Source: Octopus sinensis
Taxonomy: Eukaryota
Reading direction: 5' to 3'
Assembly: GCF_006345805.1 (NCBI RefSeq)
Contig: NW_021832232.1
Span: 488,229 to 552,228 of the forward strand
DNA length: 64,000 nucleotides
The position numbers were made by a program, and so were the translations under genes. The notes below the pieces were generated by a model. The model was not told the origin of the DNA, did not search any database, and worked only from the letters and a program-made list of their open reading frames with translations. Each line of letters starts with the position of its first letter. Within the stretch, counting starts at the first letter, position 1. This document shows, piece after piece, positions 1 to 64,000 of this stretch.

Positions 1-1
1 T

Positions 2-3000
2 CTTGTCAGCGAAAGCCATTCCTACGTCGATGGAAAGCCTTTAACTCGTCTCAGACAATTGCTCAAGTGGTTCGGTCCTAATTTCGACGGACTTGTAACA
101 GCATGTCTTCTAATTCTAAGATATTGTTGGATGAATGCCACAAGGCAAAAAACCTTATTTGTAATTCAACTTCAAAGTCCTCAAAAACTGGAAGAATCGT
201 ATTAGAATTACAGAACAAATGTCCGCTTGCAAGAGTTGTTTATTCGAGTGCTACTGGAGCAACTGAGCCTAAAAATATGGCTTATATGATTAGATTGGGT
301 TTGTGGGGACGTGGAACCCCGTTTTATGATATTGGAGCTTTCCTTGAGTCAATTGACCGAAGGTGGTCTATTTGTATTTAAACTATCGCAGAGGAGTTGG
401 TGCGATGGAATTACTTGCAATGGATATGAAAATGCGAGGGATTTATATTGCCAGACAGCTCAGCTTCCACGGAGTTACTTTCCGTACGGAGCAATGTAAT
501 TTAAGTGGGGACTTTATCAAACTTTATAACGCCTCTGTTCGATTTGTATGCTTATATTCGATGCATATTTTAGTGGCTTCGATTGTACGACGATTTTAAG
601 ACTGCTGCAAATCTTGTTAATCTGTGTTCTAAAGGGCGTAAACGAATATGGGCTCAATATTGGGCTGCCCATCAGCGTTTTTTCAAACACATTTGTATAG
701 GAGCTAAAGTTGAGACTTGTGTGCAGTTGTGTCACCGTGAAATAAAGAACGGGCGGGTTTTAATGTCGAATTTTTTATTTTCAAGTGCATTGTGATCGGA
801 CTACAGTCAACTGGTGAGGCACAAATGACTGAGTCGTTCGATGATAATTCCAAGGAAATTGGAGAATTTGTCTCAAATGCCAAGTTGTTAAAAATGTATT
901 CAAATCTGTAGAGGAATACTTCTTAATCTGGTCGAACGTCATTTCCCGACTTATGAAATGGCAAAGTCTTTTGCCAATGGCAATCCAAGCACCGAAACCA
1001 GCAGAGCTATTTCTCCCCAAGACAATTCGGACGATGATGTCATCTTTTTTGACAATGCTGATACGTCCAAACATATCACCTCTGGATTTAACCAAAAGAA
1101 AAATATTCTAAGTAATAAAAAGAACAAAAAAGATGATTCCGATGACTATGATTCATCGGATGCGTCGTCGGATGATTTTGTGACTGTTGGTTCCGTTGGT
1201 TTGTAACCATGTTTATTTAACCACACAAGAAAAGCGTAAACGTGGTCGTCCCAGATTAAATGCCCCTTCTAATACCGACAATTTCACTTCGATTGATAAA
1301 TTTATTGCAGATTCTGGATTATGGAGTGATAAAAACTCAAATGGTTGTTTTCTTTGAGCATTCAACTAATAGTTATGCAATATTCTGACGTTTATCAACT
1401 AAAGCAGAGAGCTATTGATACTGTTCATAAGCTTGGACCGCTTTTACCACCAAATACTTTGGATTATCTTATTGAAAAGCTTGGCGGGTCGAGTAAAGTT
1501 TCCGAGGTTTTACGAATTATATCTGTTATTGAAGATGACGGGGCGTCGAGGCAGGATTGTAACAAATGATGCAGGGAAGCCTGTATTCCAGCTACGATCA
1601 GCAAATGATGTTCCACTGGAAGTTCTAAACCTGACTGAAAGACAAAGATTTATGGACGGAGATAAAGTTATATTGAAAAATGACTTTTAGCTCATTGCAA
1701 TTATCTCTGAAGCAGCAAGTCAGGGAATATCCTTGCAGGCTGACAGACGAGTGTCCAATCAACGTCGTAGAATACATATCACGTTGGAGTTGCCATGGAG
1801 TGCTGACCGTGCAGTCCAGCAATTTGGTATTATGTAATAATATTCATAAAAGGTCGTACTCATCGTTCTAATCAGGTGAGTGCTCCTGAATATGTGTTTT
1901 TACTCTCTGAACTTTCTGGAGAGATTCGTTTTGCGGCCACGGTTGCAAGGAGGCTGCAGTCATTGGGTGCGTTGATGCATGGGGATAGACGAGCTACTGA
2001 TGGTCAGGATTTTTCGCAGTTTAACATTGAGACTAAGGTTGATTGGTGTAATTATTTATGTAAAGCATGGGAGAACTGCTCTTGATTTGTTGATTCGTGT
2101 TATTTCTAAGATAATTCCTTCCCCTGTCCCACTCCCTTATAACTATATGGGTTCTTTTATTTCCGGTTTTTTGTTTTTTTCATTGTTAGATGCAAATGCC
2201 GCCTTTATTGGAGTCGGACTCATTTCTGGTGGTTCACAGGGAATGACTCCTGGTAAATTCCGATCTATTTATTTGTGCTAGAAACTGTAAGCGTTGGCCG
2301 ATTTTTGAATCGTTTACTTGGAATTGAAGTCGAATTACAAAATTCTGTTTTTCAGTTTTTTGCGTCTCTCCAAGAGTTTGCAATGAGACAGGCTAAACGG
2401 GCAGGAACACTTGATGAGGGAATCATGGGTGACTCATTTTTAACATATCGACAGATCTTGGATCAGAGGGAGATAAAGTTGAAATTGTTCAAGTCAAGTC
2501 TTTTCAAAGTTCGGCTACAGACTGGAGTGGTAAAACTGAGCTCCACAAGGTTCTTACATTAATATTTTTATGACAGGTCCGTGTGGAGAGAGGGATGCTG
2601 TGGGATATTGCATTCGACCTTTGTAGGTGTCATGGTGATATCGACAGTGGGTTTTATGTGTCGAAAGAAGTATAATCAAGCTGTTTGTATATTATAAAGG
2701 GATCTGTATTACTGGCAGTACAGAGTGCTCCTGGAGGGATAAGGAAAGACGGAAAGGAAATGATGCAAATATACCGTCCTAATGTTGGAATGATAAAACG
2801 ACTTGAGAGTATTAGTGTTTTGAAACAGTCCTACAATAAAGTTGCATTATATCAATCGACTGATAGATTGATTCCATCGAGCATGCTAAACAACTTTGGA
2901 CAAAGTTATACGAAATGTCTGGTTCTAAATGCACTCATGTGTTGACACGTGGGAGGTGCAAGGATGCTCACTGTGAAGTCGGACTACGTAAGAGGACATA

Positions 3001-3270
3001 TCGTATCCTTGTTGGATCGCTCCTCAGTGTGTGGGAGACGCTTGAATCTGTTGTGGGGGCCAAGCATTCACGCCTTCAAGTAGTTAGACTTCGAACAGCA
3101 GATCGTGTACGTATAATCGGTTTGTGGAGAGTTTTATAATATATTTAGGCACTGTAATTCCTGAACAGTTTGTTGAACGTTTGTCCCAAATTTTGAGTCG
3201 GGATGCTCGAGTTACTACGGAAATAGAGGAGTCGAAAGAGGAAATTTTAAATATGCCTACTATAGTCTGA
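2..3270 (+). CDS. SBNO1: Strawberry notch homolog (SBNO1/2), multi-exon, 5' end outside window
   Basis: Spliced translation gives [12 protein letters not shown]|[113 protein letters not shown] and a C-terminal [11 protein letters not shown]. Introns are e.g. 95-120 (26 nt) and 363-391 (29 nt). Stop TGA at 3268-3270. Confidence 0.95.
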
Positions 3271-3308
3271 TCATTTTATTATTAAATCGATTCTTTATTA
3301 ATTAAAAA

Positions 3309-3887
3309 TCATAACGTATCAGATAGTCGTAGAACAGCAGTGTCGAATGATAGAATTTCAATCTGTTAAGTTAAATAGGGATAATATACGTATCTGAGTC
3401 CACAGATGATAGGATCGACTAGGAATAGTCCTCGAGGTATAAAAATTTTCTGGTTGATGTCAAATACATAGCGTGAAAGACTACTAATACCCTAAAGAAC
3501 TGATTATAATTTATTATGAATTAAACGCTGGTGAATTGGCCTTCAAAAAGAAGGAACCAATTAAAAAGAGTAATGAAACCCAAAATACTTTCAAGAATGC
3601 TCCGCAGTGATATTCTTTGTGAGTTATAAAGAATTTGGTTTATCTTCTTCATGGTTGCTGTGTGTAAATTCTCATCGATCTACGAATACTTGGAAGTTGA
3701 TTACTTTTGATGCAAGTTCGGGAGGAAGTTTGGTAACAAACTGTATATAGTTCTTCTTCGAGTATTCCCTTTCGAGAATTGTAGAACGGTTGATAGGAAT
3801 TCTAAAGTCATTCTCTGTCACATTCTCTGCTTCTTTAAACATTTTACGATCAAAGCCCGACAATCGAAAACTAAACATCAATTTCAT
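3309..3887 (-). CDS. GOLGA7: Golgin A7 / Erf4 family (DHHC9 palmitoyltransferase cofactor)
   Basis: Spliced: EREYSKKNYIQFVTKLPPELASK|IDENLHTATMKKINQIL...SILESILGFIT...DINQKIFIPRGLFLVDPIICGLRY|IEI. This matches GOLGA7 [20 protein letters not shown]...[22 protein letters not shown]. Three introns of 25-35 nt. Confidence 0.8.
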
Positions 3888-4423
3888 ATTAATATTTATT
3901 TATTTATTTTAATTAGATAATTACTTTTAATATTACGTTTATGTTTTTATAATTATTATTGAGTTAGAAAAATGTTGAATTATTGACTTTTAAATTAATA
4001 AACTCAATAGTCTCCTTACTTGAGCTCTTCCCTTCTGATATTTAATTTTTGTCATCAAAATTACTATGGAAAATTTCCACTTGGCAAGCCAATATCTTTA
4101 TTCTTGACTTCCCGGCGGCCAATTAATATTGGAATCCAGAGATATTTATCTCTATTTAGTATAGATCATGGTTATTATTGAAATTCAGAATAAGATGCTC
4201 TTTGGAATAGATTTCATTAGGTTTATTGCACTCCTAGCTGTTATGAAACTGTTATCAATAAAATGAAACCAATTACTGCAATGATATTGACACCGCCTAA
4301 TGAAAAAACACCTCAATTTATGCCAAATCAAAGACTACTCAGACTACTTTTTTTCCTTCCTTTCTTCTTTGGCTCTTTAGACCTCAGAGAAGGTGCAGTC
4401 CAGCGCCCTTCGGTGACCAAATG

Positions 4424-4900
4424 TCAAGAAAAGTCTAGATCGGCGAGGATCAAACGAGACACTCTCTCCAGAGTTCTCTTAAAAACAGTTGACTGTATAT
4501 AAGCCTGTAGAGACTTATCTACACCCAGCTGTTTTAAATACCGCTTGTGGTATTTTGTGACCGGTCCATCCAATGCCATCACACACGAAATGACATGGAC
4601 TTTGCACTAGTGCATTCGGGAAGTACTTCGTTTAAAGTCGAACCAACTCCAGCTGGTTTCACTAAACTGCGCTTGTCAGCCGCATACTGAATACATTTCT
4701 CACTTCCACTGTCTGCAAACGTGCAACTTCCACCATAACAATCTTCCCGGTGACCTTATCGTATACCACAATATCGGGTTTGTTGTGTTGGACAACAATC
4801 GAGGTGCTCACACACCGATTGAACTCGATGGGTTCGCAACTTTCTTGACCGCCACAAGCCATACGTATTGCAGAGCAGAAGATAAAGGGACCTCATTACC
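4424..4900 (-). mobile_element. Degenerate 3' part of a REL-endonuclease non-LTR retrotransposon (family 'B', not the CRE family)
   Basis: HNKPDIVVYDK...VMVEV (PD-D/ExK REL motif), then CVMALDGPVTKYHKRYLKQLG...AYIQSTVFKRTLERVS*. Frameshifted. Confidence 0.75.
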
Positions 4901-4952
4901 TTTTTATGTTTCCATGTGTAATCCTGGTAAAGCAACGCTAACCATTACAATA

Positions 4953-5640
4953 TGTCGCGAGCTATGCTGGCGACCAAGGTGACCTACATAGTTGACAGGG
5001 TGACCTACATAGTTTGACACTAATTACTGACTCAAGATAATTGCTAAAAATTCAAAAAACTTAACATTTTTAAACTCTATTCATAGTAACTATTTTGGTT
5101 TCATTTCGTAATTCGATCTAAATGTTAGGAAAGACAACTAACCATTAATCTGTTATTAGACATTATATTTTTTACTTTCCCCTTTCTTCGTATGAGGATT
5201 CAAATCTGTGTAGCTTCAATGACGGATTCGTCCCACAATCTTTTAAGATTCGAACCTAAACTGTTATTATTTAATTATACCTCATTCCCTATTTCAAAAT
5301 CATATTTTTACCTGTGTAGTCCCATCTTTTTATTCATTCTCATGAATCACAGTGTTAATTCCAGAAATACCCCTAAACTTTTTGAAGGGAGTCTCATTGA
5401 TCGCCGAGTGGTGTGTCGTATTATAGGAAAGTTACTTTGTCTAAAAATTGTTTCCAATTTTTAGTTCCTTCTTCATCCATACCCCGTGTCAATGTTTGGT
5501 TAAAGCGCTCAATTAGACCCTGATTTATTTCAACCTAAGTATATTTAATTAAAAATACTTTTAAAGGCCCAGCAAATTTACAAATTTTGCAGTATTTTAT
5601 AAATTGTTCGATAATAGGGCGTTTCACAGTAAAATAAAAA
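4953..5640 (-). mobile_element. Ginger2/TDD-type (gypsy-integrase DNA transposon) relic, one end only
   Basis: TGTCGCGAGCTATGCTGGCGACC end at 4953 resembles the TIR at 46267. Minus strand encodes NQGLIERFNQTL...W...YNTTHHSAINETPF (rve integrase C-half). 5540-5620 is homologous to 46590-46650. Confidence 0.7.
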
Positions 5641-6325
5641 AGGAGTAGTTCTGGTAGATATAGATCCCATTTTTGTAGGATTAAACATTTGAGTTATTTA
5701 TTACAGAAATTGGAATTCAAAAAATTAGATAACCAAAATTCATTAATTTTATATTTTTTCATTGTGTAATTAGATATATCTCTTTAACCATTTATTTTTT
5801 CCAATAAATCTTAATGATATCTTATAAGGAATCATCAATGAATTGAGAAGATTTGTTATAGTTTTTATCACACTGAGAAAAAATTTTAATCCAAAATATA
5901 ATTTGTACATTTCAAAAAATTCATGACTAGTTTTGATTTATGTTCATACTAATTATTTCTTCGCTGTTAATCAGACTTTGAATTCTCAGAGACAAGTGTT
6001 CATTATTTATTTCCAACTGAAAGAATAAGACGAATTCTTTGTCAAATAAACTCTAATTGCTTGAATACAAGATTTATTACCACATAAAACCAAAAGCAGT
6101 TATAAACCTAAAACAGAATTAACACCGCTTTGGGATATCACTGACACGAATATTTCGACCATAAGATTTAAATCCTTATTTTAAAATAATGAAACATAAA
6201 ACACTCAATTCCTATTGATACTCACCGCAGCATTACGTTCCTTAAATACAAGCTAAGAATTACTTGACATAAAAACAAAATATCCAAAAAAATCTCAAGA
6301 ACAAAAAATTGTGAAAATTAAGTCC

Positions 6326-7281
6326 TTATATTATTTTCTCCAAGATGTTGGCATAATTAATAAACTGCTGAGCCAAAGAAACTGACTGTGAGTCAGTAGA
6401 ATGAGATTCAGCAGGTTTTTTATTGAAATAAACTAACCCATTCTCAACCTCAATCGTCGACTTTTAAATTTTAAAACAAAAAATAAAACCTTAAATTGAA
6501 TCAACTCTTCCAGAGAATTTAAAAAAAGCATTTTCACCGCCTCATCAACCGGTAAACAATTTGAACTGAATCCACTAACAATCTCTTCACTAAAAATACA
6601 AAAAAAACAATAAAACCGAATAGAATTGATAAACATATCCATTAAAGGACCGTACACGTCAGAAGGAAGGGCAGACCGAGCAAACAATATTTTATTATAA
6701 CTCCCAATAGTCATATAACGTTCCAAAAGCACAACATGACGGATATAAACATTATTTTCAATAGCACCTCGAGGAAGTAATTCAAGTTCCTTAAAAATAA
6801 CAAAATATTCAACTCACTGTATGGAAAGCTGATATTTTTGAGGGTCCTGAGGCTAGGAGTAGTAGAAGGTACAGTCCATGTGTGTGATAGAACTGTGGGG
6901 AGTCCGGAAGGTGACTTTTGACATATTTTTGTAAAGAAAAAACCGATTTTCATTGTAGTGGGTTTTAAGCTGTGTCATGTAACGAGTGAAGGCGTCGACA
7001 TCGACTGTCATGGCAGTCCATTGGACGGCAACCTCCAAAATGTCCCCTAAATATATATTTGGGTCAAAAAAACTAAAACTGAGTTGCATTTGAGACTCGT
7101 TGTAGGAATTTGAGCTATTATCCAACAAATAAGCAGACATTAGTATTTTCTAATATTATTGAGGATAAAAACATACATTTACGTCTCCAACCAGTTCGGA
7201 TAACTGAGAGGTATTGGTTGGGGTCCCGCATTTCCAGAGTGATAAGAGTTTTGTGTGAAACTCGGAGATTGCTTGTGCCAT
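6326..7281 (-). CDS. PSMD8: 26S proteasome lid subunit Rpn12
   Basis: GDILEVAVQWTAMTVDVDAFTRYMTQLKTHY corresponds to [31 protein letters not shown]. Also LERYMTIGSYNKILFA and C-terminal LAQQFINYANILEKII*. ATG at 7281-7279. Confidence 0.9.
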
Positions 7282-7854
7282 CTACAACAAGAAAACTTAT
7301 TATATATTATTTTTTTATTAAAATTAATTAATTAACCAAATATGTATAAATAATTAGTTTAAGGAGAAACGATTTTTTAAAAGAGACATGGTTATAAAAT
7401 TTAGTTTTGAATTTTGTATTAAAATTATTATAAATTCTATTATTGTTATTAACATATTCTTCATAGTTTTATTAATTATATTTCTTTAATAGTAAAATTT
7501 TTATTTCTGGATCTCCTTTCTAACTGAGGGGATCTCGTGCCCCACCCAGCCGGGGTAGGATCATTCTGACTAGCCTTAAATGTTAGTTTCAGTTATTAAC
7601 GTTATAGAAAATTAACAAAAAGAGGTCCAAATTTAACTTATTATTTTATTAATTATTATAAACAAAATTTTTAAAACAATTAATGATAATCTATATCTAA
7701 TTCAATTGATTTGTCGTGGTTTGCGGATCTGGTCACTTTTAAAAAGAATTAATATTCCCGCGCCTTTCCCTCAATCAATATTATCATGGGAACATATATA
7801 TTGATTACCCTCAACCACCAGCCATATTATAAATTAAATAAAAATATTCATAAC

Positions 7855-8609
7855 TTAAAATTCATTAAAACAATCAAATATTGTTTCATTATCTTGCATC
7901 TTAAATGAATAGTCAACGTTGGCTGTAGGCATTAAAATGTCAGAATTGCTTTTCAAAACTGATTTGTTCATATTTTTAGACGCCTCGTCCAATAAAATGA
8001 CAGAAATAGGCCCTGAATCACAAAATATTCTTAATTTTGCCCCTTTCCGGTCCTAAAGATAGCAAAACAAGGGCAAACCATTGTTTTGGGAAATGTCAAT
8101 TGAGCGTCAGGTGGTGCATGGATTACAAAAACCGTTTTTTGGTCAAAACTCTCCTGTAGTTCATTAGTACGGACAAATGTGAGTCTTTGTGGCTCATCCA
8201 TTCCCTGCCATACGTGGGTATTGCACTGCTTTGCTGATCGGAGGTCTCTGTCCATGTCACTGTCGAGTTTCTGCAGAGATTCGATTTCAAATCTTAGACG
8301 TTGAGCTTCGTCAACACAACTATTTTTCTCTGCCCTGAAATTGTTATTTGACAGCTTTACCGCCATTTTATGCAATTTTTTGACTTTTTTTCTAGTAGGC
8401 CAATTCCTTCTAGAACGTTGGTTATGTCGTAGATGCGACGTTTCTGTTTGACCGATAATTTCCAGGCTGCCTAGGAATTTGGGGTTATTTGGACTTAAAA
8501 TAACCTCTCGTAAATCAAGTAAGCCATTTTTTGAGGATTTTATAAGGTCTATGAATTTTGATGTCAATAATCCTAGACTTTTCTCGCGTCTCCTACCAGT
8601 AAATTCCAT
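7855..8609 (-). CDS. E2F4: E2F4/5-like transcription factor (about 222 aa, 3 introns)
   Basis: [15 protein letters not shown]|[36 protein letters not shown] (E2F DNA-binding domain), coiled coil/marked box ([10 protein letters not shown]) and C-terminal [16 protein letters not shown]. Introns of 34, 26 and 26 nt restore one frame. Paralog identity is uncertain. Confidence 0.9.
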
Positions 8610-9428
8610 CACAAAGACTTTAGCCTTATTTTCGCGTCATATATTATATGTTTGCCATTCTAAAATAATTATTTAATTATAAAATTAATTTATAATATAG
8701 TTATCAAAGATTAATAAAATAATAATTCCAAAATTGCATTTTTTAAAATATTTTCTTATACAATATTGTACTCTAACTTGAATCTAATTACATGTAAATA
8801 TATTTTCTTAATGGAAACAAAATTTTTCAAGAACTAAAACAAAAATTAAACTATAAGTATATGCAGGAATTTTTCATATGAACTATTGTTATAGAAACAT
8901 GAATTTTTAACTTTTAATTTTATTGTTTCAAACAATAACAACTATTATTTCATTTTCGCCAGAAATTATAATTATATTAAAATCAAACCTTTAAATCTCT
9001 TTATTTTTGAGACCAACCAAATCCTGCCGAGATTTAGAATTTGCCGAGCAACAGATGTTTTGCATTTCGGATTGTTTACCAAAAAATGAAATTTATATAC
9101 CTAATTTTTTTGTCTGTAATCCAAATAATTTTTGTCTCTAATTTTTTTGTCTGTGATCTATATACGTAATTAAATTATGATTAACTATTTAAAAATTTAA
9201 AATTGTAAAAAAATTAAGAAATTCTTGTCAACGGCTGAGAGTGATACCAGGCTTAGAACGATCGCGCAAAATCGATTTAGCCCGAGTGTCGTAACACCGA
9301 TAGTTAACGGCAAGCGACCAAAAGGGTTAAATACTATCCATATCTACTGTGACCATCTTTTCTGATATTTGAGACTCCATGTCACAATGGGGAAACTAAA
9401 TGACTGACAACTCAGAAATCGTGATTAC

Positions 9429-12426
9429 GTGATGGCTGATGTGGGGTTGAATTTTGCTGTGAATAAGCAAGAAACTTTGATGCTTACGGACAACGACAAT
9501 GAAGAAAAATGCATGTTGTTAAGTGAAACTATCATTCCGAACATCATTCCAAAAAGAGAGAACACGATATGCTCTTTCTGCGAACTGAGCAACAAACGCC
9601 GGTTTGGCATGAACTGTTCATCTTGCGGTGAATTTTTCCATCTTTCATGTATTAAAATCACCAACAAAGCAGCAAAGACGCTATACAAATGGGACTGTCG
9701 TCGATGCATGAGTTCTTGTACAAACCGAAATTTCAATCCTCCTGAAATAAATATTGCGCCTAACCAGCCTGATCTTCCCTCAAATACAGACCTCATCCTT
9801 CTACACCTATCGGAGCTACGGAAGTCCAGGAAGATTCCTCTAAGGATTCCGAAATCCGCCCGTATTTCAGCTGCTTCATGTCTTAGCCAGCTAATTGATA
9901 ATGCTCTCTCCACTAACAGCTTGGCTTCTTGGGTTCAATTGCTGAGCTTTGCACCTCTTGCTCTTGGAGTACAATTCAAAAACGCTACGCAGAATGAGTC
10001 CATATCCTGTATTATCAAGAGAAATATAAAATCAATTGATGACAAAGTACACCACACAAAGCTGAATGAAAGACGAAATATAACTCTAAACCAGGATAGC
10101 ATAAGAGACAGAGTGAATAGGAAACTCATTGAGGGTGATATCCGTGCTGCTTTGCGCGTCGTGAGCAACGATGATACGGTTTTAGCCCCGACTCCTTCAG
10201 TGATCGAACATCTGATACGTAAACACCCTTACCCACCTACGGACTACCAAGAATTCGCTATGCCGGAAAATTTGCCCAGCATTATCATCACCGAACAGGA
10301 GGTGATTTCCGGAATCGCGTCGTTTGCTCTAAGCAGCAGTGGAGGCTTGGAGGGCCTGCGACCGGGACATGTCAAAGATCTTACTGCGAGATCAGTTCAT
10401 AGTTCAAATTTGGTTAAATCCATTACGTCGCTGGTTTCTAAAATTGTCAATGGAAAGATCCCTTCTTATGCAAGGGAACTACTATTCTCCGCGCACCTAT
10501 TGGCCTTTAAAAAGAAGGACGGGGGAGTAAGACCGATCGCAGTTGGTAATTACTTCAGAAGACTTGCGGCAAAGATTGTCGCTAAAAGAGTCTGTCCGCG
10601 GATAAGCGGAGAACTTTCGCCAGTCCAATTGGGAGTCGGTATTACAAATGGATGTGAGGCCTCTGTGCTACTTTGGCTGTAGTGCGAAAACCCCCCGCAT
10701 GGGGCTCAAAATAGACATATCTAATGCTTTCAACACACTGCGACGAGATCGACTTATGGAATCGTGCTGGAAGAGAGTTCCGGAGATAATTCAGATAGTT
10801 AACCTCTCTTATGGGAAAGAATCGTCTCTAGTCTTCGGTAACGAAATTATCATGTCACGAAGTGGAGTACAGCAAGGAGATCCACTAGGACCTTTACTGT
10901 TTTCGTTGGCCATCGATGATGTTGCACGTTCAACTGGAACTGAACTCAATCTCTGGTATCTCGACGATGCCACTATCGGTGGAACTTGGGAATCTGTTTA
11001 CGATGGAATTTCGCAAATTGCTCCTGCTTTGAAAAGCCTCGGTTTGGAAATTAATACAAACAAATCGGAATTGATCAATATTACGTACTCCAATGACGAA
11101 TTCATGCGAATTACTCAACAGTTCAACCATTTGCTTAAAGGGATTTCTACCACGGCTCGGGACGAGGTATATTTCCTCGGTGGTCCACTTGGTGACGCAG
11201 AATTGCGTAAACACCTTTGGAGGAAGGCAGAAAACCTATCACTATTTACACAACGAATATCCCTCCTTGATGCGCATACTGCGTTTTTTCTCATGAGAGC
11301 GAGTATCTGCATGCCAAGACTTCTTTATGCTCTAAGGAGCTGCCCTTGCTATGCACAACGAGACAGCCTCTTATTACTTGATCAGACACTGAAAGACACG
11401 GCCGAAACTATTTTAAACGTTCGTTTTGATGATCTGGGATGGATTCAGTGTAAACTGCCAACGAAATTGGGTGGAGTTGGCCTCAGGTCCGCATTGGAAG
11501 TAGCAGCACCAGCTTATCTCTCGTCGCTCTCAAGCAGCCGGGATCTGGTCCAGGAAATTCTACGTAACCCTTCTGAATTTTCCTTGGAGCCGGAGTTCGC
11601 TAGAGCTTGTGAACGATGGAGTGGAACTGGGTTGATGATTCCGGCGGAGACATTCAAACAGACTAACTGGGATTCGATTTTATGCAACGACATCGTCCAA
11701 AAATACAAACAGAGGGCCAATCAGCATCGACTCACATGTCTCTTGTCCGGAGCACGCCATCATAGTGGCGCGTGGCTTGATGCTCTCCCGTGTCCTGCTC
11801 TTGGCAATCTATTGGACAATAATTCTATGAGAATCGGTGTAGCACTTCGTCTGGGACTGGATATTTGCCAAGTTCACGGCTGTCGTTGCGGAGGCCTTGT
11901 TGATGCCAAAGGACTGCACCCTCTATCCTGCGGAAGAAGTGCAGGTCGAACCCCTCGACATGCCGCATTGAATGATGTGATACGACGTGCCCTAGAGGCA
12001 GCAGGATTCCCAGCAAGACTGGAACCTGTGGGTCTTAACCGTAATGATGGGAAAAGGCCAGATGGAGTGACTCTTTTCCCCTACTCTGGGGGAAAACCAC
12101 TAGTTTGGGACTCGACATGCGTGGACACTTTCACTCGAAAGAACATCAACATTTCTTTGCGTTCACCTGGATCGGCCGCTAACTTTGCTGAAAAAGCAAA
12201 AATTGCCAAATATTCCACAATCGGGGATTCGTACCGCTTTGTTCCTGTGGCAGTCGAGACTTCGGGTGTCACAGGAACTGTAACTGAGTCATTCCTTAAA
12301 GAAATCGGACGTAAAATCGCTCATATAAAAAACGACTGGAGGGAACCCACATGGCTTCGACAAAGAATAGGTTTGGCCGTTGTTCGCGGCAATGCCTATT
12401 CGATTATGTCGTCAGCCGCGAATTAA
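9429..12426 (+). mobile_element. Near full-length CRE-clade (R2-group, REL) non-LTR retrotransposon with N-terminal PHD finger; one frameshift at about 10665
   Basis: C4HC3 finger (CSFC..CSSC..FHLSC..WDCRRC). RT motifs RPIAVGNYFRRL, QLGVG, KIDISNAFN, GVQQGDPLGPLLF, YLDD. Zinc knuckle CRC..H..SC, then RH..LND, KRPDG, WDSTC, AVETSG, QRIGLAVVRGNA. Confidence 0.9.
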
Positions 12427-12599
12427 TTATATGCGCTTTTTACAGCTCGTTTAAATTAATATGTAATGAATTAATATCAAATTTTCATTTTGCTAATAAA
12501 ATTTCTTTTACATTTTTTATTCCTTTTTTGGATTAATATACAACTGGTTTTCTTGGTTATTTTCTGAATAACTTAAAACAGGTTGATTTGACTTCATGA

Positions 12600-13286
12600 G
12601 AAATTTTCTGACGAACACTTTTTAAGAGTATATTTTTGTAGTATATTCCTGTTTCGTCCGCATTATAAATATTTTTGGGTCCATATTCTTGCAGTTTTGT
12701 GCTAATTACTTAAATACAAGAATTGATTTCATCTTCAATGTTTACTTCCGTCATATAAGACTCTCCATGAAGAGTTCTTAACTTAATATTATTGCGTTTC
12801 TTGAATTTAAAAAGCCAGCCATTTCTAGCCTTAAATCAGTAATTCCCATGTCGGCGACTTTTTTTGCTTTGAAAAGAATAGAATTATCGTCAAGAATCTG
12901 GCACGAGGTTCGATATGTTCCATCCATGTCATAACTTGTGTATCAATAGTTGAATATGTTGAATTGAATAGGCGTTTTTTGGCTGAGTAAAAAGTATTTT
13001 TTTTGTTTCTCAAGCCGTAGATCATTAATTGATCACCGTGAATTTTTTTTCTAAAGATTGAGGAAAAAACAGAGGCTATATGTTTCATTGTCATATGTTT
13101 GTCATCATCGATGTATGCTATTATGCATCTTTTTTCATTAAATGTTAGTCTAGTACACTTGCGCATGTTGGATAAAGCGTGATTAAAATTATCTTGTATT
13201 AAAAGTTAGTTTAACCAAAAAAGATTTTTTTAATAATAAAAATAGTGGCAAGATTTAGAATTTGGTGAGCAATAGAGGTTTGACTG
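12600..13286 (-). mobile_element. pogo/Tigger transposase relic with one TIR
   Basis: CENP-B-type HTH (RLTFNEKRCII...IDTQVMTWMEH) in ORF 12831-13166. CAGTCAAACCTCTATTG end on the minus strand at 13286. No partner TIR seen. Confidence 0.6.
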
Positions 13287-13492
13287 ATTGAGAAATGGTG
13301 GTTCGATAGTCTGATTAACGATTTCTATTATTCCCTTAAAATAATTTATCGTTAATTAGAAAAATTAAAGATCAACAAAATCAATCTGTACAAGCTGATT
13401 CATTTTATTAGATGTTAAAATCATTTATTGAAATCATAAAATAATAAATTCCTGAATCATAAAGTATTAAGTAATGTTAAAGAAACAAAAAA

Positions 13493-14480
13493 TTATAATT
13501 TTCTAAGGAAGTAAATTGTAACTATGTCAGTCATAAGCTAAAAATATAATAAAAAATGTCCTACCATTAGAAGTGCAATTACTGCTATTCCGATTTTAAT
13601 AAACATTTCAAATGGTCGAATTTTGTCCCAAATTTTATCAAAGCATCCCTAAAATATACAAATATGAAGTGACCTGTTTACTATTTGAATATTTTTCATC
13701 GTATTGGTTGGTCATTAGACAAGCTGTAAAGTTTGCATTTGTCAGTTGGTTAACGTTTTGAATATTTCCTTTGCAGCAAGAAGGAGGATAAGGAACAGTT
13801 TCAATTTTTCCGTCGACAATTGCTGTGGAATCCCAATATGTAAGATTTTTAAAATCAGTAGAGTTGTAGACTCCACAACATTGTAACTAATTGGCAACAT
13901 TTATTATAATTATGATTACGGAAATTTCTATGCTATCAACAATGTTTGTGTATGTTATTGATTTGTTGTAATTATCAAAAATATTTTTCCGAATATAAAT
14001 TTTAGCATAGTTTGATATCTTTTGTGATCATTTATAATTAGCATACTTTGTCTTTCATTGCAAAAAAACTTATAACTCCCACAATAATTGAAAAAAGTAA
14101 TAAAGTAATTATAAATGCATACTATAATATATGACCATAAAATACATACTATTGTCAGTTTGCATTTGTTTTCTCTTATAGCTCCACAACACCCAAAAAA
14201 TCCAGTTAAAATTATAAATGGTCCTAATACGAGAATGAAATACATTATTCCTGATAAAGATCCAAATATTTTTATCATCTTGAATGCATTTGCCGCATCC
14301 GGGGATGCACTTTTTGATATTAAATGGAATAAAGGATCTCCCACTAACAAAAAAATGCCAATTCCGAGAATTGTCAAACCAACTGCCTAGTTAACATAAT
14401 GTATATTCGATAATTACAAAAATCGGAATATTAAACAACACAAGATAACATTTCTGAGAACGAATACCCATTTCTTTCAT
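13493..14480 (-). CDS. Tetraspanin
   Basis: KCYLVLFNIPIF|AVGLTILGIGIFL (TM1), GPFIILTGFFGCCGAIRENKC (TM2/3 signature), large loop CCG...PPSCC...C...C, TM4 IKIGIAVIALLM|LMTDIVTIYFL*. Confidence 0.9.
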
Positions 14481-14900
14481 TTTTTACGCGAAAAAGTAAT
14501 TTATAAATCAATCGTAAAATCGATTGCACTTAAATGACTATAAAAGATATTTTCTAGGCATTCTGACAATCCGTGAATATAATTTAACGTGTTATCGTAA
14601 AAATTCCAACTTTTAATCTTTGAAGACTTTTCCAAAAATATAGTTTAGTAATAAAAACAAGAATATATCTCATCGAGAAACAATCATATTCAAATTGAAT
14701 TTCACATATGTTACCTTTCCATATGGAACATATTGAGTAAATTAAGAACAAAATTAAACATTCAATTAATAAATTAACTTTGTTCCTTGCTAATACTAAA
14801 CAGCCGTTCAGACGTCATTACTTGTCGTATACTTAAAATCATACATTTTTCAAATAGTATAGCTCAAATAAAACATAAATACAAACCAACAGTAAAAAAA

Positions 14901-16636
14901 TTAAAGACACTTAAAATCATCAGAGTTTTCAAAATTCTTCACATTAACACAACTCCCGCTTATATGTACTTCATTCCACTCAACATAGTCGAAAAACACA
15001 TACAAGCCCTATGTCTTAAAACCAACAAATAACAACTGTGTCTTTGCACACCAGTCGATACCAAGTAACATTATCGGGAAGAAATACCCAACCCCTGGCC
15101 TTTAAAGCCTTGACTGCAATATATTGGACAAGTGTTTGCTACAAATAAGTAATCTCCAGTCAACCTCCATATAGTAAAATAAGACAAATAGCATTTCTGA
15201 ATCCAATTGAATGTAGAATTTGAAAGTCATCATATGGCTATTAATTCCCACTGGATGACAATCAGGTGTCTTAACGGCAGCATAATATAAAACAAAACTA
15301 AAAATATTTTAATTTTGGTATACGGAAGTTTTTCGTTTACATAATATAATGTCTGATCGTAATTAGACTTGATTAGTGCATTAACACGTCTTTTTTCATC
15401 CTTTGTCATTGATTCGTAGACGTCCTTTGGAACTTCAGATTCTGGAGGAACTTCTTGAAACTCAACTAAAATAATTGTCAGTTAATAACCATCCCCTTCT
15501 GACTCGACACGTGGATAAAACTTCTTTCCAAAAGGCACTTCAAATTTGCTGGTTTCCTGAACACTGTAAACACGGAATACTTCTTGTAGCACTCCAGTAC
15601 TAGACGCGGGTGTGAACGAATGGGCTCCTACTGTGGTGGGCGACGGGGTAGTTGGTCTGAAATATATTAACATATCTACTCTGGCGAACGGCGTCTTATA
15701 ATTTTAACTCCATCCCCTGAAAATTGATTTTGGGGCATTTTCTGGCAAAGGAGTGGAAGACCGACTGTTTGATAAATTCAGCTAAATTACCAACCGTCGT
15801 TCAGTTCTCCGTAAACTGTTGGATCATCGGCCAAGTTCTCTCCACCTACCAGCCCATTTATAAAATTATTGATCGAATCTTTATTTTTTTCGATCTTTAA
15901 TATGAAAACACATCAAAAATAGACCAAGGCAACTTCCACGGAATTGAGTTGGTATTGCGCCAGAATACTGTCCAGTTTGTCAATGTGGGCACAAATTTGC
16001 TTCGTTTTAAACCTCATGTACTGATCAAAATATTCAAATAAAATTACAGTTCGCAAATCACGGTTTTTGGCTCCACTCAAGCCGGAAAGTTCACGTTCTT
16101 GAATTTTCAAATATTTCTTGAGTTGTCTTATTAGATCCTACAAATTGACAAATTCAAATTATACCAACAGCCAGTTCAAATTTTGGTCGCGTAGTACTGG
16201 AGCCGAGGATTGTTGGATTTCACTTTGGGTTTTGTTGAACATAGTTTCTATATTTTTATATCTTTCCATAATCTGATAAGTGATAACTTTACAAAAATTA
16301 CGGTTTTTATTTCCCCAATTTTTTCGGCAATCATATTTTGGTCAGCTAAAGATTGTCTGTTTTTTGAAATCTCTGCAGGAGAATGCCACAATGTGAATTT
16401 TTCAAGATATTTTTTTATTTCTGAAGTGATGGGCTTTATTTTAAATTCTATTTTGTCTCTAACTGATGGATCCCTTGTTTGTTCGTACTTTTAAAATTAA
16501 ACTATATCAGATACATTGAATATAAGTTCCTTAAAAATGGAAATGGAATCCAGATAAGCTCTCACTGTTTTTTCCAATTCGACTATCATACTTTAATAAA
16601 TCTAAAATTACCATGGAACCGTTTCTTATCTGCCAT
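14901..16636 (-). CDS. CNOT3: CCR4-NOT subunit 3 (Not3/Not5), many short exons
   Basis: N-terminus MADKKRFH|VELEKTVRAYLD corresponds to MADKRKLQGEIDRCLKKV, and QICAHIDKLDSIL to YHVRMLETIL. NOT-box LDSEMLFVLFYYME|QTLVQYIAVKALKARGWVF...GLYVFFDYVEW. Some central exon borders are unresolved. Confidence 0.85.
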
Positions 16637-16925
16637 ATCACAAGCAAACGATTATTCTTATTTTTATAATTAAAATTTAAATTACATAATTATTATTTTT
16701 TTAATAATAACACAATAATTTTTATTATGTAACCCATTCATAACTTTATTATATTTTGTTCCAAATATAGATTTTAACTTTCATTTTTAATTATTTTTTA
16801 ATATTTTTCCCAACTGTTAATTATTGAATTTTTAATCATAAAATAATTTACCATATGGAATTAATTATTTGACACCTGTTCGGATTTTACTTATATATGA
16901 TGAAGTTTATAAGTTTATACAATAA

Positions 16926-17505
16926 ATGATTTCTTTATCAAAAATATGTTTGATTTTATTATCCGTTTCACAATTGTATTTATTAAATACTACTTTTTTA
17001 GTACATCACGTGGCGACATTAATAGCAGAGCTGAAACTTTGAAAAAAATTAAATCTGATTTGATTGATATTAGACCAAAAAATATGAAGGTCTTTGAATT
17101 GGCTGATGAGAATGGAGACGGAAAATTGTCAGTAGGAGAACATATTTCGCTATTTTTTAAAAAGTGTCCACAAAAATTTGATATTCAAATTTCCAGTATT
17201 TTTTGTATTTCCAGTATTATTATAGTCGGGGATAATGAAGCCAGTTCTAAAAATTTAGAAAATTGTTATATAAACTTTGGAATTCCTTCTTATTATGCTT
17301 GTCTGTTTGTTGCCCCACTTGATAGGAACCGAGATAAAATTATAACCCAGGAAGAAATAGTAAAAAAACACAAAAAACAGGATTTAAATAGTTATGTAGT
17401 ATACATTTATTTTTAGAAGATGGATACATTACAGGAGAAGAAATCATTACTTATTTCCACCAAAAACTGCCACGCCTTTTAAAAAAGACAACATGTTCTC
17501 ATTAA
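16926..17505 (+). CDS. Small putative secreted EF-hand Ca2+-binding protein
   Basis: Spliced N-terminus MISLSKICLILLSVSQ|F is signal-peptide-like. EF loops DENGDGKLSVGE, DRNRDKIITQEE, and DLN|KDGYITGEE across a short intron. Confidence 0.7.
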
Positions 17506-17579
17506 TCAATTAGTATTGCTACTAACAATCTAATTAATAATTATTGAATACTAATATTTGTTTGTCATTTTTCTGTATA

Positions 17580-19045
17580 CACCCCTCGACATTAAAATCC
17601 GGACAGTTAATAAATCGTCATTTTTATTATCAATTTTATTAAATTAAAAACTTAAGCATGCTAATATCATCTATATTTTTTAATTTTATAATATTTATCC
17701 ATAAATCTTTTTAAAATATTGAGAATAAAGCAAAAAACCGATTTTTTAAGACAAAAAATTCCGGACAAATGTCAAAAATAAAATATCAGTAAGGAATATG
17801 CTTTCCTCTCAATTTATATAACTCTAAACTACGAGTTTTCATCGAATTTATTAATTTTCGAATAAAATCAATTGGAATTTTATTCCGAATTTTTAATATT
17901 TTATCCTTTTGTTGATGTTTATTTTTTGGTCGATTTTCTGTATCATCCCTCGATAATTCATATTTAATTTTTGACCAAATATGTTCAATGGGATTCATAT
18001 CGGGGGATTGTGCCGGCCAATAGAATAAATTAATTTTGTTTGCAGAAAAATACTCCTTTGTTGCTTTCGAAGTATGACATGGGGCATTGTCTTGCTGGAA
18101 TATGAAGGTGTTTAATCCCATTTTAATGGCTGATTTTTCCAGATTGTTAGCAAGAATGTTTATATATTGTCCTGAGTTTATTTTTTCATCGATGAAACAT
18201 AACGAACCCATTCCAAAATATGAAAAGCATCCCCAGACCATAATTTTGCCGCCACCACACTTAACAGTTGGGTGATAATTTGAATTTTTGAATTCATTTC
18301 CCCTTTTTCGATATATTATTTTTCTTTTTGGTGCATAATAAAGTTCAAAAGTACACTCGTCTGAAAAAATGACTGATCTCCATCCTTCATCATACATACC
18401 AACGAATATTTTCGATATTTCATATTTTTTGAGTATGTTTTTTTACTTAACAATGGTTTTTTCTTTGCTACTCTTCCAAATAAACCATTCTTATTTAAAT
18501 TGCGGGTAATTGTTCGCGGGGAAATTACTTTTTGAGTGATGGTTTCCATTTCTAGAGCGAGGTCTTTAGCAGATTTTTCACTATTGGCTTTAGAAAGTTC
18601 CACTAACATTTTGATTTCGTTTGTATTGAGTAATGTTGGTCTTCCAGACCCACTTTTACTATAAATGGTTCCTGAGTTTATGTATTTTCGAACAACATCG
18701 AAAACGGTCGATTTTGGAACTCTGAGGATATCAGAAATTCTCCTATAAGAAAAATTTTGGTGGTAAAAAGAAATAATTTGTCCTTTACAAAAAGAATTCA
18801 TTAATTTTTTCTAAAATATTTAAAAAAAATTAGCTCTTTTAACTATAATAGCAAAAGTGTCCGGAATTTTACGCCACTGAAAACACGTTTTATGCTTTTA
18901 AATATCGTTTTATAAAACTTTTGTAAATATATTTTTTTAAATATAAAAATATAGAAAAGATTATTATGCTCAAAGGTTTTTTTTTCTAAATTTGATAATA
19001 AAAATGACGATTTATTAATTGTCCGGATTTTAATGTTGAGGGGTG
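17580..19045 (-). mobile_element. Full-length Tc1 (DD34E) transposon, TA TSD, transposase with one frameshift
   Basis: TA|CACCCCTCGACATTAAAATCCGGACA ... TGTCCGGATTTTAATGTTGAGGGGTG|TA. Inner CCGGACA repeats. ORFs 18316-18801 and 17786-18397 with FSDE, QQDNAPCH, SPDMNPIE (34 residues between D and E). The frameshift lies in an A-run. Confidence 0.95.
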
Positions 19046-20175
19046 TATACAAACGAAATTTGTCTGAATTATCAGTAAATTAATTCCCATGCCATTGAAT
19101 AAGAATTAATTTTTTTTAATTTTAAAATGATTATTCAATTAGTATATTTGTTTAAAGATGACGTGGTTCTATTTCTCTGATCGATATTTTTACTTATCAA
19201 AAACTCAAAAATCATTTCTTACAAATATTAAAATGTGAGGCTGGTTTTATAAATTTTACTTTACATTTTTACACATTAGTATTTAACTTAATTCCATCAG
19301 AAGAACAAAGTTTGAGTATTGTTAATATAATTGATTGATATTTTGTCAAAATATATTGACAATATGTTAAAACAATCCGCAAGAAATCAAAATGTGGAAA
19401 ATAACCTTAAATTGTTTTCAATGACTCAATTCAATATAATTTGGAAAAATTTGACAAATTAAAGTATTACCTCTTTGACACAAAAGAAAATTACAATGAT
19501 TCAATTAAATTTTTTGATTTAGAAATACATAAATGTTCATTTTCTATTATAAATTACAGTTAAATGACCTTGTAAGATGAACACTCAATTACCCAGTCAC
19601 TTTTATACAAGGTCACTGTCATACTAGTACTCAAAACCGATCAGAGACGTTATTTGAATACTTCTAAGCCCGAATATTTGTTTAAATCGGTTTTTTATTT
19701 ACTCAGACTGCCTTAGATTTGTTGGTGATTTTTACTGCTTGTTAGATCGATAGATTATCAATTAACATCAAAGCTACTAGAAATATGAGAAGTTATGTAA
19801 TAAAATTCTGTATTAAATAAAATAGATTATTGTCACGTGCTTATTGATGTGATAATGTAATAAAATCTAAAATGCGCCGAAAATTATAAATCAATTATAT
19901 AAATTATAAAACTATGATAATGTATTAATTCCCTATCAAAGAAAACATGATACATAAATGTCTCATAATGTCGTGAAAAGTATCACGTGACTTTAAGTGT
20001 TAAATATCGATCTTTATAACCGTCACTTAGTCAAATTTGCTTGGCGCAAACAACCCAAATGCGCTACAAGAAACGGTATAAACGCGACTAAAATGATTTT
20101 TCGACGTTCGTGTTCTGCTTGCCATGCAATATAGGCGGTTAAAATTATTTAAGTAACATTCAATATAACGCCACA

Positions 20176-22579
20176 ATGTTTAGAGTGGAGAATGTCGAGT
20201 TGTTAAATGTTAAAATTGAAGATAAATTAAAATATACTGACTTTGATTTTAAGTCTATGATGATTACTCGAAAATTCTTGGTTATTTGCATAAATTATAA
20301 TCTTTTAGCTTAAGCCATACGATTCCTTCATTAAACGAATAAGAAACGAAAAGTGGATTGATAAATTTCATGAATCTGGAGAAGCTCTTCTCCACATTTA
20401 CTACATTTTATATAACTTGAGAAGAAATAGAACTGTTCTTAGGATTTTATCAGAATGTGAGGATTTTCGTACTTTGAGATCATTTTTTGAATGTTTAAAA
20501 AGTCGAGCCCCACCAGTACTCAAACTTATCGTTTTATCAATCCTCAATTCTTGTTTTGTAGTCAGTTTTCTGATGGAAAATAGACAAGATGTACAGATTA
20601 TTCAGTTACTTTGCACCAACTATATTTCTAATGGTGAAATTAGTGATCAATTTTCTCTCAAATTCTGTGGAAAGTCTGTTTGGCATGCTTCGTGTCTGAA
20701 AAGATTTATTTCAAAGGATTTTTATACGGACACCAATTTTGAAAATGCATGTGATTATTCTTATTCAAATGGATTGAAACATGAAGCAATACAATTGAAA
20801 TTCTCAATTTTTTGTCTGTCAATTTTAAGTAAACTTATGTCTGAAGGGGCTATATTTGACATCACACAAGACAATTCACTTATTAATGTTTATTTGGCAT
20901 GTTTTGAACGTTTCCCTGTCGATATTTGTAGTATATGTGTTCAAGCATTTTTAATGTTTGCTGTTTTTTCACCTGTTACAGTACAAGTATATTTTGTTTT
21001 CTCATTTCTAGTCCGAATGTATGGTTAAACAGTTGGTAAATTGTCTTATGAACAGAATTGAGGATTATTCTAATCTAAATTTAGTCCATTCCTTGTTAAC
21101 CATAATCATTTTGAAAGATAAGTTTAACGAAAAGGACGTTAATGAGTCCATACTACATGATTCAATAAAAAAAGTAATTTTAAACACCTCTCCTTTGGAA
21201 TTGGTGACATGTGATCGAGTCCTACCTTCAGAAAATGTAATAATTCAATTAATCGAAATATACGAAAATAAACTACATGATTCCCCTTTTGCCATAATTT
21301 CATTTTATTTGAATGCGATAATATATTACCGAATCACAAAATTAGAATCCAAGGTAGTTATGTAATGATACATATTCCAGGCCGTTATCCAAGAGTATGG
21401 ATTGTTTTTACGTAAGGCTGCTATTATGGGTTGTAATTCAGTCAAGTCTTTATCCATCGAAATCCTCCAGCAGTTGCAAGTTCCTCTTCCGCAGAGATCT
21501 CTCAGTCGTGTTGTTCATAAATGGAAGCTTCAAGATATTAAATTATGGCTCGAATGCATTGGTGCATTAATTTTTTGATAAAAGTTAGGGGTTGGGACTA
21601 CTTCCTATAATAACTGGGGAAATCTTCTTCACCCGGGAGAAATTCTTCTCAATAGTGAGATTTCAGATATTGAGAAGGTTTTTGGGATTGATTTTTCAAG
21701 AATTGGACGCCTTCGGTGAGAAATCTACAATTTATTTGCAGCTTAAAAAGAGAATTGGAATATTTACGAATATGGGCTGACTATTCTTCATTAAATGCAC
21801 CATTTTTGGTCACTTTCCTTGAAAATATATCCTACGATATGCGGAAATATACTTTTTCCATACATTCAGAGGGGGGAATTGAGACAATTAGTGACCGACA
21901 AATCCACAGTGGCGATAAAAAACGAATTATTAACGCTATAAATGGTTTATCTGTACTTTTTAGCATTTCTAGAGTCTAGGAGCATGTCTAACGACAGTAC
22001 TACTCCCTGCAGTATAACTACTCAAATCTGCCCAGAATACTTTGATGTTTTTGTTTCATATCGAAGGGATTTCGGGTCTCATTTAGCAAGGTTGCCTTTG
22101 ATTTATACATTTGTCAGTCTTCTGCAATATGTTTTAAAATCTCGCGGTTTTAAGGTCTTTCTGGACGTGAAAACGCTCAATTCTGGCTGTTTTGGGTCGA
22201 AAATTGTCGAGTCAATTGTTAATAGCAACAACGTCGTGGTTATTCTATCGAAGGGGGCTTTAGACAGGTGTCTTGAGGATGATCAGGACTATTTTAACTT
22301 GGTAGAAATCATTCATTTAAATTTGTGACTTAGGAAATATCCACAGCAATGAATGAGGGAATTAACATCATTCCAATATTTTACAATTTTGACCGACCAG
22401 CTGTAGGCTCATTGCCTGAAGTGCTTGAAAATTTCTTAAAAATGAATGGAGTTAGTTGGTCTCACGAGTATCAGGATGCCACCATTGAGAAACTAATTTC
22501 TTTCCTTACTCCCGATTGTCGATCAATGCATCGTTCATTTTCAATGGTTCTACTGGTTATCTCCCATGTCCTCGCATGA
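20176..22579 (+). CDS. SARM1: SARM1 ortholog (ARM-SAM-SAM-TIR NADase)
   Basis: VPLPQRSLSRVVHKWKLQDIKLWLECIG corresponds to [27 protein letters not shown], and LKRELEYLRIWADYS to FFRELTELKTFANYS. TIR: DVFVSYRRDFGSHLA..LKSRGFKVFLDV..GCF..NVVVILSKGALDRC..DYFNL|EISTA..IIPI..NGVSWSHEYQDATIEKLISFL. Confidence 0.9.
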
Positions 22580-22799
22580 GAAATTCGTTTCCAGGCTGAT
22601 ATTCGAGTATTTATAAATGTTTAAGCTTTGCATGTTAATAAAGGTTTCTTTAATTTATGCATCATCTTTTGACACTAATTAATTTTAATCACATTGAAAT
22701 TATTCAAGAGCTTTATTGATTGCCGTCACTTTAAGGTCAATGATAATACTTTTGAATTAGTAAATTTTTTTAATCAAATAATTTATTGAAAAAAAAGGG

Positions 22800-22960
22800 A
22801 AAAGGTCACACACTCCCAGCGGATATAATCGTTTGCCTGATCCCCAGATGACTGCCAATGAGAGAGGCTGAAACTGATATTGTGTCTCACAAGGGTCCTT
22901 CATGTATACAGAGATCAACGAACCAATCATTCTGATGAAGAAGAGAGTCGATGATTAGAA
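22800..22960 (-). mobile_element. CRE-family 3' stub
   Basis: Minus frame FFIRMIGSLISVYMKDPCETQYQFQPLSLAVIWG resembles the element C-terminus FLKEIGRKI..DWREPTWLRQRIGLAVVRG. Confidence 0.55.
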
Positions 22961-23022
22961 AAATTATCATTGTTTTTGTATTACTTTTTCTAAAATCGTC
23001 ATCTTAATAATAAAATGGTATG

Positions 23023-23066
23023 GTGTGTGTCTGTCTGTCTGTCTGTGTGTCTGTCTGTCTGTCTGT
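23023..23066. repeat. (GT)n/(CTGT)n microsatellite inside the Helitron 5' end
   Basis: gtgtgtgtctgtctgtctgtctgtgtgtctgtctgtctgtctgt read directly. Confidence 0.95.
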
Positions 23067-23195
23067 GCACACCCACATTCAAATTGTTACAAACCAGATC
23101 AAATTGTCAAAACCTTCCCTTTTGTAGTTATTCGATAATGAGGCACAATAAAAGGTTGATATCCTCTAAGAACCTTCCTGTCAAAAAATTTTAAT

Positions 23196-23604
23196 AAGAA
23201 AGAATATCCTCGATGATGAGGTCCCCCAAAACCTTCAAGTCAATTTTCTGCGTTTTTGTTAAAATGAACAACAAGAAGTCCTCGACTCACATGATGTGGT
23301 CCCCCAAAACCTTCAAGCCAAAAAATTAAAAAAAATTATTTTCTGCGTTTTTGTTAAAATGAACAACAGAAAGTCCTCGACTCACATGATGTGGTCCCCC
23401 AAAACCTTCAAGCCAAAAAATTAAAAAAAATTATTTTCTGCGTTTTTGTTAAAATGAACAACAAGAAAGTCCTCGACTCACATGATGTGGTCCCCCAAAA
23501 CCTTCAAGCCAAAAATTAAAAAAAAAATTTTCTGCGTTTTTGTTAAAATGAACGACAAGAAAGTCCTCGACTCACATGATGAGGTCCTCCACAACCTTCA
23601 AGCC
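23196..23604. repeat. Minisatellite, about 4.5 copies of a roughly 94-bp unit, inside the Helitron
   Basis: Unit aagaaagtcctcgactcacatgatgtggtcccccaaaaccttcaagcc-A-rich-ttttctgcgtttttgttaaaatgaacaac repeated head-to-tail without spacers. Confidence 0.95.
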
Positions 23605-25319
23605 TCGTGAGGCCATTAATTAGCTTAGCTATCTTTTTTCGAAGACATAAATTCTTTTTTGTTAAATTTTCGTTAAAAAAATAAAATAAAAGCTCTAATT
23701 GTTATCGACCATGAATAGACTGTGCAATTATCAGATTTTGAAAACCACTAAAAAGGAAAAAGCAAAAATTATTAGAGATTTACATAATTGATTCTTTTTA
23801 ACTGCCGAAACTGACAAATTCGATTATGCTACTGTTTAGATTTCTTAAAAGATAGAGGCAAATAAAATTTAATTAGTCATGTAAATTTCAATTTGCCTAT
23901 ATTTAAATCTCCTTGATTTAACAGGCTTTAATTTTTTTCCTTATAATACTACAAAGATGAAGCTGATTATCATTTTCTTTACCGAAACAGACAAGTTCGA
24001 TTATGCTAAAGTTTCAATTCCTTTAAACATAGAGGCAATTAAGTATAATGGCTTTGATTGGATAATACACTTTACATAAATTTCACTAAATAAATTTACG
24101 TAGAAAATTTAATATAAATTACTGATTCGCGTTTACAAAATCATAAGAATGTCCTATAAAGAGAGATCTGAGAATGTTAACAAACAAGAGAATATGAACC
24201 ATATAACAAAAAAAGAGAAACGAGGGAAGATGTGCTTAAATGGTGAGGGAACTTAGACAACAGCTGAACAAGGTCAGGACTGCTGTTAGACTCAACTACG
24301 GGTAATAGAATTATGCATTCTAGGTTAATTGTTTGGGATGAATGTACGATGGCTCATAAAGGCGCATTCAAGCAGTTGACCGAACATATAGAGATATCAA
24401 GAATTGTAGCGACCATTTGTTTGGGGGAGCATTAGTTGTATTGGCAGGTGATTTTAGACAGACGCTGCCAATTATTCAAAGAGGGACGCCTGCGGATGAA
24501 TTGAATGCCTGCCTCAAATCGTCATATTTGTGGACACACGTGAAAAAGGTAAGCTTAGATGTAAATGTACATGCACATTTACAAGGCGTTAATAGCATAT
24601 TCCCAAAATCCTTCTAGATATTGGAAATGGGGCAATCACTTCAGAAATGCACGACCAGAAAATTAGGCTACCGGAAGAATTATGTATTTTCGTAGAAACA
24701 GCAGAAGAATTATTGAATGCCGTCTATTCCGAAATCTGAACACTACGTGAATTTCGACTGGCTGCGTGAACGAGCTATATTAGCTCCACTTAATGATGAG
24801 GTACTTAATATAAATTTAGATTTATTAATGAAAATCCCTGGCAGAGAAAGAATATATAAATCGGTCGACGTTATTATGGACCATGAAAGGGCCTGCGATA
24901 GATTTAAGAGACTACAATTTCCGCTGAAGATAAGTTTTGCTATGACAATAAACAAGGCCCAGGGACAGTTTAAAGGTAGTAGGCTTATTTTTAGAGAACG
25001 AGTGCTTTTCACATGGCCAGCTGTATGTGGGGTGCTCAAGGGTAGGTAGAAGAGAAATTTATTTATATTTGCCAAGGATGGACGGACTGCAAACATCGTT
25101 TATCCACAGGCCTTAGAATAAGGTTATATCAAAGCAGGTCGCATTTATATATCTACATAAATTTATAGTTATTTAAGGAAACTGCGAGCGTAGCGAGCAG
25201 GGCCTCCGCAGGAGCTAGCTCGCAGTGAGCGAAGCGAACTGCTGAGCTAGTATTTAATAAGCTTTGATGCAGTTTTTGTATCAGGAGGCGAGTTTTTTTT
25301 TTTTAATATTTTCGGTTTG

Positions 25320-25735
25320 TGGCGTCCGCCAAGCCTCGGCCGATTAGGTGCGATGCTGCGGAGAAATATCACGGATGAAAATGAGAGTATCGTCTGTGCA
25401 CGTTACATCCCAGATGAGGCATTTTCCACAGCGGAATGGGAAGGTTTTCATCCCATTTAGGGGCTTGCCGTCCCCCTGTCCAAACCGACTAGTTCAAGTA
25501 CATTCGGGAAACTGGCAGGAATAAGTGATCTCAAGATGACGTCGTTGAGTGTCCCATGACGAGGCAAGCGAGCTGCGTCCCGGCGGCACGAGAAGGAGTG
25601 GAAACCTTTCACATTCACCGTGCCTCGGCATCTACACCGATGTGGCGTGCAGATGTCAAGACCCAGCTGTCAAAACTCAACTCCAATCCGGAGGATCTCA
25701 ACGGGCAGGCGTCGAGCCAAGAGTCATTGCGTTTT
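25320..25735 (-). mobile_element. CRE-family zinc-knuckle/REL fragment
   Basis: Minus strand: DSWLDACP..GLDICTPHRCRC..HSFSCRR..LNDVI..ELVGL..CLIWDVTCTD, frameshifted. Confidence 0.8.
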
Positions 25736-25799
25736 GACCTAGTTATCATTAAAAATTATTAAAATTTACATTTTATTTTATCTAATTAGAATTAGTATT

Positions 25800-25868
25800 A
25801 TGTTTATGATATAATATGTAACCTGGCGGATTGCCAAACTGTTTCCCCGGATAATGGCGATCGAGATT
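25800..25868 (-). mobile_element. Very short CRE 3' stub, same subfamily as 31316-31550
   Basis: cctggcggattgccaaactgtttccccggataatggcgatcgaga is identical to the sequence at about 31334-31378 and shares its 3' flank (ttagtattatgtttatgata). Confidence 0.75.
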
Positions 25869-26421
25869 ACATTATTTCGATTTTAGAGATTTTTTGTAAA
25901 GAGATTTTTTATTAATAATTTTACAGTATAAATGGAATAATTCTTATACGGTTTTGTTAAAAAATAATTTTTTTTCATTGATTTCTATTTTGAAAAAGGA
26001 TCGCCATCAGTTCTTTTTCTTTACTTTATTGAATTGTTTAATTTTTAAAGTATATTCTTTTGAAAAAGCATTTTGAGTCTTTTTTAACATCTGATTCAGA
26101 TAATAAATAATTGCAATTTGATCTTTTGAGCAATATTCCTACTGATGTCTAATAAACATAAAAATAATAAAATTTCTAACTTATGAATATAGAAAGTGGA
26201 GGGATCAGTAATTCTAACTATTTTATTTATACCTACACAGCAAAATTCATTCTTTCGTGAAGTAGAACAAATCCGGACTTTCTAATATTTTGGAAAAAAA
26301 AAATTTAACGACCTTGATGTTAGAGGTCAGTTGTAGATTTTTGTCAAATCTGAATTTATAAATGTGAGGAACGACTATTTCTGACATATATTTTTCGAAA
26401 GAAACTGTTACTTACTAGAAG

Positions 26422-26691
26422 TTAACAAAGCCATTTATCCGAAGTGGACCCCGCCAACATAATTGACGTTGCGTTGCCTCTCACGATAGCAACGGAGATC
26501 AACTGGAGAAGCCACCGGGTCTCACGTGTGTCGTGGCTTTTTAATGTGGTTAAGCGTCCAAGCTTCTTTAGGAAGCGAAGCGATTTCCCACTTATTCCTC
26601 CAGTTGTCTCGACCACAATCGGACAGAACACGAATCGATCTCGCAGCGCCTTTTCGAAAACTGTCAAGCCTGGCGTAGAACTTGACCACAT
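26422..26691 (-). mobile_element. CRE-family 3' stub
   Basis: ORF: FCPIVVETTGGISGKSLRFLKKLGRL..DTRETRWLLQLISVAIVRGNATSIM. Confidence 0.85.
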
Positions 26692-26859
26692 TTCTTACCA
26701 AATAATAAATGATTCGTGAAAATTTCCAGAAAATATAGCCAAATAATAAATGATTCGTAAAACGAAAGGTCAAACTCCCTCTCAATGATAATCTCTTTTA
26801 TATCATAGTATCTACCACATTAGTTGAGTTAATAAAAATTTTAAAAATCTAACGCAAGA

Positions 26860-27305
26860 GATTGCGACGGTACATCCAGTTGAGTTGATAAATTGTCGGG
26901 ACCAATGGAATAAAGGAACTTGTAAGCATCCTCGAACTTTCTCTAAACCTTGGACAAATTCCGATGATCTCGTATAGTTACCATTCTAAAACTAAACAGA
27001 AATACCAAAAACTCAGCATCATACCGACCAATTTCGCTTCTATCAGTTGTTTCAAAGATCATTAAAAGAGTTTTATTGAAAATTATCTACCTCTTCTTCC
27101 ATTTGCAAAATCACAGCATGGTTTTCTCCCACACTATTCCACCACAAGACATCTAACAACCTTAATTTATTTTATTGCAGACAGATTTAACAATTTTAAA
27201 CCTCCTCAAAGAACTATACTCTTGTCGGTCGATCTCAGTAAAGTTTTTGATTTCACCTTTACCCATAAAAAACCCCAAATTTGGAACTACTAACTAACTA
27301 AATAA
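26860..27305 (+). mobile_element. APE-type LINE reverse transcriptase relic ending in a (TAAC)n tract
   Basis: SYRPISLLSVVSKI, QHGF..HYSTT and LSVDLSKVFD (RT domains 1-3), followed by actactaactaactaaataac. Confidence 0.7.
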
Positions 27306-27689
27306 CTTACAAACATATTTACAAATAAAATTTGGAAAGTGAGATTTTAAAAAATATTTTTTGTGGAAAAGATTTTTATAAGTGTGCACTTAAAGGAATT
27401 TATCGATGATCCCCAAATTTTTAATTTTGAATACTTTGCAATGATAAATTTTAAATGAACTTAAATTTTTTTTTGTTTTTTAACTAAAACTTTTTTTTAA
27501 GAAAGAAATTAAAGATAGCAAGTTAATTTATGAGTTATGACTTAAATTTTATGAGTGCAAATAGTTAATCAACAGAATTAAACTGTCAATTATTTTTTTA
27601 ATGTCATATTTCATCAAGAGATAACACCACTGAAGAGAGGATGGACTTACAATTGCCCCAGAGGATGGAAAAAGAAATCATTTAGAATT

Positions 27690-27925
27690 GCCATCTCATC
27701 GCGCGACGGTCGTGGAAACCTTCCGGCACTAAGCTTTCCCGAGAGTTGATGAAGACCATATTAGGCGACGGTCCCGCCGTAAAGACAATTAAGAAGTTAG
27801 CCCAAACAGACCTTCAGACAAACTTCAATTCTGAGGAAATCGTCGTACAGCAAAAGTCCGGTGGAAGGCAAAGGCAACGCTTTTAACCAGTCACTGGAAT
27901 GTCACTCACTTGCCGCATTTATACT
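27690..27925 (-). mobile_element. CRE-family relic
   Basis: HSSDWLKALPLPSTGLLL..FLRI..YGLHQLS..SAGRFPR resembles HSGAWLDALPCPALGNLL..MRIG..GLHPLSCGRSAGRTPR. Confidence 0.7.
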
Positions 27926-28059
27926 TACGAACTGTCGCTAATTAGCCTTTTGATTTTACCTTGAGAAACAACACCCTTGTCAGGGATACGAAATCAAAAA
28001 ATATTCAGATCATTAAGAGTGATGTTTCTTAATCTTTGCTAAAAGACGACAGGGAAGTT

Positions 28060-28266
28060 TTAAAGAAATAGTCTGAAAAAATTTAAATGCACTAAGAGGA
28101 ATAAGGCAAGGGCATAATAACCTCGGACAAAGTGTATAAACACATTCAAGAGATGGCCACGCCGAATGCGATTAAGGGCATTCCGAACATTAATTTTAAA
28201 ATAATTAGAATTTCTGCTGGCTTTTTTAGAATTATTTGTCAAATTTCTGTGTCGCTGCTTCATCAA
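28060..28266 (-). CDS. Possible small single-TM orphan protein (68 aa)
   Basis: Intronless ORF with a basic N-terminus and hydrophobic C-terminus. No family recognised. Confidence 0.25.
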   Translation of the reverse strand: MMKQRHRNLTNNSKKASRNSNYFKINVRNALNRIRRGHLLNVFIHFVRGYYALALFLLVHLNFFRLFL

Positions 28267-28682
28267 AATTAAATTAATTCAAATAAGTTTATGGACTGTA
28301 AAAATTTCTTAATTCAATAAATTCTTGAATATTTGAGGTTAAATCCTAACTTGTATGGAAAAAAGATTGATAAAAAGATTAAGATCTACTTTATTAATTT
28401 TAAATATTATATTTCACTTTGCCATGGTCAAATTTGTGATTAATTGCGTACTGTAAAAAATAATTCATAAATAGATGTACTGTGCTTTCGATCATCACTA
28501 ACATGATTAAAAACTAGTGCCTATAAACATACAACATAATAGTTAAATCTACCTTGATATAGATCAAAAAATCGTTTTTATTTTATAATACTGAAAAATG
28601 TCAATGTTATCCTAAATAATTCTATACAAAAAATAAAATAAATGTTTTAAAGAAAAGAAATATAGTAAAGTTATGTTAGAGA

Positions 28683-31145
28683 TTATTTTGTTAATTCGAA
28701 ATAGTTTAAAAACTTGCAAATATTGCAAGATTTGTACATTAATGTTAGTAACTTAAGAAGAAGTTCAAGCGCAGCAAAAACTGCCAGTCCAGCAGTATAT
28801 CGACTGATAAAATCATTAGAGAGCAACGTCGTGGCAAGTGTTTGCTTGTAAGTAAGTGTCAGCATTGTGAAAATGAATAAAAGAATGGGTGTATAAATAT
28901 ACTTTGTGTAATTTAACGCTATATAAACGTCAATGAAAAAAATAGAAGAATAATTCCAGCGAATAAACTGAGTGCCATTAAAGAAAATTGAAAGTTTGTT
29001 AAAATTGGAATCGAATAAACAAGCAACAAACCCAACGTTAAATGAAACGCAAAACATATCCAGGCAATAATGAGAGACAAACAATTAAGTATAAAATAAA
29101 TGAAAAAACGCTCCACTTTATTCATATTAGGAGAGCTTATCTCAGTTCGATAAAATAGCACTCCAAGCCACAGATAACAAAATATGACAGAAAATACTCC
29201 AACGACAACAGCGCTATAAATGTAAAATTTCCTAAGGCACAAAAACCAAACTAAATAAAATAAATGGCAATAAACTAACCCAGTGAACCCACATTAAATA
29301 TGAATCAAGCACTTTGAGCAAGATTGGAGTTAATTGTGAGAATTATTGAACAGAAATTCTTTTGTTTGTAACACAGTGAGATCATAATACAGTCCCGTCC
29401 AAATGTTAGAGGCACCCTATTTTTTCCCTAAAAAGGCACTTATTTATTATTTTTCGAAAGATTTTAAAGAATAAATTAAGTTTTTAAAAGAAATTAAACA
29501 TTTCCAAAGTTTTTATAAATATTCGACCGATAGTATTCTCAAACTTGAAAACAAAAAATAATTGGTCGCTCATATGTTAGAGGCACTTATGTAAAAAGCA
29601 ATAATTCTATAATTTATTATTATTAATTCTAATAAAAAATTCAAATGCCTCGTGTATCAGCTTATAACAGGTTCTCGTCATCGAAAAATTAAATGTGGCG
29701 AATCTCAGGTGAAAATATCCAAAGATTTGGGAATCTCTCGTTGTGCCATTCAAAAAATTAAAAAGCGATTTTTACACGGATATTTATATAATGATATGCC
29801 AAAAAAGGGAAGGAACAAAAAATTAACCAAAAATGATGAACGCTATCTTATCAGAATGTCAAAATTACACCCAAAAATGACCGCCAACGATCTTCTTATA
29901 TGCTGTAACTTTTCCGGAAAAGTGAGTCTTTCGACAATTAAACGAATTTTGAGACGCAACAATTTATTCGGACGCATTGCAGTGAAAAAACCAAAATTGA
30001 CTGCATCTCAGGTTGATAAAAGATATACATGGTGTCTTACTAAAATTCCGTGGAATCAAGACGACTGGAATTTAGTGATATTTTCTGATGAATGCCGGAT
30101 TCAGTTAAATCAGATGTCTAGACAATACATAAGAAGACCCCCTGGATCAAAATTACAGAAAGAATATTCAATTGAAACTGTGAAATTCCCTTTATCAATT
30201 ACGATATGGGGAGCAATTAAAAGCAATGGGCAAAGATCAATTGTCCTTTGCCGAAAAACAGTCGACTCCGCCGAATATCAACGCGTTATAAAAGAAGGAT
30301 TTGAAAATTTTTATGAAGAAAATTATTTTCTTCAACAAGATGGAGCAAAATGTCATACATCCAAATCCACTAGAGCGTTTATGGCCGAAAACAACATAAA
30401 ACTCATGGAAAAATGGCCAAGTCAATCTCCTGACTTAAATATAATGAAAATCTATGGGTAATTTTAAAAAAAGAAGTTAAAAAATGTGGAGCATCAACGA
30501 TTCAAGAATTATGGAATGAAACAAAGAAGGCCTGAGAAAACATTGATACAGGTGTGGTTATTAAGCTTTTTGAGTCAATTCCAAGAAGAATATCTTCGGT
30601 AGTCATAAATAATGGAGGAATGACTAAATATTAAATTTTTGGATAATTTTGTCTTTCGTTATTGAAATGTGCTTCTAACATATGAACGATGTATTATTTT
30701 GAGTTTCTTAGTAAATACACATTATAAACTAAATGTGCTCAAAAATTTTAGGTTAAGATTTTTTATTCAATAGTTTGTTATTAACAAAAAACTTTTTTCA
30801 AAAAATGACAAATAAGTGCCTTTTTTAGGGAAAAAATAGGGTGCCTCTAACATTTGGACGGGACTGTAAATCCAAGCCAAATTAACTAGTAAAAATTATC
30901 CAAAAGATTTAACTTGTGAAATGTATGTGGTTCCCCACACAAATTCAAATACAAAGTTAGGAGGAGTAATAAAAAGATCGTTTTGAGCAGAAACATTACT
31001 TATTTGGTCGATTCCAGAATTACCTATCGCAAAATTCAATAAAAAATAAACTTGTCGATATGATGTACCCAGAAACAATATTTCCTACGTAAGAGAGCAA
31101 ACACAGAATAAACAAGAAAATCTGAATCCAATCTACGTTAGCCAT
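28683..31145 (-). pseudogene. 8-TM TspO-motif protein, copy 1 (Tc1 inserted in exon 3, plus a -1 frameshift in exon 4)
   Basis: Same 4-exon structure as the intact copies 40892-41869 and 43172-44144. Exon 3 is split at gagatcataa[TA]aatccaagcc by the element 29390-30866. Confidence 0.85.
29390..30866 (+). mobile_element. Full-length Tc1-like transposon (IR/DR-type ends), TA TSD
   Basis: TA|CAGTCCCGTCCAAATGTTAGAGGCACCCTATTTTTTCCCTAAAAAGGCACTTATTT and its inverse at 30866|TA. Inner repeats near 29575 and 30675. ORF 29652-30461 with FSDE, QQDGAKCH, SPDLN; small indels at both ends. Confidence 0.95.
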
Positions 31146-31315
31146 ACTAATCTGAATAAATAAATTAGTCAAAATGTATTCCAACTATGACAACCGTCAA
31201 ATCTATCTATTATTGATATTTATTCCCAGACGATAAGACATTAAAACTATATTTAATTTTTATTTATAAAAAGTATATTTTTTGATAATTAATGATAATT
31301 TAGTTAGTATTATGT

Positions 31316-31550
31316 TTATGATAGATATGTAGCCTGGCGGATTGCCAAACTGTTTCCCCGGATAATGGCGATCGAGAACCGTTGCATTTGCCAGTCCGCC
31401 TCCTGAGAATCATAAGTGCGCATTGAGATTTTGGCTCCGAGCTTGCGAAGGAACTTTTCAGTTTTTGGACCGAGAGCACCAGACGTCTCCGCCGCGATCG
31501 GCATCACGGAAAACTCCTCCGAGAGGGCAGAATATTTTGATAGCTTTAAA
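31316..31550 (-). mobile_element. CRE-family 3' stub
   Basis: PIAAETSGALGPKTEKFLRKLG..DSQEADWQMQRFSIAIIRGNSLAI. Confidence 0.85.
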
Positions 31551-31778
31551 TCTTCAGCCTTCAGATTGAATCTTCAGATTCGTGAAAATTTCCAGAAAAT
31601 ATAGCAGAGATCTTTAGAGTGAAAATCTATACATTCAAGGCATAATCAAATTATTCATTTCTGAGGGAATTGTCTAGTAAATTAAGCAAATCTGTTTGAG
31701 AAACTTGAAACTCAACGTTAATTTTTTTAATGAAATTTATTTAATGAATAAGAGAAATCGTCAAAAAAAATCTAGCTA

Positions 31779-32027
31779 TTATGTACTGGCTCGCAGGATT
31801 GAGTGACAATTCCCGCGTAAAACAGCCAGCGAGATCCTCTGAATAAGGAATATAAATTCCCTCGGATCTCTGGAGCGGTAGATCCACAGGCGGCCAAGTT
31901 TCTTGAGATGAACAAGCGTCTTGGCCACAAAAACACAGGAAGTTTCGACGACAATTGCCCAAAAGCAAAATCGATCGAGTAAATCCTCATATTTCGTTAG
32001 TTTTGCGAATTCGGCCTTTTCGGCCAA
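31779..32027 (-). mobile_element. CRE-family 3' stub (same subfamily as 39610-40220)
   Basis: AEKAEFAKLTKYEDL..FWAIVVETSCVF..DPREFIFLIQRISLAVLRGNCHSIL. Confidence 0.85.
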
Positions 32028-32639
32028 TGTTAATTAAGAATTTAAATTGAAATTTGATTTTCAAATAATTTTTTTCTTATCAAGAAATATTGATCTTCGA
32101 GGTTTTTAACAAGCCTTTTCTTGAAAATTTTTTTCCTGGCAGTGTACAATAATCAAGATAGTTAACAAATCAAATCTTCTAGTAACGAATACATCAAATT
32201 ATTGAACTGTTATCTCTGTTCAATAGATTGGAAGAATAATGAAACAAATCACTTTCAAGATATTTGAAATATAAACACTTCTTTAGTGCCACAAGATATT
32301 TGAAACGATGTTAATTGTTTAATCAAGGGCGCAATTTTTTGCCGGGAAGTGCCTGAGACGATAATTTGATTTTTAAATTTTGAAATATCAAAAGTTTGAA
32401 ATTTTATGTCACATCATAGCTCTTTTGGAACACACTATCTTAAAAATTTGAAAACGAAAAACACGGAATTCATGAAAAGAGGAATACAGGTAGTACCGGT
32501 GTTCATTTCTAACTTGTTTAAATTATTTTGGAGATGTCGATGTGGGTCACCTTTTCGTGAAAATGTTTACGTAGCAACAAATGAGTTGGTCATCTGACTC
32601 GCTCTTGGTGGCTATTGAGCGGGCACAAAGTCGTCACTC

Positions 32640-33900
32640 CCACCCTTGCTTCTGCTCTCTGGTGACATTGAATCAAATCCAGGACTAAAGGATAATGGAC
32701 ATTTTCTCATCATCATGAAACTGTACATTAGTGGCCTTTATCGCAAAATCACACAACTTTCCTCCTTTATGTGCACAAATCAGATTGACATTGCACTTAT
32801 GGCTAACTCCCCTCATTGACTCTTCCAAAAATCAGAGGAAATTCGACTGTTAGAGCTTATTGTAATAATGGAAATGGTGACGGAGGCGTCCTCAATTTTG
32901 TAAAAAAACTCAATCTGTTCACAGACTCAACAGCTGCTACTCGTTCCCTACTAAACCAAGACATACACATCGAACTTACATCAATCATAGTGGATATTAA
33001 TGGCTCTCCGTACATACTGGTGAACATATGCATTTCTCATTGGGTATCTTCCCAACTTATCCGGATCTCCAGCATAAAAAACCCAATTTCGTAGTGATCT
33101 CAATGCAAAGAATTCTTTATGACTTTCTAACAAACCTAAGGATCGAAGAGGCAACCAAGTAATTTCTAATGAATAATTCTCGCTACGATACACGAAATTG
33201 AGTCTCCCTGGTGACTTAAACACCTTTCTAGACCTTACCTTGTTCTGTTAATATATATCTACTATGACCTCCTGGAAGGTCGTTCGTATATGATCTCCCA
33301 TTTGATTACAACCACAGTTGGATTGAAATCAAACTACAATCACCACGGGATATAAAAAAGAACACATTAATATTACAGGCATGGCAGATGGGATGAGTTA
33401 AAAATTCTTCCTAAACTTCGATGCCTCTTTGTTCAAGTTATTGGAATCTGCTGTAGAATTCTTTAAAACTTGCTTTAAAGCAGCATATAAAAAATGTATT
33501 TTTCGAAGGATCATTGAGAACTTATCTCCTGTATTCATAAGCTCATTTACAACATACGTGAACTCAAAAGAAAAGAAAATTGGATGTGACCTATTAAGAG
33601 ATATCACTCACTTGACAATACAATTGCCAAGCTCATTTCACATCAGAAAACTGTAAAATTGAACTCTTTCATCTCGTCTATTAACTTGAGGACAAAACCA
33701 AATCAATTCTGGAGAACACTCCGGGAAATTTGCTCTTTCAAAATCAGACGAATCTTATGAGACATGTCTATCGGAAAAATTCTAAACAATTTCCATCCAT
33801 GCCTAAGTCAACGTACTATTGAATCACTATGCAAAGATTAGTCAAATTCAGAAAACAAAAAACTCTATAAAACGAAAGGTCAGGAAAAAATAATTCATAA
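32640..33900 (+). mobile_element. Degenerate APE-type LINE with a 2A-like motif upstream of the endonuclease
   Basis: LLLLSGDIESNPGL (32646-32687), then LYISGLYRKITQLSSFM..IDIAL, GDGGVLNFVKK, YILVNI, DLNAKNSL: APE motifs, with stops and frameshifts. Confidence 0.7.
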
Positions 33901-34121
33901 ATAGATGTACTGTGCTTTCGATCATTCACTAACATGATTAAAAACTAGTGCCTATAAACATACAACATAATAGTGTAAATCTACCTTTGAATATAGATCA
34001 AAAAATCGTTTTTATTTTATAATACTGAAAAATGTCAATGTTATTCCTAAATAATTCTATACAAAAAATAAAATAAATGTTTTAAAGAAAAAGAAATTAT
34101 TAGTAAAGTTAATGTTAGAGA

Positions 34122-36355
34122 TTATTTTGTTAATTCGAAATAGTTTAAAACTTGCAAATATTGCAAGATTTGTACATTAATGTTAGTAACTTAAGAAGAA
34201 GTTCAAGCGCAGCAAAAACTGCCAGTCCAGCAGTATATCGACTGATAAAATCATTAGAGAGCAACGTCGTGGCAAGTGTTTGCTTGTAAGTAAGTGTCAG
34301 CATTGTGAAAATGAATAAAAGAATTGGTGTATAAATATACTTTGTGTAATTTAACGCTATATAAACGTCAATGAAAAAAATAGAAGAATAATTCCAGCGA
34401 ATAAACTGAGAGCCATTAAAGAAAATTGAAAGTTTGTTAAAATTGGAATCGAATAAACAAGCAACAACCCAACGTTAAATGAAACGCAAAACATATCCAG
34501 GCAATAATAAGAGACAAACAATTAAGTATAAAATAAATGAAAAAACGCTCCACTTTATTCATATTAGGAGAGCTTATCTCAGTTCGATAAAGTAGCACTC
34601 CAAGCCATAAATAACAAAATACAGTCCGACCCCAAAATGGGGCAGACCCCAGGGTGGGGCACCCTCGGATTTTGGGGCACCCCCGCAATTTGGGGCACTT
34701 TATTCCAAAAGTACATTTTGGCAGAAAAAAATAAAAATCGATAAAAAATTATGGAATTTTTGGGGCACCATAAAATCATTTATAAGGAATAAAAATAAAA
34801 TAAAATTATAATAAATTAATTATTTTTGTTTTATTTTTAATTTATATTTTTATTGTTGTGGTTATGGATTACGAAACTAAATTGAAGATTGCTAAAGAAA
34901 TTTTGAAGAAAAATTTATCTGAGAGGCAACTAATGAAAAAGTACAACACAAGTAAAGGAACAATATCAAGAATAAAACGAAATATTGTACCTTTCTTGCA
35001 ACACGGCAATACTATTTCTGAGGAATATGACACATTTAAAGCCGATAAAGATAAATTTGATGATCAAGTCTTTGAAATATTTCAAAGACTACGCGTAGAT
35101 AAAATTCCGATTTCAGGCCCTATTTTGAAAAAAATTGCCTTAGTTACAGCTTCAAAAATTGGATTTACTTCTTTTAAAGCTTCCAATGGGTGGCTTGATA
35201 GATTTAAATTGCGGCATGAACTTCAATTTAAGTCAATATGTGGTGAAAAAGCTTCATGTGATTTATCTTATGTGAAAAATTATTTTGAAAAATATGACCA
35301 GAAAGTATTAAAATATGGACCTGAGAATATATTTAATTGTGATGAAACTGCGCTTTTTATAAAAAGAACTCCTCAAAAATCATTTGTTGAACAAGGCGAA
35401 CCGTGTTTTGGTTATAAACAAGGGAAAGAAAGACTCACTGTTCTTCTATGCTGCAGTTTAATCGGGGAAAAACTTAATCCATTAATTATTGGAAAATATA
35501 AAAAACCTCGGTGTCTAAAAAATTTGATGTTCAAGATGCGAAGACATGAACAATAATGTTTATGATACATATTCAGAAACCGAAAATAGTGAAAATGTCG
35601 TAGCAAAAACAAAAGATCTGCTTAACAATTTAGAAGAAAAAATTTCTAATGTTGCACCAAGTATGCTCCGAGATTTTTTTGATTTTCGGCTGAAATTGAC
35701 GAACAATATCAGACAAAACTCTACAAATAAAAAGAAAATAACTGAATATTTTAGTAAAAATGTTTTTTGATGTTTATTAATGGTTTAATTTTTAAAAAAA
35801 TAACAAACCCCTGTTTTTGGGGCACCCCCGCATTTTGGGGCACTTGGTGCCCCATTTGGGGGTCGGACTGTATGACAGAAAATACTCCAACGACAATGGC
35901 GCTATAAATGTAAAATTTTCTAAGGAACAAATACCAAGCTAAATAAAATAAATGACAATAAACTAACCCAGTGAACCCACATTAAATATGAAGAAAGCAC
36001 TTTGAGCAAGATTGGAGTTAATTGTGAGAATTATTGAACAGAAATTCTTTTGTTTGCAACAAAGTGAGATCATAATAAATCCAAGCCAAATTAACTAGTA
36101 AAAATTATCCAAAAGATTTAACTTGTGAAATGTATGTGGTTCCCCATACAAATTCAAATACAAAGTTAGGAGGGGTAATAAAAAGATCGTTTTGAGCAGA
36201 AACATTACTTATTTGGTCGATTCCAGAATTACCTATCGGAAAATTCAATAAAAAATAAAACTTGTCGATAGGATGTACCCAGAAACAATATTTCCTACGT
36301 AAGAGAGCAAACACAGAATAAACAGGAAAATCTGAATCCAATCTTTGGTTGCCAT
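34122..36355 (-). pseudogene. 8-TM TspO-motif protein, copy 2 (pogo element inserted in exon 4)
   Basis: Near-identical to copy 1. Exon 4 is split at aacaaaa[TA]tgacagaa by the element 34622-35870. ATG at 36355-36353. Confidence 0.85.
34622..35870 (+). mobile_element. pogo/Tigger transposon, internally deleted, TA TSD
   Basis: TA|CAGTCCGACCCCAAAATGGGGCA ... TGCCCCATTTGGGGGTCGGACTG|TA. ORF 34858-35556 has CENP-B HTH, FKASNGWLDRFK, IFNCDETAL, KERLTVLLC; the later DDE part is missing. Confidence 0.95.
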
Positions 36356-36529
36356 GTCTATCTGAATAAATTGGTCAAAATGTATTTTTAAATATGATGA
36401 ACGTAAATCTAAGGAAACACGCTTTTTTATAGATAACTTTAAGTAAAAATTAATAATTTTAATCAATTAAAAATCAATTTTTTATCAGTGCAAATATTTG
36501 GTTTCTAGCCAGGGAGGAGTATTTTTTGC

Positions 36530-36665
36530 GAGCTCCGCGTGTCTTACCGTTGAGCCGGGCTCAGCAACTTCGAGATCAGATTAAGGAGAATGTGTCGGAG
36601 CATGCCGCCTCCCAGATGAGGCATTCCCCGTGATTGAAGGGAAATGTTGTCATGCCATCTGGGCA
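36530..36665 (-). mobile_element. CRE-family REL fragment
   Basis: [25 protein letters not shown] on the minus strand. Confidence 0.75.
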
Positions 36666-36839
36666 CTTTCTGTTTCCGAAAAATAGTATATAGTAAACAT
36701 GAGTAAATTTTGGAATTTTTAAATCTTGTACTTATTGCAAAATATGTAAATTAATGTTCGTAGTTTAACAACAAGTTATACTCTCCTAAAACTAATATTC
36801 CTTCAGTATAGGGACTAATTAAGTTATTCCCCGCCCACG

Positions 36840-37070
36840 GCATTGCAAGATTTTTTGTATGTAAGTGTCAACATTGTATTGAAGGCGAAGAAAATTGTGT
36901 GCAAATAAACTTGGCGTATTTTAACGAAATAATAACGTTTAAAAAAGAGAAAAAAATGTAGGCAGAAGAAAATTACAAATAGTCATCAATTCTATTTTCA
37001 TATTCATATTTTGTTGTTTACACTACGGAATGAACATTGTCTGAAGCAGTAAAAATTTATCTATTTATTT
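36840..37070 (-). pseudogene. Relic of a further 8-TM TspO-motif paralog (exon 4 fragment)
   Basis: Degenerate match: FLNVIISLKYAKFI..MLTLTYK-like, gtaagtgtcaacattg shared with the copies. Confidence 0.5.
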
Positions 37071-37109
37071 TATTAAAACACCAAGACCACGGTAAAAACA
37101 GAACAAACG

Positions 37110-38260
37110 TCACGTGATCTCGATGCACTCAACCAGAGTCCTCATCCTCTCTCGGTGATCTATCCACGAGCCCAACAAGATCGCACCGGGCGGCTGGCAG
37201 CATTTGTCGGGGTATTTGCAAACAGACTGAGGTTCAGCTTGATCAGGTTTTCCAGAGGAGCCGAACTAGAGCGTTTGTTATCGTGCGACCAACGTTGGGT
37301 TAATTTGTGGGCCCTTTGTTTAATCTCCACGATTCTCCTCCTGTTGGACCACGATAACCGCGGACCCCATGATTCGAATAAGCCGATGGCCTCGTCGAGA
37401 GGGCTAAAGTTGTACAGATTGCAATTCTTTAGTTTCGAGTTCAATATCTCCTGGAACGATGGCCAGTTCGCCGCATTGTAGTTGTATGAAACAGGAACTT
37501 TCCTGGTGACAACTTCCCTTTTGATCTTCACCGCGATCGGGTTGTGGTCACTTCTGGTTTCATAGAGGACTGACCACTCCGTAGACGATGCGAGGGAACA
37601 TGAAGAACATAGAGTTATATCGGGTAACGTAGGTTTATCAGTCACTCTGAATGGAGTCTTTATGTTCCTCGAAAAATCGTTCAAAATTGTTAAGGAGTCC
37701 GATTGGGAAAGTAAAGATTTTCCTCTCGTATCCGCCGACTGAGTTGACAGCCAAAGCGGGCGTTTCGTATTGAGGTCCCCGCATAAGATGACCCCGTCGA
37801 TGCGTGCCAGATTAGAGAGAGTTGGGAGGCTATAGCTCCTTGCACAAGAACTGGGAGGTGGAGTGTACATATTGACAAGCCATAATCGTCCCTTTGTTGT
37901 GCCAAGCGAGATCCCGATTAACTCAGAAACCTCATCAGCTTTGATAAGGTTTCTCACTTCAGCGGAGAAGTCTGTGAATTTCAGGTTGTTTCTGATTAAA
38001 GTGAGCAGACCACCACCTCCTTTGCCTTTCCGGTCCAGCCTGATAGCCTTGTAGCCCGGAAATGAAGGCGTGTGATTATTAGGAGCTAGTTTGGTTTATT
38101 GAATCATAGCCACGTTAATTCTCAGGTTAGTCAGGAGTGTGAAGAGTTCTCTGATCTTTCCTTCAATCCCGTTGATGTTTAGCTGGAGAGCCATGAAGAG
38201 TCTTCTACTTCTACGGGCTGCGGATATCTTCCGGGAGAAATCGGTCTTAAGTAGAGTGCG
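37110..38260 (-). mobile_element. APE endonuclease region of a LINE (3'-truncated)
   Basis: LQLNINGIEGK..VAMIQ(E), GGGLLTLI, LVNMYTPP, ILCGDLN, PDITL, RSDHNPI. Confidence 0.9.
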
Positions 38261-39231
38261 TTGTCCTGACAAAAAATGTCGCCAGGGGACAAGTTTTAAT
38301 GATTTTTTTCCAGTGAGAATTAGGTGCCCAAAAAAATTAATAAACTTACTCAATTTTAAAAACTGATTCTTACAGTTTATTAATTTTTTTACTACTTCTT
38401 TAATCTTTGTCTTTTATTTTGCATACGAACGTACAGAATTTCTTCATTCTTCCTGCTTTCTGTGCTTTCTAAGACTTTTTCTATAACTTGTTGTGTTAAA
38501 ACTGTCAGATTATAAAAAACAAGTTTTATCAAAATTAAAAATTAGCACATCTGCATATTGACACCTTTAGTAACGATAATTATCCAGTCCACTTTTTGCT
38601 TTGGGTACCCCTTGGCATCAAAATAATTTTTCCCTTACCTTTTATCGATTTTGAAAAATTAAGGAAAAAGATTATTCAATTAATGAAAGAGATGATGTTG
38701 TTTATCAGCTACTAATCGTTATATTCATGGATGCTTTAATGACAGACACACCCGAATATCATTCTCAACATTTATTCTCGCACTATGGAATAACTTTAAA
38801 TAGAAAAATAGAAAATACTTTGTTCGGAGAAATATTTTGGTGGAAATAAAAGCAAAAAATCAATTATATAATCAATTATGATATTTTGATATCATTTTTC
38901 ATCAAAATTCAATTAATAATGGATATTCAATTAAGTTTTTGTGTGAATTTATTTATTCAACAAATTCTTCTCAAATACAATCATAAAATCATAAAATTTT
39001 GCGTGAAAAGGATTGATAAATAACTTAAGATCTAATTCATTAATTTCAGGTATATATTTTTCAATTATTTTCTCCAATCCAAATAAATAAGAAGTTATAT
39101 GATTTTTTAATTTTCAATTTTATTTAATTTTAGATGGCAGATGTTATCATTCAATTTGTCAAACATAGTAAAATTAGAATTTTGTGTATTATTCGTCACA
39201 TTCTAGAGCTACGAGATGCCAGGGCTGCGAG

Positions 39232-39330
39232 CAGGGTTGTTGGATTTAAATCATTTGATTTTAATCAATCAACAAAAAGTCAATGATTTATATCATTAAA
39301 AATCAAAAAAAATCATTTAAAATTGTTTAA
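39232..39330 (+). mobile_element. Possible hAT-type transposon end
   Basis: CAGGGTTG followed by repeated GATTT(A/T)AATCA motifs. No partner end found. Confidence 0.35.
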
Positions 39331-39609
39331 ATTGATTAAATGTATGGTAGAAAACGTGATTCCTTATGGGTTCACTTCGATGAACATATTTTTCTCTTTT
39401 GAAAAAAGAATATGAGTCAGTTTATGAATGGGTCTCTCGTCTCTTTCTCATTTAAAATCCACCGCTAAGCTTTAGGACGCTTTTAAACGTTTACGGTCTC
39501 GAATTAATTCCTGTTTAATGTCGCACGATGTTAGCGCGGCTGTTTGTCTCCTGTCATCTTCCGATTCTGTTTGTACAATCACAACCGATGTTGCTTGGAT
39601 TCTCAAGGA

Positions 39610-40220
39610 AAAGCATCCTATTGAAAGACCAATAACCTTTGATATGGCGTATTCCTCCTGTTTTCAGACCTCACCCCTGCCGTTGTGGGGCTAAAGTTGA
39701 CGTCTTTGGGCTACATTCTCTGTCTTGTCGAATGAGTGCCGACCGATTTTCTCGGCACAATGAAATTAACAATCTAATTCACACAGCTCTGGAAAGAGCT
39801 GGTTTCCCTTCAGTTCTGGAACCGACGGGTCTTGTCCCTGAAGATGCAAAACGTCCAGACGGCTGTACGGTTTTCGCTTTTGAATCCGGGAAGTAGCTTG
39901 TTTGAGACGTCACCTGTCCGACTCTTTCGCCAAGGGAGCCTTGAATTCCACTGCTTGTCGACCCGGTTCGTCGGCCGAGAAGGCCAAATTCACGATACTG
40001 ACGAAATACGAGGATTTACGCAATCAATTTTGCTTTTGGGCAATTGCCGTCGAGACTTCCTGTGTTTTTGGGGCCAAGACGCTTGCTCATATTAAGAAAC
40101 TTGGCCGTCTGTGCACCCATCGCTCCAGAGATCCCAGGAAATTTATATTCTCTATTCAAAGGATCTTATGGCTGTTTTAGGCGGGAATTGTCTCTCAATT
40201 CTGCGAGCCGGTACTTAATA
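39610..40220 (+). mobile_element. 5'-truncated CRE-family copy (zinc knuckle + REL)
   Basis: HPCRCGAKVDVFGLHSLSC..FSRHNEIN..LEPTGL..DAKRPDG..AVETS..QRI. Confidence 0.9.
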
Positions 40221-40891
40221 GCTAGATTTTTTTAATTGCATTTTAATAAAAAAATAATGAAAATAAAACTATATAAATAAAAACATTATTTTTAAAAAGT
40301 CGTAATTTTTAATTTTCTTTTTTCGTACCGATGAATTAAAAACGTGAATTCACAAAAAATGTCTTTAAATAAGATAGCATTAGACCCCAATAAGTATTTA
40401 CTAGCATTGATAAATATATATGTTCGCGAGGAAAATATTGCCAAATTATTTCAGCAATTAACTTTAGTTTAAAAAATATTTTCACTTAAAAATTAAAGAC
40501 AAGTTATTTATGGTGATTAAAATAGAAAGTAAGCATCAAAATTAAATAACATTCGAGAGTTGTAGTAATTTATTTTTGTGCACGTCCATAACATTTGCTA
40601 TCTTTTGCTGGCGACAGGAGATCTTTGTCATGCTTCAAATCTTGATTAACAACGTAATATTAAAAAATAATTCATAAATAGCTATAATATGTTATTGATC
40701 ATACTGTAACATGAATAAAAACCAGTGCCTAGAAACATAGAAAATAATAGTGTTAATCGACCTTTTAATATAGATCAAAAATCGTTGTTATTTTATAATA
40801 CTAAAAAAATGTCAATGTTATTCCTGAATTCTATAAAAAACTAAAATAAATGTTAAAAAAATTATGAAATTTAATGTTGGAGATTATTTTG

Positions 40892-41869
40892 TTAATTCGA
40901 AATAGTATGAACCTTGCAAATATTGCAAGATTTGTACATTAATGTTAGTAACTTAACAACAAGTTCAATCGCAGCAAAAACTGCCAGCCCAGTAGAATAG
41001 CGACCGATAAAATCATTATAGAACAACGTCGATGCAAGTGTATGCTTGTAAGTAAGTGTCAGCATTACAGCAATGATTAGCAAAATTGGTGTATAAATAT
41101 ATTTTGTGTAATTCAACGCAATAATGACGTCGATAAAAAAATACAGGAGAATAATTCCAGCCAACAGACTAAGTCCCATTAAACAAAATTGAAAGTTTGT
41201 TAAAATTGGAATCGAATAAACAAGCAACAAACCCAACAGTAAATGAAACGCAAAACATATCCAGGCTATAGCCAGGGACAATCCATTGAGTATAAAATAA
41301 ATGAAAAAACGCTCCAATTTATTCATATCTTGAGAACTTATTTCAGTTCGATAAAGTAGTACTCCAAGCCATAAATAACAAAATATAACAGAAAATATTC
41401 CAGCAACAAGCGCGCTATAGATATAAAATTTCCTAAGCAGTAAAAACCACGCTAAATAAAATAAATGACAATAAACTAACCCAGTGAACTCATATTGAAT
41501 ATAAAGAAAGCACTTTGGGCAAGATTGGAGTTAATTTTGAGAATTAATGAACAGAAATTTTTGTTTTTGCATAAAAACGAGATCATGATAAATCCAAGCC
41601 AAATGAACTATTGAAATAATCAAAATTGTTTAACTTGTGAAACATAGGTAGTTAACCATACAGACTGAAAAACAATGCCTGGAGGAGTAATAAAAAGATT
41701 ATTTAAATTAGATACATTAGTTACTGAGTTGATTCCAGAACTACCTATCAAACATTTCGACATTAAAAGAAAAACTTGTTGAAAAAATGTAGCCAGAAGT
41801 AATATTTCCTAGATAAGAGAGCAAACACAGAATAAACAGAAAGATCTGAAACCAATCCACGTTAGTCAT
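40892..41869 (-). CDS. 8-TM TspO-motif membrane protein, copy 3 (intact, 296 aa, 3 introns)
   Basis: Introns of 31, 27 and 29 nt give an open 891-nt CDS: MTNVDWFQIFLFILCLLSY..LFITPPGIVFQSVWLTTY..ILNGLSLAIAW..KYIYTPIL..KSCNICKVHTISN*. Confidence 0.85.
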
Positions 41870-42119
41870 ACTAATATAAATAAATAAATTAGTCAGAATA
41901 TATTTAAAATGTGATGACCGTAAAACTAAGGAAACACGTCATTATTTGAAAATTTGTAAGAAATGTTATATTTAAAGCGTATAGGTTATACTCTTAAATT
42001 GTTAAGTATATATCAGTGTGAAACACAATTCAACTATATTTATCGGTCAATTTTTCGGAAGCATTTAACATTATATGATTTCATAAATGACTTTGAGTAA
42101 AAATTAATAATTTTAATCA

Positions 42120-42330
42120 ATCGCAGAATCAATTTTGTATAACAACACAAGAATTATTTAAATAATTATTGTTAGAAAAGAACGAGTAAATTTTGATTAT
42201 TTTGAATCTTGCAACTATTGCAAGATTTTTAAGTTAATGTTAGTAGTTTAACAGCAAGTTCAGTGTAAATAAACTTGGCGCACTTTAACACAATACGTCA
42301 ACGAAATTCGATAATAATTTCAGTTGTTAG
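42120..42330 (-). pseudogene. Relic of another 8-TM paralog (3' end, internally deleted)
   Basis: tattgcaagattt..aatgttagtagtttaacagcaagttc matches the copy 3' end; the flank resembles 43085-43200. Confidence 0.55.
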
Positions 42331-42439
42331 ACTTAGTGTCATAATGTAAAAATCAAAGTTTATAAAAATGTGTTTGATGTAAATGGCCTGTGCATCCACT
42401 CGGCGACTAATTTAAATTAGCAAACAGTTCTTTCATGTT

Positions 42440-42690
42440 CTTTTTGTTTAAAAAAAATTCAGTAAAAACAAATTGAATGTGATGAAAGCACAAAAATTCA
42501 ACAAATAGAACTTTGGCAAATGAGCTGGGAGCGAAAATAAAAATCGTCTCTGTCGTTATGACCAATGATCGAATTGTGTCAAAATTCTTCAAGAACTAGG
42601 TGGAAGCGCTCGGAGTGAAAAACAGAATAAAGGCATATATACAGACACTGGTGTTGCGCAAAATTTTAGAAAGCTTCAAATGGAGATAAA
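42440..42690 (+). mobile_element. REL non-LTR family 'B' 3' stub
   Basis: LANELGAKIKIVSVVMTNDRIVSKFFKN*..LGV..KAYIQTLVLRKILES; same C-terminal motif as 4424-4560. Confidence 0.7.
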
Positions 42691-42999
42691 ACACGGATTA
42701 TCAATGCTTGTTGAAAAAGTAGGACCTGAATCTAGACTTCGCGTTGACACGGATCTGCCTATCCATGCACTGAACGTTGGCGCTAAGAGGGTGAGGTCGA
42801 TGTAACAAAATACTACGAATTAAGAAAACGGAAACTAAATAACTAATCCTAGAAAATGCAAACATTTGTCTAGACTTGTTAATTCGTTAAGAGAAAACAC
42901 GTGATATTTAGAAAAATTCCGCGAATCGTAAATCGATTTCTTCAAAAGTATTTAATCTAAAACCACCAATATTATCTATAAAGAATAATCTAAAACCAT

Positions 43000-43058
43000 T
43001 AATCTTATTTCTACATGCTAGAGAAACCGGAGTAACTAACTAACTAATCTTATTTCTA
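43000..43058 (+). mobile_element. 31-bp LINE-like stub with (TAAC)3 tail and 14-bp TSD
   Basis: taatcttatttcta|catgctagagaaaccggagtaactaactaac|taatcttatttcta. Confidence 0.65.
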
Positions 43059-43171
43059 AATATTATTGACTTTAAATTAATACTTTTAATCGATACCAGA
43101 ATCAACTTTTTCTTTACTTAACAAAAAAATTATTTAAGAAAAATTATTGTTAGAAACGAAAAAAGTGAACC

Positions 43172-44144
43172 CTAAATACTGCTGACCTCGCGAATATTGC
43201 AAGACTTGTACATTAATGTCATTAGTTTGAAAAACAATTCAATTCCAGCAAAAACTGCAAGTCCAAGAGTATAACGTCCAATCAAATCATTTGCCAACCA
43301 CGGTAATGTAAATTTCCTCTTGTAAGTAATTATTAGCATTACACAGATGAATAAAAGAATTGGTGTATAAATATACTTCGTATAATTTAACGCTGTATAA
43401 ACATCAATGAAAAAATACAGAAGAATAATTCCAGCCAAAAGACCAAGTGCCATTAAACAAAATTGAAAGTTTGTTAGAATTGGGACAGAATAAACAAGCA
43501 ACAACCCCAACGTTAAATGAAACGCAAAACATATCCAGGCAATAATGAAAGACAAACCATTGAGTATAAAATAAATGAAAAAACGCTCCACTTTATTCAT
43601 ATCAGGAGAGCTTATCTCACTTCGATAAAATAGCACTCCAAGCCAAAGATAACAAAATATGACAGAAAATGCTCCAACGACAACAGCGCTATAAATGTAA
43701 AATTTCCTAAGGCACAAAAACCAAGCTAAATAAAATAAATGGCAATAAACTAACCCAGTGAACCCAAATTAAATATGAAGAAAGCACTTTGAGCAAGATT
43801 GGAGTTAATTGTGAGAATTATTGAACAGAAATTCTTTTGTTTGCAACAAAGTGAGATCATAATAAATCCAAGCCAAATTAACTAGTAAAAATTATCCAAA
43901 AGATTTAACTTGTGAAATGTATGTGGTTCCCCATACAAATTGAAAAACAAAGCCAGGAGGGGTAATGAAAAGATCGTTTTGACCAGAAACATTACTTATT
44001 GGGTCGATTCCAGAATTACCTTTCGGAAAATTCAATAAAAAAAATAAAACTTATCGATAGGATGTATCCAGAAACAATATTTCCTACGTAAGAAAGCAAA
44101 CACAGAATAAACAGGAAAATCTGAATCCATTCTTCGTTATCCAT
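43172..44144 (-). CDS. 8-TM TspO-motif membrane protein, copy 4 (intact, 294 aa, 3 introns)
   Basis: Introns of 31, 28 and 29 nt give an 885-nt CDS: MDNEEWIQIFLFILCLLSY..SNVSGQNDLFITPPGFVFQFVWGTTYISQ..ILNGLSFIIAW..KYIYTPIL..*. Confidence 0.85.
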
Positions 44145-46266
44145 CTAATCTGAATAAATAAATTAGTCAAAATGTATTCCAACTATGACAACCGTCAAAT
44201 CTATCTATTATTGATATTTATTCCCAGACGATAAGACATTAAAACATATATTTATTTCCAGAAAATCAAAACTATTTTTTATTTATAAAAAGTAAATATA
44301 TTATTAATAAATGTTGACTAATACAGAGTTTGATGCCTACAATAAGCTTTTATTCGACTCACGAAAGCTTGCTGCTTTGGAAAGATTTATCTATCGATTC
44401 AAAATAAACAAATATTAATAACACTTTCCATCGTGCTGACTGGGGACATTTCTCCCGTCACGATATTTTTAATTTGCCAGCTTTGTAAAACTGCAGACTT
44501 TTAGTGCAATTTGGAATTGTCATTCCATCTTATCCTCTGCTGCTAATTAAATACTAAATAATTAATTTGAACATTTGGTAGTTTTCTTAAAAATAGAAAC
44601 AGGCTGTACAAAAATAACGTCCCATAGAAATAGGATAATGTCAAAAGTAATGCTTTGACTATGAATTGTTAATTAGTCAATTTAATTAATTAATTTCAAA
44701 TTTTATAAAAAATACACCAAAACATCCTGGACTGTCAATTCTGATATTTCAATTGTAATTTCATTGATTTTATAGCCTTATCTTTTTGAGGTTAATATTT
44801 TTGAAGCATATTGGCACAAAAAATAAATATCATTTTTAATAGAAATCTTCTTTTTCACGCAATTTCGTGTAAAGTAGACTATCGGCTTTTCGTTTCAAGC
44901 AATTCTGCCACTTTTTCAGACAATTTCGTGCATAAGAAGATTATCGGTTTATTGTTTCAAGCAAATTCGCTACTTTTCCAAGCAATTCCGTCACTTTTTC
45001 AAGCAATTTCGCCATTTTTTTATATTTATTTTAAAAATAAATTTACCTTTTTTTATGTCAATTAAATATATTTACATTTTTTGTCATGAGTAGAAACAAA
45101 ATTAACAATGATACTAGAAGATTGCTAATAACTCACTCAAATTCAGGACTAAGCAAGGAAATCTCAAAAATACTTAAACTTCCAAGGAGTACAATAGTTT
45201 CAATAGTTAAAACATTTCATAATGAGGAAAGAATATTTAAAAAACCAACAGGTGGAAATAGATCATCAAAGCTGAATGAAAATCAAAAAAATCAAAATAG
45301 AAAATGGGTCGATTGTCACCCTACGATAACATTACGTGACTTACAAAATAAATTTTTTTCAGAACAAAATTTAGCCATCAACAAAAGCACTGTCCATCAA
45401 TGTTTAAAACAGTTTCGCTACACACTTAAAAAAACTGATGTATTAGAAATTGATTAAACTTAATGATTCTTTTGTCTCATTAATTTTGCTCTTTTTTTCG
45501 GCTTTCCTTTTTGAATAAATAATAATTCATTCATAGAGCTATAACAAAAATCTATATTAGTAAGAAGAGGATATTTCTAAAAAATAAATGTGACCGGTTC
45601 TGAGCGGACCCGGTTTTTGAAGGACCAGGTGCGTATTTAAAATAAAAAATGGATAAAATAATTATTTTCATTAGAAAATAAAATTGGTTTTATTTTTTAT
45701 TATATTATTGTAATAATTAATTAATTAAATTCAACATAAAAAATGGGTTTCGTTGTACTTCCAAAAGCAAATCTTCAAAAAATTAAAAAAATCAAGATTT
45801 GAAGGATCTAGATGAAGTGATTGAAAAAAGAGAAAAGCATAGATTTATAATTCACGCAAAAAAATTTGAATTCTCTGACGGAAAGGGATTTATTCGAAAA
45901 AACAATTGCTTACTCAGATTTTTTTGTATAGAAGAGAAAGAACTAAAGCTAACAATGATTGAGGTTATCTATAAATCTCCTTATGTTTAGAAGGCACATA
46001 ATTCTAATCATTTTGGCAGAGATAGAATGATTAGTCAGCTGTCAGGATAAATTTACGGTGTTGCTTGAAATGAGATTGAAAATGTTACTAAAAACTGTGT
46101 TTTTTGTCAGGTATAATAATTAAAATAAGGCGATTAGCTAATACCAACAATAGAAGGCTTCCCTTATTTGATAATGTCGATACAACAAAATATAAAATTA
46201 TCGAAGAAAATAATTACAACTATTCTTTAGAAGATGAAAATGGAAACGTCCATAAAAATATTAATA

Positions 46267-47018
46267 TGTCGCGACCCACGCTGGCGACATCCCACGCTGG
46301 CGACCAGAGCGACCTTCATTGTTGACAAGATTGACAGGTGGAATTTATTCACCACTTCTTCAATTAAATTTCAAGTCTTACCAGAAGCAGTTTATTTTTT
46401 AAAGATTTGCAGACAACAAATTTGCTGTAGATGTCAATAATTGTCAGTATCCAATTAGATCCATCGTTAAAATCTTTATATCTTCTAACAACAATAAGAT
46501 CCGCCTGGAATCTTTCATTGGGTTTTCCTGCAGTTACATGGTAATTAGAATCCGACCTAGGTATTTTTTTTAAATACTTTCAATGGTAGGGCAAATTTAC
46601 AAATTTCGCAGTCTTTTATAATTTGTTCGATGATTGACGTTTTACAGTGAAATAGAATTCACTGCACTTTTTCTGAAGCTTTCGTATTCCCCATTGGGAT
46701 TCTGGTTAATGGCGAATGCTAGTGTCCTCATCTCCATTTCATTGTCCAGACAAATGACCAATTTGTGTTTTTGGTTATTCTCGTTTTTAGATAAAGACTA
46801 TGAGTTAGGAGTCGCAAATATACCGATCATTAATAATGATTAATTGAGTCGCTTTTTTCATGCTAACATCTTTTGAGAGAAACCAATTTTTTTTGTAAAA
46901 TGAAAAACCATTTCTTAAAATGAATTTTTTCGGTTTGAATCACCTGTCAAACTGAAGGTCATAACCTGTCAAACTGATGGTCGCCAGCGTGGGATGGTCG
47001 CCAGCGTGGGTCGCGACA
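46267..47018 (-). mobile_element. Ginger2/TDD-type element B (deletion derivative) nested in element A, 5-bp TSD TAATA
   Basis: TAATA|TGTCGCGACCCACGCTGGCGAC ... GTCGCCAGCGTGGGTCGCGACA|TAATA. Minus strand IIEQIIKDCEIC and PNERFQADL..WILTIIDIYSKF (rve core). Confidence 0.85.
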
Positions 47019-47077
47019 TAATATTTCTAGAATAAAAAGTTCACTAAATTTTAAAATTCTCTAAGTGAAGAGATACC

Positions 47078-47358
47078 GCGGCCGTAGGCCGCATAGGGGA
47101 CTAGTTGAATTTTATATCAAACCTTGTGGTTAGAATAGTTTTTATTGACAGTTATTTTAAGATTTGATTTTTAAAATATTTAGGTTTAAAATCATTAAAT
47201 AAAAATATAATGTTTTTTTAATATTTTACACAAAAATCAAATAAAATTACTTATTTAAAATTTAAAAGCACTTTTGAAGGGTATGTTGGTTTTGTGAGCA
47301 ATGATAAAATCAGAAACAGCTTCCTTCGCTCGCTCGGCCGACGGATTTCAAGGACTAG
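47078..47358 (+). mobile_element. Two Helitron-like 3' ends
   Basis: GCGGCC-GTA-GGCCGC hairpin then ..CTAG|T (47101-47104). A second GC-rich CGCTCGCTCGGCCGACGG then ..GGACTAG|T (47355-47358). Confidence 0.5.
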
Positions 47359-48059
47359 TCACGATCCAAGAGAGTATTCTTGGCTCCGGAACGTCTGTCG
47401 TTTGCTGTGATCCGAGGGAACGGCTTCGCCATTCGCGAGGCTGGCCGGTTGTCTCGTGACGCCAGTAATTAGCTTAGCTATCTTTTCACGTCCTTATGTT
47501 GTTAAAAAAAAAAAAAGTTTTAGAATTATTTAAACATGGTCTAATTTATTGTATAACTATTTTCAGGATAAAATAAAACGATTTATACAATTTTTTGTGT
47601 GGTCCTTCCAAAAACCGGGTCCGCTCTAAAACCGGTGACAATAAATTTTTAAGAATTTGGCGAAATTGCTTGAAAAAGTGACGGAATTGCTTGGAAAAGT
47701 AGCGAATTTGCTTGAAACAATAAACCGATAATCTTCTTATGCACGAAATTGCTTGAAAAAGTAACAGAATTGCTTTAAACAAAAAGGCGATAATCTACTT
47801 TACACGAAATTGCGTGAAAAAGTGGCGAAATTGCTTGCAAAAGTAGCGAAAAAGTGTGGAAAACCCTATATATTATAAAACAATTCTCGTTAATTGTTAT
47901 CACTGAATTTATAACAATTAATCATTAATACAGTATTAAAAAGGCATGATTAAGATTTATGTAAAAAACAATAAAAAACTTAATCCGAATTTATATCTCT
48001 TATGACAGAAATAACAATTAAATACAACAAAACTGATATTTTTGTTTACGAAAAAAAAG

Positions 48060-48300
48060 GAAATAACTTTAATCGAGGTAGACATCACATCACAAGAAAT
48101 TTCACAACTTTAATCTATTGGCAAATGAACTTTCGATACTTTATGAAGCACTATTCTGGTGGTTTTGACCTGGGATAAAGTTGTCTCGAAATGCTTTAAA
48201 ATTATGTACTAGATAAAATTACCATTGAAAAAGCAACAAGAACTTTTATCCAATCTGTTATACTGAAAAGAACTCGCGAAAGTATTTTAATTGAACACAA
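48060..48300 (+). mobile_element. REL non-LTR family 'B' 3' stub
   Basis: TLIEVDITSQE..VLTWDKVVSK..TFIQSVILKRTRESI. Confidence 0.65.
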
Positions 48301-48634
48301 GTATGCAACACACTAACACTAGAAAACTTTTTGTAGAACTTGTGATAATCATTGGAGGCGTATTCTAGCAATGATAGCGATCACAAATTGCTCGAATAAA
48401 ATGTAATCGACTAAATAAAAAAATAGAAAAACTGTCAAAAAAGTTATTTAAAAATCTATGGTATAGAAAATAACGACGCATTATACGACGGAGTTGTATA
48501 ATGGAAATCTACCTAAGAACTAATTTCTACAATTAATGCGATGGAAGATAATCTTAGACAGCTCATCATTAGATATTGGTAGTATCTGCTAAATGAAATA
48601 AATTATCAAATTAAAAAATATCATGTCTGAATAT

Positions 48635-49910
48635 TCACCGATCGTTTAGAAAAACCTAGAATGGAATAATGAATTTCGTTTTCGTTAACAAATGCAAACG
48701 GGAACCTTCTCTGAACAATCTCATACCCCTTTAAACACTCTACTTAATATAAAAAATATACATACTAGTCAAACTTGGGACGTGGACTGACAATTTTAAT
48801 GTTTCATACAAAACATAAATTGGAATATGTCGCGTATTTGCCATATGACAGACAACTGAAGACCCAGCAACTGCCCTGATAGTTCCATCAGCATATACAG
48901 TCTCCGAACCGATTAAAATCGCATCAACCTCAAATTATATATACTCAATTACTTTTTCTATAACTGAAACAAGTGCAGAAAGGTTAACAAAGTATGCAGT
49001 AATTCCATGAGAAGTCAATTTCGACATCAAATTTGAAGCCTGTTTTCTGACAGAGGCACATTCGAGTACATACACGACTAAGGACTCCTGAGACTCAGCC
49101 AAATCGACCAGAGATTTCATAATACTGAGGGAACTATTTTATATTAGCTTTATTTGTTTATAAAAATAAGTATCATAAAATAAATATAAAAATGTAAATA
49201 TAATAAATATTAAAAATAAAATTCAAACTAGCTATATACTGCTACGTGGTGGACAGGAATCAATTTAAGAACTTGATTTGCGAAGATCCCCACAGAGTCA
49301 ATAGCACTAAACACCCTTTTCTTTTTAAAAACTTCTAAAACCTACAAAATTCAATATTATTTAAAAAAACCTCCAGGAAATACTCTATTGAGGACCCCGT
49401 AGTGATACAAGTCTTTAAATAGTTAATAAAACTCTCTGCATTAGTGGGAAACACAATTTGTTGAGTAGATTTTGTGATAAATTTGTCGAGGACTTGAACA
49501 GGACTCATTAAAGAGTTGGGAGATTCGAGCAACTAAAGAATCAGGTCATTCTCAACCAAAAAAACCGAAATCAGTGAATCAACGACGAGCACCACAAAAG
49601 AAGTTGAGTCAAATAAATTCCCGCCACTCCACAAAGTCGAAATCCGATAAATTTCCGAATCAATATAATCAATTTCTTCACATTTGGGAGATCTGTAGTT
49701 ATAAAGTGTCAATATATATTACATATTTGTGGATGGCGGCTTATGGGAGTTGTAAGATTCGGCTTGAGAAGGTTTTTTGTCGTTTTTTTGGTTTTTTGAA
49801 AGTTTGGCTGCTCTTTGTGCTTCCTGGTATTAATTGTGGTTGTTTATTACTTGTTTCTCTCTTCTTTGAGCCTTTATTTCGGCTCTTGTCTTTGTCGTGT
49901 TTGAATCCAT
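48635..49910 (-). CDS. EIF2B4: eIF2B delta subunit (IF-2B family)
   Basis: Basic N-terminus KTRAEIKAQRRE resembles RSKAELRAERR. C-domain LVVYVLECAS..LTSHGITAYFVNLSALVSVIEK|VDAILIGSETVYADGTIRAVAGSSVVCHMANTRHIPIYVLYETLKL. The 3' end is approximate. Confidence 0.75.
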
Positions 49911-50033
49911 ACTATAAAATATCACAACTAGAAAAAAACATGGATTTATTATAAATTTTTAAAGTTAATTAATTATTGACTAACATTAAAAATTATTATT
50001 AAATTAAATTTTTAATCCTTGTGGTTTTTTCAA
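49911..50033. promoter_or_regulatory. Putative bidirectional promoter region (123 bp between the EIF2B4 and PPIL2 ATGs)
   Basis: Head-to-head start codons at 49910 (-) and 50034 (+); inferred from geometry only. Confidence 0.5.
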
Positions 50034-51898
50034 ATGGGAAAGAAACAACATCAGCAGGATAAATTGTATTATTCTTTTTATTAAAACAACTTTAAAGATA
50101 CATTACTAACTCAGAATGGACTTCCTATTTTGGTGGAAAGAAGAAAGCAGAACGAACAGGGAGAACATTTAGGAGACTACCTTTTCACTATTGCAGTCTA
50201 TCTCTAAAACCTTTTAACTATCCTTGCTGTACTCGTTCTGGAATAGTCTTCGATCTAATGTATGTTTTTTGATGTTTTTTTATTCTAGGATTGTCATGGG
50301 GTTTCTCAAGGATCACAAAGTGAATCCCGTGACAGGCGAGGTTATCCCAAAAGCAAATTATTCGTAGAATCTACAAGCTAGTGATCTTATAAAACTCAAA
50401 TTCCACAAAAATAGTGAAGGAGAAATGCATTGCCCAATTTTATTCAAAGTGTTTAATGATTTCTCCCACATTGTGGCAATTCGGACATCAGGGAATGTCT
50501 ACTGTTACGAGGCAGTGGAAAAGCTTAATATTCGAGAAGGAAATTACTTTGATTTGCTCACGGGGGAGGCATTTTCTAGAAGTGATGTCATTCATATTCA
50601 GGACCCTACCAATCTTGATAAACATAATTTCACAAATTTTCATCACATTCGTAATAATCTGACAGATTATGCTGCTTCGAGTCAGTTTTATTGGAATTGA
50701 CTTGTTTAGTCGACCCTTCGTTTGTGAAGGCGGAGGATCAGACGAATCTTCGAAGAATGAACAGCATCACTCAGTCTGTGCTTGAAGAACTCGAAAAAAA
50801 TGATAAAAATTTAAAAGATGAACAAAAAGCGACAGTCGAATGTCGAAAAGCTGATTCCCTCAACTCCACAAACTACACAACCGGGAAAATGGCAGCCTCA
50901 TTTACCTCAACTGCCGTGGATATAAAAACAACGCAGGAAATAGGCATAACTTATTATAAAACGACCAGTCTTGATCGACGAGCAAGAGTTATTGTACAAA
51001 ACCTTAAAGCCAGGGGCAAAGGGATATGTTCGTCTGTCCACCAACTTTGGAGATTTGAATTTTGAACTTTATTGTGATTTGGTTGTGATGTTTCCTGTAC
51101 TGCTAGTTCCCACAAGCCTGTCAGAATTTCATTTTGTTGTGTCAACGTAAATACTACGACGGGTCTCTGTTTCATCGACTTGTCAGGAATTTTATGGTGG
51201 TTTTTGAGTGATGATTAGAGTAGATTCAAGGAGGGGATCCGAATGGAGATGGAGGGAGGTCAGCTTTTGGAAAGCCCTTTCGCGACGAGTTTAGAAGTCT
51301 GGTTAGACATGACAGTCGAGGAATGCTTTCCATGGCCAATGCTGAGCGGGATAGCAATCAATCTCAATTGTAAGTTATTTAAAGCATTTTTAGTTTTATT
51401 ACTTTTAAAAGTTTGGAATATCTTGATGGGAAACATACAGTTTTTGGGAGGTTATTTGAGTTTGTTTTATTTTAGGTTGGTTGGAGGCGCCAGTGTCCTC
51501 GATCGACTTGAGATGGTTAAGGTTGATAAGGATTCCTGTCCATTGGTTAATTCACATTTTAATATTAATGACAGGAGCCAGTGAGAATTGAGAAATGCTC
51601 TGTTTTTGTCGACCCGTTTTCAGTAGCTGAAGAAGAGGCTGATAAATTGTGATTTTATTTGTTAGATTAAAAAGAAGAGAGAAGAGATCGACAAGACCAG
51701 TGCAAAGGTGGCCAATCAAGTTGTCCAGAAAGTGGAGAATAATACTATTGGGAAATATCTTTTAGCAAGGTTCTGCTAATTTATCACGTTAAAAGGTCAT
51801 GTAATAAGAAAAAACAACCTGTCTTGGGTGCCCAAGTTCCTTCTCCTAAGCGTAAACCAACAAATGATTTTAGTAATCTTTCTTTTTCAACATGGTGA
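50034..51898 (+). CDS. PPIL2: U-box cyclophilin PPIL2/Cyp60
   Basis: [10 protein letters not shown]|[54 protein letters not shown]; cyclophilin FHRLVRNFM|[21 protein letters not shown]. Confidence 0.95.
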
Positions 51899-51944
51899 CA
51901 TGTTTTACTGGAATTTTTGGATTTTTAACAATTCTAGAAATAGT

Positions 51945-53060
51945 TTAGTGTTACAATGAAAATAAAAAAGTCCGGGAGGAAAGACGAGCTCGAGCATTGC
52001 CAGAAAACGGATAGATTCCGGCCAAACGGATACCTTGCCGCGCATCATTGTAACCGAAATCCTTTATCTCAGCCAAGAGGATTCGCTTGCTTCCATGTTT
52101 CTCCAAGCGATAAGGAGGCCGACACCCTTCAAGAACTTGGATGTTTGCGGGCCGAAGGCTCCGGAGGTCTCGAATGCCAAGGGACAAAGAAATGTTGGGC
52201 GGAGAGTTATCTGTACTTATCGGCGTGATTTTTCCGTGATCCACGGTCGATTCAGGAGATGATGCTGATGAGAGTACCGCCGATGGGGACCAAGTGTCTG
52301 TGCACGTAGCATTCCAGATCAGGAATTTGCCATTTCGGAATGGGAAGGTTGTCATCCCATCAAGACCCTTGCCTTCCCTCCTATCCAGACCGACTGGTTC
52401 AAGTAAATTCGGGAAACCGGCAGGATTGAGTGCTCTTAAGATGACATCGTTGAATAACGAGGCAAGCGGCCTGAGCTCCGGCGGTACAAGAGGGGGCGTA
52501 GATCTTTCTCATCCACCATACCACCGCATCGACTCCAATGGGGCGTGCAGATGTCAAGACCCAACCGGGGAAGGCCTCGAGCCAGGATCCACTGTATTTG
52601 TGTGGTGCGGAAACCAAGCACGCCAGGCGGTGTTGGTTCAGTAATGGCTGTAGCATGGTAACGGAGTGTTTTGGCCAGATCTCGTCTGCACACCTGAGAG
52701 GGGGTTGGCTGTTTTTACACATCAGAGAGAGTTCGTGGAATGGGGAATGGGAGTAGAACCTCTCGGACAAGCTGACGGCTTCTGGAAACTGGAAAAAAGT
52801 GAGCATGCGGCGCTAAGTCTTTGAGCGATCGAAGGCCGATCCTTCCAAACCTGACGGGAAGTTTTCCTTGGGTCTAACCGATATCGTCAAAGGCGATGTT
52901 CAGAACTGCTTCTGTGGATGATTTCAGGGAGGTATCCATAGGTAGTAGCATGTCAAGATAGGAATAGCATGACAGGCGATGTGCGAGTCCATTGTCAGAA
53001 GGTTGTTTGTGAGGTCACGGAATTTAAAGTCCTTCTTCGCCAGGTGGGCCCTTAGGCCAG
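51945..53060 (-). mobile_element. 5'-truncated CRE-family copy (thumb, zinc knuckle, REL)
   Basis: HRLACLVSAPHKYSGSWLEA.., [21 protein letters not shown], frameshifted. Confidence 0.85.
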
Positions 53061-53427
53061 GTGGACTGTGAGTACAGCCGAGGAATGTGACTTCGTACAT
53101 GTTGGTAGTCTGAATTCCGGGGATGAGATCGATTTAGTGTTTGTAAAATCAGTTTTGTTACTCGTTTCGAAGGCTTTTTCCAAATTTTTTCATGAGACTG
53201 ATTTTTTTCAGTATTTTTTAGTCAAAAGACTTGTTACAAATTATTTTGGATTAAAAAAGTAGTGAAAAATAGTATTGAATAAAATTTTTCATATCAAAAT
53301 GAATTTTTAATTTTTTAATCATGTTTTTAATAAAAAGTCGGAATTAAACTATTTAAAATTGATTGCTGTATTAGTTTATTTTTATAAATAAATTAATTTA
53401 TAAGTATTACTGCCGTTGTGTGTCGCA

Positions 53428-57352
<3,925 letters not shown>

Positions 57353-57419
57353 TATCCTTCCTATATGGGTTTTTTAATTTAAATTTCCGCATTCTGTTTC
57401 GTGGTTTCGAATAGGGTTA

Positions 57420-59150
57420 GGCGTCTTACAAATTTCCACTGGTCCTGCAATAAGTACGCTTCTCTCCCGAAATCTGTGGATTCTAACGCTCCTCTTCCTC
57501 TGTTTAGCTACGTGGTCGGCTTACGAATTACGGCAGTTGACTATTACTCCAAGGTGGTGTAGATTCAAACTCTTGGAGAGGTCCATATCATAACCATTCA
57601 TAGCATAGGAACATGTAGCTGCATAACGTGTTCTTCTTCGCATCCATGAAATGGTGCTCTTCTCGGGTGCTATGGGTAAGCCCTTCTCAGCTGTCTACTT
57701 CTTTAACTCGCAATGTACGACTTTAGTCGTCTCCAAAACTGTGATATCCTTTTCGAGGTATCCATAACCAGGATATCATCAGGGTGAATGACAAGCTTGC
57801 CATTACGTACAGACGTCCGACAAGACGAGGTTGAAAAAAAGTGGACTCAAGACAGATCCCTGCGGAACGCCTCTTCTAAGTTCCACACATCCCGATAGGC
57901 GGTTCCCACAGCGAACAAAAGATTTCCTTCCACACAAGAAGTTTTCTAGCCATCGATAGGTCTTTATTCCGGCTCCAGTGTCATGGGCTCTCGCAAGTAG
58001 GCCCAAGTGCCATACGCTATCAAGAGCTTTTGTAAGGTCAAGACACACCGCAGTTACCCAGGCTTTGTTTCTGTAGGCACTAATTCCATGAAACAGTCCC
58101 CTGTAGATTTTCCTTCACGGAATCCCCGTTGAACGGACGAAAGCAGATTTTGTGATTCTACATAACAAGAAAGTCTGTTAAAGACAATTGGAAAATGTCC
58201 AGATGGCGTCAAACATCATAGTCAGTGCTTGCATCAGAAGTTCAGGCGCCTCCTTCAACAATATCTGAGGAATGTAGTCGAAACCAGGTGATTTGTTCTT
58301 CAACCCGGCTATTGCCTTTTCAACCTCTTCTTGTGTTATCATTTCATATAATGGTCCTTCTAACAACTGTGAAGAGTTGAGTTTCTTCACAATCCTGTCA
58401 TATGTCCGTTGTGAAACGGCGGCATCGATCTCTTGTACCTGACTGAATTGGTCCCTGAGTGCATCCGGGACGAGATCAAAGCGGATTTATTTACCATCTG
58501 GTTCTTTTAGCGAGATTTCAAATCCCTTGGCATCATTTTTACTAACATGTTGGTATATTTTCCAGAAATTAGGATTTCGTTTGTCAAGTTTTTAGCATTC
58601 TGACCTCCATTTACTTTTGACCTGAGCCTTGGCCATTTTTGCAATAATATTTTTGATTTTTTCAATCTCAATTTTCAGGCGGTATCTAATAGACTCGACA
58701 TGACATCTTCTTTTGCGGTTTTTCAAAGTATCTTTTGATTTGAGCAAATTAACAAGTTTCGGATTCAAGTGTTGATTCGGTGTTCCTTTAGGTCTCCAAA
58801 TAATTTTTCCAGCGTAAGTGTCCAAATATTTAATGATTGACGATCTTAGGTGATTGTCAACATCCTCTTTGCTTCTCGAGCATAGAAAGAGACCCAAACG
58901 ATCATCCCGGCCTCTGTCAGCATAGTGATTCAGTTCTTTCGAAGTAAAGACAGAAAAGCCCAGATTACTGGCTAAGTCTTCAAGGAAAGCTCCATCCATG
59001 TTTGTTGTTTCACATCCATAACTCATATTTTTCGCGTTAAGATCTCCGGCTATGATTGCCAAAGAATTTTCTTCAAAGAAAGTCCCAATGACATTTGAAT
59101 AACGCCTTAGAGACTTTGAGTACATTCCAATGGTCATTAATTCCAATTAT
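57420..59150 (-). mobile_element. Degenerate LINE (APE + RT; Jockey/I/L2-like)
   Basis: IIAGDLNAK (APE), KSPGFDYI, CLDLTKALDSVWH, GVPQGSVLSPLFFNL. Confidence 0.85.
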
Positions 59151-59305
59151 AAAATAAATGACAAATTGGTTTAGAATTATTTGGATCAAATTTATTTGAA
59201 ATATTATCTAATCATTATACTACAGACATGTTTCCTAAAAAACCATCAAACATATTTCCTAAAATTACAAAAACAAATATTCAAAATTAGATAATTAAAA
59301 AAATC

Positions 59306-59908
59306 TTATTTTGACTCCTCAACTATAATTGATTCACCAACAATGTTGTGTGGAGGCTTCTAAAATAAGAAAAGCCAAATTGTACTGCATCATAGAGAGG
59401 AGTAGTCCTTCGGCATCTCATAACACACCAAGTAATTCCGAGAAACAAACAAATACACGACCCACAGGAAATGCATACAAAGAATAAAAGAACCTTAATA
59501 TATATATAAACGACATACTTTTATCCAAGAAGACTTCATTAAGAGCAATTTATCGACGTGTTCTTCACCAATTTTGTTGAGAAGATCAATTCCAGGGTAT
59601 CCAAATGTATCGTAAACTTGTCTCTTTTTTGGATCAATCAAAATTGCTTTTGCGGTGGCGATTTCGACAAACTGGAATAGTAACAAGAGAACTTGCTCTG
59701 TTGTGTGCTTCCTTGTTGTTTCGGTTTTTGTCGGGGTGGAATTTCAAAGCCAGCTTATCGTAAAAAATAATCAAAACCAGTTTGTAGGCTTTTGATATTT
59801 CCTCGGTTGTAGCTGTCTTATCTAATCCCAAAAATGAATAAAGTGATTTTTCTTCTTTCTCATTTCTGTAGAAATAAATATAAAATGTTACTCTATGTTT
59901 TTTGACAT
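59306..59908 (-). CDS. DNAJC5: DnaJ C5 / cysteine string protein-like
   Basis: SLYSFLGLDKTATTEEISKAYKL|LALKFHPDKN..FVEIATAKAILIDPKKRQVYDTFG..IGEEHV..SSWIK|VLLFFVC matches the CSP J-domain and linker (FGEENV..SSWWAKALFVFC). Confidence 0.8.
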
Positions 59909-60059
59909 TAACAAAAATAGGAAAACTTATGTTCAAATCTGTTTTTTTAATACCACAAAAATCATATTTATTATTTAAATATAATAAAATTTTATTGTTT
60001 AAATTTTAGTTTTTAAATACTAATTATGTTTTTTTTGATCTGAAAAGTTTAAAAACCAT

Positions 60060-60850
60060 TTATCAATATATAAAAAATTCAATTTAAGACAGTAACTTGA
60101 TCTTATAAACCAATCCATGTTTTGGGTTATCCCAACATACTCTCAATCCCTCTTCCAGTCCGTCAAGCTGAGACCTCTTCCGGTAAAAAGAAATACCTCA
60201 AAAAATTTCTTGATCAACCTTTAAGAGCTCATTTTTGATAACCTACAGCTTTTTTACGCTTTTAGAATTTCCTGAAGACTAACAGTATCCTACAAGATGT
60301 TGGACAGAAGTTAACTGATTGAAATAGGAAAAAAGTTCATAAAAACTTGGAATTTTTTAAAAAGTGTCAATTTAGACAATTAGTTGATCAATATCTGAAA
60401 TAATATCCAAGATGTTGCCAAAATATTCATAACATTTGTATTGATTGAATATTAATAATGAAAATGGGATGACTTTTTTGGGAAATATAGAAGTTCCTGT
60501 TTTAATTCGTCAACATTTTTTAAATTCATTTTACGGAGTTCCGTTTTCATATAAGCTCATCATAAATGCTCAATTGGATTAAGACCAGGCACTGGGATGG
60601 GCATTCTAGTATTTTTATATTTTTTATCAAAATAATTCATGTTTAATTTTGCTCTACGATATAATAAGGAATCTTGTATTGAGCCTGTTTTCTTGTATCG
60701 TTGGATAAAATTGGACAATCACTAACATGTTTTGTGTCATGCTTTTAATTCTTTAAAATGACTGTACTTAATCAGAACTAATCTACTAAGTTTTTCAAAA
60801 TTATTATATTTATCAAATCATTCAAAGAAAAGCAAAATATGATTTTGAAT
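60060..60850 (-). mobile_element. Heavily decayed Tc1 fragments
   Basis: PGLNPIEHL** and LEEGLRVCWDN remnants. Confidence 0.5.
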
Positions 60851-60879
60851 CATTTTTGATTGTCTGTGACCATTTGATA

Positions 60880-62060
60880 CTCGCGATTTTTCTCAATTGC
60901 TTTCTATAAAAAGCGTTTAGCCTGTCAAGGTGTTCCCTATGTTTCCGACTTGTATAATAGGATTAGTTTTACGAACGAATTATAGAAGTGTGTCCAAAGA
61001 TTTAGAGAGATTAGTATTCTGCGTGTCGAAATAATTTACAGCTTTTTTGGTGCACACGACGCCAACAATTTTCTGCGGGCACGTCTTCAGCATCACCCAA
61101 AAGCGATCCGAGCCTTTTGGTAAATCTCAACTTTCATCATGCCGTGTCAACAGCTGCTGAATCGAAGTCAGTTTTTTCGGGATTGATCTTCAGGGACTAC
61201 TTCTTTAAAACTGTTGTAGCCTTGTCTAGTACAGCTTTTAGAATCTCCACATCCTCAGATACATAATTGATGTCGTCAGCGTATATTAGTTTCACAAAAT
61301 AATTATTTAAGTGATGCAATTCATTTCTAACATCCCTTAACGCAGCTTCCAAATAGATTATAAAGAGAACTGGTGAAAGAGAGTCCCCTTCCAGAAGTAC
61401 CAATCCCGGTGGTAAATTTATCCGAATAGTCTCTTCCCATTTTCACTACGAGACTCGTATTAGCCAGCAGAAAACGCACAATCATCAAAAGTCTTTATCA
61501 ACAATATTTTCGAGAACCCGCAATAGTTTATCTCGACAGATACCGTCGAACGCTTTTGATAGGTCAACTCCCAAATGTGCATTGTTTTCCTGTACTTTCG
61601 GCATATAGCCGTAAGCCACTGATGACTATGTCAGCTTCACGGTCTGAATCCGCTTTGACTTGGATAACTGATTTTGATCTATGATTCAAAGTTATAATCG
61701 ATAGGTTTTTCGCAACGTGGTCAAAAGCACGATTGACCGGAAGTTTTCAATTGGACAATGAGTCCTGAATATCTCATTGAATATAAAGGTTTTTTTTTGC
61801 AAGCTTGGTCAGTGCCTATTTCAACAACTTTCCGCAAATATTATCACAACTCGATGCCCTGTTGTTATTCAGTCAAAGCATTGCTGAGCGAATCTCGTTC
61901 TCTGTAAACATATTTTTCAGTAAACGAGGCTGTCCCTCGAATTGTGAAAGCAATGAAGTATCCTCCCAATTGACCTGATTGCTAAAGTGTCGGGCTATGA
62001 GTTCAACAGAGCGTCTGGCGTCCAATACAAAATGACCAAACTCATCTTGAATTTAGACAC
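60880..62060 (-). mobile_element. RTE-like LINE RT relic
   Basis: VDLSKAFD, GDSLSPVLFIIYLEAALR, YADD, LKINPEKT. Confidence 0.8.
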
Positions 62061-62247
62061 TTACGTGCTTATGCCAATGCAGAAATGCTATTAACTAACT
62101 TAACTAACTAATCATTTTTTTGTTGAGAAATGTAGTCTGTTACGTGATGCAATGCTGACATAGTTTTCGCATATTTTTATTATAATAAAAAAATCTTTTC
62201 TCTATTTTTAAGTTAAAATAAATCAAATCATTATTGAAATTTTGTTG

Positions 62248-63102
62248 ATGTGCGCTAATTCTTCTGATGTATTTAAAAAGAAAATTAACTTTTATTTGAT
62301 CAAAATTAAATTTTTTCCTCAGCGAAGTGACTACGACTGCGGTTTATCTTGTGTATCAATGGTCTTACAGTATTTTTCGAAATTATATAAATAGACATTA
62401 TAACAAGCCTTTGATCTATTTAGAAGACTATTATAAAACATATAAAAAAAGGTTCATTTAACTGAAAACATTTTTCGTGCATTAGGCCTATTTGGACAAT
62501 AGAACTTGCATATTTACTTAAAAAAGGCGAAATTGACGTCACTTTTTATACTTTATGTCCTTTTGTAAATATGTCACATAAAAAAAACGTTAATTTATTT
62601 AATATTTTTATATCTTGAAGAAATATTATGTTGATACTATATACGAAGATGAAAGTTATATTTCTTCATGTTTTGAGAAAGCACTTGCTATGGGTATTTC
62701 TATTTTCGTAAAGTGATTATTAAATTATTTAATTAATAGACATTTAAAAATTACTGATATTCTCGAAAATTTGTCTTGTGATAAAATTTTGATTATTCTT
62801 GTCAACAAAATTTCACTTAAATATGGAAATATGGTGAATAAATGTCATTTTATTTAGTTTAGAATATTTATAGCTGTAATGAAGAATATATCGGTATGTT
62901 TGAATTTGTGTATTTTAAAGGCCATTTTATTATTGTTTGTGGATTTGATATTAATGCTGAGATCTTATTTTGTTTGGACCCTTCTGATGGTATTATATAA
63001 TTTAGATTGTTTATAGGATTCATTTCTATTCCATTTGCGGTTTTTAATGCCGCTCGACAGCACACTTCTACAGATGAAGATATTTTAATTTTGAACGTCT
63101 AA
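62248..63102 (+). CDS. GUCD1: GUCD1 (C39-peptidase-like fold)
   Basis: QRSDYDCGLSCVSMVL, IWTIELAYLL, GHFIIVCGFD and AARQHTSTDEDILIL* match the GUCD1 motifs IWTIDLAYL, GHFIVL, TDEDILF. Confidence 0.85.
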
Positions 63103-63337
63103 TTTTTTTTGTGATTCCAAAAGCCCCTTTTTAACTTTAGACCAGAATAAATCTCATTATTTTTACTATTTGTAAAAAAGGACACAAGAAACATTTATTT
63201 TGTGCTTTTTTCCCTCATGTATGCTAACCAACAAAAAATCAGCAAATCAAGCTAAATTCAGTTTTTACACCCAAAAATGAGTTTGGTAAAATATAGGATA
63301 CGAAAAAGACAGTATAATTATTAAAAATTAAAACCAA

Positions 63338-63601
63338 TCATTTTCCCCTCACACGTGCAGCAAGCATCATATCTGAGACGTATAGTGTGACTCGTTTGGC
63401 ATGTCTTGCACACATATAGGCGTCCTCGAAGATGGAAATGAGATATGACTCGGTGGCTTCCTGTAAGCACAGGATAGCGGTAGATTGAAATCGTATTGCA
63501 CTATGTGAATGGAAACTCAGTGCGGCATCTCGAACGACACGAGAAAAGGGTAATTTTCGGAGTAGGAAAGAAGTTTTGTCGTCTATTTTTTTTCTTGGCA
63601 T
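63338..63601 (-). CDS. CENPA: Centromeric H3 variant (CenH3/CENP-A-like), apparently lacking the N-terminal tail
   Basis: LLRKLPFSRVVRD..RFQSTAILCLQEATESYLISIFEDAYMCARHAKRVTL..RVRG. Q68 is S, T107 is A, and loop 1 is 2 aa longer than canonical H3; F84 is retained. Confidence 0.7.
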   Translation of the reverse strand: MPRKKIDDKTSFLLRKLPFSRVVRDAALSFHSHSAIRFQSTAILCLQEATESYLISIFEDAYMCARHAKRVTLYVSDMMLAARVRGK

Positions 63602-63709
63602 TCTGATTAAATAAAATATTAAAGATACAACAACAACAATTTGAAGTAGCGCCTAATAAAAATATTAATTTAAAATAACAATAAAATATTAAATTAATTA
63701 AAATATCAT

Positions 63710-64000
63710 TCCGATAAGATTGTTTACGACACTACCCAATGGGCCCATCCCTACGCTCTAAAGTCTACAACGCTTTCGTCAAACCTGTACTACTCTACAA
63801 CTCCTCAACATGGGGCATTTTTGATTCAGATTAAAGAACCTCGACTCTTTCCACAGAAACCAGCTTCGTTCCCTGAACTGGCTACACTGGCCGAAGAAAA
63901 TAAGCAACTTGACTATTTACAAGATCAGCAACTCGGGGCCAATTACCCGGAACATCGTCAATGGACGTTGGAGGCTATTTGGACACATCTTAAGGATGGA
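63710..64000 (+). mobile_element. RTE-like LINE C-terminal relic running off the window
   Basis: LKVYNAFVKPVLLYNSSTW..RWRLFGHILR-like text. Confidence 0.75.

Follow-up and report, generated by a model that had tools for sequence, protein, structure and literature searches.

The window, the whole 64,000-nucleotide stretch of Octopus sinensis DNA analysed here, very probably contains a small, partly decayed array of divergent genes encoding TspO-related eight-helix membrane proteins. Between 28.4 and 44.3 kb, the minus strand carries four four-exon copies (A to D), arranged head-to-tail and interrupted by GT-AG introns of only 27-31 nt. These units were delimited by self-BLASTN, tblastn and a MAFFT alignment of the copies. 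Together with two relics of the 3' end they make six units, two of which are alive: copies C and D are intact, while A and B are pseudogenes split by transposons (Table 1). This inventory confirms the preliminary description of the locus, made from the sequence alone, which had counted four four-exon copies on the minus strand, two of them intact (294 and 296 aa), as well as two relics. The motif and the loop variants quoted there are likewise all present (DQISNVSAQND, NSVTNVSNLNN and DPISNVSGQND; KQTLATTLLSND, KHTLASTLFYND and KRKFTLPWLAND). The region is saturated with transposons, and an Rfam search returned no RNA family.

Table 1. Units of the array and inserted elements (positions in the window)
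Feature	Position	Strand	Description	Basis or remark
Copy D	43172-44144	-	Intact gene, 294 aa, 4 exons	Manual splice model, translation-checked
Copy D exons	44144-44051, 44019-43910, 43881-43755, 43725-43172	-	Introns 31/28/29 nt	
Copy D 5' flank	44145-44257	-	Conserved	93% identical to copy A flank 31146-31258
Relic 2	42190-42297	-	Degenerate exon 4 3' end (~codons 261-296) with stop	~320 bp upstream of copy C; tblastn E 5.5e-4
Copy C	40892-41869	-	Intact gene, 296 aa, 4 exons	
Copy C exons	41869-41776, 41744-41635, 41607-41481, 41451-40892	-	Introns 31/27/29 nt	
Relic 1	36707-36945	-	Degenerate exon 4 3' end (~codons 216-296) with stops	~350 bp upstream of copy B; tblastn
Copy B, 5' part	35871-36355	-	Exons 1-3 and start of exon 4, to transposon insertion	ATG at 36355
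pogo/Tc5-like DNA transposon	34620-35870	+	Within copy B exon 4	TA target-site duplication
Copy B, 3' part	34145-34619	-	Remainder of exon 4	1-bp deletions after 34468 and 34380; early TAA, codon 292
Copy A, 5' part	30867-31145	-	Exons 1-2 and start of exon 3	ATG at 31145
Tc1/mariner DNA transposon	29388-30866	+	Within copy A exon 3	TA duplication
Copy A, 3' part	28706-29387	-	Remaining exon 3, intron 3, exon 4	

Copies C and D are 77% identical and have retained complete frames and all six splice sites. Junctions 2 and 3 of copy D are gap-free in an end-to-end alignment to family relatives, and its 5' flank, ending in ...TTCAGATTAG, directly abuts the ATG. The C-D pair has a dS of 0.56 and a dN of 0.14. 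The resulting dN/dS of 0.25 reveals constraint; at this dS, it identifies the pair as real, constrained genes, and purifying selection still acts on both. Duplication by assembly or haplotype, which had been named as one outcome that would undo the first reading, does not account for the copies: they diverge by 3-19% and their transposon insertions differ from copy to copy, so that they are neither identical assembly duplicates nor collapsed haplotypes. We regard it as improbable that none of the units is alive or expressed, C and D being pseudogenes silenced only recently, or that the array is an artefact of assembly or haplotypes. Four of the six units are visibly dead, transposons crowd the region and the products are absent from the public gene collections searched, all of which would fit such a view, but the preserved frames and splice sites, the low omega accumulated over a dS of 0.56 and the distinct insertions oppose it.

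The amino acid differences between C and D have two hot spots: one is loop 1, the other the end of TM7 with loop 7. In this respect the earlier statement that differences cluster in loops stands, but the overall contrast between residues outside the helices (31% different) and inside them (21%) falls short of significance (Fisher p = 0.11). In the hot-spot loops omega is ~0.5-0.65, on the strength of which positive selection there was rejected; the variable loops show relaxed constraint and no signal of diversifying selection.

The remaining units record how the array was built and how it decayed. In copy B, exon 4 is interrupted by a pogo/Tc5-like element with the termini CAGTCCGACCC...GGGTCGGACTG, whose ORF (34858-35556) matches HTH_Tnp_Tc5 and DDE_1. 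In copy A, exon 3 harbours a Tc1/mariner element flanked by terminal inverted repeats (29388-29459 and 30796-30868), and its ORF (29652-30461) matches DDE_3 and HTH_Tnp_Tc3_2. The 3' part of copy A additionally bears an in-frame TGA (29307-29305) and two indels of 1 bp, an insertion at 28712 and a deletion after 28942. The deletion is common to copy B, and the two copies, separated by a dS of 0.065, thus share an exon-4 frameshift. Copies A and B go back to a copy that already had a frameshift; duplication followed in the pseudogene state, and a DNA transposon later struck each of them. Copy D is a mosaic with respect to A and B, with a dS of 0.07-0.12 in exons 1-3 and of 0.33-0.36 in exon 4. 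Unequal crossing-over enlarged the array and gene conversion reshuffled it, while two older copies persist merely as 3' stumps. By blastn, relic 1 (36722-36946) is 68% identical to 40910-41140 in copy C, and relic 2 (42203-42262) matches 40908-40967. This combination of intact, frameshifted and transposon-split copies with relics bears out the birth-and-death tandem evolution that had been proposed. The head-to-tail duplicates, conversion tracts, transposon or frameshift pseudogenes and truncated relics are those of ordinary animal birth-and-death families, in comparison with which this small array, with most of its units decayed, shows nothing unusual. It illustrates clearly how such an array dies: transposons hit its copies, frameshifts are shared, gene conversion intervenes and stumps are left behind.

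The products of copies C and D are highly divergent and lineage-specific, and belong to an old family of membrane proteins with eight helices and 260-340 aa that has no name. A HMMER profile scan of 1.84 billion representative proteins gave 21 matches, all 214-340 aa long, with a best E of 5.5e-13, and hhalign aligned the window pair with these relatives over 276 columns at a probability of 99.6% (E 7.9e-25). Members occur in Owenia fusiformis (A0A8J1XM95), Patella vulgata (LOC126820458 and LOC126821789), Elysia marginata (GFS04982.1) and Tigriopus californicus (A0A553NBS5), and bacterial relatives in Sphingomonas, Gordonia, Aeromicrobium and Brevibacterium; one Tigriopus member is labelled 'Tryptophan-rich sensory protein' in UniRef. 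No close relative, above ~26% identity, and none at the level of an orthologue was present among the 1.84 billion representative proteins, which indicates that the subfamily is lineage-restricted or fast-evolving. A word-indexed homologue search with copy D gave no match, and the same search with the family profile gave only six fragmentary ones. Pfam has no entry for the family; its bacterial relatives are without Pfam or NCBIfam assignment, the high-GC ones giving no Pfam match, and literature searches on TspO-like proteins and invertebrate TSPO found no paper describing this long family. The genes neighbouring the bacterial relatives encode protease, TetR, MipA-like, ATP-grasp and HNH proteins, which share no theme, so that context gives no functional hint.

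The family carries a ITPAGWTFSIWG..Y motif, and its hallmark, ITP-x-G-x-x-F-x-(x)-W-G-x-x-Y, is located at the start of helix 2. In copy D, the segment NVS...FITPPGFVFQFVWGTTY fits the family motif ITP-x-G-x-x-F-x-(x)-W-x-x-x-Y following the N-x-S of loop 1, and copy C has Leu in place of the motif Gly (VWLTTY). Across the family, conservation reaches at least 90% at T51, P52, F57, W61 and Y65, and W112, N166, W174 and P232 are invariant in the full-length family alignment. The TM5 motif NG...YA.W..IA..LNL and the C-terminal motif D.....Y.RY..TPY could also be aligned in the window copies, where they are partly degenerate; the matched residues are N166-G167, W174, A178, D218, Y225-x-K227-Y228 and T231-P232. 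Thus, the window copies share with the family its length class, the eight-helix layout and the landmarks N-x-S...ITP-x-G..F..W...Y, W112, NG....W...A, D218 and Y-x-K/R-Y..TP, and the position of intron 1 is common to them and the two nearest relatives. On the other hand, they are just 19-26% identical to the family, replace its GW and two conserved Asn residues (F55; S109; T/L182), and possess two extra mini-introns; their motif is one residue longer, as it is in canonical TSPO. Of the 18 members whose loop 1 is intact, 16 carry an N-x-S/T in it. This could be read as a glycosylation site, which would place the loop in the lumen or outside the cell, but the N-E-S at the same place in actinobacterial relatives weakens that reading.

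The AF2 model of copy D (pLDDT 84.7, pTM 0.83) consists of eight long helices (residues 3-31, 54-80, 96-117, 121-152, 155-190, 196-221, 231-250 and 258-287), with which hydropathy concurs, in agreement with the approximately eight hydrophobic helices noted previously. With the two sequences alone as input, the pLDDT was 44, and that model was not used. In the model, a long loop 1 bearing a short helix is followed by tight TM3-TM4 and TM4-TM5 turns, an arrangement also known from the solved TSPO structures. The last three helices extend the protein in a way peculiar to the family and contain a separate conserved motif, D...Y-x-R/K-Y-x-x-T-P; the C-terminal 100 aa are without TspO similarity. 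An internal duplication relating the N- and C-terminal halves was rejected, as there is no internal repeat.

Judged from sequence comparisons, the first five helices of the family are probably remote homologues of TspO/MBR, and the window proteins appear to be linked to TspO via the family. When the family was aligned with 81 TspO sequences, hhalign gave a probability of 94.7% (E 5.7e-8) across TM2-TM5, rising to 96.3% (E 1.8e-9) when the bacterial relatives were added, and paired copy D residues 49-185 with residues 41-154 of human TSPO. The scores were 58.5-67.6. Null alignments reached 0.4% (reversed), at most 0.5% (column shuffle), at most 0.6% (25-column blocks reversed) and at most 54% (12-column blocks); reversed or shuffled profiles scored no higher than 17.9, and those in which motif blocks can survive no higher than 36.7. 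At the Pfam TspO_MBR cut-off of 24 bits, the relatives P0001 (26.8) and P0008 (27.2) pass, both covering profile positions 29-144 of 145, and P0019 (23.9) and P0005 (19.9) lie below. The TspO relation that the preliminary description had drawn from the motif therefore holds as remote homology at the family level, but not for the window proteins directly, which reach no Pfam threshold: C and D have no match in Pfam, TspO_MBR (PF03073) included, even at E<=10.

Residue by residue, the window copies resemble TspO/MBR (the 18-kDa translocator protein; PF03073; 2MGY, 4UC1, 4RYI) in the loop 1/TM2 motif, which is identical to human WHPPHWVLGPVWGTLY at 8 of 16 positions with the same spacing, including that from PP to VWG, as well as in the Trp of TM3 and the W...A of TM5. 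In both, loop 1 is long and contains a short helix, in the window protein as seen in the AF2 model. Of the TspO signature (W-x-PP-x-W ... VW..LY; TM3 N-x-x-W; TM5 W...A..LN), P52, P53, V60, W61, G62 (Leu in C), T63, Y65, W112, W174 and A178 are kept. In contrast, W42 is replaced by I and W47 by F, the TM3 Asn (N-x-x-W) by Ser and the TM5 Asn (L-N) by Thr or Leu; no CRAC-type motif follows TM5, and the protein has eight helices and ~295 aa as compared to five helices and ~160 aa in TspO/MBR.

Several searches are consistent with the alternative that the TspO resemblance reflects convergence or chance among Trp-rich hydrophobic helices and that the eight-helix family is an independent fold. Foldseek with the whole model against the PDB gave a best E of 0.56, with TSPO absent among the top 50 matches listed, which were non-significant helical-bundle, GPCR and designed proteins; we do not take this as a refutation of TspO homology. 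Neither the pair profile nor the family profile nor P0008 matched TSPO in sequence searches of the PDB, where the window pair matched nothing at all, and the window pair alone reached an insignificant 8.5% against TspO in hhalign, in the motif region only. In a sequence-against-HMM search, a narrow home-made HMM from the 81 mostly proteobacterial TspO sequences scored family members no differently from shuffled decoys, so that we rely on profile-profile scores with explicit nulls, and the Pfam profile touches just five of the 23 family members, two of them barely passing. Nevertheless, the gap between the profile-profile scores and their nulls, the colinearity over four helices with paired landmarks (PP...VWG..Y; N..W; W...A..LN) and the canonical PP-to-VWG spacing of the window copies make convergence unlikely, and favour remote homology.

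How such a protein might work can be outlined by analogy. The TspO-like N-terminal bundle would make a hydrophobic pocket capped by the long loop between helices 1 and 2, and a small lipophilic molecule, perhaps a tetrapyrrole or a sterol, may bind in this pocket. The fast-evolving loops 1 and 7 would sit on the same side of the membrane, given the eight-helix topology. A more far-reaching proposal is that the eight-helix proteins are a class distinct from mitochondrial TSPO, in which a TspO-derived pocket with a three-helix add-on handles a lipophilic small molecule in the secretory pathway or at the cell surface, and arrays with variable loops tune it to lineage-specific, possibly host-derived ligands; we consider this doubtful.

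The preliminary description had gone further and seen here an expansion specific to parasites, a repertoire of non-GPCR receptors with which haem, porphyrin or lipid of the host would be sensed or scavenged. The supported TspO homology of the N-terminal half, the concentration of copy differences in two loops predicted to share a membrane side and the lack of any relative above ~26% identity in the 1.84 billion proteins are compatible with this idea, but we judge it very unlikely. The animal relatives are free-living annelids, molluscs and a copepod, and the bacterial ones are soil and host-associated, so the family is no parasite-specific invention. Nor does the array look like a repertoire: of its six units four are dead and two intact, and omega is 0.25 overall and ~0.6 in the variable loops, where it points to weakened constraint and not to diversification. 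Sensing of haem, porphyrin or lipid would be an extrapolation, as the window proteins stay below every Pfam threshold, lack two conserved TspO asparagines and retrieved no TSPO structure in Foldseek. We advise against passing on the idea of a receptor repertoire that senses the host. TSPO is a much-studied drug and imaging target and stress protein, whose core function is still disputed, and an ancient relative with eight helices, found in many invertebrates as well as in bacteria, gives an independent evolutionary view of the purpose of the TspO pocket. For the genome itself the practical yield is modest, namely two new, very divergent and probably functional genes with mini-intron models, which standard domain searches miss.

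The array is composed of four head-to-tail units and two short remnants on the minus strand, as delineated by self-BLASTN, tblastn with the assembled proteins and MAFFT alignment of the units. All of the peptides quoted in the preliminary description were found in the window. Copies C and D retain uninterrupted reading frames, and copies A and B are pseudogenes. The introns of C and D contain stops and their lengths are not multiples of three, while junctions 2 and 3 sit within blocks aligned gap-free to intron-less relatives; the C and D gene models were therefore considered sound. Besides its transposon, copy A has acquired two 1-bp indels and an in-frame TGA, whereas copy B has 1-bp deletions at two sites. 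The deletion located at alignment column 728 occurs in both copies. A pyrimidine-rich tract ending in AG (...TTCAGATTAG) abuts the ATG in all four copies, and about 110 bp upstream of the ATG are also conserved. This AG may be a splice acceptor, either of a 5'-UTR intron or in trans-splicing.

Features of the TspO-like array, its neighbouring genes and the mobile elements of the window
Feature	Position	Strand	Details
Copy D	43172-44144	-	4 exons; GT-AG introns of 31, 28, 29 nt; ORF 294 aa
Copy C	40892-41869	-	4 exons; GT-AG introns of 31, 27, 29 nt; ORF 296 aa
Relic	36707-36945	-	3' end of exon 4; tblastn
Relic	42190-42297	-	3' end of exon 4; tblastn
Pyrimidine-AG tract, copy D	44145-44157
Pyrimidine-AG tract, copy C	41870-41882
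Pyrimidine-AG tract, copy B	36356-36368
Pyrimidine-AG tract, copy A	31146-31158
E2F gene	8031-8612	-
Tetraspanin gene	13955-14377	-
EF-hand protein gene	16946-17416	+
TIR-domain protein gene	21942-22328	+
DHX8/PRP22-type helicase gene	54240-57100	+
Non-LTR retrotransposon	9429-12426	+	PHD-finger ORF (417 aa), then long RT ORF (592 aa)
Tc1/mariner element	17574-19051		TIRs of ~195 bp (17574-17767 vs 19051-18858)
Tc1/mariner element, 1.48 kb	29388-30866		Splits exon 3 of copy A; DDE_3 + HTH_Tnp_Tc3_2
Pogo/Tc5-like element, 1.25 kb	34620-35870		Splits exon 4 of copy B; HTH_Tnp_Tc5 + DDE_1
Tc1/Sleeping-Beauty-like element	44850-47850		Directly upstream of copy D; HTH_SB ORF 45086-45457

Copies C and D had no match in Pfam, in the PDB by sequence or in a word-indexed protein search. 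With a C+D profile, HMMER run without filters against 1.84 billion representative proteins returned 21 hits, all of 214-340 aa (best E values, 5.5e-13 and 5.6e-12), which align with the window proteins over their full length. The window pair matched these relatives in hhalign at 99.6% (E 8e-25, 276 columns). Landmarks common to the family are N-x-S and then ITP-x-G..F..W...Y where loop 1 meets helix 2, a Trp in helix 3 that never varies, NG....W...A within helix 5, an Asp closing helix 6 and Y-x-R/K-Y..TP opening helix 7. Its named members belong to Owenia (an annelid), Patella (two loci) and Elysia (both molluscs) and Tigriopus (a copepod); all are "uncharacterized" except for one UniRef entry automatically named "Tryptophan-rich sensory protein". 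The family is already present in public databases as uncharacterised proteins, Pfam has no entry dedicated to it, and we found no paper describing it in the literature on TspO/TSPO-like proteins. With the window, the family gains two intact, extremely divergent members that escape domain searches.

Scanning bacterial genomes for ITPAGWTF yielded multi-helix relatives of 250-290 aa in Sphingomonas (two copies on separate scaffolds in S. colocasiae), Gordonia, Aeromicrobium and Brevibacterium. These proteins (L004-L015) bear the exact ITPAGWTFSIW motif, and no Pfam or NCBIfam model matched them; they make up a bacterial branch of the eight-helix family that has so far gone unannotated. Their gene neighbourhoods gave no consistent functional hint. 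Given that bacterial relatives exist, the architecture is ancient and restricted neither to animals nor to parasites, and its occurrence in Owenia, Patella, Elysia, Tigriopus and bacteria speaks against the parasite-specific expansion that had been proposed. The closest relatives, P0002 and P0001, lie on AT-rich genomic contigs (L001 and L003, GC 0.36-0.37), where a splice acceptor (about 9990-10010 on L001, about 800-815 on L003) falls approximately at the loop 1 site of window intron 1; the 400 bp upstream of it contain no exon. Since their remaining coding sequence is a single exon, introns 2 and 3 of the window copies are either lineage-specific gains or were lost elsewhere.

The TspO-related motif noted at the outset was borne out at the family level. 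Pfam TspO_MBR touched five of 23 family members, two of which exceeded the gathering score of 24 (26.8 and 27.2), and the matches covered profile positions 29-144 of 145 and, on the query side, the N-terminal half of the protein. We compared the 23-member family with an alignment of 81 TspO sequences, including 80 bacterial genes fetched from metagenomes; the human TSPO sequence was confirmed against 2MGY (E 1e-91). The hhalign probability was 94.7% (E 5.7e-8), rising to 96.3% (E 1.8e-9) when seven bacterial eight-helix relatives were added. The alignment is colinear, with residues 49-185 of copy D corresponding to human TSPO 41-154, namely TM2-TM5. Null controls fell well short of these values: 0.4% for the reversed family, no more than 0.5% in 40 shuffles of the columns (score ≤17.5, as compared to 58.5 for the real family) and no more than 0.6% for reversed 25-column blocks. 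Blocks of 12 columns, which can leave the motif intact, reached at most 54% (score 36.7). The window pair alone gave only 8.5% against TspO, and a sequence search with a narrow home-built TspO HMM stayed at noise level. In the window copies the PP-(6)-VWG spacing is exactly that of canonical TSPO, and eight of 16 motif residues are identical. Trp42 and Trp47 of the TspO signature are replaced in these copies, as are its two conserved Asn. Copy C has Leu for the motif Gly at codon 62 (41690-41640; VWLTTY, as compared to VWGTTY in A, B, D and TSPO), a Gly conserved in TSPO and most family members.

The AF2 model of copy D, built from the 23-sequence alignment, contains eight long helices (pLDDT 84.7, pTM 0.83). 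Foldseek against the PDB returned no match below E 0.5, and TSPO was absent from the top 50, although Foldseek copes poorly with all-helical membrane bundles and the target spans only five of the eight helices. The C-terminal 100 residues showed neither TspO similarity nor an internal repeat. Taken together, the analyses show a membrane protein of eight helices whose N-terminal half is homologous to TspO and whose last three helices form a conserved extension; two copies of it are constrained.

Copies C and D have diverged at 18.8% of their exon sites (dS 0.56, dN 0.14, omega 0.25), indicating that both have been under long-term purifying selection. Copies A and B have barely diverged (dS 0.065) and have a frameshift in common; thus, duplication followed inactivation, and a different transposon then entered each copy. 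Copy D is close to A/B in exons 1-3 (dS 0.07-0.12) and introns (2% divergence), but not in exon 4 (dS 0.33-0.36), and this pattern indicates a mosaic formed through gene conversion or unequal exchange. The description of a tandem array under birth-and-death evolution stands. At the protein level, C and D differ only slightly more often outside the helices (31%, versus 21% inside; p = 0.11). The differences are concentrated in two hot spots: one is loop 1, and the other covers the end of TM7 and loop 7 and includes a compensated indel pair in D. Omega is about 0.5-0.65 in the hot spots and 0.2-0.36 elsewhere, which reflects relaxation rather than diversifying selection; the suggested receptor repertoire is not supported.

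By analogy with TspO, helices 1-5 would enclose a hydrophobic pocket under a loop 1 cap, and this pocket might bind a lipophilic small molecule. However, a simple transfer of TspO function is disfavoured, because Trp42, Trp47 and both signature Asn are replaced in the window copies, and a role in haem, porphyrin or lipid scavenging is not supported. A bolder reading, in which ligand-binding proteins derived from TspO would form a separate class outside mitochondria, tuned in each lineage, seems improbable. The loop 1 N-x-S is nearly universal in the animal members (16/18) and could be a glycosylation site, but it may instead be structural, since the actinobacterial relatives carry N-E-S at this position.

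The window as a whole is AT-rich and eukaryotic (GC about 0.26-0.46), and an Rfam search of it detected no RNA family. As far as can be seen, the flanking DHX8/PRP22, E2F, tetraspanin, EF-hand and TIR genes have no functional tie to the array. For a conserved piece of DHX8, no relative came closer than 70% across the whole piece. The window is crowded with Tc1/mariner, pogo/Tc5 and non-LTR retrotransposon pieces. Both insertions in A and B have CAGT...ACTG termini and a TA duplication. The Tc1/mariner copy at 17574-19051 contains two overlapping transposase ORFs, 18316-18801 (HTH) and 17786-18397 (DDE_3), and is frameshifted but complete in other respects. Fragments of the retrotransposon family occur at 39639-40233, 31764-32025 and 51951-52806, and diverged C-terminal ones lie between the TspO-like copies. 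The inverted ends of the element upstream of copy D (44850-45030 and 47640-47850) consist of 62- and 21-bp tandem repeats. A further tandem repeat, with a 95-bp unit in 3.8 copies (96% matches), occupies 23243-23604.
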